UHGV virus genome: UHGV-0248979
Origin: a virus
Direction: 5' to 3' (one strand)
DNA: 64,000 nt
Each line of letters begins with the position of its first letter. Positions within the stretch are counted from its first letter, which is position 1. The position numbers and the translations under genes were made by a program. This document shows positions 1 through 64,000 of this stretch, one piece after another. The notes under the pieces were generated by a model. It ran no database searches. It worked only from the letters and a program-made list of their open reading frames with translations, and was not told the DNA's origin.

Positions 1-1597
1 CCTGCCATTCTTTTTCCGCTTTCACTAACCGTTGTCGGGTTTCATGGTACTCAATAGCAGAGTACAACTCACCGTCAAACGCTGCGCATAGACTCCCGAA
101 CTGCTCGCGAGACTCTGTGAAAACGTTACGTTCTTGCAAACGCTTAAAGAACATACTCAATACAGGGTCCTTTGAATACGTCAGTACAATCTCACGAACC
201 TGCCGCATATAAGTTACATCAGATTCTAATTCAACACGATCGCGTAATAAGGTCTCTAGCTGTGTTTGAAGTTCCGTCCGTTGCTGCTGTTGACCACGAA
301 TCGATGACTCGAGTTCAGGTAAAGAACGCGTAACACCTGGCCGAAACTTAAACCGACACTGCGGACAATCCACTTCTGCTGTTTCTAAGTAGTGGTTACG
401 TTCGTGATTTAAATTCTGTAAAACGTTCTCCACTCGCTGGAGTCTATCCCGTAATCCTGCGGTTTTTTGATCCATCACCAGAAGGCGTTCTTCCAAAACA
501 TTGAGTTTCTCGGTTGAATGAATAGCGTCCAGTGTTGTTCCCAACCGTTGTCCCCAAACACGCGCATCGGTAGCCGCACGAAGTTGGTCTAAACTGACGT
601 TATCGTTAAATAAACCCGGAAAGAGATGCTCGGTGTCCCATTTGGTAAGTAACTCACGTAAACGTGCCAGTGTATTCTTGAGACCTTCGTGGTTCCGCAT
701 CAGGTAGTCTTGTCGTGTTGACTCATCCATCAATAACGACAAGTCTTTATTCAACATCGATACCTCTGTTTCGGTAGAAACGACGGCTTCGCGGGCTGTC
801 GCTTCATTTTGTCGGGCGGCCAGTATCTGTTCATCAGTAGGCAACCCACCACGATGTTGTAATATTGCGTCGATGGTTGGACCCAAGCCGTTTAATAAGG
901 CTTGGATTGTTTCGATCGTGACGGCACGATTTAATCCTGGCAACTGTTCGATTTCTCGGTTCAGTTCACGTAAATCCGATTCCAAACCTTTTAATCTCGT
1001 TGCTAATTGTTGTCGTTCTTCCTCGTTCTCAATAACGCGCGTCCGTAATTCGGCAATCTTACGACTGGTGATTTCAATACCCCCATTTAAGGCGGTAAGG
1101 TTTTTACGCAAACGTTGATAAAACCCTAACGCGTATGTAAGATCAGAGGTACTTAAACGGTAAAACCATTTACGGCGTAATTCGGTTCCCGCATCGGTTA
1201 ACAAAACCTCACCATTTAATAGTTCTTTAATTTCTTTCGTAATACCCGTGATTTCTTCAACACGGGAGTTGTAGACCTTCGCATTACCTTGCTCGACGAT
1301 CTTTGCTCCCGTGGTCAGATTTTCAATATCGCAAACCAAAGAGTTACCTTTACGGGCAACTTTGAATCGATACCGTTGATCACCAACTAAACAGTAGTTC
1401 GTGTAAGAACCGCCGTCTCTGAATTCAGTTTTAGCCGGTGCTAAGGGTAAGAATACAGACAGTAGACTGGTTTTCCCGCAACCGTTCCCACCCAGGATAA
1501 TTGTTGTTGGAGACTGGATAGTGAAATCGAAAGTTTCAATTTCATGTAATCCCATCCCCGTAAAACCTTTGAGTATAATGCGTTCAACTTTTAGCAT
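1..1597 (-). CDS. SbcC/Rad50-like recombination ATPase, N-terminal portion (3' end lies beyond window start)
   Basis: Minus-strand ORF open from ATG at 1597 to window edge; GGAGGTG RBS upstream; hand translation gives Walker A GGNGCGKT near N-terminus, long coiled-coil-like region and a CPQC zinc-hook-like motif. Confidence 0.65.
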   Translation of the reverse strand, partial: MLKVERIILKGFTGMGLHEIETFDFTIQSPTTIILGGNGCGKTSLLSVFLPLAPAKTEFRDGGSYTNYCLVGDQRYRFKVARKGNSLVCDIENLTTGAKIVEQGNAKVYNSRVEEITGITKEIKELLNGEVLLTDAGTELRRKWFYRLSTSDLTYALGFYQRLRKNLTALNGGIEITSRKIAELRTRVIENEEERQQLATRLKGLESDLRELNREIEQLPGLNRAVTIETIQALLNGLGPTIDAILQHRGGLPTDEQILAARQNEATAREAVVSTETEVSMLNKDLSLLMDESTRQDYLMRNHEGLKNTLARLRELLTKWDTEHLFPGLFNDNVSLDQLRAATDARVWGQRLGTTLDAIHSTEKLNVLEERLLVMDQKTAGLRDRLQRVENVLQNLNHERNHYLETAEVDCPQCRFKFRPGVTRSLPELESSIRGQQQQRTELQTQLETLLRDRVELESDVTYMRQVREIVLTYSKDPVLSMFFKRLQERNVFTESREQFGSLCAAFDGELYSAIEYHETRQRLVKAEKEWQ

Positions 1598-1628
1598 ACC
1601 CACCTCCATAAAGACGGAGTGTGGTGTA

Positions 1629-1673
1629 AAAAGAAAAAAAAAACAGAGAAAGGGAGAACCCGAAGGTTCTCCC
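1629..1673 (-). terminator. rho-independent terminator
   Basis: GGGAGAACC-CGAA-GGTTCTCCC hairpin followed on minus strand by T10 tract, downstream of gene 1679..2287. Confidence 0.6.
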
Positions 1674-1678
1674 AAACG

Positions 1679-2287
1679 TTATTTGGTATACGGCTGATAA
1701 CCCATTGAAGTCCAATAATCGATATTCTTCGCGTTTTCTACCCAAACCTGTCCCGCCTTTGTGGCTAAGACTTCCATTGTCAGTGCACAGATCAGGTTTG
1801 TTACCGGAATGCAATTTCCTGGCGTAACGTCGTCCAGATAAACCGGGTATAAAAACGGTGATTTAATGGATTGGTACGGATAAGAATAGTGATTGCCGAC
1901 CTTCCACCCTTCCTCTACAGGACAGAGATTAAACGTACGTGTTTCTGGAACTGCGTTTTCAGAGATCCAGTTAACAACATCGGCTTTAATTCGGTCGTGG
2001 TCGATATAGTAGAACACGACACGTTGTGGGATACTTGTGGTACCAGCCGGGTCTAAAGCCTCCAACGCCTTGAAAGGCGTCGTTAACAATGTTGAACTGT
2101 TCTCAAGTGCGTAAACCAATTTTTCGTAAGCAGTCGGCGTTTTACGTTTAAAATACTCCCGTAAGCGTGGATACGCCAGGAAGCCCTCTACTTCCTCTTC
2201 CATTAAGTCGATGAATAAAGGCGTATGCGAATAACGCTCTGCATTTTGCATCGCTTCAAGAAAACGAACTAATGTAATTTCGTTCAT
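1679..2287 (-). CDS. hypothetical protein (202 aa)
   Basis: ORF track; compact spacing, terminator downstream. Confidence 0.55.
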   Translation of the reverse strand: MNEITLVRFLEAMQNAERYSHTPLFIDLMEEEVEGFLAYPRLREYFKRKTPTAYEKLVYALENSSTLLTTPFKALEALDPAGTTSIPQRVVFYYIDHDRIKADVVNWISENAVPETRTFNLCPVEEGWKVGNHYSYPYQSIKSPFLYPVYLDDVTPGNCIPVTNLICALTMEVLATKAGQVWVENAKNIDYWTSMGYQPYTK

Positions 2288-2304
2288 CTGGTCTTTCCTT
2301 TTAG

Positions 2305-2336
2305 ATCAAAAAAAGAAGCCCCGAATAAACGGGGCC
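2305..2336 (-). terminator. rho-independent terminator
   Basis: GCCCCG-AATAAA-CGGGGC hairpin plus T-tract on minus strand after gene 2344..2820. Confidence 0.55.
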
Positions 2337-2343
2337 GGGCTAA

Positions 2344-2820
2344 TTATAGCCCTAAGTGCGTGAGTGATAAAATAGGCTGTGTTTCACCTTTAATCGTCGC
2401 GAAGGAACGATACATTTCTGCGTTACTTGAAAAAACTTCGTTAGCAACGATACATTCACCCGTCTCTAAAGAAAGGAGATAAATGTAGTCGCTCCATACG
2501 CTTTGTACCAATACCCATTCGAGCGCGGTGTCATTTTCGCGTGTTGTCCGCAGGTGGTGAAAGTAAGGCCGGATTGCGTCGACCGCTGCATTAAAACGGC
2601 GATGATAAATTCGGGTTAAATCAAATGTCCAGATTGTTTCCAGGTCAACTGGGTGTAATGTGCGCACAGTGTCGATAATCGTCGACTGATCGTTAAGGCG
2701 TGCGGCTTCAGCGATGCGCAGCAGTTTCCAGGCCACCGTTAAGTTGTGACGAATTTGTTCAGGTTTAGCCGACAGGTCATGATGAAATTGCGCAGCTTGA
2801 TAGACGTTAGATAATTGCAT
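2344..2820 (-). CDS. hypothetical protein (158 aa)
   Basis: ORF track; flanked by terminators. Confidence 0.55.
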   Translation of the reverse strand: MQLSNVYQAAQFHHDLSAKPEQIRHNLTVAWKLLRIAEAARLNDQSTIIDTVRTLHPVDLETIWTFDLTRIYHRRFNAAVDAIRPYFHHLRTTRENDTALEWVLVQSVWSDYIYLLSLETGECIVANEVFSSNAEMYRSFATIKGETQPILSLTHLGL

Positions 2821-2849
2821 TTTAATACTCCTTTAGGTAAAACATGTCG

Positions 2850-2878
2850 TAAAAAAGGACCCCGGACATTCCGGGGTC
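2850..2878 (-). terminator. rho-independent terminator
   Basis: GACCCCGG-ACATT-CCGGGGTC hairpin plus T6 on minus strand after gene 2889..3278. Confidence 0.6.
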
Positions 2879-2888
2879 AAGACTACAC

Positions 2889-3278
2889 TCAATGATCTAA
2901 TTCGATAGCGCCAGCCATCTTGCCCCGTTCTTCGATAACGATCAGATAACGGTCGCGAGATTTGCTTTTAGCGAGAGTTAAGACAACAGTAGGGTCGCAC
3001 GTTTTCGTGGTGATAGGAAGAACCTCTCTTGCAACGGAATCGAGTAGAAAGTAATAACCTGCGGGACACATTGTGCCACCATCAGCTTTTACCAGAATAT
3101 AGCGCCCGTCTGCGCCGACTTCTTGGCAGATTGTTTCACCGACTTCACAAACTTCAAACCCCGGGGGATTATACTGATAATCGGTATTGTTGTTTGAGGT
3201 TAGCAGTAAATCATTAACCTGGGTAGATGCCGCTACACTCAGGGAGAAGAAGAATGCTAAAGCGCAGATGAGACGCAT
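2889..3278 (-). CDS. small secreted protein (N-terminal signal peptide, Cys-containing)
   Basis: N-terminus MRLICALAFFFSLSVAAS hydrophobic signal-like; 129 aa. Confidence 0.5.
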   Translation of the reverse strand: MRLICALAFFFSLSVAASTQVNDLLLTSNNNTDYQYNPPGFEVCEVGETICQEVGADGRYILVKADGGTMCPAGYYFLLDSVAREVLPITTKTCDPTVVLTLAKSKSRDRYLIVIEERGKMAGAIELDH

Positions 3279-3288
3279 GAGTTACTCC

Positions 3289-3699
3289 TTAAATTTTAAG
3301 TTTATCCATAGCTACAACGATAGGTTTTTCCGAAGTGTCTAATATCCCTACCATCGGTACACCATTTTTGATTTCGAAGAACGGTTTGTTATTGCCAGAG
3401 CACAAACGTTTGTCGTTGTATTCGAGACGTTGTGCCTTCCACGTTTCGAGGTTGAGTACGGACATAGGGCTGTCGTAGCACCAGGCCCCACCCTGCTCAA
3501 CGATGAACACGTATCTGCTACCTTTGTATTTAAACAGGCTCTTCGCCTGACAGTACAGGCCGTCAATTTCTGTACAGTAGAAATCGTCGGCACTATTGAC
3601 GTACTTAATTCCAGCTGGCAACTGTGTTATTTTTGCTGATACGTTAACAGAGAACAGAATAGCAATTGCAATGAGAAGAGTGTTGATGATAGTTTTCAT
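3289..3699 (-). CDS. small secreted protein (signal peptide)
   Basis: N-terminus MKTIINTLLIAIAILFSVNVSA; 136 aa. Confidence 0.5.
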   Translation of the reverse strand: MKTIINTLLIAIAILFSVNVSAKITQLPAGIKYVNSADDFYCTEIDGLYCQAKSLFKYKGSRYVFIVEQGGAWCYDSPMSVLNLETWKAQRLEYNDKRLCSGNNKPFFEIKNGVPMVGILDTSEKPIVVAMDKLKI

Positions 3700-3709
3700 G
3701 ATAAACTCC

Positions 3710-4195
3710 TTAGTATTTAGATTGTTCTACGTACTTCTTAACCAGATAACCGAATTCAGCAACGCCGATTTCGCCGAACCAAACCAGATAACCGGGGTCG
3801 ATGTTGTAGTAATAACCGACGAGTTTCTTGGTGTGTGGGTTGTATAGCGTTACGATATATTCCCAGCCACAAGCGTTAGCTTTACAACCACCACTTTCAA
3901 TCCAGATTTTGTTGTTGATATTTACCGGATACATGTTACCGCCAGGGCCATCCATGTAACCTTTAGAGCCGAACATTCCATCCAGTCCCACCGGATCTAG
4001 TGTTTTATCAACAACACCTTTAAATGACTTATCGGTATCGTACAAGTCGTTGATGTTTGGACACGCATTTGGCTGACCTTCCCGAGCGTTCCCATCGCAG
4101 GTAAGCAATTCGTCTACGGAGGCCGCATCTACAGTAGGTGTGGCACCGATAAACAAGAAAACCAGAAAGAACATCAGTGTATGTAAACGTTTCAT
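3710..4195 (-). CDS. small secreted protein (signal peptide)
   Basis: N-terminus MKRLHTLMFFLVFLFIGATPTVDAAS; 161 aa. Confidence 0.5.
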   Translation of the reverse strand: MKRLHTLMFFLVFLFIGATPTVDAASVDELLTCDGNAREGQPNACPNINDLYDTDKSFKGVVDKTLDPVGLDGMFGSKGYMDGPGGNMYPVNINNKIWIESGGCKANACGWEYIVTLYNPHTKKLVGYYYNIDPGYLVWFGEIGVAEFGYLVKKYVEQSKY

Positions 4196-4213
4196 TGTGA
4201 CTACTCCTTTAGA

Positions 4214-4606
4214 TTATTCAGCAGGACGATTTAAAGTAACACGGCCAATTAATTCGGCGTTATGAAAGAAGTCCACAGCGGTATAGTTACCAACTGATAA
4301 CGGATGTATGCTAACCGACATGACTTTTGGTTGTTCACAGGCGATATCGGTCAAACGTTGGTAGACTTGTGCACGGGTGTCAGCAATGAGTAATCCTGTA
4401 CATGTTTCACCACGTACTAAACGATAAACTTGCAGTTTACCGAAACTGCGCATTAACGTAGGTGTCTCATCCGGGTTGATAATCGGTGAGTCAGGAGCGG
4501 GTTCGTAATGGTTGACATCCGAACCGCCGAAAGCGTAAGTGCCAGTAATGCCGATTGCACAGAAAACAATGATAGTATAAAGTATAGTTCTAATATTCAT
4601 TTTCAC
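4214..4606 (-). CDS. small secreted or membrane-anchored protein
   Basis: N-terminus MKMNIRTILYTIIVFCAIGITGTYAFGG hydrophobic; 130 aa. Confidence 0.5.
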   Translation of the reverse strand: MKMNIRTILYTIIVFCAIGITGTYAFGGSDVNHYEPAPDSPIINPDETPTLMRSFGKLQVYRLVRGETCTGLLIADTRAQVYQRLTDIACEQPKVMSVSIHPLSVGNYTAVDFFHNAELIGRVTLNRPAE

Positions 4607-4628
4607 GCACTCTAAAAAAGATTAATAC

Positions 4629-5090
4629 TTATTTGTTAGGACGGGTGTGTCCACAGTTCTGGAAGAAAGTTTCAGATAGACGTTCGCCTTCTACGGTAAA
4701 GTTAGCGGCGTCATTACCATTGATACTCACGCTGAAATTTTTGGCATTACCGATAGCATTAACGAAAGCAACCCAAGCGAGTTCTGCTTTGTCACTACCA
4801 TCCACGGTAGGGATGTTATAGGTTTTGCCGTTTACGACAATATCCATCGTGTTATCTTCAGCGTTAGTTGCACCTACAGGTTCCCCGTAATACCAAACCA
4901 TGCGACCGTAAAATTTGCGATTCGCGGTTTCAGTGTCACAGTTGATAGACAGTCCGTTTCCGGTGGTGTCTTCGATTTCGTAAACTGCCTGACCAGGGTT
5001 CTGTATTTGTTCCCAGCTGTTGATAGCGGCGTGTGCAGTATTGAATCCGAAAGTTAAAATGGTTACTAAGAACGCGATAAAAGTTTTCAT
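4629..5090 (-). CDS. small secreted protein (signal peptide)
   Basis: Start moved to internal ATG at 5090 (AAGGAG RBS 6 nt upstream); N-terminus MKTFIAFLVTILTFGFNTAHA. Confidence 0.5.
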   Translation of the reverse strand: MKTFIAFLVTILTFGFNTAHAAINSWEQIQNPGQAVYEIEDTTGNGLSINCDTETANRKFYGRMVWYYGEPVGATNAEDNTMDIVVNGKTYNIPTVDGSDKAELAWVAFVNAIGNAKNFSVSINGNDAANFTVEGERLSETFFQNCGHTRPNK

Positions 5091-5136
5091 TGAAATGCTC
5101 CTTCGGGTTATGGGAAAGTTCCCACAAATCATGAAA

Positions 5137-5508
5137 TTAAATGAGAAAGTGGGCAACTCTTTTAATCTGTCTATAACTATCATCGATACCTCTTATTATT
5201 TCCAGACGTTCTTCTGAAGAAAGGCATTGGTTAATGTCTTTGTCAAGATTGAACAATGTCATGAGTTTTGCAATCGAAACTGCCAGGTTGTCCGATAGCT
5301 CGTTGTTTTTACGCCATTCTTCGTTACGGAAAATACAGATAAGGTCTTTCACCTGGTTTTCAGCGAGCGGTTTGGCTAACTGTGCGTCGCGCTGTTCGAG
5401 AAGGTATGCTTCGTTGGTAAGTAATTGTTTCAGGTCTTCTGGGTAAAGGGCAGCGCGAGTAACGATCAGTAATACAACAAACGGGTCTTTGAACAATTCG
5501 TTTTTCAT
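5137..5508 (-). CDS. hypothetical protein (124 aa)
   Basis: Start moved to ATG at 5508 preceded by AGGAGA RBS; the longer ORF-track N-terminus is read-through of the conserved leader hairpin. Confidence 0.5.
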   Translation of the reverse strand: MKNELFKDPFVVLLIVTRAALYPEDLKQLLTNEAYLLEQRDAQLAKPLAENQVKDLICIFRNEEWRKNNELSDNLAVSIAKLMTLFNLDKDINQCLSSEERLEIIRGIDDSYRQIKRVAHFLI

Positions 5509-5513
5509 CTTTA

Positions 5514-5580
5514 GTTCTCCTAAAATGGTTTCGTTAAGTGAGAGTAACTGAACTCTCACCTAAGTAATATATATCTGAAA
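5514..5580 (-). promoter_or_regulatory. conserved AT-rich box plus 5' leader hairpin cassette (putative phage promoter/leader)
   Basis: TCAGATATATATTAC box followed by GTGAGAGT-loop-ACTCTCAC hairpin then RBS; about 65 bp near-identical to 43040..43107. Confidence 0.4.
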
Positions 5581-5600
5581 TTATTTTTAATGTTGACGAA

Positions 5601-5632
5601 CAAAAAATAAAAGGTGGGGGTAAACCCCCACC
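5601..5632 (-). terminator. rho-independent terminator
   Basis: GGTGGGGG-TAAA-CCCCCACC hairpin plus T-tract on minus strand after gene 5637..6215. Confidence 0.6.
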
Positions 5633-5636
5633 GACG

Positions 5637-6215
5637 TTATACATCGAACCGATACTGCCGGGAGTTAATGAGGAACTCAGTATTCAGCTCAATCCATTCG
5701 AGTAAATCCCCCAACGGTAATCGGTTTGGGTTTTCTAACTCGATAGATGCAACCGGATAAGAGTTTACTAATTCCGTAATCGCCTCAATGCCCTCTTGCG
5801 TTCCATCGTCTTCTAAGGTGATTGTAAACGGCATATCGGTACGTTCCGCATTAGGATTGTACAAACTGACTTTCGTTGCTTGCACAAACGCAGTCAGGTC
5901 GTCTCGCATAATGCGAATATCTGGCGCTAGAACTACCCAGAGATGTTGCCCTGGCTGGAGTTTACGTTTTGCGTAGTTTACGAAAGGACTTGCCGTCAAG
6001 TTATCTAAACCACAACAGATGTTACGTAAACGAATTCCGCGCGGATCTTTGTAATCCACGTCGAAAATCCCCACAGGTTCATTCGCTGCCCGCTTTATCA
6101 GAAAGGCTAATACCGTGTCCGCTCTTTCTGGTAAGGAAAGCTCTATTCCCTCAAGCTCCCCATCGACGAGATTTTCTAACCAAACGTCTTTTCGCATTTC
6201 TATTAATCGGTACAC
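5637..6215 (-). CDS. hypothetical protein (192 aa)
   Basis: ORF track. Confidence 0.5.
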   Translation of the reverse strand: MYRLIEMRKDVWLENLVDGELEGIELSLPERADTVLAFLIKRAANEPVGIFDVDYKDPRGIRLRNICCGLDNLTASPFVNYAKRKLQPGQHLWVVLAPDIRIMRDDLTAFVQATKVSLYNPNAERTDMPFTITLEDDGTQEGIEAITELVNSYPVASIELENPNRLPLGDLLEWIELNTEFLINSRQYRFDV

Positions 6216-6227
6216 GGTTCCACCTCA

Positions 6228-7001
6228 CTAATAATTAAGTTTTACATCGGCAATAAACAGCAACTGTTTACCGTGTTGCTGCACTTCTTTCCAACCTAGT
6301 TTCATAGCAGCGTCAACAACATCTATCATGCTGTAACGAGACATCAACGCGGTTGATTTTGTTCCTGACATTAAGTAAAGCGGCTCGTTGGGGCAACGGT
6401 CGCGTGCATCAGGAAGTTCCCGAGAGACTGCTGAGCCTTCGGGTACGGTAACAACATGAATCACGGTAAATGGTCTTTTGTGGGTTAAATAAATACGAAA
6501 CCCAACGTGTTCAGACTCATGAAAGACTTTCTTTACAACCACATCTTTTAGTGTCGTCTGAACATCAATCCCAGGTAATATCGTGGATTCGCGAGAAACA
6601 AAACAACGACTATTTTCAACCATGGAGAAATAATTACGTATCGGTAAACTGGCGTTATGATCGCGCAGTTTTTTGCTCAGTAGATCGAAGTTCAGTTCTT
6701 TAACTTTCTCTAGCCATTCTTTGGCTTGTTGTATGTAATAACTACCAACGGTGCGATAAGTCAATACCTTGCCTGTGCTTACTTTCCAAAGTTTAACGCT
6801 TAGTGAATTCGGCTTATAGCGACGATACTCACCCCGCGTATAGTTGATGCGCTCGTAACGCTCTACATCGTCAACGGGCGCAGATTCGATCGATTGTAAT
6901 TGCAACGTACGATCTAATCTATCGGCGAATAGTAGTGATGTTAGCGGACCTTCGATCAAATACGGTTCGGTTTTAAAGATATCATCTAGATGGATTTTCA
7001 T
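6228..7001 (-). CDS. hypothetical protein, tandem paralog family (C-terminal GW...G.QLLF.AD motif)
   Basis: C-terminus LGWKEVQQHGKQLLFIADV shared with 7069, 8253 and 8839 genes; N-terminus MKIHLDDIF resembles 8839 gene. Confidence 0.55.
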   Translation of the reverse strand: MKIHLDDIFKTEPYLIEGPLTSLLFADRLDRTLQLQSIESAPVDDVERYERINYTRGEYRRYKPNSLSVKLWKVSTGKVLTYRTVGSYYIQQAKEWLEKVKELNFDLLSKKLRDHNASLPIRNYFSMVENSRCFVSRESTILPGIDVQTTLKDVVVKKVFHESEHVGFRIYLTHKRPFTVIHVVTVPEGSAVSRELPDARDRCPNEPLYLMSGTKSTALMSRYSMIDVVDAAMKLGWKEVQQHGKQLLFIADVKLNY

Positions 7002-7013
7002 TTCTATTTCCTT

Positions 7014-7042
7014 CTTAACAAAAGCCGCGACTAAAGCGCGGC
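7014..7042 (-). terminator. putative terminator
   Basis: GCCGCG-ACTAAA-GCGCGGC hairpin with weak T-tract after gene 7069..8220. Confidence 0.4.
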
Positions 7043-7068
7043 AGTTAGAGAAAGTCTATTTTTACTTA

Positions 7069-8220
7069 TTAGAGGTCAGCAACAAACAACAGCTGGCAGC
7101 CGTACTTTTGTACGTCCGCCCAACCGTAGTCTTTTCCGATTATAGGTAGATGTAAAAAATCCAGCTTCTCGTCTTTCGCTTTTAGTTTCGCCATTAACGT
7201 ATTGGACTCCTCAGCACTGAGCAGTAATGCGGGCTCTTTTTCAGTACGTCCTTCTGCGGTTGGGAAGAAATTGTAATAGCTGCGAGTAGGTAAATCGACA
7301 GAAAAACTACGATTGCCTATTCTGGCGATGAACGCAACTCCTTCACAGTTAGCATCTACACTACACGACCATCCCGCCTCCGTTAAAAGGTCTTTTAACA
7401 GACACCACACTTTAAGTTGGTTCTTAGAAACTGTACGGTAAATAGCAAGATGTTCAGGAAGTAAATGTACGCCCATAACCACGTTTTCAGATTTCTCGTC
7501 AAGCAACTCTGGATGCTGTATCGGGAACAATAATTCAGTGATACCCACGTTATCAATTTTGTTAACAAAATCAGTTAATTCATCTTTTAAGGTACACACG
7601 GATTTTTCTCCTTTGTCTTCAATAATCAGGTGGGGTTCGCCGCTAATTAAAATGTGGTAAACGAGATCGTCAGTAGAACGGTAAGTGAGCTTGATTGCTT
7701 TATCACTTAATATTTCGTAGCGGAAGAAACTTTCGTACCAACTTGAGCCGAAATCGTTTTGTGTGAGTTCCTGCTCAACTTTGATGGTTTTTGCTTCAAA
7801 GCCGATTAACTCGCTTAATAACGCGAGTTCTTGTTTAGTTAAAATAGTTACACCGTGAAAGGGCACTTGTTCAAGCTGAAAACATAACTTAGTGACTTCA
7901 CCATTTGGGAAGACCTTAAACATAATCTTCCGGTTGCTACTCTTTTCCCTAACAACAAGTTTACGGTAATTTAGTCCACAATTTGTGTAAGACGTGAACT
8001 GGTAACCTTCAATTTCTTCATCGAAAGTACAGACATCGACAGGCGCGATAATCTCATTGTATTCACTAAGTACACAGCAGCCCAATTTATAACCAAACAA
8101 CGTATGTTGTAAAAAATAGTCGAGGGTTAAGCTTGGTAGTGGCCAAGCCCGATTATAGCATCTGTCCATCAGTTCTTTTAGGTACTTGGCATGTCTTGGT
8201 TTAGAAATAATATTTCGCAT
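7069..8220 (-). CDS. hypothetical protein, tandem paralog family
   Basis: C-terminus YGWADVQKYGCQLLFVADL. Confidence 0.55.
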   Translation of the reverse strand: MRNIISKPRHAKYLKELMDRCYNRAWPLPSLTLDYFLQHTLFGYKLGCCVLSEYNEIIAPVDVCTFDEEIEGYQFTSYTNCGLNYRKLVVREKSSNRKIMFKVFPNGEVTKLCFQLEQVPFHGVTILTKQELALLSELIGFEAKTIKVEQELTQNDFGSSWYESFFRYEILSDKAIKLTYRSTDDLVYHILISGEPHLIIEDKGEKSVCTLKDELTDFVNKIDNVGITELLFPIQHPELLDEKSENVVMGVHLLPEHLAIYRTVSKNQLKVWCLLKDLLTEAGWSCSVDANCEGVAFIARIGNRSFSVDLPTRSYYNFFPTAEGRTEKEPALLLSAEESNTLMAKLKAKDEKLDFLHLPIIGKDYGWADVQKYGCQLLFVADL

Positions 8221-8252
8221 TTTTACTCTCCTTTAGGGGGTTTTTTCGTTAC

Positions 8253-8807
8253 TTAAGCAGGGCAAGCTAAGAACAACAACTGCTGACCGATTTTACGTAC
8301 GGTATACCAACCGTGGGCTTTAGCGACCGCGATCAACGTTTCCCAGTCATCAACATCACATTGCTCGTTCCGAAGTTTTGTAAAGAGTGCTTCGGCTTCG
8401 TCTTGGTTTAATAACTTACCTGGATTATCAGGGGTGGTGCCAGAAGGGGTTGGAAAGAAATCGTATTGACGCGCTAAGAGAAAATCAACCAGATACTTGG
8501 TGTTCTCTTTATAAACCAGCGTGGAAGTCTTCCCTTCGTGGAAGAAGCTGCCTGTTTTCCAAACGCTATCTTTCAGTAAGCTCTGAAGGTAATCTGTAAA
8601 GCCCGTTCTAAATGGGATATGCGTTTTACGCGTGATGTTGCGACGCAGCGGGGTTTCCTCTACAGCTTGTACACTTACCCCTACTATCATCGCACCTGGC
8701 TGGATAATGGTATTGGTCAGTACGGTATAAGGACGGACAAAGAAATGTTCGCCTACGCCTTTTTCAAGGGTTTGGATAATTTCATTTTTCAGTTCAGTTT
8801 GAAACAT
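8253..8807 (-). CDS. hypothetical protein, tandem paralog family
   Basis: C-terminus HGWYTVRKIGQQLLFLA. Confidence 0.55.
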   Translation of the reverse strand: MFQTELKNEIIQTLEKGVGEHFFVRPYTVLTNTIIQPGAMIVGVSVQAVEETPLRRNITRKTHIPFRTGFTDYLQSLLKDSVWKTGSFFHEGKTSTLVYKENTKYLVDFLLARQYDFFPTPSGTTPDNPGKLLNQDEAEALFTKLRNEQCDVDDWETLIAVAKAHGWYTVRKIGQQLLFLACPA

Positions 8808-8838
8808 GGTATATTCTCCTTTTTTTCGGTTTTCTTAA

Positions 8839-9576
8839 TTACGCGGTTTTAATTAACAGCAGATAGTCCTTCGTAATCTCAGCACAACTCCACCCTCTCA
8901 TCGTGGCGATTTTACGAAGATCAATTTTCTCGTGATATTTCAATAAGGGATCGTCTGAGTTAATCTCAACCAGGTGGGTGGCTTTAGAAATCGTTTCCAC
9001 ATCTGGGATCTGTTTTGCTAAGTCGGATGCAATCAGTTCAATAACGCGGTAACCCTTTAACACAGAAACATAGATGCGCAAACCATATAGCGTGCCCTCG
9101 TCTTCTAATGGACAAAGATCGATGCCGGGTCCAAGCAGTGATAACTCGACGTTATCGGGAAGGTTTTCTGCATTTCGGAGTAACCCTATCCCATTTCTAA
9201 ACAGAGGGAAGTAAGAGAATAGTGGTGGTAAAGCCCAACCGTTCCCAATAAGCACATCATCGATACTAGTAGGCGTGTTCGCAAGAAGACGAATGTGGTC
9301 AGCCACAACTTCAAGTTCGGCATCACTGATCAACTTATAGATTAACATGACACTGGTTTCGGTATTAATAACGAAGAAGACGCGGTTGGCGTAACTGCCT
9401 ATCACGTATTCGTCAATCATACAGTCGATAACGTCAGTGTCTGGATAATCTTCAGGTTTAATTGTTCCAGCATCGATTAACTTAGCAGGTTGCGATTGTT
9501 TTAATAGTTCGTTAACAACAGTAGAAGAAAGTTCTAAACTGGTGTTAGTAAAGATATCGTCTAATAATTCTCTCAT
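8839..9576 (-). CDS. hypothetical protein, tandem paralog family
   Basis: N-terminus MRELLDDIF and C-terminus RGWSCAEITKDYLLLI resemble neighbours. Confidence 0.5.
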   Translation of the reverse strand: MRELLDDIFTNTSLELSSTVVNELLKQSQPAKLIDAGTIKPEDYPDTDVIDCMIDEYVIGSYANRVFFVINTETSVMLIYKLISDAELEVVADHIRLLANTPTSIDDVLIGNGWALPPLFSYFPLFRNGIGLLRNAENLPDNVELSLLGPGIDLCPLEDEGTLYGLRIYVSVLKGYRVIELIASDLAKQIPDVETISKATHLVEINSDDPLLKYHEKIDLRKIATMRGWSCAEITKDYLLLIKTA

Positions 9577-9671
9577 GATTTACTCGCTAATCTCAATAAA
9601 GGGAAGTCTATTATTATGGATTGTAAAAGAGGTATAAGGAAGTCACTACGTTCCTCTGGGAAGAGTATGTC

Positions 9672-9710
9672 GGTATACTACGTATACCTCCGCTATTTAT
9701 ATCCGTATAC
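9672..9710. promoter_or_regulatory. inverted-repeat operator-like site (GGTATAC-TAC-GTATACC plus third GTATAC)
   Basis: Perfect 7-bp inverted repeat and a further CGTATAC copy 17 bp away in the 420-bp divergent intergenic region. Confidence 0.3.
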
Positions 9711-9947
9711 ATAATGCCCCCTACCCCCTACCGGTATCCCGAGTAGCAGAATAAAGGGACAGACTGTAAAATTTTAGTACCTGTTATCGGAAGGTACTAA
9801 ATGGAGTGTAGTCTTTAAGCCGTTTGTGCAGCTCATTGAGACTTTCTTTTTTTAGTAGACATGATCTGTCTCCCCAAATGGTTTAATCAATCCGTTTCGA
9901 ATGAAACGTGTCCGTAGGGGCTGAACTGGCACTTCAGTCCCTATTCA

Positions 9948-9969
9948 CTTAAGTAATATATATCTGAAA
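9948..9969. promoter_or_regulatory. AT-rich conserved box (TAAGTAATATATATCTGAAA)
   Basis: Same box as at 5561, 43089 and 47330; lies 27 bp upstream of plus-strand gene 9996 and about 370 bp upstream of minus-strand gene 8839. Confidence 0.35.
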
Positions 9970-9995
9970 TCAATTCCGATCTAAGGAACGTCCCG

Positions 9996-10961
9996 ATGGA
10001 GAAATCCAGTGTTGATTTTTTCTCAATTGGTATCGTCGCGGAAGACAAACCCCGTGGTACAGATCGGGTAAAAGTGATACCAATTGAAACTAATTTTGCT
10101 AACCCTACCGTGGTGCAATCTGTTTCTTCAGCAACTGAAAAGACACATGAAACATCTGGTGCAACAGATAACCTAACCATTAAGACGGGTAACACGATAA
10201 CAGCAAAGTGGTGGAAGTTTAACTCCAACCGAATTAATTCCCCTGACGTTAAACGAGAAGATTACGTTATCTTGTTACGTTTGGGGAAAACCGATATTTA
10301 TTTTTGGATTGATCTGAACTTCGCTAACGTTAAGCGATTAGAGGATGCGGTTTACGCGTGGTCTGCTGACCCTGAAAACCAGATGGCGGATGACCTGTCC
10401 AATGCGTATGTGTTGAATATCTCGACGATTGACAAACATATCACGCTAAGAACAAGTATGGTGAACGGTGAGAAAGCGGCGTGGTTATTTCAGTTTGATA
10501 ATGCAAATGGCACGTGGCAGTGTGTTGACCACAAAGGGAATAAGTATTACATTAACTCGGTGGAAGACGATTTAGGTTTTGAGAATGCGATGCTCTCAAA
10601 AGTGAACATCAACAAAGAAGATGCGTTCATTTATTCAAAGCGTTCTATTAACCTGGAAACGAAAACGATTAATGAAAAATGCGAAGTTCGCAATACGGAA
10701 GCAGCGAAATCCGTTACGTTTAAAACACAAACCTGGTTAACGGAAGCAGGGAGTTCGACAACATTTAAAACGCCGAACTTTAAACAAGAAGGGAATGAAG
10801 CGATGTTCACCGGTAATCTGGAAATCGCTAAGAACTTCAAATACGGTGGTACGGGCAAAGGCGTCGGTGTCTTTACGGTTAAAGATGCGGTTATTTCTGG
10901 CATTACCTTTAGCGTTCACATTCACCAAGGTAAACATGGCCCGACATCACCTCCACAGTAA
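9996..10961 (+). CDS. hypothetical protein (321 aa)
   Basis: ATG at 9996 with AAGGAA RBS 7 nt upstream. Confidence 0.5.
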   Translation: MEKSSVDFFSIGIVAEDKPRGTDRVKVIPIETNFANPTVVQSVSSATEKTHETSGATDNLTIKTGNTITAKWWKFNSNRINSPDVKREDYVILLRLGKTDIYFWIDLNFANVKRLEDAVYAWSADPENQMADDLSNAYVLNISTIDKHITLRTSMVNGEKAAWLFQFDNANGTWQCVDHKGNKYYINSVEDDLGFENAMLSKVNINKEDAFIYSKRSINLETKTINEKCEVRNTEAAKSVTFKTQTWLTEAGSSTTFKTPNFKQEGNEAMFTGNLEIAKNFKYGGTGKGVGVFTVKDAVISGITFSVHIHQGKHGPTSPPQ

Positions 10962-11079
10962 TTCCCCTTTTTCTTACGTTGTTTTTATATATTGTGACCT
11001 GACGTTGGTAAAACTTTTTATCAACACTTTTCTTAAACCCATCGTTTAGTTAAGCAGGCCACTTTTTTCGCGCACTCTA

Positions 11080-11112
11080 CTCCTCCCTACGGGGAGGAGC
11101 TATCTTATGCTT
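11080..11112 (+). terminator. putative terminator
   Basis: CTCCTCCCTACGGGGAGGAG hairpin; T-tract imperfect. Confidence 0.3.
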
Positions 11113-11167
11113 CGGTTGTAACACACGTCGGTCTTAGACCACTAACCTTTTGAAATGGAGAGCTGTT

Positions 11168-11377
11168 ATGTCTATTAAAGAGTTCTCTTCTGCTGAGCAT
11201 ATTCCAGAAGAGTTTAAGAAAATCGGTAACGTTAGCGCTTTCGGCGATACCGTTGATCATGTAACTGGTAAACTGGCTGCTGAAGCCGAAAAAATTGGCG
11301 GCGACGCATTCAAAGTTATCGGTATTTCCGGCAACAACAAACTGCACGGTAACGCGATTGTCTACAAAAAAGACTAA
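11168..11377 (+). CDS. DUF1471 (BhsA/YcfR/YdgH-like) domain protein without signal peptide
   Basis: C-terminus FKVIGISGNNKLHGNAIVYKK resembles the enterobacterial BhsA family ending (ITSVTGPNTLHGTAVIYK from memory); ATG at 11168 with GGAG RBS; flanked by terminators. Confidence 0.5.
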   Translation: MSIKEFSSAEHIPEEFKKIGNVSAFGDTVDHVTGKLAAEAEKIGGDAFKVIGISGNNKLHGNAIVYKKD

Positions 11378-11380
11378 GCG

Positions 11381-11437
11381 AAAAAAAAACGTGCTACTCC
11401 TACCCTCTAAGAGGGTAGGAGGTTACTTTATTTTTTT
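11381..11437. terminator. bidirectional rho-independent terminator
   Basis: CTCCTACCCTC-TAA-GAGGGTAGGAG hairpin with A9 upstream and T7 downstream; sits between convergent genes. Confidence 0.65.
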
Positions 11438-12690
11438 CGTGCTCTAAAGCGATGCATTTCTAAATACACTTTTTCCCAGGGACCGAATGGACCAACGATT
11501 GCTTGAGCATCGTTAATCTTCTTCTGATTATACCACCGGGCTTCACGAAAGACGTAGTTTTGACTGTCGAATTCGGTGGTGTTAAATACCCACTCACCTT
11601 CCTCCCACGTAGGCCAATAACCTACCGTCTTTCCAAATCGATTATTTAAGTACCCTAATGGTTTTTCAGAATCAGGATCGGTGGGGTCCTTGAGATAACA
11701 ACGTCCCCAAACTGCGTTATGCGAAACACCCACAACTTCTTCTTCTAAATACGGATTATCTACCGTAAAGATAAAAGAGGATTCGTGCAGTAAAAGCGCT
11801 TTCAGTGTTTCAGGGTTACGAATACGTTGAACGTTGGTAGGCGATGATAAATCCCCCACACCGATGCTATCCCAGTCGTAATAACGTCGGGTCTCCAGAA
11901 CGGTCCGTGCAAGATCAAAATTCGGTAAAGAAATCATGATCGCACGGTCAGAGAAATAACCGTCCGGTGGCAACCAACGTAGCAATCCGCCTATGACGAA
12001 ACCCACGGTTTTCCCCGTAATAGACTCAGGCAGCGATATCATTAACGTGGAGTAATAGTCGCGTGTAGTGTCGAGCTTGTTTAGCGTAAGGTTGGCGATT
12101 GGATAGGTTTTAACATTCCCTAGCTGACCAAAAACCATACAGCCAATATCTGGCGTACATGCTCTCCGTACGATTTTACCGGCCCCAGGCAATCGCACAC
12201 CTACGGTATCCGTCTGGTGTGGTACCCATTGACCGTTAATGTTGTACAGCACACTATTACGGTATTTGTCTTTCCACTTGTCCTCACAAACGACGACAAC
12301 GTCATCAGCATCGTCTAAGCTGAAATCTTGACTGTGATGGTACCCTGGTGGACACAGATATGTTTCGACAGGTACATCGGCATTAATTGATTGGTAATGT
12401 GCCCAACTGAATTCCAGTTTCGGCAATCCGGTCTTTAGAGTGGGAATGACGTTTCCGGCTTTTTCGTTTAACCAATCTTGTAAAGTGTCTGTTCGGTTTT
12501 GTAGTTCGGCAAGATGGTATTGACTGACTAACGTATAGTCTTTACCAAGTGCACTTAAACCGATCTCAAAGGTGTGGTAGTCTGAACACAACGTAGTTAA
12601 AGGTTGCGTGACATCGATGGCTCCCCAGGTACGGGACTCTCGAGAGAAGCCAAAAGCGCTGTCGGGTCGCACTTGATAAGCAGTAGTCAC
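11428..12690 (-). CDS. hypothetical protein (420 aa)
   Basis: ORF track; divergent from plus-strand structural block. Confidence 0.55.
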   Translation of the reverse strand: MTTAYQVRPDSAFGFSRESRTWGAIDVTQPLTTLCSDYHTFEIGLSALGKDYTLVSQYHLAELQNRTDTLQDWLNEKAGNVIPTLKTGLPKLEFSWAHYQSINADVPVETYLCPPGYHHSQDFSLDDADDVVVVCEDKWKDKYRNSVLYNINGQWVPHQTDTVGVRLPGAGKIVRRACTPDIGCMVFGQLGNVKTYPIANLTLNKLDTTRDYYSTLMISLPESITGKTVGFVIGGLLRWLPPDGYFSDRAIMISLPNFDLARTVLETRRYYDWDSIGVGDLSSPTNVQRIRNPETLKALLLHESSFIFTVDNPYLEEEVVGVSHNAVWGRCYLKDPTDPDSEKPLGYLNNRFGKTVGYWPTWEEGEWVFNTTEFDSQNYVFREARWYNQKKINDAQAIVGPFGPWEKVYLEMHRFRARKK

Positions 12691-12759
12691 AGCTCTTTTT
12701 CCTCTATAGATTCAAGTCATAGTATGAACTTCGACGCCCACGGACTATAGGAGTAGATA

Positions 12760-15700
12760 ATGGCTGTCGTCTTAGACCCACACTTCAAAAAACCGGGGAA
12801 TAAAATAACCGGTGAAGCGGTCGCCGTCATTGGTACGAAATACCGAATGTTGGTACCTGCCCACGCCCCTTTTTTCACCACATCCCTGGTGGTCAAGAGC
12901 GGCGGCAAAATACTGACCTTAGGCGACGATTACGTTATTACACACCCGTACGAGACTGGTATGTTGCGCACAGCCTATCTCATTCACGGGATGATTTGGA
13001 TTGTTAATGACAAATACAAATCGAACTTTACTGTAGATTACCATGCCGTTGGTTGTGGTGAAGCAACCCAAGAGCAGATTACCGCAGAGCGCGAGCTTAA
13101 TAAAGGTAAATACCCCTCCGCGTGTCAGTGGGACACCGTCATCGGAGACGTTTACTTTCCACCGGTCGATATCCAGTTCGATTGGGAGAATTGGAAAGGT
13201 GAACTGGAGCTAATGCAGGCCATTGCTGGGGTAGGCGATTCGTTAGGGGAAGTCGTGAGTCGTCTTAACCCAATCGCACGCAATACACTGGATTTGGAAT
13301 ATCGTGCTAATAGCAAGGTTATCACTTCCGAGCAGTATGCTGCGTACGATAATAAAGGCGGTTTCACCTACAACACAGCTCGCCACCGTTATAGCCTGAG
13401 TTATAAAGCGACAACCTTTAACAACTATTCCCTGTCGGTGAAACACAGAATTCCTGCTATTCTGCCGGACATGACAAAGTTGAATCCGAACGAGCAGATC
13501 GATTGGATGCTCTGTTATGCCAACGGTGGTGCAAGCATTCTACGGTTGCAGCTAAAACAGCGCAAAATCTCACTGGTCTTAACTGTCGCTATTGGAAGCG
13601 GTTCATCAAACTACGATTATACTTTAATCAACGGTTTAACTGACGATGAGTTAAAAAACGATATCGATTTTAGTGTAACCCGACAACCCGGAAACGGCGT
13701 TTACGTAATCGTAGTAAAAACAAATAAACAGACCATGGATTATACGTTCAACGTCGATACGCCACCTGATGAGTTCTCGGCAGGGTATTCGAAAACGGAT
13801 GTAGCCAAATGGTTGAAGTCTAAAACGAACATTAACCTGAACTGGTATGCGGCTGAAAACGATAATGTTCAAATTCGTTCTTTACCCGGTGCGCCGGAGC
13901 CTGACGTTGATAACGATGTTTACCAGTTAATAGTTAAGTATCATCAGTTGGTTGAGCAGCTGTATCGTAATGCGCCTGCGCACGAACACGTTACACGTAA
14001 GGACAACCCACACACAGATACGTGGGGTCCGATCCGTGCGTTAGAGTTGAACGGTATTGCGTCGGATGCAGCATTAGCTTACGGAAAAACGAAGCCGCAG
14101 TTAACGGATTATGTTAATGCTAAGTATCCAACACAAGCGACGCTGACAGCACAAAAGAAACTATTGCGCACGTCAGCTACGAAAACGGCTAACGGAACTA
14201 TTGGAACGCTGCCCGGTTTTACTTCGTTCACGACGGAAGTTGACCCGGTGTCAATGTCGAAATACGTGAGTCCTCGTTTTAGCGAAAGCTACGTTAGTAA
14301 TGGTCACAGGTATCACGGTGCGCTTCGTTACACAGGAACGAAGAGTGGATTCGCCACTTCTTTTAATGCGGTACCTGCTAACCTGCAAGATATTGACTTT
14401 ATTGTTACCGGACGTAAAACAGCGTCTGGTAATGAAGCTGTCGGTACGGTTAGCCTACGTTTCTATCAGAAACCTGGTACTAACTCTGGAAAATTTATCC
14501 AGCTTACAGGTGAAATTTCTGCGGGTAAAGTCGGCGTTAAGTTGGAACTGAACGGTTTTTCGAATCCCACACCGGAAGTTCAGTATCTTTCCCAAGCTCC
14601 TAATCCAGCAATACCGGATGGGGATTTTACGCTGCGTTTTCAACTGAAACGCACAGGGAACGTGTTTGATGTCGTTATTACCATAAACGGCAAGACATAC
14701 AGTGCACGTGTTAACTTCACTAACATGGACGCTGCACTAGAAGCATTGGAGAATAGCCACCACTTTAAATCATTGATCAGTAATGTTGCTGACAATGTCA
14801 CTATTAGCTCGGGGAATAAAGGTAACACGGTTACCATTAAGAAAGCGCCCGACGTCGTTGACGGGACCCGTTTAGGTGCCCAGTTTGTCGTTGACCCGAA
14901 ATCCATTAAGTTTATTGGACAAGGTTCAACCGAGGTTAATGCGGGGAATAACCCTGTAACGTTTCAAGCAGGTACTAACCAACTTATATTGTATCCTGAT
15001 GATCGTGGGTTACAGTGGCGTGGTAAGAAACTCTTAGACCCCACTACCGTGGCTCCGTATCTGCCAGGCAATACCGCGGGCGGTACGGGATTATTCTACG
15101 GTACATCTACAACCACGGTAGAACTTACCGGTAGCGGGATAAAAGCATCGCCGTTCGTAGCGACTTTTATTCTCCCTACCGCGACTGATACAACAGCCCT
15201 GGCAGCTTGGCAGTTGACCGATGAGTTTGGTACCGCTGAAAACCTTGCAGCAACGCCAGCACTGATTGAAAAACTCGATGCGGAGTTCACCGGTAAATTA
15301 GTTGCGGTTAAATCGTACATTAACGACATGCAACTTACCAGCTCGGTCACTATCGACAAAATTACCTTTGGTTTAGGTAACGTTGCGAATACACCCGATG
15401 TCAATTTACCGATTTCTACAGCACAACGTGCGGAGTTAGATAAATACTCGCCTAAAGTTCACCAACACCCGTTTACCGCTTTTGGTACTGGGAACGCAAC
15501 CACAGCGAAACGTGGTCTGATTAAATTTGGTCTGGATGTGGATGATGCGACTTTAGCACTCGATGGGAGTGTGGTAATGGCGCAGACTTCCCAGATTGAA
15601 AAATTGGAAAATGCTGTCGGTGGCGTTGACTCGGGTGCTCGCGTTGACATTATTCGTTTCGGCAAGTCTGGTGACGACTTAATTAACGTTACGGTTAAAG

Positions 15701-17082
15701 ACAAAATTCTGGCTATGCTCCCCGCTTCAACGTACTTTGTTGGTGGTGAGACGTATGACGTACCGTTAATGTCGGTTAACGTCACTGAACGTTTCCCGAA
15801 TCCGAAAACGTTGATCTACGCAGGAATTTTTGTTGATATTGTTGACAACAAAGCGAAGTATGTTATCCACGACAGCTACAATCAGGCTGAAACGGATACC
15901 ATGACGCGCGTGGGAAGACTCGTTGTCAATGAGCTTTCCGAAGTGGACGTAGTGGAATTGCGTAACGTGACACGATTAGGCGAATTCCACGAGCTGAAAG
16001 ACCACATCGCTAATGACAACGCACACATTCAACGTTCTGCTTCGCGTGCAGTATTGGGGTTAAGTGATTTAACAGTAGGTGCACCTTGCTGGGCTTCTGG
16101 ACTCCAGGCAGTAGTGCGTGGTGAAGCAGATTGGCGTTATGTTGTTCGTGGACAGTATAAAGCCTTAGACGGGGTGAAATACGACCAGATCGCATCAAAG
16201 TGGATTTTCGATGCGAAAGGGGTAAGTGACAACGTTCACGGGTTTATTCACAACTTATTCCCGACTTTCAAAAACGCAGGAATGCGGGTAAGTTGGGAAA
16301 CAGAAAGCAACGCAAAAACCGGAACAGTGTTAGAAACTGTTTTAGGTTGTTGGAAGAACACCGACGGCGAGTTTATGCGGTTGTCATTACTTATCACTCG
16401 CGGTTATCGTTTAACTGACAGTAACGGTGAATATTGTTACGCAGGGTTCGGTTTGAACTTCGGTAGCGGGAAATCGGTAGTGGTAGGTTTCACACCAACG
16501 AAGCGTGTTACGCCTGCACCGTGGAGTTCATTACGACCTGACGTAACGTTTACCCACACCCGTGGTGCAAACAACGCAATAACGTTTAATGCATCGCTGA
16601 CTTTAGCTGGCACTGTGTATACTATCGTGGTGTTTTTATCCGCGACAGATAAATACGTAAGCTGTACGGCGGCAGGGGGAACTACGCAGAAAATCCCATT
16701 AGCCGACCGTTTAACCGGGTTCAATATCGAACCTATCGTTAATGATCCGTATACCCCTATTTACTACGGTTTAGGGGGACTTTATGAGGATGAGGTTCGT
16801 GCCAACATCCGCTCTACAGCAGACAGCGCAACTGCGAACAAAGTCTACGGTACGTTGTTGGACTATGTTAGCAACTATTCCTCATTAAATCGAGTACGCG
16901 TCATGGAATTGTCCGGTGTCAGCTCAGACCCCGAAACGCTTAATGCGTTAGTGGCAACTGAATTTAATAACAACCTGGCAGATTACGCTGCGTTACCGAT
17001 ACCTCCTTATCTTAACAAGGAGCGCGTAATGTCGTTTATCGACACCGACAATAAAGTGCAGGCGGTAATCATTCGCGATTAA
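12760..17082 (+). CDS. large virion structural-type protein (1440 aa), possible tail fiber/baseplate component
   Basis: AGGAG RBS; shares N-terminal P..PF(F/Y)...L.V....G.DY.L motif with the next three genes; size and operon context. Confidence 0.55.
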   Translation: MAVVLDPHFKKPGNKITGEAVAVIGTKYRMLVPAHAPFFTTSLVVKSGGKILTLGDDYVITHPYETGMLRTAYLIHGMIWIVNDKYKSNFTVDYHAVGCGEATQEQITAERELNKGKYPSACQWDTVIGDVYFPPVDIQFDWENWKGELELMQAIAGVGDSLGEVVSRLNPIARNTLDLEYRANSKVITSEQYAAYDNKGGFTYNTARHRYSLSYKATTFNNYSLSVKHRIPAILPDMTKLNPNEQIDWMLCYANGGASILRLQLKQRKISLVLTVAIGSGSSNYDYTLINGLTDDELKNDIDFSVTRQPGNGVYVIVVKTNKQTMDYTFNVDTPPDEFSAGYSKTDVAKWLKSKTNINLNWYAAENDNVQIRSLPGAPEPDVDNDVYQLIVKYHQLVEQLYRNAPAHEHVTRKDNPHTDTWGPIRALELNGIASDAALAYGKTKPQLTDYVNAKYPTQATLTAQKKLLRTSATKTANGTIGTLPGFTSFTTEVDPVSMSKYVSPRFSESYVSNGHRYHGALRYTGTKSGFATSFNAVPANLQDIDFIVTGRKTASGNEAVGTVSLRFYQKPGTNSGKFIQLTGEISAGKVGVKLELNGFSNPTPEVQYLSQAPNPAIPDGDFTLRFQLKRTGNVFDVVITINGKTYSARVNFTNMDAALEALENSHHFKSLISNVADNVTISSGNKGNTVTIKKAPDVVDGTRLGAQFVVDPKSIKFIGQGSTEVNAGNNPVTFQAGTNQLILYPDDRGLQWRGKKLLDPTTVAPYLPGNTAGGTGLFYGTSTTTVELTGSGIKASPFVATFILPTATDTTALAAWQLTDEFGTAENLAATPALIEKLDAEFTGKLVAVKSYINDMQLTSSVTIDKITFGLGNVANTPDVNLPISTAQRAELDKYSPKVHQHPFTAFGTGNATTAKRGLIKFGLDVDDATLALDGSVVMAQTSQIEKLENAVGGVDSGARVDIIRFGKSGDDLINVTVKDKILAMLPASTYFVGGETYDVPLMSVNVTERFPNPKTLIYAGIFVDIVDNKAKYVIHDSYNQAETDTMTRVGRLVVNELSEVDVVELRNVTRLGEFHELKDHIANDNAHIQRSASRAVLGLSDLTVGAPCWASGLQAVVRGEADWRYVVRGQYKALDGVKYDQIASKWIFDAKGVSDNVHGFIHNLFPTFKNAGMRVSWETESNAKTGTVLETVLGCWKNTDGEFMRLSLLITRGYRLTDSNGEYCYAGFGLNFGSGKSVVVGFTPTKRVTPAPWSSLRPDVTFTHTRGANNAITFNASLTLAGTVYTIVVFLSATDKYVSCTAAGGTTQKIPLADRLTGFNIEPIVNDPYTPIYYGLGGLYEDEVRANIRSTADSATANKVYGTLLDYVSNYSSLNRVRVMELSGVSSDPETLNALVATEFNNNLADYAALPIPPYLNKERVMSFIDTDNKVQAVIIRD

Positions 17083-17095
17083 GGAGAATTTTTTG

Positions 17096-20000
17096 ATGAA
17101 AGCGTATCCTTACGATCCTCGGGGGACGAAAACCGAGAATCACTTCTTAGAGGAGCGTATCATCGGGTCAGAAAACAACAACGATCGGGTGGTGATTTTA
17201 GACCATCGCCCGTTCTTTGAAGATTTAGTCGTCAGACAACCAGGTTCAACCACCCCACTGAGTCGTGGGGTGGACTACGAACTGCAATATCAGCTGACGG
17301 AACTGGATGACTCGGTAGCAGCCAACGTGTATTGTGGGGTACACCTTATCAACCCTTCCATCAAAGGCATCGTAACCTTTGAAGGACAAATGCTCGGCGG
17401 TACGTTCTACGACCCGTTTGTTGATATTCTCGATGAGCTGGTGAAATATTTGAATAACCCAGTCAGCGCTGACTGGTTGTTATTAGAAGGCAGACCGTCG
17501 TTATACCCGGCTACGCCTGCGGCAACGTCTTGGGCGGATTTGCTAAACAAAAAATATTTAGCGTCGGCAGTCCACGATGTTGAATTGAAAACCGATGACG
17601 CTAACCAGTTAATTAAAGATAAATTAGCCGAAGTTAAAGCGTTAGTCGCCGCGCTGGGTAAAGAAATCGAGACATTTAACTACCCGGCACACATCGCGGA
17701 AACCAACCCGCACCAAACCACTTCTGCACAGATTAACGCACATCCTGTTAACTTGAAAACACCCGACACCTTTATGGCGTACGGGTTAAAGTTGAAAGCA
17801 TTGACGGATGAGCTGAAAGCGTTTCGTTTACCACAGTCAGTTATTGACACGTATATCTCCCACTGGATTTCTTCAGAAGTACGGGGTGTGTTTAACTGTA
17901 CGGTGTCAGGAAACCGTGCACAGTTCCGCTCAAAAAACGGTGAGTCAGAAATCATTTTTGCGAATGATGGCTTTACGTTAAAATCCAACGGTTCTGTAGT
18001 GTTAGCGGTAGGGCATCTGGAAGGAACGGGTGCAGGACGTTACATTAACTGGCGTGCTGGTAAAAACATCCTACGTATCGAGTCAACAGGCGATGCTTTA
18101 GGGATGAACAAACTCACCCTAAACGGTAACCCGTTACTGACCACCACAGCATTGATGGAATACCAACAAGATCCTGATGCTGGCGGGAGCGGTGGCGGTG
18201 ACCCCGACGACTCAAAGGTGTACATCGAAGGCCGTAATGGGATTAGCTTCACCGGTAAAGGCTCTCGGACCGATCCTATCGTGGGTACTATCGACCCGAC
18301 GAAAGCGACAACCACTGAAAAAGGTGTTGTTAAGCTTAAAACTGGTAAAGGTACAGAAATCGTTGGGGTTGCAGCAACTCCGGCTTCGTTAGCGCCATAT
18401 GCGACCGACCTATCGGGGTATGTGGCTAAAACGACCATGATTAACGGTAAGCCAATGAATGACGGCTCCAGGACAATCACGAAAGCTGACCTGGGGTTAG
18501 GGCAAGCGGATAATACCGCAGATCTTGACAAACCGTTGTCAACCAAGTTAACTGAGGCGGTTAGCGGTCTAGCAGATGTGGGCCATCATCACGATTGGTC
18601 GGAGTTAGGTATTTATAAAGCTTCTCAATCTGTTTACGGTATTGGTCGTTATGCAACTAACCAGAACGGTTTGGTTGAAAACCGTGCAGTGGTACCGAAC
18701 ATCCTAAAAGAGCTTTCGGCACGTTTAAGTGTGGTCGCTGCGGCAATTGCAAATGCGAAAGAAGGAACAGTCACGGATTTCGCTGCTGTAAAAGGCGCAG
18801 ACTGGCGATTTAATAGCCAGGGTACGGCAATCTCCGTTCAGGATTTGAAATATTTCTATTTGCTGGACGGCACGAAAGGTGACAGTACCGTTACCGGTGC
18901 GATTGACCTGCAAACCACTCCGATGTTTAACTGGTTCTCACCGAACAACCAACTTGAGCTGACTTGGCCTACGGGTAAGGTGAGTAAAGGTACCGGGATT
19001 AGTTGGGATGGAATTGTTGATCCCCCAACAATGGGGTTTCAGTCAGTTCCGGTAGGTAAAAGCGCCACCCAGATGGGCGTTCAGTCCGTTGTATCGGTAC
19101 TGGCTAAAACGCGCGTCAAAGCTCGTCAGAAAAGGCTGTTTGTTTATGCCGCTGGCGGTGGGACAATAACCGTTTATGTAAATGGTGTTGTAGGCGCTAC
19201 TGGTGCGTCGCCATTGTTAATGAACTATGGAACGTCTCCAGATGTTGAAAACTACACAATTGCTGTTAAAGCAGAGTGTAGTGACACGGCTAAATCTGCA
19301 GCGGTACAGTTCGAAGTTTACGATGGTGACTACCCCGTTTATTTCAGTGGTCCTGAAACGCGTGTAGAGCTTCTCCAGGAGTTTGTCACAACGCATGTAG
19401 GTATTCGTCATTATTTGTACGTTAACATGCTCACAGGCTCTCTGTATTCGCGTGCTGAACCAGTTCAAGGATTTGAGGTCGATCCAGAACGCGGATATAT
19501 CGGTTATGTTGATATCGTTCCTGGTCAGTCTTACGCGAATAAAACCGTGGGATTTGAAACCACGTTTGATTTCGGGAAAAGTGCGGAAGTTAGCGAGCAT
19601 AATAGTATTCGTAAGGCACACGGTCTCAACGCTGCGGACTGGTCACTGACGGATAACCCACGGTTGCCGTTATTAAACCGTGCTATTGCCGAACCAAGAG
19701 CGTGTATCTTTAGGAAACCGTTAGCAACCGCTACAGGGGATGTTTTCCATCTTGTCAGTCGTGGTCTTTATACTTACGCACACAACCAAAACGTGAAGTC
19801 GAGTCTTCAATACGTTGTGATACCTGAAGGTGCTACGCCGTATTGTTGGTTTACACCATTTAACCCGAAAGAAAACAACGCACCGACATTCGAAGGCTCG
19901 TTTGCGTTCGATGTTGACGATGTTGGTGGAACGCAAGCCCTTGCTGCTGCGCCGGATTTGGTTCTATGCACGTCAACGCAAGGTAGCAGCGTTAAACGTC

Positions 20001-21277
20001 GCTATCTGCGCATTGACCTAACTACCAAAACCTGTAAGTTGGGGATTGGTTCCCGTTCAGATTCTGCTGTTACGGATATTCCGTTAGTGATGGAGGAGTC
20101 TGGGGAAACGGCAGTGGCCGCAACGTTTAAGGATGTGTTGTTCAACGGTGAGGAAACCAACGCGGCGACGCTCGACTTGATAGGTTGGGGTGCCAGCCGA
20201 GATAAAATTTCTGCAAACCATGCACCTCGTGGCATGATTCGCTATCGTTACAACGTAAACAGTCGGGTATTACGTTTAGCACTGACGTTCTCACAGTTCG
20301 GAACGACAACAGTTAAACATCGACAGCTGGAGATTCAATTCCCGTTCGATTTAGTGGATTATTTCACTGGCGACGGTGTGGGATTGTCGTTTAAAGAACT
20401 GTCTGCGAAATGCCGTGTAACGATTAGTCACGCGCTGATTGATCCGGCTACGAGTAACGTCGACATTGATAAGTACCATTACTTACGTTCGTTGTTCGAA
20501 TCGTATCTGGATTCGTCCGTTGGGTATTTGGCTGATACCAAAGACGTTGATTTTAGTCAGACTGTGATTGACCCCGCGACTTATGAGATTAGTCAGAAAT
20601 ACCGCGTTACAGAAAGCATCGCGCTGCCAACCGGCCAGGGAAGTGTTGCTGTTTCACATGACGGTCAGTTGCCTGCGCAGTTCTTTGACCGTAAGCTGTC
20701 TCGTGGTGCCTTGATGGCCAAGAAAGGTGAACTCAACGCTTCCTGGAATAATGAGTGGAGCACGACTAAAGCTGCTGCGAGTCGTTATCGCCATAAACTC
20801 ATTCTACGCTTTGCACAAGGTGCTGATAAACAGCAGTATCGCGTTGCAAAAGTGGCCGGGACGGTGAAGTCTAACTGGCCGGGTAAAGTGATTATCGGTG
20901 ATGCCGGGAAGGACCCGTATGTATCGGCTATTGATAGCGTATCTTTTGCGCTTTCGACCGCCTCTGATACAGGTAAAGCGATTACTCTTACGCCAAAGGA
21001 CTTACGTGTAGGTCAGGACATTTATATTGTCTTAGAACCGCCCGGCAATAATCCGGAAGGTTATGAACTTAACTTTACCTGTTCGTTAGATGTCACTGAC
21101 GAGAAAAGTGTCCGTCAAGATCAACTCAATGCACAGAGTTTCGAACTCCGTAGCGGCGAAAGTCAGTTCTTAATGGAGAAACGCAACCCGTACCACATCA
21201 CGAGTAAAGCGTGGAAGTGGATTCTGGCTGTACTGAAACGAGAACTTAACGGGAAGCAGTTAGGGGATCGTACTTAG
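17096..21277 (+). CDS. large virion structural-type protein (1393 aa)
   Basis: ATG at 17096 after AAGGAGA RBS; shared N-terminal motif; GHHHDW and Gly-rich linker segments. Confidence 0.55.
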   Translation: MKAYPYDPRGTKTENHFLEERIIGSENNNDRVVILDHRPFFEDLVVRQPGSTTPLSRGVDYELQYQLTELDDSVAANVYCGVHLINPSIKGIVTFEGQMLGGTFYDPFVDILDELVKYLNNPVSADWLLLEGRPSLYPATPAATSWADLLNKKYLASAVHDVELKTDDANQLIKDKLAEVKALVAALGKEIETFNYPAHIAETNPHQTTSAQINAHPVNLKTPDTFMAYGLKLKALTDELKAFRLPQSVIDTYISHWISSEVRGVFNCTVSGNRAQFRSKNGESEIIFANDGFTLKSNGSVVLAVGHLEGTGAGRYINWRAGKNILRIESTGDALGMNKLTLNGNPLLTTTALMEYQQDPDAGGSGGGDPDDSKVYIEGRNGISFTGKGSRTDPIVGTIDPTKATTTEKGVVKLKTGKGTEIVGVAATPASLAPYATDLSGYVAKTTMINGKPMNDGSRTITKADLGLGQADNTADLDKPLSTKLTEAVSGLADVGHHHDWSELGIYKASQSVYGIGRYATNQNGLVENRAVVPNILKELSARLSVVAAAIANAKEGTVTDFAAVKGADWRFNSQGTAISVQDLKYFYLLDGTKGDSTVTGAIDLQTTPMFNWFSPNNQLELTWPTGKVSKGTGISWDGIVDPPTMGFQSVPVGKSATQMGVQSVVSVLAKTRVKARQKRLFVYAAGGGTITVYVNGVVGATGASPLLMNYGTSPDVENYTIAVKAECSDTAKSAAVQFEVYDGDYPVYFSGPETRVELLQEFVTTHVGIRHYLYVNMLTGSLYSRAEPVQGFEVDPERGYIGYVDIVPGQSYANKTVGFETTFDFGKSAEVSEHNSIRKAHGLNAADWSLTDNPRLPLLNRAIAEPRACIFRKPLATATGDVFHLVSRGLYTYAHNQNVKSSLQYVVIPEGATPYCWFTPFNPKENNAPTFEGSFAFDVDDVGGTQALAAAPDLVLCTSTQGSSVKRRYLRIDLTTKTCKLGIGSRSDSAVTDIPLVMEESGETAVAATFKDVLFNGEETNAATLDLIGWGASRDKISANHAPRGMIRYRYNVNSRVLRLALTFSQFGTTTVKHRQLEIQFPFDLVDYFTGDGVGLSFKELSAKCRVTISHALIDPATSNVDIDKYHYLRSLFESYLDSSVGYLADTKDVDFSQTVIDPATYEISQKYRVTESIALPTGQGSVAVSHDGQLPAQFFDRKLSRGALMAKKGELNASWNNEWSTTKAAASRYRHKLILRFAQGADKQQYRVAKVAGTVKSNWPGKVIIGDAGKDPYVSAIDSVSFALSTASDTGKAITLTPKDLRVGQDIYIVLEPPGNNPEGYELNFTCSLDVTDEKSVRQDQLNAQSFELRSGESQFLMEKRNPYHITSKAWKWILAVLKRELNGKQLGDRT

Positions 21278-21315
21278 GACAGACTGCCTGCGGGCAGTTG
21301 TGTGTCCGTAGGTAA

Positions 21316-21352
21316 CCCCTCCCTGTAATGGGGAGGGGTATCCATTTTATTT
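21316..21352 (+). terminator. rho-independent terminator
   Basis: CCCCTCCC-TGTAAT-GGGGAGGGG hairpin followed by ATCCATTTTATTT. Confidence 0.6.
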
Positions 21353-21371
21353 AAAAGTAGGAGTCTTTACG

Positions 21372-24300
21372 ATGCCGAGAGAAGACGCGGCGCAGTTTAA
21401 CGGTACGCTAAGCACAACGACGTACCCTAACCGATTTAACGTGGTCATTCCGCCTGAAGGACCTTTTTATCGTATCGGATTAAAACTCACAGTAGCCGAC
21501 GATACCGCGCCTAACGGACGTCGTACTCTGATTGAGGGGTTGGACTACTATTTAGGCTATTACTTTAAAGAACTCGCAGAAGCTGAACAAGATCAGATTT
21601 ATGGCGGGTTTATGTTGCTTACTGCAACAGAAATCGAATATGAGATTTTAGGGGTAGCACGGCAGTATCGTGTACCGCAATCTGAAATCGGGAAGTTCTT
21701 AGTTCGTACTGACCTGAAAGACCCGCGTAACGTGGACTGGTCGGAGTTAATGGCGTACGCGCCGGTTATTCAACCAATCGACCCCCCTGCTAACTTAGAA
21801 GAAGCTATTCTGAGGGACGAGGTCGTTAAAGCGTTGAACGATATCCGTAAGAAAATCGTTCAGCGTTCAACAGAGTTAGATGCGGCCTTCACCGAAGTCA
21901 CTAACCTGATTTACGAGAACGGTAAAAAGATTTTCGATGAAGAACTATACCAACACCACCTTAATCCTAACGCTCACCAGTATACGACCAATGACGTTGG
22001 GGCCCTTCCGGTTTTAGGACGTGCTGTTGACGCTACAAAAGCGTTTGGGTTGACAATTGACCAACTGGCTACGCTGATGGGTTCGGCGGGCATTGAGCAA
22101 TCAGACGTTGAACAGCTAATGGGTGAAGCCCTCGGTACCGTTTACGGTCGTTGGGGCACCACGAACGGTAACGAACTAACGTTTAAAACACCGGGTGGAC
22201 ACATCATCAGCATCCGTGGTGATAAGTGGTTAATTACCTCCCCGCAACCGTTAGTGATTAAAGCAGACCAAGACAACAACGAATCCGGTTTGGCGGTTGA
22301 GTTTAGTGCGGGACTGAATACGCTTTGGGTACACTCTGGGTCAGAACAGGATGTATTAGCACCGGTCTATAACTCTGTGTATCTCGTTACACCAGAAATG
22401 GTGAACATGTACCTGACGTCTGTAACGTTACTTGAAGCGAATGCCTATTTCAAACCGTCAGACACCGTAAAACCGTACGGTACAGCGAAGCAGTCTAACC
22501 CACTAACGTTGAACGCGAATATTCCCACAGCAACCGAGTCGGTTTATGGGGTGTTTTCGATTACGAATATCGCAACCTCTGTAGCGCTAGGCACTGCTAT
22601 TTCCCAAAAGGCTGTGACCGAGTTAAAAAACCGGTTGGACTTGTACGTTGACGACGACTACACGGTTAACGGTAAAGGGTTTGTTAAGACAGGCGACAAC
22701 ATGGTGTTAACCTTAACGAAGGCCGATTTCGGTATCGATAAGATGAATAACACCGCACCCATCGCTAAACCGGTAACAAAAGCGTTAGCGAACGTGCTGA
22801 AAAATAAAAGTTTGAAGGTACACACGCACACTACCGCTGATTTGGATAATGTCCCGATTGGTAGCGCAACAGTGGACGGTATCTTACAGCTGTGGGATGC
22901 GATTGATACCACGAATGATAAAGCCGTCACATCACGCCAAGGGTGGCTGTTCGCAAAAGAGATTAAGAAGGTCTCTGATAAACTGAATACCCTCTTGCCC
23001 GCATGGACAACGGCCGGGAGCAAATATACCAACAATTCGATATTGCCGATCTTGTCGATGGGTAATTACGAAGGTTATGGTAAAAACATGGATGCGCTCC
23101 AGATGGTTATAGGGGTACAACAAGGTAAGCTTTATGCTTTAATTAGCTCTAAATCCGCCCTTCCGGGAACTGAGGGTATTTATTACGCTGTTGCTGGGTT
23201 AAAAAACGACAAAAGTCTCGGTGAAATTTACAAAACAACTTTCCGTTATAAGCCGAAAGGGTTAGAGACGAATTATCCGGGGGTGGAACTAAAAGAAATT
23301 ACCGTTACTGGTACCGAAGCATTTATAGCGAAGGGCAGCGACGATAATTATTATTTAGTTAAACTGAACGGTTCAATGGATTACACCAAACATACCGATG
23401 TCAGGTTGGTAACTTTCTCAGAATTTGTTTCAGAAACAACATGGGAATTTGTGCCGAATATGTTCATGGATCGTGTGGTCATAGCCGATAACGGCGTCTA
23501 TGTTTTGCGTACGATGCTAATGGCCGATCTGAAAAACAATAGTCTGGTGGACTACATTAAGGATACTCCGCAACCTATGTTCCGTGTTGGGTTATTGCGA
23601 CTTAATAAAACCGATCGGTTTGAACAGGTTGATTTAAGCTCTACACGAAAAATCGGTAAGTGTGCCGATTTGGTTGAACCTGGCGCGTTCGATGTAGATA
23701 ATCCGAATACGAAGCGTCTTGCCTACTTCACTGCGGAAGGCAAAGCGTTGTGGACAGTGAATTTACAATTAACTAGAGGGGTGTCAAGATGGATAACGCC
23801 CGTTGTTAAGGACGGTCACTTGTTAACCGTCGGCGTGTCTGGCGTTTGTCTTGGTTTTTCTTCAACGAAAGGTACCACATTCGGGCCATGGAATGGTGCT
23901 TATCGTCTCGACCTATTAACCGGGGAGGTTGGGTTAGAGACAACTAACATCTTCCCAATCAAAATCGATACTACAGGTTGCTACTTAAAAGACGGAACAA
24001 AAATAGAGCTGAAATGGAAATGGGCTACTCGAAGTTCTGGCTATATGGCCGACAATAGAATCTGTGTCGGTGATATGGTTTATTCTTGCTGCTGTTCGAC
24101 AGAAAAACAACTTGCACCATCTCTCCATTACCAGAAACTCCCAGAAGGAGTTAGTTATCTGGACTATGTTAAGTTGAGTGTGGGGTATGAGGGGCAATCT
24201 ACGTTTGAAAATCGGATAAATCCTGTGGTGGGTTCGGTGTGGAAACCGTCTATGACCTTCCCATTGTTCTTCCCAGGAACAAACAAAGTATGGCTTAAAC

Positions 24301-26558
24301 ATCAAAAATCGGCTTATTTCATCGAAGCCGAATATGATAAAAATACGACCTATGGTTATCCTGGATACGCTGGTTTTGGACCAACATCCCGCCGTGTTGA
24401 AAAAACAGCGAACGAATACGGCATATTGACAAATATACCGCTGGTTGTTACGCCAGAAATACCGAAAGGTCTACTAGATGGGGCTTACTTTATCGGTGCT
24501 GAAAGTAAACCATGTAAAGTTGTTTACGGTACCACTACGGTGGCTAGTGATCGGTTGTCTATCGATGCGGCAGAATGGGCGAAGTTGACTAATATTGTTC
24601 AGTCCAGCCAGTTCTCTGGGGCATCTAACGGCAACGCCTATGAGCGGATTAGCGTAGCTAAGACCAAAAAGAACAACTACAGTTTGTCCTTTTGGGTGCT
24701 TGGTCAAACGATGTCTGGTGGTCCGCTTTGTATCGCGATAGTGAGTCTTATCTATAAAGACACTGACGGGGTAAATAAGTTTGCTTTTTACTTCTTTCAG
24801 GTAAAACCGACTATAACCAACGGGGTCATAAGGTTCGTTAGTTCGGAAGCGAGAATGATGACGTTCAGGGAAAAAGTGGCCAGTAACGCCATTAATCTCT
24901 CACCCACAGCTTTTAATGGTGAACTTAAACAACGCTCCGGTCAAGTTTTCCTTTATTCGCAAGACGGACAAAAGTTCAGATTCTCAATACATAACCTGGT
25001 TGGCGGGAATCTTGTAGGATCAGAGATTTCTTTTGCTTTTGGGATAAACTTGACTAAAAAAGGCGAATGGTTTACCGGCGAAATTCATCGGGCGTGGGGC
25101 TATACGTATACGCTGAATAATACATCTGAAGTCTATATACCCGATCTCTCGGGCATCGCGCTATTGACTTGTAACTCGGAAGATTTAAACGAGTTGTATC
25201 TCGGTGGCGAACAGTATAGAATCTCTGATTTGTTTAACAAAAAATATACTGTTATCGATAAGATTATTATTGGTGGCGTACAAACACAGAGCGGTTGGAA
25301 TTTCTATCTGACGGAGGAAACCGAGTTAAGTTTTGGAAATAAAAGATATACCGTTCCAAGATGGTCCGTTGATTTAAGCGATGAATTCCCGACCAATCAC
25401 GCTAACCAGACGTTCTACGTTTATGCTGAAGTGGTCGGTTCTACTGCCCAATACCGCATCGGTTTAGAGCAGTTAGCTGATACCTCGTCGAGACTGTTTG
25501 TTGGGACAGTAACCACTGATTCGAACCGTATTACGGATATCAGTATCGATAAAGTAAAACGGTTAGGTCGCGTAAAAGAGCTGGAAAATCATGCCTCGAT
25601 TGTTGATCAGCATGATGTGGCGCAGGCGTTCGACAGGAAAACTGGCCCACTATTAACGCTGGTTAATAAACCCGTTAAAGTCGTTACAGCATCTGCGAGC
25701 AAGGGTGCTGGGTATGTCGATGGTCAGAAATGGAATACGTTGTCCGGGATTACAACACGTTCCAGGTTGCCGGTACAGGAAACCTATTCAGGTTATAAAA
25801 GTATCAGCAGGGTGGCGTATGAGAACTGCGCTGACCAGTTCTGGCAGAAAGCGGTTGCTGCGAACGTTGCAGCGGCTACTGCTTCTGAGAACAAACAAGC
25901 AGCAACCGCGAACATGAAGTGGTTGGGCGCGTATACGAAACCGACTACTGGCGAGTATGCATATCTGGCATTGAGTCTGCGTGTTAAAGTACCTGGCGAT
26001 CCTGGTACTACTAATCGTCGACTGAAAATCAGGCTTGCGGCCCCGACAGGTATAACTCAAGTTCGTTACGGGCTAAATCAGTCTGGCGGTACGATGACTG
26101 AACAGACAGTAACGCTAACTGCTAACAGTTACCTGGAAAAAGAACACGCGGGATTTAAGCCAGCCGCCGAAGTCCGCCTTCATGCTACGTTTGTCATTCC
26201 AAAAAATGAATACGATAGTTACCGGACCAAATTTGGTGCTGTTCAGCTGATTGACGTTGAGACGAACACTGTCATTAAACAGACAGATATCGACACACCG
26301 TTTATCGTGTACACCGCCACAGAGCAAGCGGCACAATCTGGTTTGGTGTATAAAGCGGTTAAGAGTCAGTTTCGTCAACTCCCGGCTCAACCTGTCGTCA
26401 TTGTAACTGATGGACAGACAGGGACTACACCACCGGTGAAAACCGCGTTTTCTGACGGGACATTAACGGTCTACGTGGCAACCACGTACGATGCGGTTAA
26501 CCCAGCACAAACTCGCGATATCGATAAGCTCCAGTTCAATCTTATGTTTACATCTTAA
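21372..26558 (+). CDS. large virion structural-type protein (1728 aa)
   Basis: AGGAG RBS; shared N-terminal motif (EGPFYRIGLKLTV...GLDYYLGYYF). Confidence 0.55.
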   Translation: MPREDAAQFNGTLSTTTYPNRFNVVIPPEGPFYRIGLKLTVADDTAPNGRRTLIEGLDYYLGYYFKELAEAEQDQIYGGFMLLTATEIEYEILGVARQYRVPQSEIGKFLVRTDLKDPRNVDWSELMAYAPVIQPIDPPANLEEAILRDEVVKALNDIRKKIVQRSTELDAAFTEVTNLIYENGKKIFDEELYQHHLNPNAHQYTTNDVGALPVLGRAVDATKAFGLTIDQLATLMGSAGIEQSDVEQLMGEALGTVYGRWGTTNGNELTFKTPGGHIISIRGDKWLITSPQPLVIKADQDNNESGLAVEFSAGLNTLWVHSGSEQDVLAPVYNSVYLVTPEMVNMYLTSVTLLEANAYFKPSDTVKPYGTAKQSNPLTLNANIPTATESVYGVFSITNIATSVALGTAISQKAVTELKNRLDLYVDDDYTVNGKGFVKTGDNMVLTLTKADFGIDKMNNTAPIAKPVTKALANVLKNKSLKVHTHTTADLDNVPIGSATVDGILQLWDAIDTTNDKAVTSRQGWLFAKEIKKVSDKLNTLLPAWTTAGSKYTNNSILPILSMGNYEGYGKNMDALQMVIGVQQGKLYALISSKSALPGTEGIYYAVAGLKNDKSLGEIYKTTFRYKPKGLETNYPGVELKEITVTGTEAFIAKGSDDNYYLVKLNGSMDYTKHTDVRLVTFSEFVSETTWEFVPNMFMDRVVIADNGVYVLRTMLMADLKNNSLVDYIKDTPQPMFRVGLLRLNKTDRFEQVDLSSTRKIGKCADLVEPGAFDVDNPNTKRLAYFTAEGKALWTVNLQLTRGVSRWITPVVKDGHLLTVGVSGVCLGFSSTKGTTFGPWNGAYRLDLLTGEVGLETTNIFPIKIDTTGCYLKDGTKIELKWKWATRSSGYMADNRICVGDMVYSCCCSTEKQLAPSLHYQKLPEGVSYLDYVKLSVGYEGQSTFENRINPVVGSVWKPSMTFPLFFPGTNKVWLKHQKSAYFIEAEYDKNTTYGYPGYAGFGPTSRRVEKTANEYGILTNIPLVVTPEIPKGLLDGAYFIGAESKPCKVVYGTTTVASDRLSIDAAEWAKLTNIVQSSQFSGASNGNAYERISVAKTKKNNYSLSFWVLGQTMSGGPLCIAIVSLIYKDTDGVNKFAFYFFQVKPTITNGVIRFVSSEARMMTFREKVASNAINLSPTAFNGELKQRSGQVFLYSQDGQKFRFSIHNLVGGNLVGSEISFAFGINLTKKGEWFTGEIHRAWGYTYTLNNTSEVYIPDLSGIALLTCNSEDLNELYLGGEQYRISDLFNKKYTVIDKIIIGGVQTQSGWNFYLTEETELSFGNKRYTVPRWSVDLSDEFPTNHANQTFYVYAEVVGSTAQYRIGLEQLADTSSRLFVGTVTTDSNRITDISIDKVKRLGRVKELENHASIVDQHDVAQAFDRKTGPLLTLVNKPVKVVTASASKGAGYVDGQKWNTLSGITTRSRLPVQETYSGYKSISRVAYENCADQFWQKAVAANVAAATASENKQAATANMKWLGAYTKPTTGEYAYLALSLRVKVPGDPGTTNRRLKIRLAAPTGITQVRYGLNQSGGTMTEQTVTLTANSYLEKEHAGFKPAAEVRLHATFVIPKNEYDSYRTKFGAVQLIDVETNTVIKQTDIDTPFIVYTATEQAAQSGLVYKAVKSQFRQLPAQPVVIVTDGQTGTTPPVKTAFSDGTLTVYVATTYDAVNPAQTRDIDKLQFNLMFTS

Positions 26559-26598
26559 CGCCACGAGACAAGGACGTCTCGGATTAAGGAGAGTGGCC

Positions 26599-27798
26599 AT
26601 GGCCTCCATTGTATACCAATACCCTTTAGATTTAACGGGAACCCTAACCTCTAACGCCGTGGAGCGTCAGATTACGTTAGGTACAGGCAAAGTTAACCGT
26701 GCGTTTGCTTTCCCTGATGGTCCGTTTTATGCCGATACGTTCCGCTTGCGGGTTGCCAATCGACCTGGAGCGACATATGAGCGTGGAACGGACTATGAAC
26801 TGATTTTTGCACACCCGGCTTATGAGAAATTGACGAAGAACCGGGAAGTGGTAATGGCGGTTGTTGTAACGAACACCGCGATTCCGACCGATATCACGGT
26901 ATCGGCGCAAGTAGTTGGTGGTCCGCAGTCTGCAAATGTGACCGCGATTGAGCAAGCGATTGCCGAGTTGAAACTCGATAATCGAACTGTTGGCTTTAAA
27001 GACTTGCGAAATGTGCCGGACACGTTTCCTTCAGCACCAACGTATAAAGACGTCGGTGATATTTACGGCTTCGAATATATCATTACAGTGCTCGCTGGCA
27101 TTAAAGATGCGATAACTGCGGGTGATGCTGTACAGCTTGAGAACATCAAAGCGATTCTCGAAAGCCTGAAAAACGATTTCCTGGACGCGCTGAACGCGCA
27201 CATTAACTCCACTGGTAACGTCCACCATCTGGATATTCATCAGGTTAACGGGTTAACAGAAACGGAAATCCGCGCTTTAATTCGCAGTGTTCAGACAGCC
27301 ATTGATGCAACGATTGCCGATATCAATGCATTGAAGAAAGCGGACGTAGCGTTAGGAAAACGTATTGATGCCGTTGTCAAATCTCTGGAAGCGTGGAACG
27401 ACCAACTTAACGTCGTTGCACAAAACTACCAGAAAATGGCACTGGCAATGGCGAACCTAAACTCGTTAGTGTTACAGTTACAGAAAAATATCAACGATCT
27501 GAGCACCAAACTCAACCAAGCGATTCAACGTATTGCTGCGTTAGAGCAACGGGGTAATGAGACTGATCAGAAAATTGATAAACTGCAACAAAACCTGGAT
27601 GCGCTTAAACAACAGGTTGCGAATAACACGAACGCTATTAGTCAGGCGAATCAGAACCTACAAAACCACATTGCGGCGGATAATCCACACACAGGTTACC
27701 TGCACAAGAAATACGGTGGCGTGGTTCAGGCTTCAGTACACGTTAACGCTAACTTGACGTCCCGTGATGACGTTCAGGCAGAAGCAGGTACGAAATAA
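26599..27798 (+). CDS. fibrous coiled-coil protein (399 aa), fibritin/short-fiber-like
   Basis: Start moved to ATG 26599 (AAGGAGAG RBS); N-terminal shared motif DGPFYADTFRLRV...GTDYELIF; long heptad-like C-terminal half. Confidence 0.5.
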   Translation: MASIVYQYPLDLTGTLTSNAVERQITLGTGKVNRAFAFPDGPFYADTFRLRVANRPGATYERGTDYELIFAHPAYEKLTKNREVVMAVVVTNTAIPTDITVSAQVVGGPQSANVTAIEQAIAELKLDNRTVGFKDLRNVPDTFPSAPTYKDVGDIYGFEYIITVLAGIKDAITAGDAVQLENIKAILESLKNDFLDALNAHINSTGNVHHLDIHQVNGLTETEIRALIRSVQTAIDATIADINALKKADVALGKRIDAVVKSLEAWNDQLNVVAQNYQKMALAMANLNSLVLQLQKNINDLSTKLNQAIQRIAALEQRGNETDQKIDKLQQNLDALKQQVANNTNAISQANQNLQNHIAADNPHTGYLHKKYGGVVQASVHVNANLTSRDDVQAEAGTK

Positions 27799-27808
27799 TT
27801 TAATTACA

Positions 27809-27854
27809 GGAGGAACTATGTTTATGGACGTAGTCCTCCATTCTTTTTTATTTT
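27809..27854 (+). terminator. putative rho-independent terminator
   Basis: GGAGGA...TCCTCC stem followed by ATTCTTTTTTATTTT. Confidence 0.45.
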
Positions 27855-27865
27855 AAGGATACGTG

Positions 27866-28258
27866 ATGGCGATCAGTGTTAAAAATGTGCGTGACCGAAT
27901 CACCAACGTAGAGAACCAAATGGCAACTGGCCCACGTGTTGATCCGCAAGTTGCGTCGAAAGCACATAACGCTGCTGATTCATTTTCAGGTTGGACACCC
28001 GGTCGATTAGATTGTGGAGGTAGCTGTAGCTGGACATGCTCAAACGGTTGTACGCATGGTTGTACGAGTTGTTCAGGTACATGTACATCGGTGTGCGTAG
28101 GAAGCTGTTCCTCTGCGTGTGGTAATCAATGCAGTGGTTGTAGCGGAACGTGTTCGGGTGGTTGTTCAGGATGTAGTGGGACTTGTAGTGGGGGATGTGC
28201 TGGACGTTGTTCCTCGGGGTGTAGTGGTTCTTGTGCAGGTGGTTGTTCTAACCCATAA
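27866..28258 (+). CDS. Cys/Ser/Gly-rich repeat protein 1 (putative radical SAM substrate, RiPP-precursor-like)
   Basis: About 50-aa N-terminal region with KNVRDRI motif, then core starting CGGSCSWTCS with roughly 25 Cys in Cx2C/Cx3C spacing; AAGGA RBS. Confidence 0.55.
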   Translation: MAISVKNVRDRITNVENQMATGPRVDPQVASKAHNAADSFSGWTPGRLDCGGSCSWTCSNGCTHGCTSCSGTCTSVCVGSCSSACGNQCSGCSGTCSGGCSGCSGTCSGGCAGRCSSGCSGSCAGGCSNP

Positions 28259-28277
28259 AAAATAAGGATCAATTCGA

Positions 28278-29192
28278 ATGGAAGAACTTACTAGACCGAC
28301 GGTATCCGATAAGCTTTACAGTAATCCGAGAACGTTAAACGTGATTACAACATCCAAATGTAATCTGGACTGTAGCTTCTGCGGCGGAGCCTATTACATG
28401 CATAGAGAGGATACAACCGCAGAAGTACAAAAGGAAAGTATTATCGAGGCGCTGGAAAATAACCCGACTATCACAAATATCCAATGGTCAGGGGGCGAAC
28501 CATTACTTGCCACGCGTAAAATTGATACCCTTATAGAAGAGATAAGGGAGAAGTATCCTCGTTGCGAACATTACCTGTATACCAATGGTTTAAAAATGCG
28601 TAAATCGCATCTACCGTTGTTAAAGGGTTTTGATAGTATCTTTTTTAGCATGGATGGATTCAAAGAATCAGAGCGTCCGTTCATGCGGATTATCGAAGAA
28701 AAACAATACGAGGTTTTGGAGACAATTTACGAATTGAAAAATATTCGTACTTGGGCGGTTTTGACACGCGAGCGTATTGGGGATAAACGTTGGTACGAAG
28801 ATATAATTGCGTTACATAACCACATTTACCATTATGGTTTTTGTGAGATGTCGCTGGTTTTGGACAAAAACATGCCAAAACCGTTATCTCCCGATCACGT
28901 TATGAACTTTATTTACGGGTATTTTAGAATTCAGGAGAATATAGAAAGACTGAATTCGTCCAATCGAAGTGAATGTGCGTTTACGCTAAATGCGTTATTT
29001 GATGAACCCTGTAACACATGTAGTCGTTGTTTTCGCATTGAGTCTGACGGTGCCCAGAACCAAGTAAAGAACGTTGAAATCGTAACGCAACACGGCTGTA
29101 GTGACTTGGCCAGAAAGGTTGGATTAGATGCTTACGACTATATACGTCGTGTGGTAGGGGCTAAGAATAGAGTCTCAGAAAAACTACGATAA
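28278..29192 (+). CDS. radical SAM enzyme 1
   Basis: CNLDCSFC (Cx3Cx2C) radical SAM cluster motif, GGEPLL SAM-binding motif, C-terminal CNTCSRC cysteines. Confidence 0.7.
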   Translation: MEELTRPTVSDKLYSNPRTLNVITTSKCNLDCSFCGGAYYMHREDTTAEVQKESIIEALENNPTITNIQWSGGEPLLATRKIDTLIEEIREKYPRCEHYLYTNGLKMRKSHLPLLKGFDSIFFSMDGFKESERPFMRIIEEKQYEVLETIYELKNIRTWAVLTRERIGDKRWYEDIIALHNHIYHYGFCEMSLVLDKNMPKPLSPDHVMNFIYGYFRIQENIERLNSSNRSECAFTLNALFDEPCNTCSRCFRIESDGAQNQVKNVEIVTQHGCSDLARKVGLDAYDYIRRVVGAKNRVSEKLR

Positions 29193-29250
29193 TTTTACAG
29201 AAAGTGAATTATAATGTGTCCTAGGGGGCACTAAACCAGTAGGTATTAAA

Positions 29251-29649
29251 ATGGCGATTGGTTTATCTTCTTTAAAGGCCCGGCTAGATAACATAGACTC
29301 TACTGCATTAAAAAATACAGGTGCGGTGCAGAACTATATTCGTGGTAAAGCCACTAATAATAGCGATCTGTTTGGAGGACAGCCGAGAAATCACTATGAC
29401 TGTGGGGGTAGCTGTAGCTGGACGTGCTCAAGTTGTTCGGGCGGCTGTACCGGCAACGCCTCCGGCGGCTGCGGTTCTTCCTGTTCAGCGAACTGTGTTT
29501 CAGGATGTAGTACAGGTTGCACAGGTTGTAGCAGTACCTGCTCAGGAGGGTGCACAGGTAATTGCTCGGGCGGTTGTTCAAGTAGTTGCACCGGAACATG
29601 TTCAGGTTCATGTCGAGGCGGATGTCAGCAATCGTGTACTGGAAGATAA
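29251..29649 (+). CDS. Cys/Ser/Gly-rich repeat protein 2 (putative radical SAM substrate)
   Basis: Core starts DCGGSCSWTCS like protein 1; leader with LKARLDNI motif. Confidence 0.55.
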   Translation: MAIGLSSLKARLDNIDSTALKNTGAVQNYIRGKATNNSDLFGGQPRNHYDCGGSCSWTCSSCSGGCTGNASGGCGSSCSANCVSGCSTGCTGCSSTCSGGCTGNCSGGCSSSCTGTCSGSCRGGCQQSCTGR

Positions 29650-29652
29650 GAA

Positions 29653-30319
29653 ATGATAAGTCTTAAAAACATACGCGACAGATTAGTAACGGCGGAGGGA
29701 TATATCACCACCGCTAATGCAAACAACTATATTGCAAACCAAGGAACGGTTTCCTCAACCAACAATCTCGCAGGATTACCTTTAAGTCATTATAATTGTA
29801 ATGGCGGATGTAGTTGGTCGTGCAGCGGTAGCTGTAGTAAGGGGGCGGGGGGGGGTAAGTAAGCCCTCTAGCGGTGGTTCTACGCCAACCCCTTCAAGAC
29901 CAACCTACGACAACAAAGCCGTTGTTTATGTTGAGTCTAAGCTACACGCTAAAGATACTGTTCGTATCAATTTCTCTACTGGGGCTGTCTTTATTCAATG
30001 CGTAACGTTAACCGGTAGAGAGAAACCGATAAGGGTCTTTAAATCGTTACTGTCTGGAAAGTCCTACGCCTACCCTCAAGTTGCAATGGGTAATGGTATC
30101 ACTGTTAATTTTACAGACGCGGCTAGTTTTAAGATAGACTCTATCGGTAATGCATCTTCTGCTTCTATCTCATTAGAAGTATTAAGTAATTCCGGCGGAA
30201 GCATGGCGATTAAGCAGCAACCGAGTAAATCAAACGGCTTTACTGCAGAATTTGAAGTTACCGGCAGGCAATGGCGTGGCGGGTTCTATACCTTGAACGT
30301 CAGATTGACCGTAAAATAA
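29653..30319 (+). CDS. Cys-motif protein 3 with C-terminal domain, reading frame interrupted at a G9 tract
   Basis: ORF 29653..29862 (leader KNIRDRL, core NCNGGCSWSCSGSCS) stops 2 codons after G9 tract 29847..29855; the +1 frame continues to 30319 without its own plausible start; one fewer G fuses them. Confidence 0.4.
29847..29855 (+). repeat. G9 homopolymer tract (preceded by GGGGGC)
   Basis: Direct read of sequence; coincides with frame break. Confidence 0.9.
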
Positions 30320-30331
30320 TTGGAGTAATCA

Positions 30332-31219
30332 ATGAAAAACGATTTGCATTTAGCCTATAAAACAATTTTCAACCACCCACTTCATATTTCTTCCCCCGAT
30401 TCAATACGCGCTCATTTGGAAGATAAAGTTCGTTTGTTAACCCAGTTACCTGGCGAATGGCCCAAAGTGCGTGGTCGTTTTTTTACCGATCGCAATAACT
30501 ATTCAGTAGAAAACACTTTTAAAATACGCGATCTGACAGCAGAAAGCGTAGTGGTGTTTACCGGTGATTCAGATTTACGCGGTAAATTGGTTGACGGTAA
30601 ATATTTCTTTAGTGACGGTATTCTGAATAATTCTGTAGATTTGGAATTGTTCTTTACGCCATTTAAAGAGTTGAATGCGAAGCCTGTAGCACGACGTTGG
30701 TGGTCTCCAGACTATCTTGGTTCATTCCCGTACTTTTATGCCCTGGTTCCTGTAGAAACAAAAAACTATGTTGATACTGAACCGTATATTGAAATAGAAG
30801 GTTACGAGGAACTTGGCATCAACTGTTTAGCAGATCTGATGGCGTACAGTTACAAATTTATGTGGGATCGTGAACGTTCAGTATGGGTTGCCCTTACAGA
30901 TGAACATGAAATCACAAAACGTATTCGTAAACCATGGATGCAGCATTTAATTCAAACACGTATTGGTGAACATCCGTCATCGGAAGCAGATTTAGCGAAA
31001 CTTGTTAGTTTCTTAATGACGAAAGTCACGTTAACTGATGAAGAAAAAGCGGCAGTGTCGGCGGTATTGGAACGTAACGTAACGTTAGCGGATCTAGAAC
31101 GTTTAAACGTGCGTTATAAAGACCTTAATCGTATTATTGAGGCTTACAATTCACCGTTTGTATTAAAACCTGGAGTTAACGCTTACGACGATCCTTTGTT
31201 ATCCATTGGCTATATTTAA
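30332..31219 (+). CDS. hypothetical protein (295 aa) within radical SAM cluster
   Basis: GGAG RBS 7 nt upstream; no recognisable motif. Confidence 0.55.
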   Translation: MKNDLHLAYKTIFNHPLHISSPDSIRAHLEDKVRLLTQLPGEWPKVRGRFFTDRNNYSVENTFKIRDLTAESVVVFTGDSDLRGKLVDGKYFFSDGILNNSVDLELFFTPFKELNAKPVARRWWSPDYLGSFPYFYALVPVETKNYVDTEPYIEIEGYEELGINCLADLMAYSYKFMWDRERSVWVALTDEHEITKRIRKPWMQHLIQTRIGEHPSSEADLAKLVSFLMTKVTLTDEEKAAVSAVLERNVTLADLERLNVRYKDLNRIIEAYNSPFVLKPGVNAYDDPLLSIGYI

Positions 31220-31226
31220 AAAATAG

Positions 31227-32165
31227 ATGGACTCACCTGCAATGACAACCGACGTAGAGCCAAGGTTATCGAATCGTTTATACAATAAACCCACCGTATT
31301 GTCCGTAGTTGCTACATCCAAATGTAATCTGGACTGTAGCTTCTGCGGCGGAGCCTATTACATGCATCGTGAAGATTCTCCGCGAGAGTTTCAACGTGAA
31401 CGAATTTTGAAAGCGTTGGCGTCTAACCCAACCATTACTGAAATTCAGTGGACTGGCGGTGAACCGCTACTGGCAACTCGAAAGATTGAGGCGTTTGTCG
31501 ACGAATTAAAAACGATCCGTCCTGAACTCAAACACCAGATGTTCACGAACGGTTTAAAAATGCGTAAATCGCATCTACCGTTGTTAAAACAATTCGATGG
31601 TATATATGTTAGCATCGATGGGTTTAATCTTTCTGAACGGCCTTTTAAGCGCTTTATTGATGATAATTGTCATGAAGCGTTAGAAGTAATTTACAGCTTG
31701 AATAATGTTAACACCTGGGCTGTTGTTACGAGGGAGAATTTATCCAATAAAAGATGGCATGAAGATATCATTCAATTACATACTGCTATCTATCATTACG
31801 GTTTTCGTTCCATGTCCTTATTACTAGATAAAAACATGCCAAAACCGTTATCTCCCGATCACGTTATGAACTTTATTTACGGGTATTTTAGAATTCAGGA
31901 GAATATAGAAAGATTAAACGTTCTAAATTCTAGAGACTGCGGTTTTATTGTAAACAGATTCTTCGATCATGCTTGTAATGTCTGTAGCGAAAGTCTCAGG
32001 ATAGACGCGGACGGGGAAGAAAACCAACTTAAAAATGTACCAATAACTACAAAAGCAGGGTGTAACCAACTAGCCTCCTCAATAGGTGTAGAAGCTTACG
32101 AGTACATTCGTCGTGTAGTGATGGCAGAGCGTAATAGAGGGGCGGAAAATGAGTCAAGAAAATAG
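31227..32165 (+). CDS. radical SAM enzyme 2 (paralog of enzyme 1)
   Basis: CNLDCSFCGG motif; three blocks of identical nucleotide sequence shared with 28278..29192. Confidence 0.7.
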   Translation: MDSPAMTTDVEPRLSNRLYNKPTVLSVVATSKCNLDCSFCGGAYYMHREDSPREFQRERILKALASNPTITEIQWTGGEPLLATRKIEAFVDELKTIRPELKHQMFTNGLKMRKSHLPLLKQFDGIYVSIDGFNLSERPFKRFIDDNCHEALEVIYSLNNVNTWAVVTRENLSNKRWHEDIIQLHTAIYHYGFRSMSLLLDKNMPKPLSPDHVMNFIYGYFRIQENIERLNVLNSRDCGFIVNRFFDHACNVCSESLRIDADGEENQLKNVPITTKAGCNQLASSIGVEAYEYIRRVVMAERNRGAENESRK

Positions 32166-33471
32166 TTATCCTAAACAACTGACTTATCAAATTGTTACAA
32201 ATTTATCGTGTAACTTGGACTGTGAGTATTGTTACGAACGTAAGTATCCCCGTAATAACAAAGCGGCGGATATTGTTGATTTTCTACACGCTTGTTTTGA
32301 ACGAGATAAAGATCTGACAAACATCGAGGTCGTTATCGATATCATCGGTGGTGAGCCGTTTATTCAGCCTAAACTATTAAAGGCGGCATTTGAAACCGCA
32401 GAAGAGTTATGCGAAAAACATAATCGGCCGTTTATGTTTAGCATCTCTACTAACGGAACGTTGTTAGATAGACCTTTGAATAGAGAAATTATTGAACGTT
32501 GGAAAGACAGGCTGTCTATCGGCGTGTCTATTGATGGATTGCCCGAATCGCACGATAAGTACCGGATTTTTACAACAACTCGTGAAGGATCTTACGAGGC
32601 CGCTGTGCGGGGCTATAACTACTTAAAAGAAGTCGGTATTGCAGAACTTGGTGTAAAAGCGACCTTTACGTTGGAAACGTTACCGTTCTATGCTGCTGGA
32701 ATGAAATCATTAATTGATATTACTGGCGGCGGAACTATTTCTGGCAACGTAACCTTCGAAGACATTATGCCACGGAGCATGGCTACTTCAATCGCATTGC
32801 AGATGATGGACGTGGTAGATTATTGGGTTGAGAAGGGCTTACACACCAACCCACGTAACACTTTGTCGCACATCATTCCAGACGGGTTAGATTTTGATAC
32901 TATCTGGGAACCAAACTGGCGTGATCAGTTATTGTATAACGATACTGTACGTTTGAATCCAGAACGTTTACGCCCGTTCTGCGGTACGTTAACACACATG
33001 ACCTGCTTAGGATTTGATCGTAAGATCTTCGGTTGTAACCGTTTCATGTCAACCGTAACATCACGTTCTGCCGTATTTGAATTAGTTGGGCGGGAATTCG
33101 TTAGCTTAGATGACGGGAAATTGCTGGAAGAGATTCAGACGCAATACACCAACTATCCTGAAACCTGTTTAGGTTGTCCAATGAAGCACGCTTGTGGTAG
33201 TTGTGCGGCTGCATCTTACGAGAATGGAGAAGGGACGCTAGAAGATCGCAAAGCTTATCACGCTGAACGCCGTCAATGCGGCTGGACAACTGCAAAGTTG
33301 ATGGTTGCGGAATATTGGAAACAGAAAATGGGCACGACGTCAGTGAAAGATTTTCATGACAATAGCATGTGTTATTGCCCTCGTTGCGTACGTGAACGTA
33401 CCCAGAAAGAAAAACAATTGAGAGAAACCAAAGATGAAGCCAATTCTGATCCACAATATTACGAAGCGTAA
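32149..33471 (+). CDS. radical SAM enzyme 3 with C-terminal SPASM-like Cys-rich domain
   Basis: CNLDCEYC motif, GGEP motif, C-terminal CLGCPMKHACGSC and further Cys pairs resembling SPASM/twitch auxiliary cluster domain. Confidence 0.7.
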   Translation: MSQENSYPKQLTYQIVTNLSCNLDCEYCYERKYPRNNKAADIVDFLHACFERDKDLTNIEVVIDIIGGEPFIQPKLLKAAFETAEELCEKHNRPFMFSISTNGTLLDRPLNREIIERWKDRLSIGVSIDGLPESHDKYRIFTTTREGSYEAAVRGYNYLKEVGIAELGVKATFTLETLPFYAAGMKSLIDITGGGTISGNVTFEDIMPRSMATSIALQMMDVVDYWVEKGLHTNPRNTLSHIIPDGLDFDTIWEPNWRDQLLYNDTVRLNPERLRPFCGTLTHMTCLGFDRKIFGCNRFMSTVTSRSAVFELVGREFVSLDDGKLLEEIQTQYTNYPETCLGCPMKHACGSCAAASYENGEGTLEDRKAYHAERRQCGWTTAKLMVAEYWKQKMGTTSVKDFHDNSMCYCPRCVRERTQKEKQLRETKDEANSDPQYYEA

Positions 33472-34006
33472 ATTCCGTTTTCTGGAAAAATTTTTAGAAA
33501 CTACAAAATTGTTTGGTTGTTATGTGCAAATTAATGGTGAAGACTTCACTGACGATGTTAAACGATTATTAATTCGCCACGGAGTAACTGTAGTTATCCC
33601 AATGTATTGCACAGAACTCACCGATCTTTCAGTTACAGAAATTGAGAAACGGAATCCTGGGTTTGAACAACGTGTACTAGATTTTCCACGACATAAAATC
33701 GTGCTATTACGCAGGGCCTTGCAAGAACCAAGCGTCGAATCTATAACAGCATTAGGATTATCCTTTCCGGGCATCACGATTTACGCAATGCGGAATCCAG
33801 ATTCTACTATCGATGGATTTTACGAGGAACGTGAAGCGTTCCATGATTTAATTTATCCTGAACTTACCGATGAAGAACGACAAGGATTACACATCGATTG
33901 GGATTCTGGTTTTGATAACAAATTTCGCCAAATCGATTTTGAATTGTTAATTGAGCTAGGTTTAGTTAAAGGAGAAGATGAATGTCTGTTATTGACGAAG
34001 GCTTAA
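33434..34006 (+). CDS. hypothetical protein (190 aa)
   Basis: ORF track; overlaps upstream gene end. Confidence 0.5.
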   Translation: MKPILIHNITKRKFRFLEKFLETTKLFGCYVQINGEDFTDDVKRLLIRHGVTVVIPMYCTELTDLSVTEIEKRNPGFEQRVLDFPRHKIVLLRRALQEPSVESITALGLSFPGITIYAMRNPDSTIDGFYEEREAFHDLIYPELTDEERQGLHIDWDSGFDNKFRQIDFELLIELGLVKGEDECLLLTKA

Positions 34007-34656
34007 CGAAAGAGGAAATACGTCAACGTTATTTCTCACGAGGGCTTCCAATCGATCGCCACGGTAATTACATGGAACGAATTGGCAACGAGGATCGTGG
34101 TCGTGCGGGTTTTTGTGCGCTTCTACACTACAAATTAATCGATGGGTTGGAAGATAAGGCCGCAATCGAACAGATGCGTAGTTACGATATGTCGGAGATT
34201 GAGGCTAATTTCACTCTACAGAAAGCGAAAGAATTTATCGCTGATGTTCTTGAGATTGATTTAGAAGAAATACGAAACAACGTTCGATCAACTGCACGTT
34301 ATATCTATCAAGATGTTCAGAAAATCATGATAGAGATGGAACGTCTTTATGAGGAACAGCGTTATGCGCCCATTAAGTTAAATGGGTGTTATTTCCAAGC
34401 AGACGACGCATCGCGACAGATGTTAAGTCAGTATATTCAGTCTGAAACCGCCCCGGAATATTGGTTGGATACGTCGAATGCACGAATAGAACCGTTCACG
34501 TTGGAACAATGCAAAGAACTGATGGCAGCGATTGTGAAACGTGATCAGAAATTGCATGGGCAGAAAACCGAGCAGAAAAAAGAGCTTCGGCTTTTAGCCG
34601 AGCGGCGTGATTATGATACCATCCGAGCGTACGCTTTGGAAATGGGGATAAAATAA
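33982..34656 (+). CDS. hypothetical protein (224 aa)
   Basis: AAAGGAGAAG RBS; last gene before bidirectional terminator. Confidence 0.5.
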   Translation: MSVIDEGLTKEEIRQRYFSRGLPIDRHGNYMERIGNEDRGRAGFCALLHYKLIDGLEDKAAIEQMRSYDMSEIEANFTLQKAKEFIADVLEIDLEEIRNNVRSTARYIYQDVQKIMIEMERLYEEQRYAPIKLNGCYFQADDASRQMLSQYIQSETAPEYWLDTSNARIEPFTLEQCKELMAAIVKRDQKLHGQKTEQKKELRLLAERRDYDTIRAYALEMGIK

Positions 34657-34704
34657 AAAAGTACCTACCTCCGTAAAGGAGGTAGGTAAACTTATTATTT
34701 TTTG
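34650..34704. terminator. bidirectional rho-independent terminator
   Basis: TACCTACCTCC-GTAAA-GGAGGTAGGTA hairpin flanked by A-tract and T-tract; between convergent genes. Confidence 0.6.
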
Positions 34705-34725
34705 TTGTAGTAGTTGACTTAGCGA

Positions 34726-35256
34726 TTAAGCAGTAAAGCCGTCAAGTTCACCGTCGGTGGTGGCCAGGTCAATACGATTATCAACAACTTTCGGCGTAAT
34801 TACGAAAGTTGCCATTACACCCGGTTTATAACGGAGGTTCTTTTCAGTAACGGTACAAGTTACCGTACGCAGAGTGACGCTATCGTGTTCGTCTTTCTGG
34901 TCTTCGGTGGTGTACTCAACGTCACCAGGTGCGATAGAGTCGTCAGGTTTTACTTTATTGATGTAAAACTGTAATCGGTCGCGTAGTTCGTTTTCTCCAG
35001 TCCAGAGAGCCAAATCGTCCGTTACCTCAATGCGTCCGACAACGCCAGGTTCCAGACGATCGTAATGCAGTTCGATTGCGCCTTTAAAATTTTCAGACTC
35101 TGTACGTGCGGTCATGGTAACTTTGGTATTTTTATCGCCCTTTTCAAGAGCGACAGGTTGACCAAAAGTTACCTCTTTATCAGTGACCTGATGCGGTAGC
35201 TCTGTGTTAGCAGCATTATAAAGCGCAACTAACATCATCTGGTTAGTAGCTGCCAT
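34726..35256 (-). CDS. hypothetical protein, small paralog family A (C-terminal GELDGFTA)
   Basis: Shares N-terminal and C-terminal segments with 35324..35854. Confidence 0.55.
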   Translation of the reverse strand: MAATNQMMLVALYNAANTELPHQVTDKEVTFGQPVALEKGDKNTKVTMTARTESENFKGAIELHYDRLEPGVVGRIEVTDDLALWTGENELRDRLQFYINKVKPDDSIAPGDVEYTTEDQKDEHDSVTLRTVTCTVTEKNLRYKPGVMATFVITPKVVDNRIDLATTDGELDGFTA

Positions 35257-35290
35257 TATCTTAAATCCTTAAAATGAAAGTTAAAGAAAT

Positions 35291-35320
35291 ATCGGGGGAG
35301 GTTACCACCCCCCCCCGAAT
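35291..35320 (-). terminator. putative hairpin/terminator containing C9 tract
   Basis: TCGGGGG...CCCCCGA pairing around a 9-nt homopolymer, followed on minus strand by TATTTCTTT. Confidence 0.3.
35308..35316. repeat. C9 homopolymer tract (intergenic)
   Basis: Direct read. Confidence 0.9.
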
Positions 35321-35323
35321 CAA

Positions 35324-35854
35324 TTACTCTTTAGGCGCTGGTGCGGTGAAGCCATCCAGTTCACCTTCCAAACCGCTCAGTGCTACTTTCTCAATAGCCG
35401 GAGGAGTAACTTTATACGTTGCAACAGTACCTGGCAGGAACTTCAGGTGTCCAGTCACAACAGTTACTACGTAAATGGTTTTGCCTTCTTCTTCACGGGA
35501 AATAGTTTGCAGGTCGTTTTCACCGAACTCGTCATCGGTGTACCCCTTCTCAACCATGGCTGCGTTAACTTTTGCCAGGATTTTCGTTGGTGAATCGAAA
35601 TCGGTAGTAGGTGCAGTTACTTCAACTTCACCAACGATGTCGCAGGAAAGACGAGTATAGTGGAATTCTTTCTCGCCTTTGAAGTTCTGGCTTTCTGCCT
35701 TGGCGGTCAGAGTAATTTTAGTGTTGCGGCCAGCTTCTCCGGTGAAGTCAGCGACAGCACTAAAGTCAACATCAGCTACGGTGAGAGCGGAGCTCAGAGA
35801 GCTGTTTTTAGTGTTAATAAGTTCGATAAGCTGCTGTTGAAAAGTTTTAGCCAT
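35324..35854 (-). CDS. hypothetical protein, small paralog family A
   Basis: Start moved to ATG 35854 (GAGGT RBS); MAKTFQQQLIELINTKN aligns with the 34726 gene's N-terminus. Confidence 0.55.
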   Translation of the reverse strand: MAKTFQQQLIELINTKNSSLSSALTVADVDFSAVADFTGEAGRNTKITLTAKAESQNFKGEKEFHYTRLSCDIVGEVEVTAPTTDFDSPTKILAKVNAAMVEKGYTDDEFGENDLQTISREEEGKTIYVVTVVTGHLKFLPGTVATYKVTPPAIEKVALSGLEGELDGFTAPAPKE

Positions 35855-35994
35855 TGTTTTTACCTCGTAAGTAGTATGGGTGGTTTGCATAGTATTGTTC
35901 GGATTATAGAAGTGGTGTTAATAGTTATGACAGGCGGCAGAAGGGTTGCTTGTAAAATTAATTAACTTTAACTTTTTTATAAAAGGTGAAAAGT

Positions 35995-36477
35995 ATGATA
36001 AAACGTTTTCTTATTGTTATGGTTGGTGTTTTTTCATTGGCAGGATGTGCCTTACAACCGAATGGTGACGGCCAATTCTCGACTGTGCCGGTGGAGCCAC
36101 ATGATATGGTTATTTACACCTGTATGGGTGCAGAGCAAGATTTTGCAAATTACAAACCTGTCGTCAGCTCGACTAATATAATGTTAGGGTCAGTAACTGT
36201 ACTCGATACTGGTGCTAACTGGGTAGCCACTTGGCCAAACGGCAAGATTGAGTCGCCGCAACTTTATAAAGATTTATTAGGTAAAGTTAATGGGAATATT
36301 GATCCTATCACAGGACAACGTTACTATCGTGTAAATGGCTTACTTTCAAAAACGCCAACGTTTGCGTATTCTACTTTAGAATATAAAACGGGTGATGGTA
36401 AAGGCATTACTTTCTTCCACTGTAAAGAAGGTGTAGCGTCTGACACTGGAACAATGCTCCATCCTGCGGAACAATAA
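35995..36477 (+). CDS. lipoprotein (lipobox LAGC)
   Basis: MIKRFLIVMVGVFSLAGC signal with lipobox; AGGTGA RBS; lone plus-strand gene among minus-strand genes, terminator downstream. Confidence 0.6.
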   Translation: MIKRFLIVMVGVFSLAGCALQPNGDGQFSTVPVEPHDMVIYTCMGAEQDFANYKPVVSSTNIMLGSVTVLDTGANWVATWPNGKIESPQLYKDLLGKVNGNIDPITGQRYYRVNGLLSKTPTFAYSTLEYKTGDGKGITFFHCKEGVASDTGTMLHPAEQ

Positions 36478-36520
36478 AAACTACCCTACTCCTTATCGGG
36501 AGTAGGGTATATTCATTTTA
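36470..36520. terminator. bidirectional rho-independent terminator
   Basis: TACCCTACTCC-TTATC-GGGAGTAGGGTA hairpin with flanking A and T tracts. Confidence 0.6.
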
Positions 36521-36592
36521 ACCGCCAAATCGTGCGTAAAACGCATTCTGAGCGTCTTTATACAAAATAAGGTATAAACACCTTAGAAATAG

Positions 36593-37108
36593 TTAAATCT
36601 CGACTAAGGCGCTCCAATCGATTGGTTTTTGCTTAACAACTTTCACAGTACCACGATTTGGTGACCAGAAAGTAATGTTAGGCTGGTTACGAACGTCAAT
36701 GTGCAACCAACTGATGTCACATTCAATAAAGTGAATGAACGGAAACTCGTCAGGGTTAGCAGCGATATAGTCGTGAACCTGTTTTACGGTGCTATCCAAC
36801 AACGTTGCATCAATGGCGTTACCGAATTTGTGTTGACTTCCTGAATCGGCGTAAAGCTGCAACGCACGTTGTTTATAACTACCACCCTTAGGCTTTTCTT
36901 GATTAATAAAGAAATCTAAGGTTCTTAGTCCGCGCTGTTGTGCGGCAGTTGAGTTAATCACCATTCTGCCGAAACGATTACGAATCTGTTGTAGGGAGAT
37001 CATTAACAACGGATTCATAAACCGAATTGCGGAATCGCCGTATTTGGCAATATAGGACTGTGGTACTAACTCTCTGAGTTTAAAGTTACTCGGATTTGGA
37101 TGAAACAT
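36593..37108 (-). CDS. putative zinc peptidase M15-like cell-wall hydrolase
   Basis: SQHKFGNAIDA fits the S.H..G.A.D motif of M15 peptidases, plus downstream WLHIDVR; assignment from memory of motif only. Confidence 0.35.
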   Translation of the reverse strand: MFHPNPSNFKLRELVPQSYIAKYGDSAIRFMNPLLMISLQQIRNRFGRMVINSTAAQQRGLRTLDFFINQEKPKGGSYKQRALQLYADSGSQHKFGNAIDATLLDSTVKQVHDYIAANPDEFPFIHFIECDISWLHIDVRNQPNITFWSPNRGTVKVVKQKPIDWSALVEI

Positions 37109-37751
37109 CTTCCCTCCCAGACAGAAAAGCCCGTTTGATGTTCAGGTATTTGACATTAACGGGACAATCTGTGGTGATATCAATACGTTCGTGGTCAGGG
37201 ATTGCAGGTTCCTTAAACTCGCGAACGAATAAATAGTTTCGATTGTAATCTAACGTACGAAACGCGTTAGTGCTGTAGGATGGCTTTGCATTAGGATCTA
37301 CGTAGGCATCCCAGCCGAATTCAACAACGGCCTTATAAAATGTTTGGCAGATATAAGGCGAGATTTCCAACGACTGCATAATACGCAGGAAAGTTAAGTC
37401 AGAGAACTCTTTATCGATGAAACGCGAAACGTTACCACCCGGTGTCATGGGATAGCTACGCTCCGTGTTGCATTTTTGATAGAGTAAGTCGTGAATACAG
37501 GCCGCAGGTGCCCACGGTCCGTCAGGATGGAAAATTCCCTGGAGGTGATCAGGAATTGACGCTAAATCGGTAACGAACCCTTTCGGTGCTGTTAACCACA
37601 GTTGCGTGTCAGGCAATACACCCGTTAAATAAACCGCACGGTCTAAGTGTACGTGGTCGTGATAAATCTCGCGTAACGTAAACGGATAATGGTAATCCTC
37701 CGTTAATACAAACCACTTATTGTCTAAACGTTTATATTGAAGCTTCTCCAT
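37086..37751 (-). CDS. hypothetical protein, possibly DUF1353-like
   Basis: GFVTDLASIP...AAC.HDLLY resembles the DUF1353 motif; start moved to ATG 37751 after GGAAGGTG. Confidence 0.35.
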   Translation of the reverse strand: MEKLQYKRLDNKWFVLTEDYHYPFTLREIYHDHVHLDRAVYLTGVLPDTQLWLTAPKGFVTDLASIPDHLQGIFHPDGPWAPAACIHDLLYQKCNTERSYPMTPGGNVSRFIDKEFSDLTFLRIMQSLEISPYICQTFYKAVVEFGWDAYVDPNAKPSYSTNAFRTLDYNRNYLFVREFKEPAIPDHERIDITTDCPVNVKYLNIKRAFLSGREDVSSKSE

Positions 37752-37867
37752 TACCCACACCTTCCCTTATAGAAACCAGAAAAATTCGTACCCACGCTTT
37801 TCGTCTTTACGTTTCCGTCCAGACGTTAACGCTTTCCACAATAGTGCTAAGAGTTTAGCAAACCAAT

Positions 37868-38458
37868 TCATTTTACTAACCCCGCCTTCACTACATAATC
37901 CGGCATTTCCCTGTACACGCGTCCGTACCAGCCGTAAGCGAATTTTTCATTCTTCTTACGCTTTTCGGAGATTTCCGTGTAGTAGGTTACCTGATGTGAG
38001 ATTAACGCAAAGATTAAGATGCCTAATCCCTCGCCTTTACGGTAATTCAGATAAGCATTCAGAGCACCTAGTGTTTTAGGTCCCATACCACCATCGGTGT
38101 CAATATCTGCGTAAAGTTTCCCTTCGTTATTTAAAACGTTGAGAATACGTTGTAACGATTTCACACAGTTAACACGGCCAGAGTTAATACCAAAATCAAA
38201 CATCCTGTCGGCGAGTATCGGCGAGATAGCGAAAATCTCATCGAGTTTAAGTTTCTTCCACCAACCACGATCGTAAATATCAAACGCTTGCGCACGGGTC
38301 AGATCTTTCATTCTTCCTTTGTACCCGTATTCGCGTGCAGTTGTCAGTGTTACCCCGTGACAGGTTTCCCCACCTTTATCGTCAGGGTCATTGACGTACC
38401 CACCCTCTAAATCTGTTTTTGATTCAATAATACCTTCTTTAGTCCAACGTTCGGCCAT
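37868..38458 (-). CDS. GH108-family lysozyme-like endolysin with C-terminal peptidoglycan-binding region
   Basis: N-terminal LEGGYVNDPDDKGGETCHGVT and downstream GKLYADIDTDGGMGPKTLGAL...GWYGRV match the GH108 plus PG-binding architecture. Confidence 0.7.
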   Translation of the reverse strand: MAERWTKEGIIESKTDLEGGYVNDPDDKGGETCHGVTLTTAREYGYKGRMKDLTRAQAFDIYDRGWWKKLKLDEIFAISPILADRMFDFGINSGRVNCVKSLQRILNVLNNEGKLYADIDTDGGMGPKTLGALNAYLNYRKGEGLGILIFALISHQVTYYTEISEKRKKNEKFAYGWYGRVYREMPDYVVKAGLVK

Positions 38459-38482
38459 TTTCTTTAACTCCTCTTTTTACAC

Positions 38483-38516
38483 AAAAAAAGAAAAGAGGGT
38501 GGGATTACCCCACCCT
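38483..38516 (-). terminator. rho-independent terminator
   Basis: GGGTGGG-ATTAC-CCCACCC hairpin plus T-rich tract on minus strand. Confidence 0.6.
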
Positions 38517-38520
38517 GTAG

Positions 38521-38997
38521 TTATTTCTTCTTAGCGCGCGATGGCTTAGCTGGCGGTGTCTCGACAGACGGTTTACGCGCAACACGCACTGTAAAACCAC
38601 CGACCCAGGTTAGACACTCGGGGCGGAAGAAAATACCGTGCTCGATTGCACTGCCGTCTAGCGGCAACGCACCAACCTGCTCTACCCACACATCGTCTTC
38701 GGTAAGGGTTAAGCCATACTGCTCGTTAATTACAGGCAGCAAGTCCGCAGTCGTGGTTGCTGTCTCAACTAACAGTTTCGGCAATACGTTGTGGAAATAC
38801 AAACCTGCATCAATGCGGTTATACTGGAACGTTTGCTTATTAACATAACCGAGATTTTTAACCGGCACAACCGTAATTTCGGTGTTGTACGTACCGGTAC
38901 TTACGACGGGCTCACCCAATGTGACTTTGGCGGTGTCGAGCTCGGCGTCTGGGTTAGCCTTTTTAATAAGGTCGAAGATAGTTTCTTGACTGGTCAT
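38521..38997 (-). CDS. hypothetical protein, family A-like (158 aa)
   Basis: N-terminal pattern similar to 39011 and 35324 genes. Confidence 0.5.
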   Translation of the reverse strand: MTSQETIFDLIKKANPDAELDTAKVTLGEPVVSTGTYNTEITVVPVKNLGYVNKQTFQYNRIDAGLYFHNVLPKLLVETATTTADLLPVINEQYGLTLTEDDVWVEQVGALPLDGSAIEHGIFFRPECLTWVGGFTVRVARKPSVETPPAKPSRAKKK

Positions 38998-39010
38998 TAC
39001 TGTAATCCTC

Positions 39011-39859
39011 TTAATCTAAGAATCCCGGTAAGACCGAATTAGTCTTGGCTAATTCAATCTTCGACTTCGGACGATCGGTTCCGTTAAAGTGAATTAACAG
39101 TTTACCGGTCAGGTTAGAACACATACCGCTTAGGGCGAGTACCAGCACACGCGTGTACTTCGCATTTGCGCCTTCGAAACCTGCGGTAGGGCCATCGTAG
39201 ATAACCTTAGCACCGAACAAGTTATTAGCAGCGTTCTTAGGTACGCTTACCCATTTCTCATCAACAACGTTAGTCAGTTTAGTAGCTAACTCTACTAAGT
39301 CTACGGTGCCGTTGATGGTAATTGGATCAAGGTAATCTTTTTCTGCGGTGAAGTCAATTGGGTAAGAATAAACCGCAGCGTTACCTTTCTTAGTGGACGG
39401 ATACTCTACCAGGTTTTCTAATTGAGTAACAGGTAGCAATTTAGCCAGATCAATAGGATCGCGTAGCGTAAGCGTCACTTCGCCACACCACTCGTAAGAT
39501 TTCTCGTTAGCGGTAAGTTGGTGGGTTTTACCTTCAACTTTCGCATCAACGATATCCGATGGCAGAATATTTAAATCGTATTTTGCGTTGATTGCGTTAA
39601 GCAAATCTGAGGCGGTTACAACACCGTCGTTACCGAATACCAACTCACCTGTTAGGTATTCGGGCAAATTACGACGATGGTAAGTCACCGTTAAAGTAGT
39701 AGACTCATCGCCTTTGAGTTTAGAAGTCAGAACCACCTGGGTATCAACCCCAGTACCAGTAGGTTCGCCGATATCAACATCACTGAAGGTCAATGGCGGA
39801 ACAATATTGTTTTCAGTGTTGATGAGTTTTAGCAGTTTCTGTTTTGACGTAAGAGACAT
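39011..39859 (-). CDS. hypothetical protein, family A-like (282 aa)
   Basis: N-terminus KQKLLKLINTENN...FSDVDIGEP resembles family A. Confidence 0.5.
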   Translation of the reverse strand: MSLTSKQKLLKLINTENNIVPPLTFSDVDIGEPTGTGVDTQVVLTSKLKGDESTTLTVTYHRRNLPEYLTGELVFGNDGVVTASDLLNAINAKYDLNILPSDIVDAKVEGKTHQLTANEKSYEWCGEVTLTLRDPIDLAKLLPVTQLENLVEYPSTKKGNAAVYSYPIDFTAEKDYLDPITINGTVDLVELATKLTNVVDEKWVSVPKNAANNLFGAKVIYDGPTAGFEGANAKYTRVLVLALSGMCSNLTGKLLIHFNGTDRPKSKIELAKTNSVLPGFLD

Positions 39860-39963
39860 CGCGTTAACTCACAATAAGTAAAAAAGGTTTAAGAGGTCGT
39901 TTTACATCCCTCAGCCAGCATAGGAATAGTCGAGTAGAAGGTAAGTAAAGCAGCGTCAAAATA

Positions 39964-40020
39964 ACAAAAAAAGAAAAGGGAAAGAAAATTAATTCCGCTA
40001 TAGACCGAAGCCTATAGCGG
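39964..40020 (-). terminator. rho-independent terminator
   Basis: CCGCTATAG-ACCGAAG-CCTATAGCGG hairpin plus long T-rich tract on minus strand after gene 40028..40459. Confidence 0.55.
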
Positions 40021-40027
40021 AGTAAGG

Positions 40028-40459
40028 TTAGCGAACGTTGTGTGCTAAGTACATCAGCGTACGAGTGTCGATGTCACGAGAAGTTTGTGACATCTGACTC
40101 AGTAACTTGTTGGCAGTAGGGTCATTGTAAACACGACTTAACCATTCGTCAACCATTTCTGGTACAGTGTCGACAAGAAGCGGATAGTTAAGATTTTCCA
40201 GTGTGTATTCAACGAATTCGTGCATCAGATTCTGGTCACGATGCATAGTGTCACCTAACTCACCTACAGGGTACTCTTCGCGAGGACGTTTACCCCAGCT
40301 ACAGATGTGCATGTAGTTAGTATTCACAATTTCCTGATATTCTTCTAACTTAACTAAATCGAAGTCAGTATTTGGACGACAGAAACCTGCTAGAACGCCC
40401 AAAGCAATCGGATTGTTACGAATGTAGTTACGGATTTCATCATTTAATACGAAAAACAT
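40028..40459 (-). CDS. hypothetical protein (143 aa), paralog of 41320..41748
   Basis: Similar length and N-terminal ..IRNYIR.. motif to 41320 gene. Confidence 0.5.
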   Translation of the reverse strand: MFFVLNDEIRNYIRNNPIALGVLAGFCRPNTDFDLVKLEEYQEIVNTNYMHICSWGKRPREEYPVGELGDTMHRDQNLMHEFVEYTLENLNYPLLVDTVPEMVDEWLSRVYNDPTANKLLSQMSQTSRDIDTRTLMYLAHNVR

Positions 40460-40535
40460 TTTAATACTCCTTTAGGTAAATACAATAATAGAGGGGTGGT
40501 AATCCACCCCTTGGTTGAATTTAGAATGTCGTTAA

Positions 40536-41297
40536 TTAACGACGTTTTTGACAATTAGGACAATCGCAATCTTTGTTGTAAATATTAAAAAGCTTTTCGA
40601 GAACCAAGGCACGTGCTTTTTCGATATAAGAATCCGTTGAAACAATTCGCAAAAAGTTCGTTAATGATTTGAAAACCTCAACATCGTTGTCGATCAAAAC
40701 GGTGAGTGTTTCACCTTTGTAAACGGATTGACGAATTTTCTCCTTGTGTTCGTGCACAGCCACACGCATGAGTTCATCAGCGGTATCTTTTCCGATACCG
40801 TGAATCGAAATAAGTCGAACGGCATCGTTATCGATCAGCTCAGCGATAGAACTAATTTCTTCCATGAGATTACGATCGTCTTTCTTCAATCGAACGACGA
40901 TCTTATCGTTATCCGAATAAATGCCTAAATCGTCGGGATAGAGGGTCTCTAACGCTTCTTTAATTTCCTTAATCTTCTTACCTTCGTACCAGAGGACGTG
41001 TGGTTCGTCTTTCTGCTGTTCTTCTACTTTCGGTTGTTCAGTCTCGGTCGTTTCCACCCGAGTGTTCGTGGTACCTTCTGCTGAGTTGAGTAACTCACCG
41101 ATTTCTTTCGCAATAGTGTCGCAAAGATAATCGTTGCAGTGAGTCCAGTAGAATACGATGCTTTCATCGTTGACCTGCTCTACACGGAAATGTACACCTT
41201 TATCCAGGAATATGCGATAAAGTTGATCGAGTAACTGTGCTTCAGGAACCGGACGGATTTCAGTTTTAACGAGCGGGGTAATTTCGATATTAAACAT
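40536..41297 (-). CDS. hypothetical protein with helix-hairpin-helix-like motif and C-terminal CDCPNC
   Basis: LISIHGIGKDTADELM resembles an HhH DNA-binding motif; C-terminal Cys cluster. Confidence 0.45.
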   Translation of the reverse strand: MFNIEITPLVKTEIRPVPEAQLLDQLYRIFLDKGVHFRVEQVNDESIVFYWTHCNDYLCDTIAKEIGELLNSAEGTTNTRVETTETEQPKVEEQQKDEPHVLWYEGKKIKEIKEALETLYPDDLGIYSDNDKIVVRLKKDDRNLMEEISSIAELIDNDAVRLISIHGIGKDTADELMRVAVHEHKEKIRQSVYKGETLTVLIDNDVEVFKSLTNFLRIVSTDSYIEKARALVLEKLFNIYNKDCDCPNCQKRR

Positions 41298-41319
41298 GTC
41301 ATTTTTTCCTTTTGGTAAA

Positions 41320-41748
41320 TTAGCTGTAATTGTGCTTAAAGAACTCTAAAGCACGCTGGTCGTTTGTAATCGCCGTTGTGGACATTCGTTTTAACGCCTG
41401 TCGGCAGTAAGCGTCGCTCAGAATACGTTGCTGCCAAGCGTTGACTATTTCCGTCACTGTTTCCCCTTCTACAGCAGTGTTAAGTTTATCGAGGCAGTGT
41501 CGCCCTAACAGAAACGCAACCGCATAATCTGTAAACATCTCGGTGCCGAAATCCCCGTCGGGATAATCGCAACGTTTACGTACTGACGTTGCGGTAATGG
41601 AGTTATAAGCGGTTTTTATTATCTCGTGGAACTGTTCCACCGTTAAGATGTTAACGTCAGTACCTGAAAGCGTAAGCGACGCCAGTACAGGAATACTGGC
41701 TGGGTACTGACGGATGTAATCACGCAAATCTGAATTGAGCGTTTTCAT
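41320..41748 (-). CDS. hypothetical protein (142 aa)
   Basis: ORF track; paralog of 40028 gene. Confidence 0.5.
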   Translation of the reverse strand: MKTLNSDLRDYIRQYPASIPVLASLTLSGTDVNILTVEQFHEIIKTAYNSITATSVRKRCDYPDGDFGTEMFTDYAVAFLLGRHCLDKLNTAVEGETVTEIVNAWQQRILSDAYCRQALKRMSTTAITNDQRALEFFKHNYS

Positions 41749-42496
41749 TCATGAACCCTTTTGTTTTTATCCAATATAAGCAATTTGCACCAACCTGAAC
41801 TGGCTCGATCCTATCAAGTTCTTCCATCAGAGCCAGATAAGTATGCCAAACAGTTTGACGTTCGAAGAAAAATGATGTTGTGCCATTAGACCTAAGACAT
41901 GCACGTACTAAGTGCTCGGTTTGTGAAAACTGAATATTAACGTTGTTCAGGACACGTTGAATAGTATCAGAATCGTAATGCGCGAATCGATCTTTGTGTA
42001 CCAGAACCATCTCTATAGGCGAGGAATCGTCATTGACTGAAAAAGGTTCGTCAATGCGAATAAGGTTATTCCGGTGAGGTACCCCATCGTAACCGAGCGT
42101 ATAGACATCCATACCTTCCCCCGGGTTACAGTCGAAATACTCCAGAATTTTATCAGCGTTTTTCTCCGCCGAACGTTTAAAGTAAACAATATAAACGGTA
42201 TGACTAATCTTCTCAACTTCGTATACTTTTTCGGAGAACGATCTGAAAATTGCCATGACGTTTAATCTTCCTTTGTCTTTAGCAACGTAACATGCAACTA
42301 AACACGTTGCTTCACCACGAAGAACATCGTCAATGAACTCTTTTGCTCGTTTTAATTCATCCTCGTTAAAACCACCGATAGTGAGCTCATTCCCATAAAT
42401 CTGATAAGCAAGATGTGGAGTAACGTTTTTCAGGAAACTCGTAATGATGTGCGTGTATGCCCAAAGACTACTATTCTTAAACTCGATAGTTTTCAT
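41720..42496 (-). CDS. hypothetical protein (258 aa)
   Basis: ORF track. Confidence 0.5.
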   Translation of the reverse strand: MKTIEFKNSSLWAYTHIITSFLKNVTPHLAYQIYGNELTIGGFNEDELKRAKEFIDDVLRGEATCLVACYVAKDKGRLNVMAIFRSFSEKVYEVEKISHTVYIVYFKRSAEKNADKILEYFDCNPGEGMDVYTLGYDGVPHRNNLIRIDEPFSVNDDSSPIEMVLVHKDRFAHYDSDTIQRVLNNVNIQFSQTEHLVRACLRSNGTTSFFFERQTVWHTYLALMEELDRIEPVQVGANCLYWIKTKGFMNENAQFRFA

Positions 42497-42540
42497 TTTA
42501 TTTTCCTTTTGGTTTTACAAGCTGAAGCGTTAATTTACGC

Positions 42541-43035
42541 TTAGAGGTGTTTTCCGATAACTTCCGAAACTAATTCGTAAAGGTCATCGTCACTGCACAC
42601 GTCTACGCTAATTCCGATATCGATACTACGACTGCGGAACCCTACTTTGAGCGTTTTACCGAATTCGGTTTGTAGGGCTTTATAGAGTCTATTCTTATCT
42701 TCTTTAAAGAGAGGAACAGGTAGTCTAACAGTGAACTTGTAATGTTCTTTCGAAACAAGTTCGTTAGAATAATTAAAACGTTTAGCCACACGAGTTCCGA
42801 TAATCTGTGTTATCAGCTTAAACATTTCTTCGTCGCTATACGGTGTTGCACCATAACCGATATCAATAGAATTTCTACGGAATCCTGCGCAGAATAATGC
42901 ACCGAATTGCTCACGGAATTCTTTGTGTAGAATATCTTTTTCTACGTCCCACAGCCCGTAACCCAAGTCAATCGTGAATTTGTATTTTTCTTTGTCGACT
43001 AATTCGTTAGTGTAATCAAGTCTAGTGAAGTTCAT
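42541..43035 (-). CDS. hypothetical protein with internal tandem duplication
   Basis: Start moved to ATG 43035 (AGGAGA RBS); two roughly 75-aa repeats NELV.KE.YKFT...GFR.RSIDIG. Confidence 0.5.
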   Translation of the reverse strand: MNFTRLDYTNELVDKEKYKFTIDLGYGLWDVEKDILHKEFREQFGALFCAGFRRNSIDIGYGATPYSDEEMFKLITQIIGTRVAKRFNYSNELVSKEHYKFTVRLPVPLFKEDKNRLYKALQTEFGKTLKVGFRSRSIDIGISVDVCSDDDLYELVSEVIGKHL

Positions 43036-43039
43036 GGTA

Positions 43040-43107
43040 TATTCTCCTAAAATGGTTTCGTTAAGTGAGAGTAACTGAACTCTCACCTAGGTAATATATA
43101 TCTGAAA
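43040..43107 (-). promoter_or_regulatory. conserved AT-rich box plus 5' leader hairpin cassette
   Basis: Near-identical (1 mismatch) to 5514..5580. Confidence 0.4.
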
Positions 43108-43116
43108 ATATTTTTA

Positions 43117-43398
43117 TTAAAAACCCGCAATAAAACTGCCTAGCGAGACACGCTGTAGGTATTTGGGCTTACGGGCCAGGTAACAGTTCTTAGGATTACC
43201 TATTGCCATCTGCGCAACTGCACGTTCTAAACGCGGTGCTTCTAAGATGGCGCGATAGTTCCCTTCGTAATGCATTAACCACGCACACTCTTCAACGAAA
43301 CGTTTTGCTTCTCGGTATTCTAACGTACGAATACGTTTCTTACCACGATACAAAACCACATCACCATTACTACGAAATACAACCGTTTCACGCTTCAT
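43117..43398 (-). CDS. hypothetical protein
   Basis: ORF track 43117..43419; ATG at 43398 has GGGAGA RBS. Confidence 0.4.
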   Translation of the reverse strand: MKRETVVFRSNGDVVLYRGKKRIRTLEYREAKRFVEECAWLMHYEGNYRAILEAPRLERAVAQMAIGNPKNCYLARKPKYLQRVSLGSFIAGF

Positions 43399-43544
43399 TA
43401 ATGATCTCCCACATTTCACGTTTCACTTCAAGTTTATATTTTTCTACTTCAGGGCGACAGTGAATCGTTGCCTTCTTGACCAACTCTAACCCACCGTCTT
43501 TCGTTAACACACCTTCACTAATCAGTTCGGTAATAGCACAAAGT

Positions 43545-43856
43545 TTAAAAACCATTATCGCCACCGTTTGCAATCCAGGTTGCAACACGAACGTGTGCAC
43601 TGTGGAAGTTAGAGACTAAAAGTATTACGCCGCCTAACGTACGTGGAACGCGTAAAGCTTCGAAACGTCGGCAGTAAGAGCGTACACAATACTCGGAACC
43701 TAAGATAACGATTTCGCAGTATTCTGAACGAATAGGCAGTAGTTGAGAAACGAGTTTATCGCACGTTTCTTTGTTGTCTTCTAATAACCCGCCACTGAGA
43801 ATATAATTGACAATGTTCTCAGGTGCCGATGTGTTCGCGATTTTATTTTCCATCAT
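43545..43856 (-). CDS. hypothetical protein (103 aa)
   Basis: ORF track. Confidence 0.4.
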   Translation of the reverse strand: MMENKIANTSAPENIVNYILSGGLLEDNKETCDKLVSQLLPIRSEYCEIVILGSEYCVRSYCRRFEALRVPRTLGGVILLVSNFHSAHVRVATWIANGGDNGF

Positions 43857-44254
43857 TAAACTCCTATTGTGATCTCCGTAATGTGCATTCTTCGCATCTC
43901 ACGGGTCATTCTGTCCATTGCTCGTTGACACTCGAATAAATTGTCGTAGTATTTCTGGGCGGTAACATTGAATAAAACTCGACCATCTTTCAATTGTTTA
44001 GCAGCGACTCTTATAGTTTCCGATTCAAACAACCGACCGCCACCCCTACCAACCTTAACCATAACGTCACGAATAGTAACGTTTATAAGTTCACCGTTAG
44101 GGGAAGTCACAACCTCCGTATACCAGTCGCCTTCTTTAACGACATATTGTACCCTTTTACCGCACAGCCAGTTTTTAACTTTCTCGTTAACAAACAGTTG
44201 GGCTTTTAATGACAAACGCCTTTTTAAGTAAAATAAACGTATCATGTAAATCAC
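43856..44254 (-). CDS. hypothetical protein (132 aa)
   Basis: ORF track. Confidence 0.45.
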   Translation of the reverse strand: MIYMIRLFYLKRRLSLKAQLFVNEKVKNWLCGKRVQYVVKEGDWYTEVVTSPNGELINVTIRDVMVKVGRGGGRLFESETIRVAAKQLKDGRVLFNVTAQKYYDNLFECQRAMDRMTREMRRMHITEITIGV

Positions 44255-44288
44255 CTTATCTCCCTCGGTGTTCCCGAGGGAGAGCTAA

Positions 44289-44570
44289 TCACAGTTTCTC
44301 TTCTATTGTATCTAATCGAACTAACGCATCGTGACTGACTTTCCGTGCGTGTCCGATTGTTCCACCGAGGGCTTTTGTTGTTGGGTCTAAGGTATTCAGA
44401 CGGTGATACTGATAATCGATATCACGTATACAACGCGCCTGTTGTTTTACCACCCGAATTAATTGTCGTTTGGTTTGACGATTGTTACTAAGCTCCTGCC
44501 GTAATCGCGTGTTTTCTTTATAAAGCTCCTGTTGACGTGAGTTAATTAAACCCAACAACCAATCTAACAT
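44289..44570 (-). CDS. hypothetical protein (93 aa)
   Basis: ORF track. Confidence 0.45.
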   Translation of the reverse strand: MLDWLLGLINSRQQELYKENTRLRQELSNNRQTKRQLIRVVKQQARCIRDIDYQYHRLNTLDPTTKALGGTIGHARKVSHDALVRLDTIEEKL

Positions 44571-44572
44571 TT

Positions 44573-45088
44573 TTACCCCCGGTGCAAGAAAATACGGTTA
44601 GTGTTTTCGAATTTCGGTTCTGTCCACTCCAGTTCCCAGTAAGCCTGGTTAATATCGCGAGACGTGAGTTTCAAATTCGAAACGCCAGGGATTTCGATCT
44701 GCTGCAGTAAATTAATAATCGTCACCAGCTCTTTACGAGGACGGTTCCAGATAACTTCAAGATATTCTTTCAGACGCTCTGGATAAGCGACAGGTCGAAT
44801 ATAAACTAGTCCAGCGGGATACTCAATTGCTGAGGGTGTTCTAGGCACTAACCAAACCCAGTCTTTTAATAGCGGTCCTGAGTGGTAGTTAGAGAGTTGA
44901 GTAAGCGCGTTTGCGACCGAACAACAACGGAAGTAAGTGATGTCCCAATCGTGTTCATGACAATTTCGCGCAACGATAACTTTTAAACGGTCAATAGGTT
45001 TACCGTCGATAGTCGTAACACCAGGTTGATTCGCCAGAATCTGACGTTCACGTTTAGTATAAAGATTCATGTTAATATTTACTGACAT
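44573..45088 (-). CDS. hypothetical protein (171 aa)
   Basis: ORF track. Confidence 0.5.
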   Translation of the reverse strand: MSVNINMNLYTKRERQILANQPGVTTIDGKPIDRLKVIVARNCHEHDWDITYFRCCSVANALTQLSNYHSGPLLKDWVWLVPRTPSAIEYPAGLVYIRPVAYPERLKEYLEVIWNRPRKELVTIINLLQQIEIPGVSNLKLTSRDINQAYWELEWTEPKFENTNRIFLHRG

Positions 45089-45130
45089 TTAATGCTCCTT
45101 TAGGTAAATGGTGGTGTGATTAAGCCTTCG

Positions 45131-45973
45131 TTATTTGAGATTTCGAATTTCTCTCATCTCGTTACAAAACTTATCAAACAACTGGGCGTATTTGTCAATG
45201 TGATTTTCGAACTCCCCAAAAAGGTGGCGTGAAAGGCGTTCGCTGACTTCTTTCTCGTATTTCTCGAGAACGTGTTTAAAAGATTCACTGTCTCTCTTAA
45301 TTTTCTTCGCATGGGTTTCCAAAGTTTTAAGAAGTCGTGGTTCGTTTTTGATCAGGAGATGCAAGTCACCTTTAAGATATCTGCTTTGATAAATCATTAT
45401 TTCGGCGAGCTTGTATTCACCTTTCACAACACTGATAAGCTCATCAGCACCGGCTTCTGTAATGTTTTCAACGGTAAATAGCAGAATATTTTCGCCCTCT
45501 ATATCTTTCAATAGTTGATTTATAGGAGATCGATAAGCAGTATATTCATAGCTCACTTTAAGCATGTTGTCTTCAATCACATACGTGAATTTATCGCTGA
45601 AAAAATGGTATAGTATTGGTCCAATTTTATCTGCTTGTTTGGGGGTAAGTGGGAACTCCTTTGTGTAGTAAGCGTTGCCTTTCGTAGTTGGCTTGTCCTT
45701 TAGCCCACAAGTCATTTGATCGTGTAATTCTGGATCTTTAGACACCTCAACAGATCGTACTAAAATATCCGTAATCGCACTAATGAGTTTGTTAGGAAAA
45801 TCGACATCACCTTCTACCCAGAAAATGTTAAACGATTCCGATTTAACTTTATAGTAAAAGGTGTACGTTTTTTGTAACTCAGCGATTTCCTTAATTTGTT
45901 CTTCAGTGGGGATAGGGGAGATCTTAAACCTGCTGATGACTTTTTCTTCTTCGGTGAGTTCGAACCGTAACAT
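45131..45973 (-). CDS. hypothetical protein (280 aa)
   Basis: ORF track. Confidence 0.5.
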   Translation of the reverse strand: MLRFELTEEEKVISRFKISPIPTEEQIKEIAELQKTYTFYYKVKSESFNIFWVEGDVDFPNKLISAITDILVRSVEVSKDPELHDQMTCGLKDKPTTKGNAYYTKEFPLTPKQADKIGPILYHFFSDKFTYVIEDNMLKVSYEYTAYRSPINQLLKDIEGENILLFTVENITEAGADELISVVKGEYKLAEIMIYQSRYLKGDLHLLIKNEPRLLKTLETHAKKIKRDSESFKHVLEKYEKEVSERLSRHLFGEFENHIDKYAQLFDKFCNEMREIRNLK

Positions 45974-45984
45974 GTTATAGTTCC

Positions 45985-46428
45985 TTAAATCATGCCTGGG
46001 AATTCGAAATCGATTTTATCTAAAAGTTTGTAGTCGTCTTTTAGTTGAAGCATTAGTGTATTCTTAAACAGTTCAAGTGAACCGATAAAGTAAGCCGTAT
46101 AGCAGCTACCACGAACAGAAGAGGAAAGACCCAAGTCTCTTAAACACTGTTTCAAGATTTCATGTTCTTCAGCGGTACCGAAAAGTTGGAAATTGATAAC
46201 GGTAATCTGTTTATTAATGATTGCCGATAACCATTCTTTAATTCTTCTCGTGGTTATACGTTCTTTGAAATCACTAGCTTCTGGCAACCAGGTAATGTGA
46301 ACAAACGGTGCATCGTAATCCACGAGAACTTTCTGCTGCCAACGTACTTGCATCAAACCACGAATACGGTTTGCTAACGTTTCAGAATCACAAAGCAACA
46401 TAATGCCATTAGTAGTATTTGGTTTCAT
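45985..46428 (-). CDS. hypothetical protein (147 aa)
   Basis: ORF track. Confidence 0.5.
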   Translation of the reverse strand: MKPNTTNGIMLLCDSETLANRIRGLMQVRWQQKVLVDYDAPFVHITWLPEASDFKERITTRRIKEWLSAIINKQITVINFQLFGTAEEHEILKQCLRDLGLSSSVRGSCYTAYFIGSLELFKNTLMLQLKDDYKLLDKIDFEFPGMI

Positions 46429-47276
46429 AATTGCCCTTCCTTCTTAATGTAATCTTCAACCAACTTATCAAACACGATTTTTATCTTCTCGCGTTCTTCT
46501 TCACCCAATTCACCAGAACAGGTCAGCCCATTTATCTTCCCGTACCGTAATTCCAACACATATTTCAACCGATGACGTAAGGCTTGATCAAAATGCGTTG
46601 GAATATAAATTGGTTCGAAGTTGTGCAATAAAATAAAATCGTCTTCGGTGTGTTTAGGGGGTTCGAATTTTACTCTATCTAAGATAGTAAGCCAGCGTTG
46701 TCTGTCGACTAGCCGATCGTCCCAATAAACAGGTTTTGTTTTAGAGGGGGTAAGTGTATTGTAGTTACTGGAATCGGAGATACGGAAATTTGCTGTGACG
46801 TAAGTCTTCGTGAGTAACGAGAGAAGACAGATCGTTCCTTCTTCAGAGTAGCTTAAACCCTCCTCGAGTACGTCTTTAGCTTTCTTGAAGTAGTCTTCAA
46901 TATAGTCTTCAGCAATTGGTTGAATCTCTACTTCTATAGCGCTAATTTGGGGCCCGTCTATCCGCAATGGAAATTTTAGCTCAGCGATATATTGCCTATC
47001 CGATGTATAGGCGCGTGTAACAATAGGGTAAGTAACAGGCTTAGCCAAATGACGATATTCATCATCTCTAATGACTGAGTAACGTCCAAACCTACCTTTA
47101 TTCGATTTTGAAAAAGCGTAAAGGTCTTTTAGATACTCTAGATACTGGCCATCTGTCATTTCATCGGTATTAAATTCACGAATATAAAGTCGTTCAACAA
47201 ATCCCTTTGTTTGTTCGTAGTAATAACTGGGGTCCCTATTTGCTAGAATGCGCGGGAGATAATACGGGTGTGACAT
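46425..47276 (-). CDS. hypothetical protein (283 aa)
   Basis: AAGGAGGA RBS; first gene after leader cassette. Confidence 0.5.
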   Translation of the reverse strand: MSHPYYLPRILANRDPSYYYEQTKGFVERLYIREFNTDEMTDGQYLEYLKDLYAFSKSNKGRFGRYSVIRDDEYRHLAKPVTYPIVTRAYTSDRQYIAELKFPLRIDGPQISAIEVEIQPIAEDYIEDYFKKAKDVLEEGLSYSEEGTICLLSLLTKTYVTANFRISDSSNYNTLTPSKTKPVYWDDRLVDRQRWLTILDRVKFEPPKHTEDDFILLHNFEPIYIPTHFDQALRHRLKYVLELRYGKINGLTCSGELGEEEREKIKIVFDKLVEDYIKKEGQL

Positions 47277-47305
47277 CTAATCCTCCTTTTCGGCTATAAC
47301 TAATG

Positions 47306-47350
47306 GAGTGAACGTAAATTTCACTCTCTCCTAGGTAATATATATCTGAG
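47306..47350 (-). promoter_or_regulatory. AT-rich box plus leader hairpin (variant)
   Basis: CTAGGTAATATATATCTGAG box plus GAGTGAA-loop-TCACTC hairpin upstream of gene 46425..47276. Confidence 0.4.
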
Positions 47351-47393
47351 AAAAAATATAAAAACCGTAGGATGGACTTAGTCCATCCTACGG
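47351..47393 (-). terminator. rho-independent terminator
   Basis: CCGTAGGATGGACT/AGTCCATCCTACGG hairpin plus T-tract on minus strand after tail spike gene. Confidence 0.6.
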
Positions 47394-47399
47394 TTTAAA

Positions 47400-49520
47400 T
47401 TAAATAACTACCCAGCTTTTACCATCGGAACCAATCTGCATTAGCGTAATACTTTCACTGGTATCAATGGGTTTGGCAAGACCTTCTGTCCCACTCTTTG
47501 GAGTGATGAGAACGTTTGAATTTTCCGGTTTAACGGTGATCTTACCAGCCTTATTTGCCACGATCTGAATATTTCTGCCCACGCTATATTCTAGATCAGG
47601 AATAGTAAGTTGGCCGCCACGGTTGGTGGGTGGGAAATACACATAAGACGACACATCTTCCTCAGATAACACTATGCTACCAGAATCACGATTGACCGAG
47701 ATCTCAAACTTAGAAATATCGATATCATAGGCAGTAACTTTCGTAATATCCGTCAGAACCAATTCGTTCAAATCGGTCTTAGCTGGACTGTTCGCCAGAT
47801 CAAATGGAGTACCATTCGTACCGTCCAGCACAGGTGTGACTGTGGTTTTATTGGCACCAGGATAAATGATTTCAAGCGTATGCCAGTTATTATCGTACGC
47901 ACCAAAAGTTCCTAATTTCGCATTTTGCTTTTTATGATGCATCAGATTAAGATTCGTAGCGTCGGTCTGTAAGAAAAAAGACATTAGGTACGGGTTCGTC
48001 TCAGCCACACCAGCGTCAGCAAATGTAGTACCAGAAGGTAGGTCGGACGCGGAAATACGCCAATAAAGTCCTAATCCGAAACGATCTGCTGCTAAATCAC
48101 CTTTTAGTCTAAAAGTAACGGTCAGACGTCCACCGTAACGTATCATGTCCGCAGCAGATGTCATTGACTTAGTTACATTCCAAGGTTTCATCTTTACAGC
48201 CTTTCTTAATTCGACGAAATGCCCGTTTCCATCCTCAGAATCTTGCACGGTTACGTTACAATCAACGATATTGTTCCAACCTTGCCCTTTCAGGGAACCA
48301 TCCCCACGACGTCCGTTATAACCCACAGACTCTACTAATGGGGTATAGCTTCTTACCACATTCTTATTGTCTTTGGAGCTCTTAGTGTCGTTCTTCGTCA
48401 GGAACATTGCACCAATCGCTGTTCTTGATAATATCTCGGCAGCTATTCTCTCTGAGATAATACCGCGTCGTGCCCAAGAACTGAAATGGCTATTCCTTGT
48501 TTCAGACGTCCAGTTTTTAACAGTACGGGAGGCAGCACCGTAATAGGCCGCACCAGTGATATCAGGATCGTCAGTGGGATCATTAGTCGGTACACGTTGG
48601 CCATTATCGTCGTACATGAATGGAACAAAAAAGATATTTTTTTGTTCATTGTTACGATAATTACCGTATACGGTTTCATATTGGGCAGGATATTTTTCCT
48701 TCCAATAATAGGTAGTGTCCCCGCAGATCCATGGTACTTCGGCGGTGTCGTACTCGGGCATCTGAGAGAGATGGTCAGAGAGATCAGTTCGGAAACGCTC
48801 TACCATTGCGTTAAATAACGCTGGTTGTTGTGCGTATTGTACTTTAGTCAGATCATACTCTCCCTGCATCCACACTACAGCCAAGAGTTTATTTTTAGGA
48901 TTAACTTCTAGAGCTTTTTTGGTCCGGCTAACTAAATCTTTATAAAGCGGTTTCTCCACCCCCCATAGCATTGACGACTCAGTGGCTCCTGTGGCTTCAT
49001 CGAAGGTACCTTCTGCACCACCCGTGAAAGCAGAACCGCCGCGTGCGCAGGGTACTAGTAAGATACCGGCGTTCTTAGGAATATACGGGAGAAGACGCTT
49101 CGCGATATGTAGACCTTGACCCACACATCCGTATTCACCTTTGCTCAAATTGGCATTGGGATGCGAGTATTTGGACATATCTTGCACGTCGTGCAGACAG
49201 TGATCCGCTGGAATGACGTCGTTATATTTACAATCAGCCCCATTAGGCGTTACCTTCGCACGGCGCGCCATCTGTTTAATTCGCGGATCGGGAGCGTCCA
49301 ACGTCGCCGGTAGAGGCAACCCTTCACCATAACTCATCGCATTAGATTGCCCGGCTATAGGAATCACGAAGTAATACTCCGGCTCCGTCGTGCCCTGAAG
49401 TTTTGCAATATCAATTTTATATTCTTTTTCTTCCTTAGAAAGAAGAACTAACGCACCTTTGAGATCGCCAGAGAAATTGTCGAGTTCATGGATACGTTTC
49501 TTTCCAATTGGCTGACTCAT
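47400..49520 (-). CDS. tail spike/fiber protein with SASA/SGNH-type carbohydrate esterase-like domain
   Basis: N-terminal 40 aa paralogous to the 1479-aa fiber N-terminus; IAGQSNAMSYGEG motif typical of sialate O-acetylesterase-like esterases; GGAGAG RBS. Confidence 0.6.
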   Translation of the reverse strand: MSQPIGKKRIHELDNFSGDLKGALVLLSKEEKEYKIDIAKLQGTTEPEYYFVIPIAGQSNAMSYGEGLPLPATLDAPDPRIKQMARRAKVTPNGADCKYNDVIPADHCLHDVQDMSKYSHPNANLSKGEYGCVGQGLHIAKRLLPYIPKNAGILLVPCARGGSAFTGGAEGTFDEATGATESSMLWGVEKPLYKDLVSRTKKALEVNPKNKLLAVVWMQGEYDLTKVQYAQQPALFNAMVERFRTDLSDHLSQMPEYDTAEVPWICGDTTYYWKEKYPAQYETVYGNYRNNEQKNIFFVPFMYDDNGQRVPTNDPTDDPDITGAAYYGAASRTVKNWTSETRNSHFSSWARRGIISERIAAEILSRTAIGAMFLTKNDTKSSKDNKNVVRSYTPLVESVGYNGRRGDGSLKGQGWNNIVDCNVTVQDSEDGNGHFVELRKAVKMKPWNVTKSMTSAADMIRYGGRLTVTFRLKGDLAADRFGLGLYWRISASDLPSGTTFADAGVAETNPYLMSFFLQTDATNLNLMHHKKQNAKLGTFGAYDNNWHTLEIIYPGANKTTVTPVLDGTNGTPFDLANSPAKTDLNELVLTDITKVTAYDIDISKFEISVNRDSGSIVLSEEDVSSYVYFPPTNRGGQLTIPDLEYSVGRNIQIVANKAGKITVKPENSNVLITPKSGTEGLAKPIDTSESITLMQIGSDGKSWVVI

Positions 49521-49523
49521 CTA

Positions 49524-50036
49524 CTACTCTCCAAAAGTTAAGATTTTATTGTCAAACGTCAACACGACAGAATCATCACCGATGCCACACGGTGTTTCAT
49601 CTGGGCCGAAAACCACCACGGAGAACTGTCCTTTATAAGCGATGGAATTCGGAGCGATGCTAAGCGTTACCGCGTCTTTACCTACCGTGAACGACTGGTC
49701 GGTTAAATCGTCGGTTTGTAAGTTAGCACCACAAACGGCATTGACGGATTCGATAAGATCGTGTGCATTAAACCCTTCACCTCTTACTTTTACCAGAATA
49801 GGTTGTTGGTTTAACCACCGCTCTGCGGTTAAACGGTTGTAGTAGATTTGCAACGTTCTGTTTCCAGGACGTTTAATCTTTACAATGGCAGTGGAGTCAC
49901 GATCCATTTCATCACTGGTTTTTACGTCACTGACTTCAACCTCGTTCTCTTGCAAGTCAAGTTGGAGGTCATGGTTAACCAGTGAAATAACCATGTTAAG
50001 TGAAGTTAGTGATAAATCTGGTGTGAATTTTTCCAC
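49524..50036 (-). CDS. fiber-associated small protein, family B (GTG start)
   Basis: AGGAGG RBS then GTG; paralog of 56128..56688; immediately upstream of tail spike gene. Confidence 0.5.
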   Translation of the reverse strand: MEKFTPDLSLTSLNMVISLVNHDLQLDLQENEVEVSDVKTSDEMDRDSTAIVKIKRPGNRTLQIYYNRLTAERWLNQQPILVKVRGEGFNAHDLIESVNAVCGANLQTDDLTDQSFTVGKDAVTLSIAPNSIAYKGQFSVVVFGPDETPCGIGDDSVVLTFDNKILTFGE

Positions 50037-50090
50037 GTATGTTTACCTCCTACGGTTGGGGGTCATAAAATATTGACTAAAAAACATTCA

Positions 50091-50100
50091 CCCCCCCCCC
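50091..50100. repeat. C10 homopolymer tract (intergenic)
   Basis: Direct read. Confidence 0.9.
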
Positions 50101-50134
50101 ACGATTATTTTCAACCGCTTTCAGTTGAAAATAA

Positions 50135-50642
50135 TTAGCTAATTCTCAAATCACGCAGTGCGCCTGTCGATTTCATCACGTTTTGGAACGCAGCGCTGAT
50201 GTTATTAGTCCAGTAATAATGCTGTCCGTTAATAACCTGCTGATAGGCCAGCGCGCAGGTGTTACCACCTAAATTTACGGTAATGTTAGAGGCTCTGCCT
50301 CCTTGTAAGTAAACCGCTAAAGTAGGCTTTGCGTTGGCAACTATCGTCGTTAACTGTAACTCAATACCTACTAAAGTTCCCACCCCGCAGTTACCCGCGT
50401 TTTGAATGGTTCCCTGATTTTTCTGGTTTAACGGCCAGCTTGGTCCTACTGCGCCCCATTTCTTACCTAAAGAATCGCTATATGCAGCGGTTGCAATTTT
50501 ACAGCCCATAGATCGTCCCACCATTTGACTCATCATAAAAGGTCTACCCAATCCTAATTTACTACCAGCAGCGCTCATCCATTGTTCGCCCGTTTCGTTC
50601 TTGGCCGAAGAACCGACCCACGAACCGGTTACCCCCCCCCAT
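50135..50642 (-). CDS. family C small protein, N-terminus interrupted by G9 tract
   Basis: ORF track gives 50135..50578; upstream frame encodes GVTGSWVGSSAKNETGEQW matching paralog 50896..51441 N-terminus, but ATG at 50642 is out of frame across C9 tract 50632..50640. Confidence 0.45.
50632..50640. repeat. C9 homopolymer tract (G9 in gene sense) immediately after a start codon
   Basis: Direct read; paralog has G5 at the equivalent position. Confidence 0.9.
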
Positions 50643-50654
50643 CGCGATCTCCTG

Positions 50655-50885
50655 TTAAGATTTTCTACATGTTATTGAATCGAAAGCACCACGCCCAACC
50701 CAACGCCAATTATAATGATGATCAGCTTTATAAAGTGTGTATCTGCCCTGCTTTTTTACGTCGAAAATATTGATCGTAGTCTCTTCATTACCCAGCTTAG
50801 CTGTGCCGTAACATACAGGTTCGGGTAGTTGTTGACATCCACTTACTGTAAGCAATGCGAAACCCAGTAAAACTTTTCTTAACAT
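50655..50885 (-). CDS. small lipoprotein (76 aa)
   Basis: MLRKVLLGFALLTVSGC signal with lipobox-like VSGC; AAGGA RBS; embedded in receptor-binding module. Confidence 0.55.
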   Translation of the reverse strand: MLRKVLLGFALLTVSGCQQLPEPVCYGTAKLGNEETTINIFDVKKQGRYTLYKADHHYNWRWVGRGAFDSITCRKS

Positions 50886-50895
50886 CTTTCTGTCC

Positions 50896-51441
50896 TTAGA
50901 CTACACTTATTGAAATTGTTGCACCGTTCTGATTAAATAACCAGTTGGTTGCCGTCTTAGCCTCATAGCGCCGGACGCCGTTACTGTAGGAGTACGGTAG
51001 AAAAGTAATCTTCGTTCCGTTAAACGAAAGCGTAATATTCTGATTTGGTCCATTGGTTAGGGCCATGTAGATAATACCAGTATTTTGTACTTGGCTAAGA
51101 TGTGTGACGCTACAACCCAAGATCGAACCTGACACCGAACCGGCCGCATTTTGTGTTTGCACACGATTCGATACTGTAGAACCAGCACCCGTTGTTGTAG
51201 AGTTGTTCGAATACCCCCCATACGTATTTGTAATAGGAACCCACTGCGTGTTCGTAGCCTGCACCAAAACAACATAGGTTGATCGGCCTACAACGAGTTT
51301 AAGATCCTCTACGCTACGCCCGACCATCTGCGACATGTTAAATGGCGTGCTCAGTTTAAGCTTATTACCTGCCACACTCATCCACTCCTGACCGGTTACT
51401 GCCTTTGCTGAGCTTCCAACCCAGCCGGATGCTACCCCCAT
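50896..51441 (-). CDS. family C small protein (181 aa)
   Basis: GGAGGA RBS; paralog of 50135 gene. Confidence 0.55.
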   Translation of the reverse strand: MGVASGWVGSSAKAVTGQEWMSVAGNKLKLSTPFNMSQMVGRSVEDLKLVVGRSTYVVLVQATNTQWVPITNTYGGYSNNSTTTGAGSTVSNRVQTQNAAGSVSGSILGCSVTHLSQVQNTGIIYMALTNGPNQNITLSFNGTKITFLPYSYSNGVRRYEAKTATNWLFNQNGATISISVV

Positions 51442-51450
51442 AAATCCTCC

Positions 51451-51478
51451 AAACTAAAATAGGGGGATTACTCCCCCT
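51451..51478 (-). terminator. rho-independent terminator
   Basis: AGGGGGA-TTAC-TCCCCCT hairpin plus ATTTTAGTTT on minus strand right after fiber gene stop. Confidence 0.5.
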
Positions 51479-51482
51479 ATCT

Positions 51483-54400
51483 TTAATTCCCCTTGAGTTC
51501 TTTAAGCTCTTGGCGAAGAGTTTTCATGCCTTCTACTAACAACGCAATAACACCATTGTAATTTAGACGTAAACGTTTTTCGCCTGAAATGGCATCGTCG
51601 TCCTCGGACACAAGTTCAGGTAACGCTTCTAATGCGTCCTGAGCAATTAGACCTACAGAAGTCTGCCAACCGTCATCAGGATGCTGAATTTCGTACAAAT
51701 AACCGGTTAGTAACTCTAACCGATCCAAAGCTTTATCCAGCTTCACCAGATTACGTTTGTTACGACGGTCAGAACGAATCTGTACGTCGTTAAACGAACC
51801 GTTACCGTTGCCAGTAACGTTATGTCCAAAGTTTACTTGGCCGTTAGAATTATTAAAAGACAACGGGCGTAATCCGTTCCAGGAACCCGCTGCGGCTTGT
51901 CCGGCGTCGGTTACTAAGAAATAGGTATTGGCACCGTCGTTACGTAAAATAAAACCGTAGGTACCGTAAGCGATTCGAAAATCAGGGTATTTAGTGGCCA
52001 ATTTACCATTAACGGTTAAATCACCGCCTACAGTACCGCCCCCTGACGGTAACGCGCCCACTTCCGCAGCAGTTGGCTTGTTTCTCGTATTGTAAGCACG
52101 ACGCCAGCCTGGTGAGTATCCATCGCCGTTAAATACGTAGATAAACTCCGCATTAGTGAGTGCTCCGCCGACGCTCGTCGTTGTGGCGGTCGTTATACGG
52201 ATCGTGTAGTTGTTTGTGCTGTTGCCGTTACTAATGACTTCTATAACGGCCCCAGCTAACGGAATGACACCACAACCCGTCTCGCTGTGAGGTATGGACG
52301 CACTGGCGGCATAAGCCCACGCACAGCGAGCAACCCACGATCTTGTGGTAAATGCGCCGTTATTTTTCAATAACGTCACTAGCTGTGCTGTAGTTATTGC
52401 ACCGCCATTAGCGCCAGTTTCTAACCAACCACTAGGTGATGCCGGACAACCTATTTCGGCTGGCCCTAACGCTATATTTCTAGTGCCATCAAACGCAATA
52501 CCATTGATGGTTCTTGCGGTTTGCAACTTTGTTGCCGTGGCTGCGTTTCCGGTGGTCGACTGATTCCCTGTTTGGTTTACTCCAGGTAAACTGATGTCTT
52601 TAGTACCATCAAAAGCTACGCCACCTATATTTCGAGCAGTCTGTAGCTTAGTCGCTGTCGCCGCATTCCCCGTAGTCGATTGGTTACCGGTTTGGTTTAC
52701 ACCAGGAAGATTAACGTCTTTTGTCCCATCGAACACCACACCGCCGATCTTACGTGCGGTTTGTAACTTAGTAGCGGTCGCTGCATTACCTGTCGTATTC
52801 TGGTTGCCTTGCTGGTTAACGCCCGGTAAATTGATATCACCTGTACCGTCAAAGCTAACGCCTCCGATCCTGCGAGCGGTTTTCAGTTTCGTCGCGGTAG
52901 CGGCGTTGCCGGTAGTATCCTGATTACCTGTGGCATTTACACCAGGAATGCTATCACGGGCAGTATAAACTTGTGCCCAATCTGACCACGGCGCATCAGC
53001 AGTATCACGTCGACTACGAATATAAACGGGTGCGTGCGCACCGCTCGTCCCCGACCATCCGATTAACAGTTCCCCTTCGCCTAGCGCAGCAGAACCGCCC
53101 AAATGCAGTAAGTTACCATAAGCGGTTGGATAACCGTTATTGTAAACTTCGTACATCTGAATACCGGGTGTACCTTTGTTTGATCCAGTCAGTGCAGTAA
53201 CACGTCCACGTCCTACCAACGTGTTGATATTGATGTCTCTAGACCCATCAAATTTCACACCGTTGATGTTTCGAGCCGTTTGTAATTTGGTTGCGGTTCC
53301 CGCGTTCCCAGAGGTGTTTTGATTACCCTGTTGGTTTACACCAGGGAGGCTAATGTCTCCGCTACCGTCGAAACTTACACCGCCGATTAAACGGGCTGTT
53401 TTCAGTTTCGTTGCCGTAGCAGCATTGCCTGTTAACTCACCTGATAACCCTTTTGCAAAGGTCTGTTTTTCTGCCCACGTATGCGCTGCATTCAATACGG
53501 GCATCTGGCGGCTAGTAATAGTACGTTTACCCTTTTCACCAGCGACGCGAACAGCAAAGAAGCGATAGTTAGCAGTAGACACTGTACCACGCCAGACCAA
53601 CATACTCCGGCCAGTACCGGTGTCCTCCGACGCCCCTACAAGAATAGTAACCAAGTTACCGTCGATAACACCCCAATCCATTCCCGCAGGAATGTTTTTC
53701 ATGGTATTCAATGGTGTACTTATCATCTGGCCAGGAACGAAGTCGAAGGTTTGCCAGTCTAACGGATCTACCTTAGCAGCAACCCCACCGATCCCTAAAG
53801 CCAACGGGAGTGAATAGGATGTGAAAATCTCTCGCCATTCGCTCCAGGCATTTCCTGTACGAATTCGTTGGAACTTGCGACCTTTCGAAGTTGCGCCTGT
53901 ACCGTATGTGGTATAATTTTGTTCAACACCTGAACCGTCTAAGCGTAAGGTAACTTCGCAAACGCCTAGCAAGGTTGCGCCAGCAGAGTCTGTTAACGGA
54001 CCGTCTGTAGCCTCGCCGGTAACACTAAAGCGACCCGGTTTAGTTAAGTCGTTAAAGCTACCCTTATAGTAGGCACCGTCTACCTGATACCCAACCTGAA
54101 TCCAATCTTCCCACTGCGGATTAGACGAATCCCAAGTCGCAGTCAAACCACGGACATACATCGTACCACGACGAGTGGTGTAACGTTGTAAACGTCCATA
54201 AAGACCGCCTTCCATGACTTCTAATACGCCTTGCGCATTACCGCCCTCTTCAGGATAATGTCTGTCGAACACCGCTAACGAACTGGACGAGTTACGCCAG
54301 TTACCCATGTGCTCAGCGCCGCCTAAGGAGTTCAGATCGATCGATGTAGATAACGGGCGTACACCTGTAGTTACCATTCTCCACGGTGACCACGGGCCAT

Positions 54401-55922
54401 TAGTTCCGTTCCACGCGGCTGACAACATGCGGTTGTACACGTTACCATTACGGCAGGTAAAACGTTGCGCTCCACTGTAGTTGCCCGCTTTATACACTTC
54501 TAGATAACCTACCGCACCGTCTTCCGGGAAGTGTTTTGCTATTGATGCGTTTGTTGATGTCGACTTGGACCATGTTCCTGTGTAATTGGCATCTGGAGCA
54601 AATGTGTTAATATCAGCATCTGCGGGCATTTCACCACGGAAACGCAGATAGGTATCAGGAGATAGACCAATATTGCGAGCAAAGGTTTCTTTATTGGGGA
54701 TATCAGCACCGTTAGAGTTTTTCTGTAACGCAGAGTTCGCTTTATCTACAGTGGCTTTTAATCCCAAGAAATTGATGATATCCGCAGTTGTCCCTTTTGC
54801 TAACAAGGTTCTGGCGGTTTCTGTAAAGTCAGTTAACCCGACTTTATTAGTGCCAGTGAAATAAGGGAGCTTGTTTGCTGCGGTTGTGACTGCGGCAATA
54901 GCAGTAAGTAGTGGACTGATAGGTTGCTTCTGTGCAAGTTTCTCAGTAATCGTTGTTGCGAAGTTAGGGTCATTACCTAACGCCGTAGCTAATTCCGCTA
55001 AGGTATCTAACGTCTCAGGTGAAGAACCAACCAATTCCGCGATAGCAGCACGCACCCAGGCCGTTGTGGAGATGCTCGTGTCGTTCGAGTCCTTTGGGGG
55101 CGTTGGTGATGTCGGGTTACCCGTAAAATTCGGCGAATGTTTATCGGCTTTTAACTGTAATTCGTCGTTCAGCTGTTTAACCGTGGACGGTGTGGCAGCC
55201 TCCGTCACGGATTCGCTAGTCAGGGTATTGTTAAGTTTAACGATACCTTTACCGGTCGTACTAGCGTCAACTAAACCCTGTGCAGCGATTTTCTCCGCAC
55301 GCAGAGCGGCTGACTCCGAGCGTGTAGCTGCGCCTTCTGAGCTTTCTTTATCTTTCGTAACCTGCGCAGCAACCTTCTCCACCGCGCCCTTACTGGCCTC
55401 AATTGAAGCCGCAGTATTTGCGATACTGGTAGCGGTCTGTTGAACCTGTCCGGCCCGTTGCGTAACCGTTTCTGCTTTCTTAGTTACATCAGCCGCTACA
55501 GCTGTCACAGATTGTTCGCTTGCGGCGACAGCTTGAGCCTTCTCATTTACTGATTGTGAAACAGTATCTACGGCAGTTTTTGCTGCTAAAACTTCAGCGT
55601 GTTTTTTGTTAACCTCCGCAGTTTTAGTGGCGACGGTTCCCGCTTGCTCATTAACTGTGGAAGCTAAAGTGGTGGTCTGTTGCTTCGCTGTTTCTGCTAA
55701 ATCTTTAGCTTTCGTAGCTTCTGTTGCGGACTGTTGTGATTTGGCCGCAGCCGTTTGTGCATCAGCAACCGCACTTCTGACGGTGTCAATGTCCGCAACG
55801 ATCTCGCGGACTGGTAACTTATAATCTTTTTCGTCTTTCGAAAAAAGTAAAACGCCTTCACCGATATCCCCGGTGTACGGATGTAAGTCGTGTAAACGTA
55901 TTTTCTTTACCGCTTTAGCCAT
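51483..55922 (-). CDS. side tail fiber protein with C-terminal intramolecular chaperone (peptidase S74-like) domain
   Basis: Ala/Thr-rich coiled-coil N-terminal region, six 40-aa repeats GNAATATKLQTAR.IGGV.FDG, C-terminus SDRRNKRN...VGLIAQDALEALPELVSED matching the endosialidase/T5-type chaperone domain. Confidence 0.75.
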   Translation of the reverse strand: MAKAVKKIRLHDLHPYTGDIGEGVLLFSKDEKDYKLPVREIVADIDTVRSAVADAQTAAAKSQQSATEATKAKDLAETAKQQTTTLASTVNEQAGTVATKTAEVNKKHAEVLAAKTAVDTVSQSVNEKAQAVAASEQSVTAVAADVTKKAETVTQRAGQVQQTATSIANTAASIEASKGAVEKVAAQVTKDKESSEGAATRSESAALRAEKIAAQGLVDASTTGKGIVKLNNTLTSESVTEAATPSTVKQLNDELQLKADKHSPNFTGNPTSPTPPKDSNDTSISTTAWVRAAIAELVGSSPETLDTLAELATALGNDPNFATTITEKLAQKQPISPLLTAIAAVTTAANKLPYFTGTNKVGLTDFTETARTLLAKGTTADIINFLGLKATVDKANSALQKNSNGADIPNKETFARNIGLSPDTYLRFRGEMPADADINTFAPDANYTGTWSKSTSTNASIAKHFPEDGAVGYLEVYKAGNYSGAQRFTCRNGNVYNRMLSAAWNGTNGPWSPWRMVTTGVRPLSTSIDLNSLGGAEHMGNWRNSSSSLAVFDRHYPEEGGNAQGVLEVMEGGLYGRLQRYTTRRGTMYVRGLTATWDSSNPQWEDWIQVGYQVDGAYYKGSFNDLTKPGRFSVTGEATDGPLTDSAGATLLGVCEVTLRLDGSGVEQNYTTYGTGATSKGRKFQRIRTGNAWSEWREIFTSYSLPLALGIGGVAAKVDPLDWQTFDFVPGQMISTPLNTMKNIPAGMDWGVIDGNLVTILVGASEDTGTGRSMLVWRGTVSTANYRFFAVRVAGEKGKRTITSRQMPVLNAAHTWAEKQTFAKGLSGELTGNAATATKLKTARLIGGVSFDGSGDISLPGVNQQGNQNTSGNAGTATKLQTARNINGVKFDGSRDININTLVGRGRVTALTGSNKGTPGIQMYEVYNNGYPTAYGNLLHLGGSAALGEGELLIGWSGTSGAHAPVYIRSRRDTADAPWSDWAQVYTARDSIPGVNATGNQDTTGNAATATKLKTARRIGGVSFDGTGDINLPGVNQQGNQNTTGNAATATKLQTARKIGGVVFDGTKDVNLPGVNQTGNQSTTGNAATATKLQTARNIGGVAFDGTKDISLPGVNQTGNQSTTGNAATATKLQTARTINGIAFDGTRNIALGPAEIGCPASPSGWLETGANGGAITTAQLVTLLKNNGAFTTRSWVARCAWAYAASASIPHSETGCGVIPLAGAVIEVISNGNSTNNYTIRITTATTTSVGGALTNAEFIYVFNGDGYSPGWRRAYNTRNKPTAAEVGALPSGGGTVGGDLTVNGKLATKYPDFRIAYGTYGFILRNDGANTYFLVTDAGQAAAGSWNGLRPLSFNNSNGQVNFGHNVTGNGNGSFNDVQIRSDRRNKRNLVKLDKALDRLELLTGYLYEIQHPDDGWQTSVGLIAQDALEALPELVSEDDDAISGEKRLRLNYNGVIALLVEGMKTLRQELKELKGN
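52480..53450 (-). repeat. in-frame tandem repeats (about 120 nt unit, six copies in two blocks) inside the tail fiber gene
   Basis: Repeated peptide NQ.GNQ.T.GNAATATKLQTAR.I.GV.FDG..DI.LPGV; explains the spurious plus-strand ORFs here. Confidence 0.7.
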
Positions 55923-56127
55923 GATATTTAATTCTCTATCTGGAGCTAAAAGATCTGGGAAGGTAAAACACCTCCCCCAACATTTTTATAAGCGGATTAT
56001 TATACTGGTTTTAATCCATCATCTTCTAACGTGAAAGTGATGCCCAACTCCGCGTTCTCATGATCTGGGTTTACTAAGTCTTGATAAACGTTTGCTTTGG
56101 CCTCCATTACCAGAAAAACCGTCAAGT

Positions 56128-56688
56128 TCATGTAGCCGGGTTTTCTTCAGCGGAGTCTCCATCTGGAACCTCAAATGTAAGAACAGCATCGTCACCAATA
56201 CAGAAGATTGCATCTTCTTCGTTTGCTAATGCCCGTTCAGTTTTATCAAATAACGTCACCATAAACGCATTCACCCACGCTGGAGAATCGTCAGCAACGT
56301 TGACAGCAATAGGATCGTTACCTAAAGTGATATCTGAAGCATGTAAATCCTCGGGTTGTAAGTTCGTTCCGCAGAATTCATTTACAACACCTAAAATGTC
56401 ACGAAGGTTGTCTTCGGTACCATCTAACGAAATCAAAATAGGTTCGGACGCTAACACTTTGTCCGCATCCAAGCGGTCGTAATAAACAACTACAGAAGCA
56501 CCATCAGGTTTCCTGATTTTTGTAATCTCTGTCAGTGTGTTACGACGCGACGTAGTCGGGGACAGGTTTGCCATAGTGTTGCTAATACGAATTTCGCTTA
56601 GAGACAACCGTGAACCGTTATCGTGGTTGATTAAAGCGACCACCAATTCGGCTGAGGACAGACTTAAATCAGGTACGTATGTGGCCAC
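56128..56688 (-). CDS. fiber-associated small protein, family B (GTG start)
   Basis: GGGAGG RBS then GTG at 56688; ORF-track N-terminal extension is translation of the terminator T-tract; paralog of 49524 gene. Confidence 0.5.
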   Translation of the reverse strand: MATYVPDLSLSSAELVVALINHDNGSRLSLSEIRISNTMANLSPTTSRRNTLTEITKIRKPDGASVVVYYDRLDADKVLASEPILISLDGTEDNLRDILGVVNEFCGTNLQPEDLHASDITLGNDPIAVNVADDSPAWVNAFMVTLFDKTERALANEEDAIFCIGDDAVLTFEVPDGDSAEENPAT

Positions 56689-56703
56689 TATAGCCTCCCA
56701 GAT

Positions 56704-56750
56704 CAAAAAAAAAATAAAAAACATCTACCGCCCATAGAATCGGGCGGTAG
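56704..56750 (-). terminator. rho-independent terminator
   Basis: CTACCGCCC-ATAGAAT-CGGGCGGTAG hairpin plus T-tract on minus strand. Confidence 0.6.
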
Positions 56751-56777
56751 ACAGTCATTTTACAGCTAAATATCAAA

Positions 56778-57152
56778 TCAGACCGTTAGTTCTCCACATA
56801 ACTCAACATCGATACCGAACGTCATTCCCACTTCTTGAAGTTTGTTCGCCAGTAGGTGACGATGACAAAACTTACCTGCAGGACAATAACACATCAAAAC
56901 CAGGTCTTCGTGTCTGAGTAACGACACTAAAACTTCGGCATCGGCATCTAACAGTCGTTCGAGTTTGTACAAATACTTTATCGTGTATTCACGCTCAGCG
57001 GCAGCGTCTTGGGCAGAATTTTTATACGCCATTAGGAAATCCCAGTCGGGGGCGAGTTCCTTTCGCCCTGACTTCACGGTGATATCCACCGCGTGAAATC
57101 CTTTCTGCTTAGCTAACCGCCACTTAGCGAGTTGTAGCGTCCAGATACGCAT
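56778..57152 (-). CDS. DUF488-like protein
   Basis: LVLMCYCPAGKFCHRHLLANKL matches the C.C.....CHR..LA signature I recall for DUF488. Confidence 0.4.
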   Translation of the reverse strand: MRIWTLQLAKWRLAKQKGFHAVDITVKSGRKELAPDWDFLMAYKNSAQDAAAEREYTIKYLYKLERLLDADAEVLVSLLRHEDLVLMCYCPAGKFCHRHLLANKLQEVGMTFGIDVELCGELTV

Positions 57153-57349
57153 TAGGAACGAGTCTGCGTTTCAGCCATCAACGCACAGCTTCTTACAGCC
57201 TGTGCATGAAGCTCTGTACCTGGAGTATAATCCTTTATACAGTCCTGATACAACTCACGTTTCGTTTCTAAAGTACGGTTGTCTAACTCAGCACTTGCGA
57301 GTGCCCCTGCGATAAGGATAAATACTAGAATCGGTAACCAAATTTTCAT
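57152..57349 (-). CDS. small secreted protein (65 aa)
   Basis: Signal-like N-terminus; two conserved Cys; paralog of next gene. Confidence 0.45.
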   Translation of the reverse strand: MKIWLPILVFILIAGALASAELDNRTLETKRELYQDCIKDYTPGTELHAQAVRSCALMAETQTRS

Positions 57350-57558
57350 TTCCCTCCTCCCATTCGATTAGCGTATTCCGTACACGCCATTACTAATTCA
57401 GCGTAACGTGGATTATCTACAGTAGTGCCTGACATACATTCACGATAAAGGGAGTCTCTACGTGATTCGTCAGACGTCTTAACGTAGAACATCAACATCG
57501 CTACAATCAGTGTAGTCGAAACAATTGCTGATATGATATATCCGTCATTTATTTTCAT
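57346..57558 (-). CDS. small membrane-anchored protein (70 aa)
   Basis: N-terminal TM segment; LYRECM...ACTEY pattern shared with 57152 gene. Confidence 0.45.
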   Translation of the reverse strand: MKINDGYIISAIVSTTLIVAMLMFYVKTSDESRRDSLYRECMSGTTVDNPRYAELVMACTEYANRMGGGK

Positions 57559-58075
57559 CTATAAAACACCAAGGTTCTGGATAAAACTCTGTAAGTAAGT
57601 CAACGTAAAAACTATGTAAATTTGTTAGCCTTATAACACACCCTAACAAATCCTGATCAGCGCGATGATAAATCACCACAGAAGTTTTTGATAATCGTTT
57701 AACATGTATAAACCCATCATCTTTTATTCTGCGATACAGCATCTTAAAATCGATTTCACCTACCGTATCAGGTTCACCTACGACGGAAAACCGAATATGT
57801 GGCCGTTCGCTACCTTGGGTTGATAAAAATTCCTCTGTCGTCTTTGCATAAACCTGCCCTAAAAAGGATAGGTGGGGAATTACTTCTTTACGCAACTCGG
57901 TGCTCGAAATCTTAGCAAAAACCTGGCGTTCCGTTAAGTGCATTAACTCGCCTAATCTCCCCAAGTCTTTGTTATATCCCAAAAAAAGAGCCACTTTCTC
58001 GTCATGCGTAATAGGCGGCCATTCGACCGCCTTTGCACGACGTTGCTTAAACCAACTCACAAGTCGCGCTATCAC
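57545..58075 (-). CDS. hypothetical protein (176 aa)
   Basis: ORF track. Confidence 0.5.
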   Translation of the reverse strand: MIARLVSWFKQRRAKAVEWPPITHDEKVALFLGYNKDLGRLGELMHLTERQVFAKISSTELRKEVIPHLSFLGQVYAKTTEEFLSTQGSERPHIRFSVVGEPDTVGEIDFKMLYRRIKDDGFIHVKRLSKTSVVIYHRADQDLLGCVIRLTNLHSFYVDLLTEFYPEPWCFIDENK

Positions 58076-58077
58076 GT

Positions 58078-58770
58078 TTAGTAATCCTCTTCCTGATTGA
58101 CCACCGATTGAATACGGGTTGCGACTTCGTTAGTGTCCAGATCAGTTTCGTCTACCTTATCCACAAGTTTCTGCACTTTACGTACATGGGATTCGGTAAC
58201 ATCAAAACGACCACGATCGGCTAACAGCAACGTTACCATATCCTTACGCGTAACCATCAGTTCTTCTTCAGGTAGGTGTAGGGATTTGTCTAACAGCCCA
58301 GAATGCATGAAGTTTTCCAGTAAGCGTTCTTCTCCCTGGTCGAAATCATAACGTTCGTTAGGTGCAGCAACAAAAGCATAACCGAAGTAGTTTTCTTCTG
58401 TCTCACGTAGCGATTTAATGATTTTGTCACCATGTTGGCAGAAATCACTTAACGTGTAGTCGTCAAGCGTTGCAACGATGGTTTCTGCTTGTACACCGTT
58501 ATCTGTTTCGTACAGATGCGCAACCCAAAGTTTCCAGTTACGCGGTTCGTCAAACAAACCACCGATTAACATATCAGTCGCTGCCATGCGCATACGCGGT
58601 GACGTTGTAAACTGGAAACCACGGCCCGCGTACGGGCCGATAGGACGAATAGAGCTACCGACGAAAGTAATGCGGTTTAACGCATTTTCAGCAATGGTGT
58701 GCGCGGTACGGTTAGCAGCCGCTTTCGGGTTATACTTTTTGTTACGAGGTTTCTTTTGTTTGGTAGCCAT
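58078..58770 (-). CDS. hypothetical protein (230 aa)
   Basis: ORF track. Confidence 0.5.
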   Translation of the reverse strand: MATKQKKPRNKKYNPKAAANRTAHTIAENALNRITFVGSSIRPIGPYAGRGFQFTTSPRMRMAATDMLIGGLFDEPRNWKLWVAHLYETDNGVQAETIVATLDDYTLSDFCQHGDKIIKSLRETEENYFGYAFVAAPNERYDFDQGEERLLENFMHSGLLDKSLHLPEEELMVTRKDMVTLLLADRGRFDVTESHVRKVQKLVDKVDETDLDTNEVATRIQSVVNQEEDY

Positions 58771-59252
58771 TATTTATTCTCAACTAATACTGTGTGAAAT
58801 GCTTTATAAAGAGCCTGTCGTGCCTCAATTAATACTGGACGATTAATCAAGCACATGTATCCGATTTTCCAAGACCAGTAAGACGTGTCGTCGGTGTTTA
58901 GCCCGTAATCAGGTTCAAGATATACCAAATCCGTGTATGCGTCCGGTATATAAAGACGACACAAACTAAGATTCCAAAAATTAGGTAAATCCGACTTTGC
59001 AAGTTCGGACATAACCTGCATTGGAAGCTGGCTTCCGATACCATCTGTTGCAAAAACAATATGCAAGTTTCCTGGCGATTTAGAATACATACCGTGGCCT
59101 TCACAGCTCCACATTGTCGCCAGATGCGGATGGTCGTTGATTAGTTTACAGGTATCACGAACACCTTTTTCAATATAGCCGTTTTTAACTGCAAACTGAG
59201 CACGGTCTTTAAATGACGCCAATCTTTCTGCGTCAACAGAAAATTGAATCAT
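58770..59252 (-). CDS. hypothetical protein (160 aa)
   Basis: ORF track. Confidence 0.5.
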   Translation of the reverse strand: MIQFSVDAERLASFKDRAQFAVKNGYIEKGVRDTCKLINDHPHLATMWSCEGHGMYSKSPGNLHIVFATDGIGSQLPMQVMSELAKSDLPNFWNLSLCRLYIPDAYTDLVYLEPDYGLNTDDTSYWSWKIGYMCLINRPVLIEARQALYKAFHTVLVENK

Positions 59253-59713
59253 ATCGGATTCTTCCCTAAAATTATCTCACGCATCTCCAGGTAGGTGTCA
59301 AACGGCACCACGGTGTCTTTGTAACGCAACGTTACATAGGTTACGAAGTGTTGCGGTGCCAGGAAAGCACGTTTCGGCGACCCGTCGTGGTTGTAATACT
59401 GTTTCGGACGATATTTGTTGAAAATGTCTTCCCGTGGGAATAATGATTTCTGAATAACCACTTCCCAACGGTGTGGCGTTTCCAAGAGCCCAATACGGAT
59501 CAGCATAGCATCTACCCACCGGCTCATGTTTTCGGTTAATACGAAACTGACGTGGTGGTGTTGGACTTCTGCTAACGCGACTTCGGGTTCTTTATCCAGT
59601 CGCATTAATACCGCAAACAGAGGACGATAGTCAGAATCGTACAGGTCACGGAAAGCGGTTTTCTCACGCTGCTTAAACAACTCAACAATTTCTTTAGATT
59701 CAAAACATTTCAT
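59249..59713 (-). CDS. hypothetical protein (154 aa)
   Basis: ORF track. Confidence 0.5.
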   Translation of the reverse strand: MKCFESKEIVELFKQREKTAFRDLYDSDYRPLFAVLMRLDKEPEVALAEVQHHHVSFVLTENMSRWVDAMLIRIGLLETPHRWEVVIQKSLFPREDIFNKYRPKQYYNHDGSPKRAFLAPQHFVTYVTLRYKDTVVPFDTYLEMREIILGKNPI

Positions 59714-59758
59714 TTTCTTTTCTCCTAATCATTAAAATAGCCACAGTTGTAAAAAAGA

Positions 59759-60280
59759 CTACGGGTTAAAAGGTAACGGCTTGCAGTCCCGCTTTTTCAA
59801 CTCCTCTACTAGCTCAGGTAATGTACACCAACGTTTAAATTTGTTGTTGGCTTTAAAGTGACTAAGAATTTCCTCTACACGTTCAATCGACCACTTCCCT
59901 TTACCCACGTTATCTAAATCTTTACGTAGCGAGAGCGTCTCAATGGTAAACGCTAATTCAGAACTGTCCGAGTGGTCGTACAGCAGTCTTACCGGTGCGG
60001 GATGATGTAGCGTAACGCGCCAACCTGACTCCTTAGTCCAGTAGACATCTTTAATTCGGCCACTGGCGTCAATTACGGAACTGATATAAGTCCAATCGGT
60101 ATCCAATTTGTTCTTTTCGGCGGTTAATGCATCTTCTAATCGTAAAGAGTTAGGGGACGGAATCCACCAACCGTACTTACCGTAATAATCGTCTATTACG
60201 GTAATACCTTCGTAATACAAATATTGTGTTTTTGTATTAACAAATAATTCATCGCCGATTAAAACCGCATTTATCTTCAT
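59759..60280 (-). CDS. hypothetical protein (173 aa)
   Basis: ORF track. Confidence 0.5.
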   Translation of the reverse strand: MKINAVLIGDELFVNTKTQYLYYEGITVIDDYYGKYGWWIPSPNSLRLEDALTAEKNKLDTDWTYISSVIDASGRIKDVYWTKESGWRVTLHHPAPVRLLYDHSDSSELAFTIETLSLRKDLDNVGKGKWSIERVEEILSHFKANNKFKRWCTLPELVEELKKRDCKPLPFNP

Positions 60281-60768
60281 CGTAAACCCTTCCTGTAAAA
60301 CAAGTCGTAAGTGGTCGAGCTAAACGGATCAATAGAACCTACCAATGGCATAATTTTCTTTTCTGATATTCCAGTTGCCCAAGCAGCCCGCGCAAATCCT
60401 CCACCAGAACCCGTTGCCCAAACCGCATTTTTATTTATTACAAACGTTTTAAACTTATCTGCCACTAATGTCAGCCAATGTGTTTCTCTAACCGTAAAAA
60501 TGACTATTTGATCGAATATTCGCTCTTTTTCGAAAAGATCTGCAAGCAAGGGCTCAACTTTCTGACGTTTATCCTCGTCTAAATATTCTTCTATAGCAGC
60601 GGTAATCGATATTTTCCAAAATTCGGTGTCCAGTACAAGTTCTCCCGTGTAGAAAACAAACTTGTTTTTGTGTTTGTGCAGTTTGGGCAATTCTTTAACC
60701 GTGCCACCATAATCCACAAGTCGGTCAGCTAAAATGTAATCGTTTGTTACTAAAACTGTTGTCATCAT
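60277..60768 (-). CDS. HslV/proteasome-beta-like Ntn hydrolase homolog
   Basis: Start moved to ATG 60768 (GAGGTG RBS, downstream of terminator); N-terminus MMTTVLV with Thr after Met and ATGSGGGFARAA resemble HslV (TTIVSV...GSGGPYAQAA). Confidence 0.45.
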   Translation of the reverse strand: MMTTVLVTNDYILADRLVDYGGTVKELPKLHKHKNKFVFYTGELVLDTEFWKISITAAIEEYLDEDKRQKVEPLLADLFEKERIFDQIVIFTVRETHWLTLVADKFKTFVINKNAVWATGSGGGFARAAWATGISEKKIMPLVGSIDPFSSTTYDLFYRKGLR

Positions 60769-60777
60769 ACACCTCGA

Positions 60778-60817
60778 AGAAAAATAAAAGTACCCTCTCT
60801 CCGTTAGGAGAGAGGGG
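60778..60817 (-). terminator. rho-independent terminator
   Basis: CCCTCTCTCC-GTTA-GGAGAGAGGGG hairpin plus T-tract on minus strand. Confidence 0.6.
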
Positions 60818-60823
60818 CACTGC

Positions 60824-61093
60824 TTAAATCTTACGACTGCTACCGTAGCAGCCACGACCTGCTGTCGTTTTCGCAGCACTGACAGGTGCTAATGCAACCA
60901 TCGTACCATCGTCCTTAACAATCTGTAAGTTACCTGCGCGAACCAGACCTTTAAAGGTAATCTTCACGCCCTTACGTAAACTCTTCACATTGAAACCGTC
61001 GAGTTTGAGTGTTTTGATTTTCTCAGGTTTACCTTCTTCGTAATAAGAAAGTACATTACCTGCACGTTTTTCAACAATATAGATCTTAGCCAT
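60824..61093 (-). CDS. hypothetical protein (89 aa)
   Basis: GGAGTAAT RBS; first gene after leader cassette at 61117..61152. Confidence 0.45.
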   Translation of the reverse strand: MAKIYIVEKRAGNVLSYYEEGKPEKIKTLKLDGFNVKSLRKGVKITFKGLVRAGNLQIVKDDGTMVALAPVSAAKTTAGRGCYGSSRKI

Positions 61094-61116
61094 TTTAGAT
61101 TACTCCATTTAGTTAA

Positions 61117-61152
61117 GTGAGAATTCTCACATAGATGAAATATATCTTAAAT
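61117..61152 (-). promoter_or_regulatory. AT-rich box plus GTGAGA-TCTCAC leader hairpin (variant)
   Basis: AAGATATATTTCATC box and GTGAGAATTCTCAC palindrome upstream of gene 60824..61093. Confidence 0.35.
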
Positions 61153-61166
61153 TTTTTAGACAGCCA

Positions 61167-61475
61167 TTAACATAGCGCAATATTAACCGACTTACCAGGC
61201 AGCGGGAAATGCTGAAGTTCTATCGATAGAAGTTTCCTGTCAATAGTCAGTATTTCATCAACGTTGGGTGTAAGGCGGAACACAGTGCGCGGTAACGTGA
61301 AAGGCACGTTCGTTGAGCAGTTTTTTAACAGTAACTGATCCTGAGGATAGTCAATTTCTACCACCCTCCCAATTACCCAACGTTCGTGAACCTCACCACC
61401 TAGCGGTGCAGTTAGTGTCCGTTGCAAGCGCTGTAAATTCGTTTCGTCGGTATTAGTGTGGTTTTGGTTCGACAT
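61167..61475 (-). CDS. hypothetical protein
   Basis: ORF 61167..61586; start tentatively at internal ATG 61475 with GGGGAA RBS; overlaps upstream gene in another frame. Confidence 0.35.
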   Translation of the reverse strand: MSNQNHTNTDETNLQRLQRTLTAPLGGEVHERWVIGRVVEIDYPQDQLLLKNCSTNVPFTLPRTVFRLTPNVDEILTIDRKLLSIELQHFPLPGKSVNIALC

Positions 61476-61770
61476 AGATTTCCCCAAACACGTATGCGGT
61501 TCCGGCTTCATTTGTCGGTTTAGCAACACACCATTTCCATTCTTTAGTTTCAGGGATTTGCCAGGATAACAAAAGAGAACCCTCACAGATTTCAGAGGTA
61601 TCGACCTCAGGGTGGAACAACATGAATTCGTTTTCGTTGTCGTCTACTACGACGAATTGACCTTCTTCTACCCTTTCGAACTTAGCAACACCTACTACAG
61701 TTGCTGGTTCCCCAACGGTAAATACCATTTCTTGTTTTGGTAAATCACGGTGAATCGCACTTAACCACAT
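61453..61770 (-). CDS. hypothetical protein (105 aa)
   Basis: GAGGAA RBS 9 nt upstream of ATG 61770. Confidence 0.45.
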   Translation of the reverse strand: MWLSAIHRDLPKQEMVFTVGEPATVVGVAKFERVEEGQFVVVDDNENEFMLFHPEVDTSEICEGSLLLSWQIPETKEWKWCVAKPTNEAGTAYVFGEIYVEPKPH

Positions 61771-61823
61771 TTAAGCTGTTCCTCAATTAATTTGTTTACG
61801 TGTGCATAATTAGACGCGGAAGC

Positions 61824-61863
61824 GTAAAAATAAATTCTCCCTCTCTCCAAACGGAGAGAGGGG
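61824..61863 (-). terminator. rho-independent terminator
   Basis: CCCTCTCTCC-AAAC-GGAGAGAGGG hairpin (same stem as 60793..60817) plus T-tract. Confidence 0.6.
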
Positions 61864-61867
61864 AAGT

Positions 61868-62374
61868 TTACAGTACGTTTTCTTCGCGATCGTCTACTAA
61901 CACAGAAGTAATCACATAACGCGCTAAGCGATTACGTGCTTCTTCCGTTTCTTCTTCAGAAGGTAACTGTTCGCCCGCAGGCGCACACAACGTTAGCCCA
62001 GACTCACGAAGCTGTTCGGCATAGTCTTCCACGGCTGCGTCGAACGTACCACGAATACCTGCTACCGCATCCATAATTTCGTCGTTCGGAATAATGGATT
62101 CTTTTAGCACAGCGTGAGCATCTGTAGGCTCCACCATTTGCAGGTTCTGTTCTACCAGCAATGCCTGTTTCGCTAAGCTGTCTGTGATAAAGCAAGACAG
62201 AATCTTTTCGAAATCGTCTAACGAGAATTCTGTGTCTTCAGATGCCCCGGTAATCAATTGCCCGTAGCGATTAAAGAATTCTTTACAACGTGTTTCGTAG
62301 TCAGCTTCTAAGTCGCGAACACCGAGATCAAAATCGTGCTGCTCCAGCTGATTAAAATCCAGAGTCTCTTTCAT
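61868..62374 (-). CDS. acidic hypothetical protein (168 aa)
   Basis: ORF track; very Asp/Glu-rich. Confidence 0.5.
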   Translation of the reverse strand: MKETLDFNQLEQHDFDLGVRDLEADYETRCKEFFNRYGQLITGASEDTEFSLDDFEKILSCFITDSLAKQALLVEQNLQMVEPTDAHAVLKESIIPNDEIMDAVAGIRGTFDAAVEDYAEQLRESGLTLCAPAGEQLPSEEETEEARNRLARYVITSVLVDDREENVL

Positions 62375-62412
62375 CTCTAAGTCTCCAGTTAAGAGGTCAT
62401 ATTACCTGCTGG

Positions 62413-62640
62413 CTAGAGTACCAACGTTAACCCGGTATGGGTTTGTGCTGAACCAACACCATCACGCGCTTTTGCTTTGGCGATAAGTTTGTCAATCACA
62501 CGTTGATGACTGCGAGTAATATCTTTACCTGGATAACCGATAATCAGCACGTTCTCAGCATTAATAACCGCCGAGAACTCGTTATCACCTGCAACATAAG
62601 CAATCTTTTTGTCTTTGGTTACAATACGTTTGATTTCCAT
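62413..62640 (-). CDS. hypothetical protein (75 aa)
   Basis: ORF track. Confidence 0.45.
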   Translation of the reverse strand: MEIKRIVTKDKKIAYVAGDNEFSAVINAENVLIIGYPGKDITRSHQRVIDKLIAKAKARDGVGSAQTHTGLTLVL

Positions 62641-62649
62641 TCAATGTCC

Positions 62650-63423
62650 TTAAAAGATAAAATGACCAGTTAATGCTTCTGCCTCAACACCAGGCATCGA
62701 TGGAGGTGCTGAATATGGAAAAGTAAGACGCACGGTTGCGCCCTTTAAATACGCAATACGGTAGTACGTGGTCAAGAGCGCATTCCCGTAAGTACAATCG
62801 TTATAGAAGAAACCTTCGGTGGCAAACGTCTTTTCGTTGATTTTCGAATAGACTAAGATACCTTCAACTTTACCATCTTTACGGCAGCACAAACCTTCTG
62901 CTGCACCAATCGCTAACAATTCCAGGCAGCGCGTATCCAAGCTGACATTAACCACCTTAGTGATCGTAAACGTTTCTTCTAACGTTAGAGATTCAATATC
63001 ATCTACATCAGGCAAATCGGTGCGAACTTCAGGTTTTTCAGTAAACGTCAGCTCATAATCGATGAACGACGGCTGCATACGCAAGAACGCCATTAACTGA
63101 TCGCGACGTTTTAGGTCATTGGCAGGGTATGTGACATCAAACACCTCCACATCTAACAAACGTTTGAGTTGTGCGAAATTAATTTTCTTCTTCGCAAACA
63201 CAACGATTGCCGACATGTAGAAAATCTTACCATCGGCGCGACCGGAGAAGACACATTGCAGCTGATTCGTGTTCGAAAGAATGATAAAGGTCGGATCTTC
63301 AGATTCGCGAATGATGTCTTTTTCCATCAACCCTTTTCGTAGACGGGTTAGCGAAACTATTCTACCACCCACACCAATTGCTAAATGGTCATTACGATAA
63401 TCGTCAATATCCACTATACGCAT
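62650..63423 (-). CDS. hypothetical protein (257 aa)
   Basis: ORF track. Confidence 0.5.
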   Translation of the reverse strand: MRIVDIDDYRNDHLAIGVGGRIVSLTRLRKGLMEKDIIRESEDPTFIILSNTNQLQCVFSGRADGKIFYMSAIVVFAKKKINFAQLKRLLDVEVFDVTYPANDLKRRDQLMAFLRMQPSFIDYELTFTEKPEVRTDLPDVDDIESLTLEETFTITKVVNVSLDTRCLELLAIGAAEGLCCRKDGKVEGILVYSKINEKTFATEGFFYNDCTYGNALLTTYYRIAYLKGATVRLTFPYSAPPSMPGVEAEALTGHFIF

Positions 63424-64000
63424 TAGAGCACTCCCAGTAATTCAGTCACCGTTTTCCGAGTAGCGCCAGACGCACCCATATAGCGACCGACCTCAATACT
63501 ACGCCACTTAAAACCGTAATAAATTTCTCGGGTGAGCAGGGTGTCTGCATTTGACAACACGACACTGTTGCCACGTTCCACCTGCTGCTGTAGTAACTTG
63601 GCCAATTCACGATGATCCGTTTGTGAGAATTCTTTACGGTGGTATTGCGCATGTTTCGCAGTATCCGATAACGGAATATACGGAGGATCAGCATAAATCA
63701 CAGCATCCTCAGGTGTCCGTGCTAATACAGAACGAAAGTCCTCACAAACAATTTCCAGATAATCAACTTCCGCACAACGTTTAGCCCAATCCCGAATTTC
63801 TTCTAATGGATAATAAACCCCATTCGGGTAACGTCCAAACGGAACATTGAACCCACCGCTACTGTTATAGCGACACATACCGTTATAACCGTGACGCATT
63901 AAGTATAAAAACATCGCAGCACGCTCAACTTCTGACATCGATTTACCGCTATTAAACAGCTCACGACGCTCCATATACTTTACAGTGGCATTACCGTCTA
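63423..64000 (-). CDS. dam: Dam-type DNA N6-adenine methyltransferase, C-terminal portion (5' end beyond window)
   Basis: IYADPPYIPLSDTAKHAQYH (DPPY motif), LSNADTLLTREIY and GASGATRKTVTELL closely resemble E. coli Dam as recalled; ORF open to window edge. Confidence 0.7.
   Translation of the reverse strand, partial: DGNATVKYMERRELFNSGKSMSEVERAAMFLYLMRHGYNGMCRYNSSGGFNVPFGRYPNGVYYPLEEIRDWAKRCAEVDYLEIVCEDFRSVLARTPEDAVIYADPPYIPLSDTAKHAQYHRKEFSQTDHRELAKLLQQQVERGNSVVLSNADTLLTREIYYGFKWRSIEVGRYMGASGATRKTVTELLGVL

What the first reader, a model, noticed from the sequence alone, without database searches (positions are those of the whole stretch)
29653..30319. G9 homopolymer splits the third Cys-motif gene from a 150-aa C-terminal domain
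The ORF stops two codons after GGGGGCGGGGGGGGG (G9 at 29847-29855). The +1 frame continues for about 150 codons with no credible start of its own. Removing one G gives a single roughly 220-aa protein with a Cys-motif N-terminal module fused to a downstream domain. This could be homopolymer sequencing error, slipped-strand phase variation or programmed frameshifting.
Basis: seen in the sequence. Interest (0 to 1): 0.6.

Follow-up and report, generated by a model that had tools for sequence, protein, structure and literature searches.

The report
Poly-G switch in a jumbo-phage gene
A run of nine G's in a giant gut phage decides, by its length, whether a small cysteine-motif peptide is made alone or fused to a 154-residue extra domain; near-identical phages carry 9, 10 or 11 G's, so it is a real, length-variable genetic switch of a kind already known in a few other phages.

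Summary
G9 lies at 29847-29855. The 69-aa ORF (29653-29862) stops two codons later, and 154 further codons run in the +1 frame to 30319 without a usable start.

It is not a one-off sequencing error. Contigs 99.1-99.9% identical to the window carry G9 (69-aa ORF), G10 (68-aa ORF), GGGGAGGGGG (68 aa) or G11. A sister lineage has the fusion locked in frame by an interrupted tract.

The downstream domain is under purifying selection (dN/dS 0.09-0.19, no indels or stops). It has been deleted independently in lineages where the tract was broken out of frame. Both non-fusion frames stop at once (TAAGTAA), which leaves the same roughly 68-aa peptide that SPN3US encodes on its own.

A second G9, at the start of a gp38-like tail-fibre adhesin gene (50632-50640, minus strand), behaves the same way.

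Best reading: a hypermutable poly-G contingency locus in a Seoulvirus-like jumbo phage. It toggles a CXXX-repeat-type peptide, a likely radical-SAM target, between a short form and a domain-bearing form. It is a new member of a known kind (Campylobacter Fletchervirus poly-G tracts). RNA-level slippage as an added or main route is not excluded.

The parts
29653..29862 (+). Short form: 69-aa third paralogue of the CXXX-repeat (phrog_6085) family. It has a leader-like N-terminus, the core CNGGCSWSCSGSCS and a KGAGGGK tail.
   Evidence: phrog_6085, E 1.4e-24. SPN3US and many relatives encode only a 68-69-aa version.
29847..29855 (+). G9 homopolymer, the length-variable switch. G8 or G11 gives the fusion; G9 or G10 gives the short peptide.
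   Evidence: G9, G10, G11 and GGGGAGGGGG occur in contigs 99.1-99.9% identical to the window.
29856..29862 (+). TAAGTAA: two staggered stop codons that close both non-fusion frames immediately after the tract.
   Evidence: Read from the sequence. The same design is seen in relatives: TAAATAA in L007 and TAAGTGA in L020.
29855..30319 (+). Type-A C-terminal domain: 154 codons plus stop in the +1 frame. It is predicted all-beta, has no start of its own, and is expressed only when fused.
   Evidence: dN/dS 0.09-0.19, no indels or stops in four lineages; AF2 shows 11 strands at pLDDT 44; near-orphan.
27863..28258 (+). CXXX-repeat paralogue 1 (131 aa).
   Evidence: TIGR04114, 20.1 bits against a cut-off of 20; phrog_6085.
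29251..29649 (+). CXXX-repeat paralogue 2 (132 aa).
   Evidence: (TIGR04114, 22.3 bits).
28278..29192 (+). Radical SAM enzyme 1 (304 aa).
30332..31219 (+). Conserved 295-aa gene (phrog_8030) directly downstream. It served as the anchor for comparing junction states across contigs.
31227..32165 (+). Radical SAM enzyme 2 (312 aa).
32149..33471 (+). Radical SAM/SPASM-type peptide maturase (440 aa). Its best match is the CXXX-repeat-target maturase family.
   Evidence: TIGR04115, 118.7 bits, below the 350 cut-off; PapB-like, 115 bits.
50632..50640 (-). Second contingency tract: ATG plus G8 (G9 in all) at the 5' end of a gp38-like tail-fibre adhesin gene. The window is in the OFF state.

Best explanation
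The G9 tract is a hypermutable homopolymer, that is, a contingency locus. It sits at the junction between a conserved N-terminal module and a swappable C-terminal beta-rich domain.

The N-terminal module is the third paralogue of a CXXX-repeat family, which I infer to be a radical-SAM target. Slipped-strand mispairing during phage DNA replication changes the tract length. At 3k+2 G's (G8, G11) one protein of 221-222 aa is made. At G9 or G10 translation ends at one of two staggered TAA codons just after the tract. That yields a 68-69-aa peptide equivalent to the stand-alone peptide of SPN3US. The switch is therefore between a short and a long form of the protein, not between on and null.

The locus lies next to the baseplate/fibre paralogues (SPN3US gp167-170). 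The same phage has a second poly-G switch in a tail-fibre adhesin gene. From this I infer that the long form displays a host- or environment-interacting domain on the virion in a subpopulation.

Shown: tract polymorphism, natural fusions, purifying selection on the domain, and absence of an independent start. Inferred: DNA slippage as the mechanism, virion location, and the role of the domain.
For: 1. Near-identical contigs share the identical 295-aa neighbour gene and are 99.1-99.9% identical over 3.9 kb. Among 21 of them, about 10 carry G9, about 7 G10, 3 GGGGAGGGGG and 1 G11. The G11 contig (L074) encodes the 222-aa fusion.
2. In-frame type-A fusions of 221-222 aa also occur in two more diverged lineages (P0020, P0021, P0041, P0042, P0044).
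3. Lineage L005/L006 has the tract interrupted (GGC GGA GGG GGA GGG). It is locked in frame to a different C-domain (P0004, 226 aa, about 30 contigs). L007 has G11 in frame with a third domain type.
4. The domain has dN/dS 0.09-0.19 while pS runs from 0.18 to saturation. It is 154 codons in every lineage, with no stops.
5. Where the tract is broken out of frame (GGGGGGAAGG), the domain has been deleted, with different end points in L008/L011, L010 and L022.
6. There is no start codon with a ribosome-binding site, no promoter and no terminator between the two parts.
7. A G6 tract in the same contigs never varies, whereas tracts of G8 or longer do.
8. The second tract (50632-50640) switches a Gp38_N/phrog_1121 adhesin on in 8 and off in 16 of 24 contigs.
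9. There is precedent: Fletchervirus poly-G tracts of 7-11 G in receptor-binding proteins, and contingency loci in T2 and T4, both as described in PMC12633550.
Against: The in-frame state is rare for type A, about 1 of 21 near-identical contigs and about 5 contigs against well over 100 OFF-type ORF calls in the cluster lists. That is far below the one-third expected if frames were neutral, yet the domain is strongly conserved. This pattern fits equally well a model in which OFF genotypes supply the long form by RNA-level slippage.

All data are consensus assemblies. No read-level heterogeneity or reversibility was seen. Samples from one study are not independent. The function and virion location of either form are untested. 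SPN3US proteomics papers do not mention these gene products, which are unannotated.
Confidence: 0.62

Rival explanations
1. Programmed recoding. The genomic default is an out-of-frame tract (G9 or G10). A fixed minor fraction of long protein is made by transcriptional slippage of the RNA polymerase on the G-run, or by ribosomal +1 frameshifting at G9 or -1 at G10 on G GGG GGG. This would parallel lambda G/GT, T7 10A/10B, Listeria phage PSA, and Ig-like domains added by frameshift. DNA-level length variation would then be a by-product.
For: OFF genotypes dominate strongly while the domain shows dN/dS 0.09-0.19. Both OFF frames end cleanly, giving a defined short product identical in design to the stand-alone SPN3US peptide. 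G9 needs only +1 and G10 only -1. A Shine-Dalgarno-like AAGGAG or AGGGGG lies just 5' of the tract, as in prfB (the prfB comparison rests on my own knowledge).
Against: Both OFF frames and the ON frame occur, so no single frame is conserved. My earlier impression that the tract was always n+1 was refuted. The Shine-Dalgarno-like bases simply encode the conserved Gly-Ala-Gly, which is also present in SPN3US without any tract. There is no conserved stimulatory RNA structure: the local hairpin has z -0.6 and is absent in L007. Locked in-frame fusions are common in the type-B lineage, so a 100% long form is viable. The second tract in the same phage, placed right after an ATG, behaves as a plain ON/OFF switch with ON at about one third.
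Confidence: 0.25
2. Homopolymer sequencing or assembly error. The true sequence is in frame (G8 or G11) and the gene is an ordinary 221-222-aa gene.
For: Long G-runs are error-prone. The window has a second tract that is also one G out of frame. In-frame versions exist in other assemblies.
Against: The same G9 state is found in at least 10 independent near-identical assemblies. It also appears in diverged lineages from different studies and pipelines (L014, L004, L002/L003 with GCA+G11, and P0028 in 19 contigs). A substitution variant, GGGGAGGGGG, recurs in 3 contigs. Lineages with a broken tract have lost the domain, which shows the OFF state is biologically real. Consensus calling from deep coverage would not flip systematically.
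Confidence: 0.05
3. Two separate genes. The downstream ORF is translated on its own from ATG 29801 or by re-initiation after the TAA.
For: Gene callers report a 172-aa ORF from ATG 29801 in many assemblies.
Against: ATG 29801 has no Shine-Dalgarno sequence. It arises from the Asn-Gly codons and is missing in relatives that use AAC. There is no ATG, GTG or TTG near the stop in that frame; the next is at 30086, which would cut the conserved domain in half. Natural in-frame fusions, one of them with a locked tract, show the fused protein is the product.
Confidence: 0.03

Closest known systems
Poly-G tracts in receptor-binding protein genes of Campylobacter Fletchervirus phages (Sorensen et al. 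2021, Cell Rep 35:109214, as described in PMC12633550)
   Same: Tracts of 7-11 G inside tail-fibre or host-recognition genes of a lytic myovirus. Length changes shift the frame and create phenotypically mixed progeny. Several tracts occur per genome.
   Different: This is a different phage group (a roughly 225-kb Seoulvirus-like jumbo phage of Enterobacteriaceae, 44% G+C) and a different gene. The tract sits at a domain junction, so the OFF state still gives a complete small peptide with stand-alone homologues. The N-module belongs to a CXXX-repeat family that I infer to be a radical-SAM target. ON is rare in sampled genomes.
Contingency loci of T2 and T4 (Gomez, Barrick and Waters 2025 preprint, PMC12633550); poly-G tracts in BPP-1 and PB1-like phages cited there
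   Same: Homopolymer slippage gives reversible frameshifts and population heterogeneity in phages.
   Different: Those loci are mostly short A/T or mixed repeats of 6 bases or more in genes of many classes, and were tested experimentally. Here the evidence is comparative only.
Programmed frameshift C-terminal extensions of phage structural proteins (lambda G/GT, T7 10A/10B, Listeria phage PSA +1 shifts, Ig-like domains added by frameshift); from my own knowledge
   Same: Short and long forms share an N-terminus. The extra C-terminal beta-rich domain is made only after a frame change. The setting is a structural gene.
   Different: Those use fixed slippery heptamers or specific +1 sites, with the frame conserved across relatives. 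Here the tract length itself varies among near-identical genomes and all three frames occur.
CXXX-repeat peptide and radical SAM maturase system (NCBIfam TIGR04114 and TIGR04115)
   Same: Cys-every-fourth-residue repeat proteins are encoded beside radical SAM/SPASM-type enzymes.
   Different: The enzyme scores 118.7 bits against a cut-off of 350. The gene studied here has only four Cys and does not itself hit TIGR04114. The context is a phage baseplate/fibre module. No chemistry is known.

Membership tests
Phage poly-G contingency (phase-variable) locus | Homopolymer tract inside or at the 5' end of a coding region, long enough to slip (about 7 or more) | tested here: met
   G9 at 29847-29855 lies within the coding sequence. 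Such tracts are 70-fold above chance.
Phage poly-G contingency (phase-variable) locus | Tract length differs among otherwise near-identical genomes and changes the reading frame | tested here: met
   G9, G10, G11 and an interrupted variant occur in contigs 99.1-99.9% identical. ORF products are 69, 68 and 222 aa.
Phage poly-G contingency (phase-variable) locus | The switched coding sequence is functional, that is, maintained by selection | tested here: met
   dN/dS 0.09-0.19 with no indels or stops. The domain is lost where the tract is broken.
Phage poly-G contingency (phase-variable) locus | High-rate, reversible switching within a clonal population, with a phenotypic consequence | not testable with these tools
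   This needs read pile-ups, passage experiments and host-range or adsorption assays.
Programmed ribosomal frameshift or transcriptional slippage site | Fixed genomic frame relation conserved across relatives | tested here: not met
   All three frames are seen among near-identical genomes. In-frame locked versions exist.
Programmed ribosomal frameshift or transcriptional slippage site | Conserved stimulatory element (downstream structure or a purposeful upstream Shine-Dalgarno sequence) | tested here: inconclusive
   The local hairpin has z -0.6 and is absent in L007. The Shine-Dalgarno-like bases are explained by the conserved Gly-Ala-Gly codons.
Programmed ribosomal frameshift or transcriptional slippage site | Two products made from one genotype | not testable with these tools
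   This needs proteomics or RNA sequencing of a clone with a fixed tract length.
CXXX-repeat radical-SAM target system (TIGR04114 / TIGR04115) | Target protein reaches the TIGR04114 cut-off | tested here: not met
   Paralogues 1 and 2 score 20.1 and 22.3 bits against a cut-off of 20. The gene in question has no hit and joins them only through phrog_6085.
CXXX-repeat radical-SAM target system (TIGR04114 / TIGR04115) | Adjacent maturase reaches the TIGR04115 cut-off | tested here: not met
   It is the best hit, but at 118.7 bits against a cut-off of 350. The enzyme is related, not a curated member.

The most novel reading that the evidence does not exclude
The tract may be a recoding device rather than a simple genetic switch. 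Out-of-frame G9 or G10 would be the selected genomic state. Slippage on the G-run, by the jumbo phage's own non-canonical RNA polymerase or by the ribosome, would set a low fixed ratio of long to short protein. A peptide module cross-linked by radical SAM enzymes would then act as a universal anchor that carries interchangeable host-interaction domains (types A, B, C) into the baseplate/fibre apparatus. That would be a post-translationally modified, RiPP-like structural element in a virion.
Probability: 0.15. Interest if true: 0.8.

Novelty: new member of a known kind. Interest (0 to 1): 0.55.

Why it matters
Phage contingency loci are only now being recognised. The known cases are Campylobacter phages and the recent work on T2 and T4. 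This finding adds a widespread, uncultured, roughly 225-kb jumbo phage. It is found in gut metagenomes and in Salmonella, E. coli and Shigella isolate assemblies. It has at least two poly-G switches in its host-recognition region, so a single lysate could hold several virion types.

Two practical points follow. First, automatic annotation splits or misses these genes. Callers report 172-, 129-, 96- or 77-aa fragments, and in the SPN3US reference the whole CXXX-repeat gene family is unannotated or called in the wrong frame. Second, jumbo phages of this group are being proposed for Salmonella and E. coli control, where heritable host-range heterogeneity matters.

The link between a switchable domain and a peptide family that is probably modified by radical SAM enzymes, inside a virion module, is unexplored.

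Tried and rejected
1. My first comparison (window, L014, L002/3, L004, L020) showed every out-of-frame locus in the same n+1 frame. I considered a conserved +1 programmed frameshift with a prfB-like upstream Shine-Dalgarno sequence. Sampling near-identical contigs refuted this, because G10 (the other OFF frame) is about as common as G9.
2. Megablast of 27800-32200 and of 36000-60000 against cultured phages found no close relative. tblastn of fusion types A, B and C found only the N-module in cultured phages.
3. The genome-contig scan found nothing.
4. Pfam, PHROGs, NCBIfam and PDB sequence searches gave nothing for C-domain types A, B and C.
5. The exhaustive HMMER search found only 5 representatives, so the domain is a near-orphan.
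6. The AlphaFold model of the C-domain, built from 4 sequences, reached only pLDDT 44. I therefore ran no fold search.
7. RNA folding around the tract gave no significant or conserved structure.
9. Literature searches for the radical SAM/Cys-rich cluster in jumbo phages found nothing relevant.

Full report
**Observation**

GGGGGCGGGGGGGGG holds a G9 at 29847-29855. The ORF 29653-29862 (69 aa) ends ...CSWSCSGSCSKGAGGGK with GGT AAG TAA.

The +1 frame is open from 29783 to 30319. The 154 codons after the tract have no usable start. ATG 29801 lies inside the upstream gene, has no Shine-Dalgarno sequence and is simply the Asn-Gly codons AAT GG. The next in-frame start, at 30086, would halve the domain. 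Removing one G gives a 221-aa protein.

G9 tracts are about 70-fold commoner than in shuffled sequence: 4 tracts, 5 matches, against 0.07 expected. No promoter-like or terminator-like site on the + strand separates the two parts.

**Context**

The window comes from an uncultured relative of Salmonella jumbo phage SPN3US (Seoulvirus). The neighbouring 295-aa protein is 73% identical to its SPN3US homologue. No cultured phage gives a megablast match in this region.

- The large ORFs upstream correspond to SPN3US gp168-170, annotated as baseplate/tail-fibre candidates (PMC5105663, PMC5694885). The next ORF corresponds to gp167, a virion structural protein.
- Three paralogous Cys-motif genes follow (27863-28258, 29251-29649, 29653-29862), all in phrog_6085. 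They are interleaved with three radical SAM genes.
- Paralogues 1 and 2 just reach the NCBIfam 'Cys-rich repeat' model TIGR04114. The 440-aa enzyme has the CXXX-repeat-target maturase TIGR04115 as its best hit, but far below the cut-off.
- The cluster therefore resembles the CXXX-repeat/radical SAM system without being a curated member of it.

**What relatives show**

In SPN3US, Erwinia phage Asesino and many metagenomic relatives, the third paralogue is a 68-69-aa gene ending ...GAGNR or ...GAGGNK. It is followed directly by the 295-aa gene, with no tract and no extra domain.

Other relatives carry a domain of about 150 aa after the same module, in at least three unrelated or barely related types:

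- **Type A**, as in the window: L014, L002/L003 and L004.
- **Type B**: L005/L006 and L020.
- **Type C**: L007.

None of the three domains is found in any cultured phage, and none matches Pfam, PHROGs, NCBIfam or PDB sequences. Type A has only five hits among 1.84 billion representatives. A shallow AlphaFold model is all-beta but of low confidence.

**The fusion is a real protein**

- L005/L006 carry an interrupted tract (GGC GGA GGG GGA GGG) that reads straight through into domain B. This is P0004, 226 aa, present in about 30 contigs.
- L007 has G11 in frame with domain C (P0006, 210 aa).

**The tract is length-polymorphic**

I used the window's own 295-aa protein as an exact anchor and retrieved contigs 99.1-99.9% identical to the window over 3.9 kb. 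They fall into four states:

| Tract | Product | Contigs |
|---|---|---|
| G9 | 69-aa ORF | window, L070 plus 6 similar places, L075-L077 |
| G10 | 68-aa ORF ending GGG TAA | L068 plus 3, L071-L073 |
| GGGGAGGGGG | 68 aa | L069 plus 2 |
| G11 | 222-aa fusion | L074 |

The L074 fusion is 98% identical to the in-silico one. All three frames therefore occur among essentially the same phage in different samples.

This refuted my interim idea that the frame was always n+1 and hence a programmed +1 shift. It also rules out a private sequencing error in this window.

**The domain is maintained by selection, and its fate tracks the tract**

Across four type-A lineages the domain is always 154 codons, without stops. 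dN/dS is 0.09-0.19 while synonymous divergence runs from 0.18 to saturation.

In eight loci the tract is broken out of frame (GGGGGGAAGG, or GGGGGAGGCAGG in L022). These are L008, L010, L011, L015, L016, L019, L022 and L026. In those aligned, the domain has been deleted internally with different end points, leaving recognisable 5' and 3' remnants. An intact tract or an in-frame junction goes with an intact domain. A dead tract goes with decay.

**Design of the junction**

Every tract-bearing version is followed by two staggered stops (TAAGTAA, TAAATAA or TAAGTGA). Both non-fusion frames therefore end within two codons. This yields the same kind of 68-69-aa peptide that stands alone in SPN3US. 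The switch is short form versus long form, not on versus null.

**A second switch in the same window**

C9 at 50632-50640 is, on the coding (minus) strand, ATG followed by eight G's at the start of a gp38-like tail-fibre adhesin (Pfam Gp38_N, phrog_1121). In the window, the first 20-odd residues of that domain are out of frame.

Among 24 near-identical contigs:

- The tract is G8 or G11 in 8 contigs (168/169-aa protein, ON) and G9 or G10 in 16 contigs (OFF).
- A nearby intergenic tract varies from G9 to G11.
- A G6 tract never varies.

The tract states at the two loci combine independently across samples. Long G-runs in this phage are therefore generally unstable, and at least two of them gate host-recognition-region genes.

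**Mechanism**

The simplest account is slipped-strand mispairing at replication. That makes this a contingency locus, as described for the 7-11 G tracts in receptor-binding proteins of Campylobacter Fletchervirus phages and for T2 and T4 (PMC12633550). I put this at about 0.6.

The main reservation is that in-frame type-A genomes are rare. They make up about 1 in 21 of the near-identical contigs, and about 5 contigs against more than 100 OFF-type calls in the cluster lists. The adhesin switch, by contrast, sits at the neutral one third. Combined with strong purifying selection, this leaves room for RNA-level slippage on the G-run, transcriptional or ribosomal. G9 needs +1 and G10 needs -1, so out-of-frame genomes could supply a minor long form. 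I put this at about 0.25.

I found no conserved stimulatory structure. The Shine-Dalgarno-like bases upstream are explained by the conserved Gly-Ala-Gly codons. Sequencing error (0.05) and an independent downstream gene (0.03) are poorly supported.

**Function**

The function of the two forms is inferred, not shown. The inference rests on four points: the locus lies in the baseplate/fibre module, the C-domain is swapped as a cassette between otherwise syntenic relatives, the domain is predicted beta-rich, and the same phage has a switchable adhesin. Together these suggest that the long form exposes a host- or environment-binding domain, anchored through the Cys-motif module. The radical SAM chemistry on that module is unknown.

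**Verdict**

This is a genuine poly-G switch, a new member of a known kind. One open and more interesting possibility remains: recoding that sets a short-to-long ratio for a radical-SAM-modified structural peptide.

Noticed in passing
window 50632-50640 (-), gene 50135-50642 (-): A second poly-G switch. ATG plus G8 sits at the start of a gp38-like tail-fibre adhesin (Gp38_N, phrog_1121). The window is out of frame. In 24 near-identical contigs, G8 or G11 (ON, 168/169 aa) occurs in 8 and G9 or G10 (OFF) in 16.
   Followed up: yes
window 50091-50100 (-) and 35308-35316 (-): Intergenic G10 and G9 tracts form the 5' arm of hairpins (G-run, loop, CTCCCC). The one at 35308 is a strong terminator-like hairpin (z -2.78) followed by a U-rich tail. 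Lengths vary from G6 to G11 between relatives, whereas a G6 tract in the same contigs is invariant.
   Followed up: partly
L001 (SPN3US NC_027402.1) 8178-9207: The three CXXX-repeat family genes of SPN3US (8178-8570, 8581-8985, 9001-9207) are not annotated in the reference. The annotated gp100/SPN3US_0166 (8654-8989) is a shadow ORF in the wrong frame of the second gene. Gene callers likewise report shadow or fragment ORFs (172, 129, 96 and 77 aa) in many assemblies.
   Followed up: partly
window 27863-33471: A cluster of three CXXX-type Cys-repeat proteins and three radical SAM enzymes sits inside the baseplate/fibre module of a jumbo phage. SPN3US has two of the enzymes. I found no literature on it. 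Whether virion components are cross-linked by radical SAM chemistry is open.
   Followed up: partly
L008, L010, L011, L022 (junction to 295-aa gene): The type-A domain has been deleted internally and independently, with different end points. In every case the tract is interrupted and out of frame, which shows repeated loss of the switchable domain.
   Followed up: yes
P0071, P0072 (546-552 aa): The last 40 or so residues of the type-A domain (QQPSKSNGFTAEF...Y.L.V) weakly match a motif repeated four times in secreted bacterial proteins with no Pfam family. Type C shares the same C-terminal motif (32% identity over 56 aa).
   Followed up: partly
L049-L062, about position 2214: Prophage-like IMG/VR contigs from isolate genomes carry a tract of G6 to G10 about 560 nt downstream of a gp38-like adhesin gene. 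The tract lies inside a minus-strand ORF, and its length differs between contigs.
   Followed up: no
window 1634-1643, 11381-11389, 56705-56714: A10, A9 and A10 runs lie next to hairpin-forming sequences. From the local sequence context they look intergenic. I did not examine them.
   Followed up: no

What the first reader, a model, noticed from the sequence alone, without database searches (positions are those of the whole stretch)
35995..36477. Isolated plus-strand lipoprotein gene, candidate superinfection-exclusion factor
Clear lipobox (LAGC) and its own RBS and terminator, oriented opposite to surrounding genes; phage lipoproteins of this kind (such as T5 Llp or Cor) block the phage's own receptor.
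Basis: partly seen in the sequence, partly recalled or inferred. Interest (0 to 1): 0.5.

Follow-up and report, generated by a model that had tools for sequence, protein, structure and literature searches.

The report
Conserved giant-phage outer-membrane lipoprotein gene
This is a real, self-contained gene for an exported lipoprotein shared by SPN3US-like giant phages; its function is unknown, it is unrelated to the known receptor-blocking lipoproteins Llp and Cor, and the same phage carries a genuine Cor gene 14 kb away.

Summary
ORF 35995..36477 (+) encodes a 160-aa protein with a textbook lipoprotein signal peptide (MIKRFLIVMVGVFSLAG|C). It has its own Shine-Dalgarno site and a strong hairpin terminator, and it is a lone + strand gene between - strand genes.

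It is the orthologue of Salmonella phage SPN3US gp159 (PHROG 9559, function unknown). The family is narrow and phage-only: 55 GenBank phages and 14 hits among 1.84 billion representative proteins. All members keep the lipobox Cys and two further invariant Cys.

A conserved TATGAC element upstream, shared with virion genes, suggests late transcription. SPN3US gp159 is absent from the virion proteome table.

Superinfection exclusion remains the most likely single role (about 0.35) but is untested. The gene is not linked to tail-fibre genes here, and its divergence does not follow host genus.

A true Cor homologue sits in the tail-fibre module at 50655..50885 (-). That gene, not this one, is the Cor-like exclusion candidate.

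Verdict: an ordinary but uncharacterised conserved accessory gene. Interest 0.3.

The parts
35926..35931 (+). TATGAC element, a candidate late (phiKZ-type TATG) promoter / transcription start, 66 nt before the start codon
   Evidence: (A/T)ATATGAC is conserved 50-60 nt upstream of the orthologues in the 6 SPN3US-like relatives aligned, inside otherwise unconserved spacers (Goslar keeps only TATG). In the window, 4 of 11 TATGAC copies lie in the 10% intergenic DNA, and each points at the next gene 27-69 nt away. The phiKZ late promoter is T(-3)ATG(+1) (PMC7598289). Promoter activity is inferred, not shown.
35983..35988 (+). Shine-Dalgarno sequence AAGGTG, 6 nt before the ATG
   Evidence: Read directly from the sequence.
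35995..36477 (+). Coding sequence of the 160-aa prolipoprotein (stop codon included); orthologue of SPN3US gp159
   Evidence: (phrog_9559, E 3.6e-65).
35995..36045 (+). Signal peptide (residues 1-17), ending in L-A-G of the lipobox
   Evidence: Sequence. Modelled as a helix in the first AlphaFold model. Conserved in the family.
36046..36048 (+). Codon of Cys18, the predicted lipid-attachment residue; +2 residue is Ala, so outer-membrane sorting is predicted
   Evidence: Invariant in all 17 sequences of A4. The +2 residue is A/S/T/V in all members. The sorting rule (Asp at +2 retains a lipoprotein in the inner membrane) is established knowledge.
36049..36474 (+). Mature protein: about 10-residue tether (residues 19-27), beta-barrel domain (about residues 28-145), disordered C-terminal tail (149-160)
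   Evidence: AlphaFold model md1ca69305880, pLDDT 84.4, pTM 0.77, core blocks 87-97.
36121..36123 (+). Codon of invariant Cys43 (first long strand)
   Evidence: Invariant in A1 and A4. A disulfide with Cys143 is inferred, not measured.
36421..36423 (+). Codon of invariant Cys143 (last strand; the shortest homologues end one residue later)
36482..36509 (.). Bidirectional intrinsic-terminator hairpin shared with the convergent gene 36593..37108 (-)
   Evidence: Equivalent hairpins lie just after the stop codon in SPN3US, SPAsTU, phiEaH2, ChrisDB and Goslar.

Best explanation
The gene encodes a non-virion accessory lipoprotein of SPN3US-like, nucleus-forming giant phages.

Predicted from sequence: the precursor is exported by Sec, lipidated at Cys18, cleaved by signal peptidase II, and sent by the Lol pathway to the inner leaflet of the outer membrane (Ala at +2). 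There it displays, on a short tether, a roughly 120-residue beta-barrel that is probably stapled by a Cys43-Cys143 disulfide.

Inferred: it is transcribed as its own unit, probably late, from a TATG-type promoter of the kind found before virion genes.

Most likely function, untested: it acts on the envelope of the already infected cell as an exclusion or protection factor. It would bind an envelope or entry component that is conserved across Enterobacterales, or a conserved part of related phages. This would hinder entry by a second phage, or stop progeny being wasted on infected cells and debris. This differs from Cor/Llp-type masking of one strain-specific receptor.

Confidence in the anatomy is about 0.9. 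Confidence in the exclusion function is about 0.35, which is the figure given.
For: Lipoprotein anatomy.

Narrow, phage-only family: only 14 hits in 1.84e9 representatives, all full-length ones with a lipobox and two more invariant Cys.

Confident beta-barrel model.

Own promoter-like element, SD and terminator, conserved in the SPN3US-like orthologues.

SPN3US gp159 is missing from the virion mass-spectrometry table, which does list its neighbour gp160 and gp150-155 (PMC5105663 Table S4).

A separate candidate spanin pair exists in SPN3US.

The gene always lies inside the array of DUF7941 virion paralogues. In Goslar-like phages these carry large variable fibre- or adhesin-like C-terminal domains. 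In Goslar the gene directly follows the tail fibre and tail-fibre assembly genes.

From general knowledge, the characterised non-spanin lipoproteins of lytic coliphages (Llp, Cor) are exclusion factors.
Against: There is no homology to any known exclusion protein.

The gene is not next to tail-fibre genes in this window.

Divergence equals that of neighbouring core genes and is independent of host genus, unlike a receptor-specific blocker.

Predicted late timing would not protect the early infection.

The phage has its own Cor.

No expression or phenotype data were found.
Confidence: 0.35

Rival explanations
1. The protein is an envelope-acting factor with a role other than exclusion. The barrel would bind a small hydrophobic ligand or a host periplasmic or outer-membrane protein, for example to stabilise or remodel the outer membrane, or to tune lysis timing late in infection.
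Confidence: 0.25
2. The protein is a periplasmic inhibitor or regulator of a peptidoglycan hydrolase. It would be spackle-like in logic and MliC/PliC-like in shape, and would neutralise the muralytic enzymes carried by incoming related virions or control the neighbouring GH108 and M15 enzymes.
Against: Pfam MliC does not match, and hhalign against E. coli MliC gives 12% probability, covering only the signal peptide. Phyletic patterns disagree: Goslar has the lipoprotein but gave no DUF1353 or M15 hit, and Cronobacter phages gave DUF1353 and M15 hits but no lipoprotein hit. Higher-scoring fold hits are unrelated barrels.
Confidence: 0.12
3. The protein is the outer-membrane subunit of a spanin (o-spanin), or another lysis-cassette component.
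For: It is an outer-membrane lipoprotein near muralytic genes with a late-type promoter. The phiKZ o-spanin is also long, at 120 codons (PMC12894885).
Against: No i-spanin gene precedes or overlaps it in any relative; the upstream neighbour is divergent or structural. The paper states that the o-spanin gene is invariably the next gene after the i-spanin gene. The mature part is a well-folded barrel, not a short proline-rich segment. There is no C-terminal transmembrane segment, so it is not a unimolecular spanin. SPN3US has a separate pair, gp204 (transmembrane segment plus helical region) followed by gp205 (lipobox LLTGC), close to an SLT-type endolysin gp198.
Confidence: 0.07
4. The protein is a virion component or assembly factor of the neighbouring DUF7941 head or fibre proteins.
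For: It is embedded in the DUF7941 structural array and shares a late-type promoter element with it.
Against: It is an exported lipoprotein, whereas virions assemble in the cytoplasm. gp159 is absent from the SPN3US virion proteome table.
Confidence: 0.03

Closest known systems
SPN3US gp159 (SPN3US_0159, AEP83992.1) and its orthologues: PHROG 9559, Asesino_174, phiEaH2 AFQ96623, Goslar gp88
   Same: It is the same family: phrog_9559 E 3.6e-65, with 34-57% identity over 89% or more of the length. The lipobox and two further Cys are shared. In the SPN3US-like phages the synteny and lone-strand orientation are the same, and the upstream TATGAC element and terminator hairpin are also shared.
   Different: It is only 48% identical to gp159 itself, and the closest sequenced isolates (SPAsTU/STsAS) reach 57%. 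The nearest relatives (89-95%) are uncultivated metagenome contigs. No member has a known function.
Cor (phi80/N15/T1 exclusion lipoprotein; NCBIfam NF047972, PHROG 1119)
   Same: Both are phage-encoded outer-membrane lipoproteins. An exclusion role is conceivable for the present gene.
   Different: There is no sequence match. It is 160 aa against about 78 aa, and it lies outside the tail-fibre module. The window has a real Cor at 50655..50885 (-), with E 2.6e-19 to NF047972 and 40% identity to phi80 Cor.
T5 Llp (FhuA-blocking lipoprotein)
   Same: Both are lipoproteins of a virulent phage. From memory, both genes stand alone and are oriented against their neighbours.
   Different: tblastn against 50,697 phage records found no T5-like hit. 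The mature protein is about twice as large. It is not adjacent to a receptor-binding protein gene here. The predicted promoter is late, whereas llp is an early gene (from memory).
o-spanins (lambda Rz1; phiKZ gp141.1)
   Same: Both are outer-membrane lipoproteins of lytic phages, expressed late.
   Different: There is no partner i-spanin gene upstream, the fold is a globular beta-barrel, and a separate candidate spanin pair exists in SPN3US.
MliC/PliC/ACP lysozyme-inhibitor barrels
   Different: Pfam PF09864 does not match and hhalign probability is 12%. The barrel is about 40 residues larger. The MliC loop motifs were not recognised.

Membership tests
Bacterial-type lipoprotein (Lgt/LspA substrate) | Positive n-region, hydrophobic h-region and lipobox [LVI][ASTVI][GAS]C within the first 15-35 residues | tested here: met
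   MIKR-FLIVMVGVFS-LAG-C18. The lipobox is conserved in all full-length homologues. Only 2 spurious matches occurred among 1301 candidate starts.
Bacterial-type lipoprotein (Lgt/LspA substrate) | Actual diacylglyceryl modification and signal peptidase II cleavage | not testable with these tools
   This needs globomycin sensitivity, palmitate labelling or mass spectrometry.
Outer-membrane-sorted lipoprotein (Lol pathway, Enterobacterales) | No Asp at position +2 after the lipid Cys | tested here: met
   The +2 residue is Ala here and A/S/T/V in all homologues. The rule itself comes from established knowledge.
PHROG 9559 / SPN3US gp159 orthologous group | Full-length profile match and conserved genomic position | tested here: met
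   E 3.6e-65 over residues 2-152. The gene sits between DUF7941 genes and the M15/DUF1353/GH108 block, as in SPN3US and SPAsTU.
Cor exclusion lipoprotein | Match to NF047972 / PHROG 1119 | tested here: not met
   The 160-aa protein gave no NCBIfam or PHROG Cor hit, whereas 50655..50885 (-) matches both.
Cor exclusion lipoprotein | Gene located in the tail-fibre / host-specificity module | tested here: not met
   Neighbours are DUF7941 head-type paralogues and muralytic genes. The tail-fibre genes lie at 47400..55922.
T5 Llp-type receptor blocker | Sequence similarity to Llp | tested here: not met
   tblastn at E 1e-3 or better against the phage collection hit only 55 giant-phage records.
T5 Llp-type receptor blocker | Adjacent to the receptor-binding protein gene | tested here: not met
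   Not met in the window or in SPN3US-like relatives. Met only in Goslar, where the gene follows the tail fibre and Tfa genes.
T5 Llp-type receptor blocker | Binds and inactivates the phage's own receptor | not testable with these tools
   This needs expression and adsorption assays.
o-spanin (two-component spanin) | Gene embedded in, overlapping or immediately downstream of an i-spanin gene | tested here: not met
   The upstream gene is divergent (35324..35890, -). The same holds, or a structural gene lies upstream, in all relatives. The criterion is as stated in PMC12894885.
o-spanin (two-component spanin) | Short, proline-rich, largely unstructured periplasmic domain | tested here: not met
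   The model shows 11 strands forming a barrel, with core pLDDT 87-97.
Unimolecular spanin (T1 gp11 type) | C-terminal transmembrane segment | tested here: not met
   The C-terminus is polar and disordered (GVASDTGTMLHPAEQ).
MliC/PliC lysozyme inhibitors | Match to Pfam PF09864, or profile similarity to MliC | tested here: not met
   None of the 17 members matched Pfam MliC at E of 1 or better. hhalign gave 12% probability, covering the signal peptide only. The control MliC sequence did match PF09864.
MliC/PliC lysozyme inhibitors | Eight-stranded barrel fold superposable on PliC/MliC | tested here: inconclusive
DUF2846 (label given to the pEa_SNUABM_43 orthologue in GenBank) | Match to the Pfam model | tested here: not met
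   That protein and the family members gave no Pfam hit at E of 1 or better.

The most novel reading that the evidence does not exclude
The SPN3US gp159 family is a new class of giant-phage envelope defence. It would be a late-made, outer-membrane-tethered beta-barrel that blocks a step common to all related phages, such as penetration of the wall by virion muralytic enzymes, or docking of the DUF7941 fibre paralogues. That would make it a clade-wide superinfection-exclusion or anti-'lysis from without' factor, with a fold and target unlike Llp, Cor or T4 Sp.
Probability: 0.2. Interest if true: 0.6.

Novelty: new member of a known kind. Interest (0 to 1): 0.3.

Why it matters
In the papers searched I found no envelope-acting or exclusion protein described for nucleus-forming giant phages. 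This family is kept across at least the Seoulvirus, Machinavirus, Erskinevirus and Goslarvirus genera (as named in the records read) and related Erwinia phages. It offers a single, easily cloned candidate, 483 bp and self-contained, for testing whether these phages exclude each other or modify the host envelope.

That question matters when such phages are combined in therapeutic or biocontrol cocktails against Salmonella, E. coli and Erwinia.

As it stands, however, this is a catalogued hypothetical protein with a confirmed lipoprotein signal and no functional evidence.

Tried and rejected
- Sequence searches for a named family found nothing beyond PHROG 9559: Pfam, on the protein and on all 17 family members; NCBIfam; and PDB by phmmer and by profile.
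- An exhaustive HMM search of 1.84e9 representatives found no bacterial relatives. Two hits, P0014 and P0021, are block-scrambled artefacts of gp159.
- The first AlphaFold model, from 9 sequences, was poor (pLDDT 67). It was replaced by a 17-sequence model.
- The MliC link was tested by hhalign and rejected as homology.
- The GenBank label 'DUF2846' was not reproduced.
- The o-spanin reading was rejected on gene context, fold and the separate SPN3US gp204/gp205 pair. PHROGs does not annotate that pair, so its spanin identity is my inference.
- No sigma-70-like promoter lies upstream of the gene on the + strand.
- The early-promoter-like 30-mer is not near the gene.
- The literature gave nothing on gp159. 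The SPN3US infection-proteome paper (J Virol 2019, PMC6384053) is not held.
- The cluster-member look-up failed.
- Searches for more Goslar-like contexts returned only near-identical Goslar genomes or short contigs.

Full report
**1. The observation**

The window holds an ORF at 35995..36477 on the + strand. Its product starts MIKRFLIVMVGVFSLAGCALQP. That gives a short basic n-region, a ten-residue hydrophobic core and the lipobox L-A-G-C with Cys at position 18.

AAGGTG sits at 35983..35988, six bases before the ATG. A GTG three codons upstream would overlap this site, and it is not used by gene callers or orthologues.

Five bases after the stop codon a 12-bp hairpin (36482..36509) is followed by a T-rich tail. 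It folds at -20.4 kcal/mol, 5.5 sd better than shuffles. It also reads as a terminator for the convergent - strand gene 36593..37108. Both neighbours are on the - strand.

A loose lipobox pattern matched 5 of 1301 candidate starts in the window. These were two starts of this gene, one other real lipoprotein and two antisense artefacts. The identical 160-aa product is called on 19 metagenome contigs.

**2. Where the window comes from**

The window is part of an uncultivated SPN3US-like giant phage. Gene order (two radical-SAM genes, gp162- and gp161-like genes, DUF7941 paralogues, three proteins of 1,400-1,700 aa) matches SPN3US gp156-gp171. The nearest GenBank isolates, Salmonella phages SPAsTU and STsAS, share only short stretches at 75% DNA identity. 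Metagenome contigs of 220-225 kb carry 94-95% identical copies.

**3. The family**

The protein matches PHROG 9559 (function unknown) at E 3.6e-65 and nothing in Pfam or NCBIfam.

tblastn finds it in 55 phage records, all giant phages of Erwinia, Salmonella, Escherichia and Proteus. These include SPN3US (gp159, 48%), phiEaH2 (55%), Asesino (57%), ChrisDB (50%) and Goslar (gp88, 35%).

An exhaustive profile search of 1.84 billion representative proteins found only 14 hits. None comes from a recognisable bacterial gene context.

In alignments of 16 and 17 sequences the lipid Cys and two further Cys (C43, C143) are invariant. The only exception is one partial, error-laden entry. The residue after the lipid Cys is A, S, T or V, never Asp. 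By the established Lol-avoidance rule this predicts outer-membrane sorting.

Two invariant Cys fit an oxidising compartment, meaning the periplasm. The disulfide itself is inferred.

**4. Structure**

With nine sequences the model was poor (pLDDT 67). With 17 sequences and the mature part only it was good: pLDDT 84.4, pTM 0.77, and core blocks 87-97.

It is an all-beta barrel of 11 strands. C43 lies in the first long strand and C143 in the last strand. The tail after C143 is disordered and variable, and the shortest homologues end one residue after C143.

Lysozyme-inhibitor barrels appear lower down: PliC-St 5.8, ACP 5.3 and PhiA 5.3. BFVD returned the family itself and a few weak phage barrels, one from RB49 named LprI-like.

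A profile comparison with E. coli MliC, whose recalled sequence I verified against Pfam, gave 12% probability and aligned only the signal peptide. So the fold is a generic small barrel and no family assignment follows.

**5. Expression signals**

The spacers upstream of the SPN3US-like orthologues are unconserved except for (A/T)ATATGAC, 50-60 nt before the start codon. Goslar keeps only TATG. The window has TTATGAC at 35925..35931, with its G 66 nt before the ATG.

TATGAC is under-represented in the window (11 copies against about 31 expected). Four of the 11 copies lie in the 10% of intergenic DNA, and each is 27-69 nt upstream of, and pointing at, the next gene. The other three precede the gp171 orthologue (11428..12690), a DUF7941 paralogue (49524..50036) and the gene at 61868..62374. 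A TATGAA copy lies 37 nt before the gp170 orthologue (12760..17082). SPN3US gp170 and gp171 are in the virion table.

In SPN3US the sheath, gp170, gp171, gp262, gp8 and gp173 genes have (A/T)GTATGA at similar distances. In phiKZ the only conserved late-promoter element is T(-3)ATG(+1), and all four bases are required (PMC7598289).

A quite different, highly conserved 30-mer, TTTCAGATATATATTAC(C/T)TAGGTGAGAG, occurs four times in the window and six times in SPN3US. It looks like the early, virion-polymerase promoter and is not near this gene.

I therefore infer late transcription from the gene's own promoter. This has not been measured.

**6. What the gene is not**

- *Not a virion protein.* SPN3US Table S4 lists gp150-155 and gp160 but not gp159 (PMC5105663).
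- *Not Cor.* The Cor models do not match it.
- *Not Llp.* No T5-like phage is hit.
- *Not a spanin.* No i-spanin gene precedes it in any relative, which the phiKZ lysis study gives as the invariable arrangement. The mature part is a folded barrel and there is no C-terminal membrane segment. SPN3US also has a separate, classically arranged pair near an SLT-type endolysin gp198. In that pair gp204 has a membrane segment, a helical region and a proline-rich tail, and is followed 10 nt later by gp205 with the lipobox LLTGC. That pair is unannotated, and its spanin role is my inference.

**7. Evidence bearing on exclusion**

*For:*
- It is an exported, non-virion lipoprotein of a lytic phage. From general knowledge, the characterised members of that class other than spanins (Llp, Cor) are exclusion factors.
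- The gene always sits inside the array of DUF7941 paralogues. In Goslar-like phages these carry large variable C-terminal domains resembling fibres or adhesins. In Goslar the gene follows the P1 S-like tail fibre and its assembly protein on the same strand.

*Against a receptor-specific blocker:*
- The gene is clade-wide.
- Its identity to orthologues (47-57%) is like that of neighbouring genes. It is no higher for Salmonella phages than for Erwinia phages.
- It lies 11 kb from the tail-fibre module of this phage.
- The predicted timing is late.
- A genuine Cor homologue lies in that tail-fibre module.

If it excludes, the target is more likely something common to Enterobacterales or to the phages themselves.

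**8. The hydrolase-inhibitor idea**

The convergent neighbours are an M15-type peptidase, a DUF1353 protein and a GH108 lysozyme with a peptidoglycan-binding domain. The peptidase is the orthologue of SPN3US gp158, which the SPN3US authors detected in virions but not in tailless particles.

A 29%-identical homologue on a metagenome contig is again convergent with M15 and DUF1353 genes. That contig is presumably from a related phage, since it carries DUF7941, DUF1353 and radical-SAM genes.

However, Goslar has the lipoprotein without detectable DUF1353 or M15 genes. Cronobacter phages have both without a detectable lipoprotein. The MliC link also fails at sequence level. I keep this as a minor rival at 0.12.

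**9. Verdict**

The gene is a real, conserved, uncharacterised accessory gene and a new member of a catalogued family.

- The anatomy is well supported (about 0.9): an outer-membrane-tethered, probably disulfide-stapled periplasmic barrel in its own late transcription unit.
- The function is open. Exclusion or protection is the best single guess at about 0.35.
- Some other envelope role is at about 0.25.
- A hydrolase inhibitor is at 0.12, a spanin at 0.07 and a virion role at 0.03.

Interest is 0.3. It is a cheap and clear experiment for people working on nucleus-forming phages, but nothing here is surprising to a specialist.

Noticed in passing
window 50655..50885 (-): A 76-aa lipoprotein (MLRKVLLGFALLTVSGC...) is a genuine Cor superinfection-exclusion homologue. 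It matches NCBIfam NF047972 at E 2.6e-19 (above cut-off) and PHROG 1119 at E 1.3e-25. It is 61.5% identical to Stx-phage Cor, 44% to N15 Cor and 40% to phi80 Cor. It lies between two 'tail fibre adhesin' genes, downstream of a 1479-aa tail fibre. None of the SPN3US-like isolates in the phage collection showed a Cor hit, so this looks like an imported host-range module in a giant phage.
   Followed up: partly
window 50632..50642 (-), upstream of ORF 50135..50578 (-): An ATG at 50642..50640, with a good SD (cAGGAGatcgcg), is followed by a run of nine G. In the window's frame it stops after 25 codons. With one G fewer it reads MGGVTGSWVGSSAKNETGEQWMSAAGSKLGLGRPF..., collinear with the N-terminus of the paralogous adhesin 50896..51441 (MGVASGWVGSSAKAVTGQEWMSVAGNKLKLSTPF...). 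This is either a homopolymer assembly error or a slipped-strand on/off switch of a tail-fibre adhesin.
   Followed up: partly
window 37767..37871 (-): A 34-aa ORF (MNWFAKLLALLWKALTSGRKRKDEKRGYEFFWFL) overlaps the stop of the GH108 lysozyme gene by ATGA. It is called on metagenome contigs, and small ORFs are annotated at the same place in phiEaH2, ChrisDB, Caitlin and SPAsTU. It may be a small amphipathic membrane-active partner of the lysozyme. It gave no family match.
   Followed up: partly
window 5573, 9962, 43100, 47344 (all - strand); SPN3US 56297, 65416, 94242, 113989, 165690, 223280: A near-identical 30-mer, TTTCAGATATATATTAC(C/T)TAGGTGAGAG, is conserved between the window and SPN3US. 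It has the AT-rich character described for early promoters read by the virion RNA polymerase of phiKZ-like phages.
   Followed up: partly
L011 33017..33976 (SPN3US 180017..180976, gp204/gp205): This is an unannotated candidate two-component spanin of SPN3US. gp204 has an N-terminal membrane segment, a helical stretch and a proline-rich tail. gp205 starts 10 nt later with the lipobox LLTGC. An SLT-type 'endolysin' gp198 and a small membrane protein gp200 lie 4-5 kb upstream.
   Followed up: partly
window 34726..35890, 38521..39859, 49524..50036 (-); L002 7346..9958; L017 1084..10341: The DUF7941 domain (PHROGs 1037/2935/3589/4862) is the N-terminal module of a large paralogue family. The paralogues are small in the window and in SPN3US, where their orthologues are head-associated. 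In Goslar-like phages the module is fused to big variable C-terminal domains (LRR/DUF285, and a region similar to receptor-binding proteins). It looks like a common virion-anchoring domain for exchangeable fibres or decorations.
   Followed up: partly
window 35292..35318 (-) and about 50085..50100 (-): Further runs of 9-10 G occur in intergenic DNA: TCGGGGGGGGGTGGTAACCTCCCCCGA, scored as a terminator, and CGTGGGGGGGGGGTGAATG. Such long homopolymers are unusual in a genome with 44% G+C.
   Followed up: no
proteins P0014 and P0021 (representative library): Two 'proteins' are block-scrambled versions of SPN3US gp159, with segments in reversed order. They are evidently artefacts of assembly or gene calling in the public data.
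   Followed up: no

What the first reader, a model, noticed from the sequence alone, without database searches (positions are those of the whole stretch)
50135..50642. Second gene interrupted by a G9 tract directly after its start codon
Upstream of the annotated Met at 50578 the sequence encodes GVTGSWVGSSAKNETGEQW, which aligns residue-for-residue with the N-terminus of paralog 50896..51441 (MGVASGWVGSSAKAVTGQEW). The ATG at 50642 is followed by nine G and is out of frame; the paralog has five G at the same place. A G8 tract would restore the full-length protein, so tract length could switch between full-length and N-terminally truncated product.
Basis: seen in the sequence. Interest (0 to 1): 0.6.

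Follow-up and report, generated by a model that had tools for sequence, protein, structure and literature searches.

The report
Poly-G switch in phage adhesin gene
A run of G bases right after the start codon of a jumbo phage's second receptor-binding adhesin gene changes length (8 to 11 G) between otherwise identical phage genomes, putting the gene in or out of frame, the kind of switch so far reported only in Campylobacter phages.

Summary
On the minus strand, ATG 50642 (AGGAG Shine-Dalgarno 6 nt upstream) is followed by a G run (50640-50632; nine G counting the G of ATG). It is out of frame with a 165-codon ORF whose first 19 codons match the paralog's N-terminus. Both genes encode Gp38_N-domain tail-fibre adhesins downstream of a 1479-aa tail fibre.

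The G9 state is one allele of a hypervariable tract. In 23 public assemblies 98.2-99.9% identical to the window the run is G8, G9, G10 or G11. Three SNP-identical haplotypes each carry three or four lengths. Sampling through neighbour genes gave 4 in-frame and 9 out-of-frame genomes. All out-of-frame genomes have an otherwise intact ORF, and dN/dS among orthologs is 0.08-0.22.

Best explanation: slipped-strand length changes switch full-length adhesin B ON (G8, G11) and OFF (G9, G10). The Met-50578 product would lack two of three conserved anchor tryptophans, so G9 most likely means OFF, not a working truncated protein. Three other G9-G10 tracts in the window also vary. The closest precedent is polyG phase variation of receptor-binding proteins in Campylobacter phages. 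This is a new member of that kind, in an enterobacterial jumbo phage.

The parts
50632..50640 (-). Hypervariable poly-G tract (G9 in the window, counting the G of the ATG). It is G8, G9, G10 or G11 in near-identical genomes.
50640..50642 (-). ATG start codon of adhesin B. With G9 it opens a 26-codon dead-end frame.
50649..50653 (-). AGGAG Shine-Dalgarno, 6 nt upstream of ATG 50642. The flank AACAGGAGATCGCGAT is invariant in all 29 near-identical loci.
50562..50642 (-). Out-of-frame 26-codon ORF read from the ATG in the G9 state (MGGGNRFVGRFFGQERNGRTMDERCW*). It is not conserved: 13 codons in L047, 4 codons with G10.
50135..50642 (-). Adhesin B gene as a whole. It has a Gp38_N attachment domain (residues 3-41 of the restored protein) and a beta-rich C-terminal receptor-binding domain. 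It is 168 aa with G8 and 169 aa with G11.
50135..50578 (-). Longest ORF callable in the G9 state (147 aa from Met22). It lacks half of the Gp38_N domain, including W8 and W21.
   Evidence: PMC6851490
50655..50885 (-). Cor-like lipoprotein gene (phrog_1119, E 1e-25; signal LLTVSGC) between the two adhesin genes.
50896..51441 (-). Adhesin A (181 aa), a paralog with the same Gp38_N domain and a different C-terminal domain. Its start run is G5, invariant in 26 of 26 genomes.
51459..51480 (-). GGGGG-loop-CCCCC terminator-like hairpin after the tail-fibre gene. This is the unexpanded form of the hairpin type that carries the intergenic G tracts.
51483..55922 (-). Tail-fibre gene (1479 aa: Phage_fiber_2, Gp34_trimer, C-terminal Peptidase_S74 chaperone), the presumed carrier of the adhesins.
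50091..50100 (-). Intergenic G10 tract, the 5' arm of a significant hairpin (z -3.5) about 55 nt upstream of the next gene's GTG. It is G9-G12 in near-identical genomes, G7-G10 in relatives, and unexpanded in L040.
49524..50036 (-). DUF7941 virion structural protein gene downstream of the intergenic tract.
35308..35316 (-). Intergenic G9 tract in the hairpin ATTCG9...CCCCCGAT (z -2.5). It is G9-G11 in near-identical genomes.
29847..29855 (+). G9 tract two codons before the stop of a 69-aa Cys-rich peptide gene. G9 and G10 stop there; G11 (seen once) or G8 fuses to a 150-aa ORF.
48959..48964 (-). G6 run inside the 706-aa SASA/DUF6645 gene. It is G7 in one genome (L074), which splits that gene.

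Best explanation
The G run after the start codon of adhesin B is a hypermutable homopolymer. It gains and loses single G by slipped-strand mispairing during phage DNA replication. The run lies between Met1 and the first conserved residue (Val4), so in-frame lengths only add one or two glycines (G8: MGGV..., G11: MGGGV...) and give a complete adhesin. G9 and G10 shift the ribosome into a 26- or 4-codon dead end, and no functional adhesin B is made. The phage therefore exists as a mix of ON and OFF genotypes for its second gp38-type adhesin. Adhesin A, which has a stable G5 start and the same fibre-attachment domain, is always expressed. ON virions would carry fibres tipped with A and B, and OFF virions with A only, which would change which receptors or hosts can be used. 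Shown: the tract, the frames, the length polymorphism on identical backgrounds, recurrence across haplotypes, purifying selection on the ORF, and the identity of the proteins as Gp38_N adhesins. Inferred: the slippage mechanism, loss of function in OFF states, competition of A and B for one fibre tip, and any host-range consequence or adaptive value.
For: Frames and products for G5-G12. Both proteins match Gp38_N (E 1e-18 and 2e-20) and phrog_1121 'tail fiber adhesin' (E 7e-44 and 7e-53). About 38 homologous loci have G4, G5 or an interrupted run; only this jumbo-phage lineage has G8 or more. In 23 distinct assemblies 98.2-99.9% identical to the window the run is G8x10, G9x3, G10x7, G11x3. In the 13 assemblies found through neighbour genes, independent of tract state, it is G8x1, G9x3, G10x6, G11x3. 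By gene calls, 8 of 24 contigs are ON and 16 OFF. L058 has 0 mismatches to the window over 1,492 nt and differs only at the two G tracts. Three haplotypes with 0 SNPs over 1.9 kb carry 3, 3 and 4 different lengths. Apart from one divergent segment (28415-28860) and a handful of singleton or compensating indels, indels in 182 kb of aligned near-identical sequence fall in sense-strand G runs, plus one A6 run; G5 and one G6 run are invariant in 26 of 26. All OFF genomes keep an intact ORF, mostly with 0 nt differences. dN/dS is 0.08-0.22 among orthologs, including the two G9 genomes (0.16); the 19 codons before Met22 show Sd 6 and Nd 1 between L047 and L039. A diverged lineage shows G9 (SKEP01000003.1, L047) and G8 (L007/L039), plus the 187-aa call P0016 that reads through a G9 tract. 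The 21 residues lost in a Met22 product include 13 invariant positions with W8 and W21, and S16 gp38 anchors to gp37 through three conserved Trp at the helix apices (PMC6851490). No significant mRNA structure surrounds the tract (z +0.4 to +0.9).
Against: All tract lengths are assembly consensus calls from short-read metagenomes or isolates. No reads were available, so within-population heterogeneity and switching rate were not measured. The ON:OFF ratio (about 1:2) is what neutral drift of tract length would give, and the same G5-to-G9-12 expansion occurs at intergenic hairpins, so the tract may be a mutational by-product and not a selected switch. No experiment links adhesin B to any receptor or shows that A and B share a fibre. 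Leaky expression from OFF alleles through RNA polymerase or ribosome slippage on G9/G10 cannot be excluded.
Confidence: 0.78

Rival explanations
1. Neutral by-product or incipient pseudogene. This phage's replication expands any sense-strand G run beyond about 6 to 9-12. The adhesin-B start (ancestrally ATGGGGGTA) was simply hit, and adhesin B is dispensable and decaying. There is switching, but no selected function.
For: The same expansion occurs at three other sites, including intergenic hairpin arms whose partner C run stays at 4-5. Tract-length distributions are similar at the coding site (G8-11) and the intergenic sites (G9-12). The ON:OFF ratio is about 1:2, as expected without selection on frame. 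A G6-to-G7 slip breaks the SASA gene in one genome.
Against: dN/dS is 0.08-0.22, also between the two G9 genomes. No secondary stop or indel occurs in any of 13 OFF loci. The long tract is kept in two diverged lineages. All four long tracts lie at gene edges, where length change is tolerated or informative, and none lies mid-gene.
Confidence: 0.15
2. Sequencing or assembly error. The true tract in the window's phage is G8, and G9 is a homopolymer miscall.
For: G8 is the commonest allele overall (10 of 23 records, although that count is biased by the look-up of the G8 protein), and homopolymers of 8 or more are error-prone.
Against: Three other assemblies of the same phage have G9 (ERZ28644647, ERZ28646393, ERZ28647640); one of them has 5 mismatches and 0 gaps to the window over 4,231 nt. 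Lengths span four values (G8-G11), not plus or minus 1 around one value. G5 and G6 runs in the same contigs are stable. Isolate assemblies also show out-of-frame calls (P0016, P0021). This rival can explain the window alone at most, not the phenomenon.
Confidence: 0.05
3. Programmed recoding. G9 is decoded into full-length adhesin at a set ratio, either by RNA-polymerase slippage on the C9 template or by +1 ribosomal slippage of tRNA-Gly on GGG GGG G. The gene is then never really OFF.
For: Two diverged genomes share G9. A +1 slip on the G run would give exactly MGGV... (sequence). Long homopolymers are known slippage sites for RNA polymerases on A/T runs (my own knowledge: Wagner 1990, Baranov 2005).
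Against: Tract length is not conserved (G8-G11) on identical backgrounds. Relatives have G5 or no run at all. There is no significant or conserved downstream structure (the small hairpin GGUCGG..UCGGCC is disrupted in L039). No hungry or stop codon sits in the A site. G10 gives an immediate TAA.
Confidence: 0.07
4. One reading: the OFF state makes a functional N-terminally truncated adhesin from Met 50578.
For: The 147-aa ORF is intact. In the G9 state the upstream 26-codon ORF ends 13 nt past that ATG, so termination-reinitiation is conceivable.
Against: ATG 50578 has no Shine-Dalgarno. Met22 is an invariant internal residue in all homologues. The product lacks profile positions 1-20 of the 40-position Gp38_N domain and two anchor Trp (PMC6851490). 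In the G10 state the upstream ORF stops 60 nt before the ATG.
Confidence: 0.03

Closest known systems
Hypermutable polyG tracts in receptor-binding protein genes of Campylobacter phages (Sorensen et al. 2021, Cell Rep 35:109214; cited in PMC10579305, PMC10877375, PMC12823448)
   Same: Homopolymeric G tracts inside phage receptor-binding genes change length and give ON/OFF (phase-variable) expression. There are several polyG tracts per genome. The result is a phenotypically mixed phage population.
   Different: The phage lineage is different (a ~225-kb enterobacterial jumbo phage found in Salmonella, Shigella and E. coli assemblies and in metagenome assemblies that look like human-gut samples), and so is the host group. 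The protein is different: a small gp38-type adhesin that caps a fibre, with a constitutive paralog next to it. The tract sits directly after the start codon. Here the evidence is comparative genomics only; the Campylobacter case was shown experimentally. I could not read the primary paper.
T-even gp38 adhesins (T2, T6, S16; PDB 6F45; Pfam PF21721 Gp38_N)
   Same: The N-terminal attachment domain matches (E 1e-18), with conserved Trp positions. The gene lies directly downstream of the fibre gene. Tandem gp38 copies also occur in T4-like phages such as PEi20.
   Different: The C-terminal domain has no glycine-rich motifs or polyglycine sandwich; the AF2 model is beta-rich with no PDB match. The carrier fibre ends in a Peptidase_S74 chaperone domain and is not a gp37 homologue. 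No T-even gp38 is known to me to be controlled by a homopolymer.
Bacterial contingency loci (homopolymer or SSR phase variation in Campylobacter, Neisseria, Haemophilus, Bordetella; e.g. PMC1891110, PMC3025981)
   Same: A G tract of 8 or more at the 5' end of an ORF, frame-dependent ON/OFF, many alleles on clonal backgrounds, and an intact ORF despite frequent OFF states.
   Different: It lies in a virus genome replicated by the phage's own machinery. The switching rate has not been measured.
Other phage tropism switches: Mu/P1 invertible G/C segments, and the Bordetella phage BPP-1 diversity-generating retroelement
   Same: The outcome is the same: a phage population carries alternative receptor-binding tips.
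   Different: The mechanism is entirely different (site-specific inversion, reverse-transcriptase mutagenesis). No invertase or reverse transcriptase is involved here.
Lambda PaPa stf frameshift (Hendrix and Duda 1992; my own knowledge)
   Same: A one-base frameshift silences an accessory tail-fibre gene, with an effect on adsorption.
   Different: That is a fixed laboratory mutation, not a recurrently variable tract.

Membership tests
Gp38-type tail-fibre adhesin (Pfam PF21721 Gp38_N / phrog_1121) | N-terminal attachment domain matching the Gp38_N profile above the gathering score | tested here: met
   Restored adhesin B: 67.1 bits against a cut-off of 25, E 1.3e-18, residues 3-41 matching profile positions 2-40 of 40. 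phrog_1121 E 6.6e-44.
Gp38-type tail-fibre adhesin (Pfam PF21721 Gp38_N / phrog_1121) | Conserved anchor tryptophans of the three-helix bundle (S16 gp38, PDB 6F45) | tested here: inconclusive
   W8 and W21 are invariant in the alignment. The third position is F35/M36, not Trp. The AF2 model of the N-terminal 43 residues is low-confidence (pLDDT 33-54), so the helices are not confirmed.
Gp38-type tail-fibre adhesin (Pfam PF21721 Gp38_N / phrog_1121) | Gene immediately downstream of a tail-fibre gene | tested here: met
   The order is fibre 55922..51483, adhesin A, cor, adhesin B. The same order holds in 21 or more contigs.
S16/T2-type gp38 (polyglycine-sandwich adhesins) | C-terminal glycine-rich motifs alternating with hypervariable segments | tested here: not met
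   The sequence has no GRMs. There is no PDB sequence hit and no Foldseek hit to 6F45 (best E 0.03, TM 0.37 or less).
Homopolymer contingency locus (phase variation by slipped-strand mispairing) | Homopolymer of about 8 or more inside an ORF or its expression signals | tested here: met
   G9 at codons 1-4.
Homopolymer contingency locus (phase variation by slipped-strand mispairing) | Tract-length polymorphism among otherwise identical genomes, recurring on different backgrounds | tested here: met
   G8-G11 in 23 assemblies. Three zero-SNP haplotypes carry 3-4 lengths each. L058 is identical to the window except at the tracts.
Homopolymer contingency locus (phase variation by slipped-strand mispairing) | Length determines the frame, and so ON or OFF, of an otherwise intact gene | tested here: met
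   G8 and G11 give 168 and 169 aa. G9 and G10 give 26 and 4 codons. The ORF is intact in all OFF genomes.
Homopolymer contingency locus (phase variation by slipped-strand mispairing) | High, reversible switching rate measured within a clonal population | not testable with these tools
   Only consensus assemblies were available. This needs read-level or amplicon data.
Homopolymer contingency locus (phase variation by slipped-strand mispairing) | A phenotype that differs between ON and OFF | not testable with these tools
   This needs adsorption and host-range assays with locked alleles.
Programmed frameshift / transcriptional slippage site | Slippery site and out-of-frame arrangement conserved among relatives, usually with a stimulatory element | tested here: not met
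   Length varies G8-G11. Relatives have G5, G4 or ATGGCGG. There is no significant structure (z +0.4 to +0.9).
Campylobacter-phage polyG RBP system (Sorensen 2021) | Several hypervariable polyG tracts per phage genome, including in receptor-binding genes | tested here: met
   Four tracts of G9 or G10 lie in the 64-kb window, and all four vary in length among near-identical genomes.
Campylobacter-phage polyG RBP system (Sorensen 2021) | Homology of the phase-variable proteins or phages | not tested
   No comparison was run. The nearest DNA relatives in the phage collection are Erwinia and Salmonella jumbo phages, not Campylobacter phages.

The most novel reading that the evidence does not exclude
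This jumbo phage runs a multi-locus polyG 'phasome'. Independent G tracts (1) switch a second adhesin ON and OFF, (2) optionally fuse a radical-SAM-associated Cys-rich peptide to a 150-aa domain, and (3) tune hairpins upstream of virion genes. A single burst would then contain combinatorially different virions, a bet-hedging strategy selected in the gut and made possible by a phage replisome that expands G runs.
Probability: 0.2. Interest if true: 0.8.

Novelty: new member of a known kind. Interest (0 to 1): 0.62.

Why it matters
PolyG-driven phase variation of receptor-binding proteins has, in the literature I could search, a single precedent in phages, namely those of Campylobacter, a host that is itself full of polyG switches. 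Finding the same logic in a ~225-kb phage of Salmonella, Shigella and E. coli would show the strategy is not a Campylobacter peculiarity. That phage recurs in many metagenome assemblies that look like human-gut samples. It would also give a tractable model, because E. coli genetics, receptor knock-out panels and simple locked-ON and locked-OFF recoding are all available.

There are practical consequences:
- Gene callers report this adhesin as 124, 147, 168, 169 or 187 aa depending on the tract.
- Receptor-prediction tools would read it inconsistently for the same reason.
- Any use of such phages in therapy would involve stocks whose host range is heterogeneous and drifts.

The genome-wide G-run expansion (G5/G6 stable, G8-G12 fluid, always on the sense strand) also raises a mechanistic question about the jumbo phage's replication or repair.

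Tried and rejected
1. Exact-flank DNA pattern in viral contigs found nothing, because relatives differ in the flanks. A degenerate pattern anchored on the W-V-G-S-S codons replaced it.
2. I first treated the 29847 tract as another interrupted gene. That was wrong: relatives end the ORF at the same place.
3. Sequence search of the PDB with the restored protein gave no hit. Foldseek of the AF2 model against the PDB gave no significant hit. So I make no structural statement on the receptor-binding domain, and the N-terminal helices could not be confirmed by modelling.
5. The primary paper of Sorensen et al. 2021 is not held; I rely on how three papers cite it.
6. I looked for a frameshift-stimulating RNA structure and found none.
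7. Literature searches for polyG or homopolymer switches in enterobacterial or jumbo phage fibre genes found nothing relevant.
8. The window's phage itself is not in the GenBank phage collection used, so the sequencing platform and isolate data are unknown.
9. I did not scan genome contigs, because the collection holds one genome per species and was unlikely to add alleles.

Full report
**1. What is in the sequence**

The locus is on the minus strand. A 1479-aa tail-fibre gene (55922..51483; Phage_fiber_2, Gp34_trimer, C-terminal Peptidase_S74 chaperone) ends at a GGGGG-loop-CCCCC hairpin (51459-51480). After it come:
- a 181-aa gene, "adhesin A" (51441..50896)
- a 76-aa Cor-like lipoprotein gene (50885..50655; phrog_1119, E 1e-25)
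- the gene in question, "adhesin B"
- a DUF7941 virion-protein gene (50036..49524)
- a 706-aa SASA/DUF6645 gene

At adhesin B the sequence reads AACAGGAGATCGCGATGGGGGGGGGTAACCGG. There is an AGGAG Shine-Dalgarno at 50653-50649, a 6-nt spacer, the ATG at 50642-50640, and a G run at 50640-50632, which is nine G counting the G of the ATG. From this ATG the frame runs only 26 codons (MGGGNRFVGRFFGQERNGRTMDERCW*). The +1 frame is open from 50671 to 50135 and reads GGVTGSWVGSSAKNETGEQWMSAAGSK.... It has no start codon before ATG 50578. Removing one G (G8) or adding two (G11) joins the ATG to this frame.

**2. What the genes are**

The restored protein and the paralog both match Pfam Gp38_N, the N-terminal attachment domain of T-even gp38 adhesins (E 1.3e-18 and 2.4e-20). 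Both also match phrog_1121, "tail fiber adhesin" (E 7e-44 and 7e-53). They are 67% identical over the first 43 residues and unrelated afterwards. tblastn finds 406 phage records with homologues, all aligning from residue 3 or 4. The closest are in Escherichia phage CMS-2020a (63%) and in Stx phages such as P13374, where the gene is annotated "receptor recognizing protein Gp38".

The C-terminal domain has no glycine-rich motifs. Its AF2 model is confident (pLDDT 87-95 for residues 45-168), mostly beta, and has no significant PDB match. So these are Gp38_N-family adhesins but not S16/T2-type gp38.

**3. The tract is an expansion specific to this phage lineage**

In about 38 homologous loci the start is ATGGGGATA (G4), ATGGGGGTA (G5) or ATGGCGGT. 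Adhesin A also starts ATGGGGGTA. Only jumbo-phage contigs close to the window have long runs:
- IMGVR_UViG_3300045988_078609 has G8, in frame, MGGVASGW.
- SKEP01000003.1, about 87% identical to the window at this locus, has G9, out of frame like the window.

**4. The tract is hypervariable among near-identical genomes**

The exact protein predicted for G8 (MGGVTGSW..., 168 aa) is in the public protein collection as P0009. It occurs on 21 contigs of up to 225,663 bp with the same gene order. The window's own 147-aa product is on a JGI contig (L058). L058 has no mismatch to the window over 1,492 nt and differs only in the two G tracts: G10 against G9, and G11 against G10.

To sample without bias for tract state, I looked up the neighbouring Cor-like and DUF7941 proteins.

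| Sample | Assemblies | G8 | G9 | G10 | G11 |
|---|---|---|---|---|---|
| Found through neighbour genes | 13 | 1 | 3 | 6 | 3 |
| All records, including the G8-biased look-up | 23 | 10 | 3 | 7 | 3 |

All of these are 98.2-99.9% identical to the window. Gene callers report the gene as 168, 169 or 124 aa accordingly. By gene calls, 8 of the 24 contigs read are in frame and 16 are out of frame.

A 1.9-kb alignment shows three haplotypes with zero SNPs among their members. They contain three, three and four different tract lengths; the window's haplotype holds G8, G9 and G10. The tract therefore changes much faster than point substitutions accumulate, and it does so recurrently.

**5. It is part of a genome-wide behaviour of G runs**

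The window has four G/C runs of 9-10, where about 0.1 would be expected. It has none of length 7-8, and the G is always on the local sense strand.
- The runs at 50091-50100 and 35308-35316 are the 5' arms of significant intergenic hairpins (z -3.5 and -2.5). The partner C run of each stays at five.
- Across near-identical genomes these two runs are G9-G12 and G9-G11. In relatives they are G7-G11 or unexpanded.
- Relatives have G10 upstream of the fibre gene, where the window has GGGGGAGG.
- The fourth run (29847-29855) lies two codons before the stop of a 69-aa Cys-rich peptide gene. Relatives end that ORF at the same place (...RGAGGNK*), so G9 there is not an interruption. G10 occurs in four genomes, and G11 in one, where a fused 222-aa protein is called.

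Apart from one divergent segment (28415-28860) and a handful of singleton or compensating indels, indels in 182 kb of aligned near-identical sequence fall in these tracts, in a G6 run (48959-48964; G7 in L074, which splits the SASA gene), and in one A6 run. The G5 start of adhesin A and a G6 run inside it are invariant in 26 of 26 genomes.

**6. The gene is maintained**

Pairwise dN/dS among five jumbo-phage orthologs is 0.08-0.22, and 0.16 between the two G9 genomes. In the 19 codons upstream of Met22, L047 against L039 shows 6 synonymous changes and 1 non-synonymous change. None of the 13 out-of-frame loci has a secondary stop or indel, and most have no nucleotide difference at all in the 498-nt ORF. 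The out-of-frame states are therefore recent and, by the haplotype pattern, recurrent.

**7. What OFF means**

The 21 residues upstream of Met22 are the most conserved part of the family: 13 are invariant, including W8 and W21, even against paralog A. In the S16 gp37-gp38 structure the adhesin is held on the fibre by an N-terminal three-helix bundle, and the helix apices carry conserved tryptophans that insert into gp37 (PMC6851490; see also PMC12032242). A product from ATG 50578 would lack half of the Gp38_N profile and two of these positions. That ATG also has no Shine-Dalgarno. G10 gives MGGG* at once.

I conclude that G9 and G10 most likely mean no functional adhesin B. This step is an inference.

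**8. Mechanism proposed**

Slipped-strand mispairing changes the run by single G. Because the run lies between Met1 and Val4, in-frame lengths only add glycines. The phage population is then a mix of adhesin-B ON and OFF genotypes, on top of a constitutive adhesin A that has the same attachment domain and a different binding domain. The expected consequence is a difference in receptor or host use, but this is not shown. The cor-like gene between the two adhesins hints at a receptor-masking partner for one of them, but that rests on annotation only.

**9. Rivals**

- *Sequencing error* could explain the window alone. It cannot explain four lengths across 23 assemblies with stable G5 and G6 controls, nor three further G9 assemblies.
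- *Programmed recoding* is unlikely. The length is not conserved, relatives lack the run, there is no stimulatory structure, and G10 stops immediately. Some leakiness through polymerase slippage remains possible.
- *Neutral by-product* is the serious rival to an adaptive switch. The 1:2 ON:OFF ratio and the identical behaviour of the intergenic runs fit it. Purifying selection, the absence of secondary lesions, and the placement of all long runs at gene edges argue for retained function. The genotypic switching itself does not depend on which of these two readings is right.

**10. Comparison with what is known, and novelty**

The papers I could search cite one precedent for polyG-controlled receptor-binding proteins in phages: Sorensen et al. 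2021, on Campylobacter phages (PMC10579305, PMC10877375, PMC12823448). Searches for similar reports in enterobacterial or jumbo phages found none.

This case shares the logic but differs in three ways:
- the phage lineage, a ~225-kb jumbo phage whose contigs appear in Salmonella, Shigella and E. coli isolate assemblies and in many metagenome assemblies
- the protein, a gp38-type cap adhesin with a constitutive paralog beside it
- the tract position, directly after the start codon

I file it as a new member of a known kind, with moderate to high interest, because it is well supported by natural variation and directly testable in a tractable host.

Noticed in passing
window 28278-32165: RiPP-like cluster in a jumbo phage. 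Two Cys-rich peptide genes (29251-29649, 132 aa; 29653-29862, 69 aa) share a leader and the motif HY[DN]C[GN]GGCSW[ST]CS. They are flanked by radical-SAM genes at 28278-29192 and 31227-32165, and a further radical-SAM gene is called downstream in relatives.
   Followed up: partly
window 29847-29855 and 29863-30319: A G9 tract lies two codons before the stop of the 69-aa Cys-rich peptide, and GGTAAGTAA gives stops in two of the three frames. G8 or G11 would fuse the peptide to a 150-aa ORF that is absent from relatives L043-L045 and decayed in L042. One near-identical genome (L083, ERZ28656559) has G11 and is called as a 222-aa fusion; four genomes have G10.
   Followed up: partly
window 50655-50885: A Cor-like superinfection-exclusion lipoprotein gene (phrog_1119) sits between the two adhesin genes. 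Related jumbo phages (L006, L007, L008, L024) lack it and instead carry a T2-like glycine-rich gp38 as their first adhesin. It may be a receptor-masking partner of one adhesin.
   Followed up: no
window 48959-48964 (gene 47400-49520): The G6 run inside the 706-aa SASA/DUF6645 tailspike-like gene is G7 in one near-identical genome (L074, ERZ28647640). That splits the gene into 193 and 533 aa, so a second receptor-interaction gene is hit by G-run slippage.
   Followed up: partly
window 50091-50100 and 35308-35316; L006:90, L041:1797: Intergenic hairpins of the form ATCG(n)...CCCC(C)GAT lie 40-60 nt upstream of virion-gene starts. Their 5' G arm is expanded to 9-12 while the 3' C arm stays at 4-6. 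Which hairpins are expanded differs between related phages. The effect on termination or on downstream expression is unknown.
   Followed up: partly
clusters of P0001/P0002: Contigs of ~222-226 kb of this phage group occur in isolate assemblies labelled Salmonella enterica (Chester, Kentucky, Enteritidis), Shigella flexneri and E. coli. This suggests carriage of the jumbo phage in cultured isolates, or co-purification with them.
   Followed up: no
window 51483-55922: The tail-fibre gene is called as 1479 aa in most near-identical genomes but as 1439 aa in some (L048, L074). This is probably copy-number variation of its internal ~40-aa repeats (GNQ.T.GNAATATKLQTAR...).
   Followed up: no
window 1634-1643, 11381-11389, 56705-56714: Three A9/A10 runs, also more than composition predicts (about 0.4 expected). 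I did not examine them for variability or for their position relative to genes.
   Followed up: no
window 28415-28860: This segment of the first radical-SAM gene is strongly divergent from ten otherwise near-identical genomes; the alignment shows many compensating indels. This suggests a recombination patch, possibly from the paralogous radical-SAM gene at 31227-32165.
   Followed up: no
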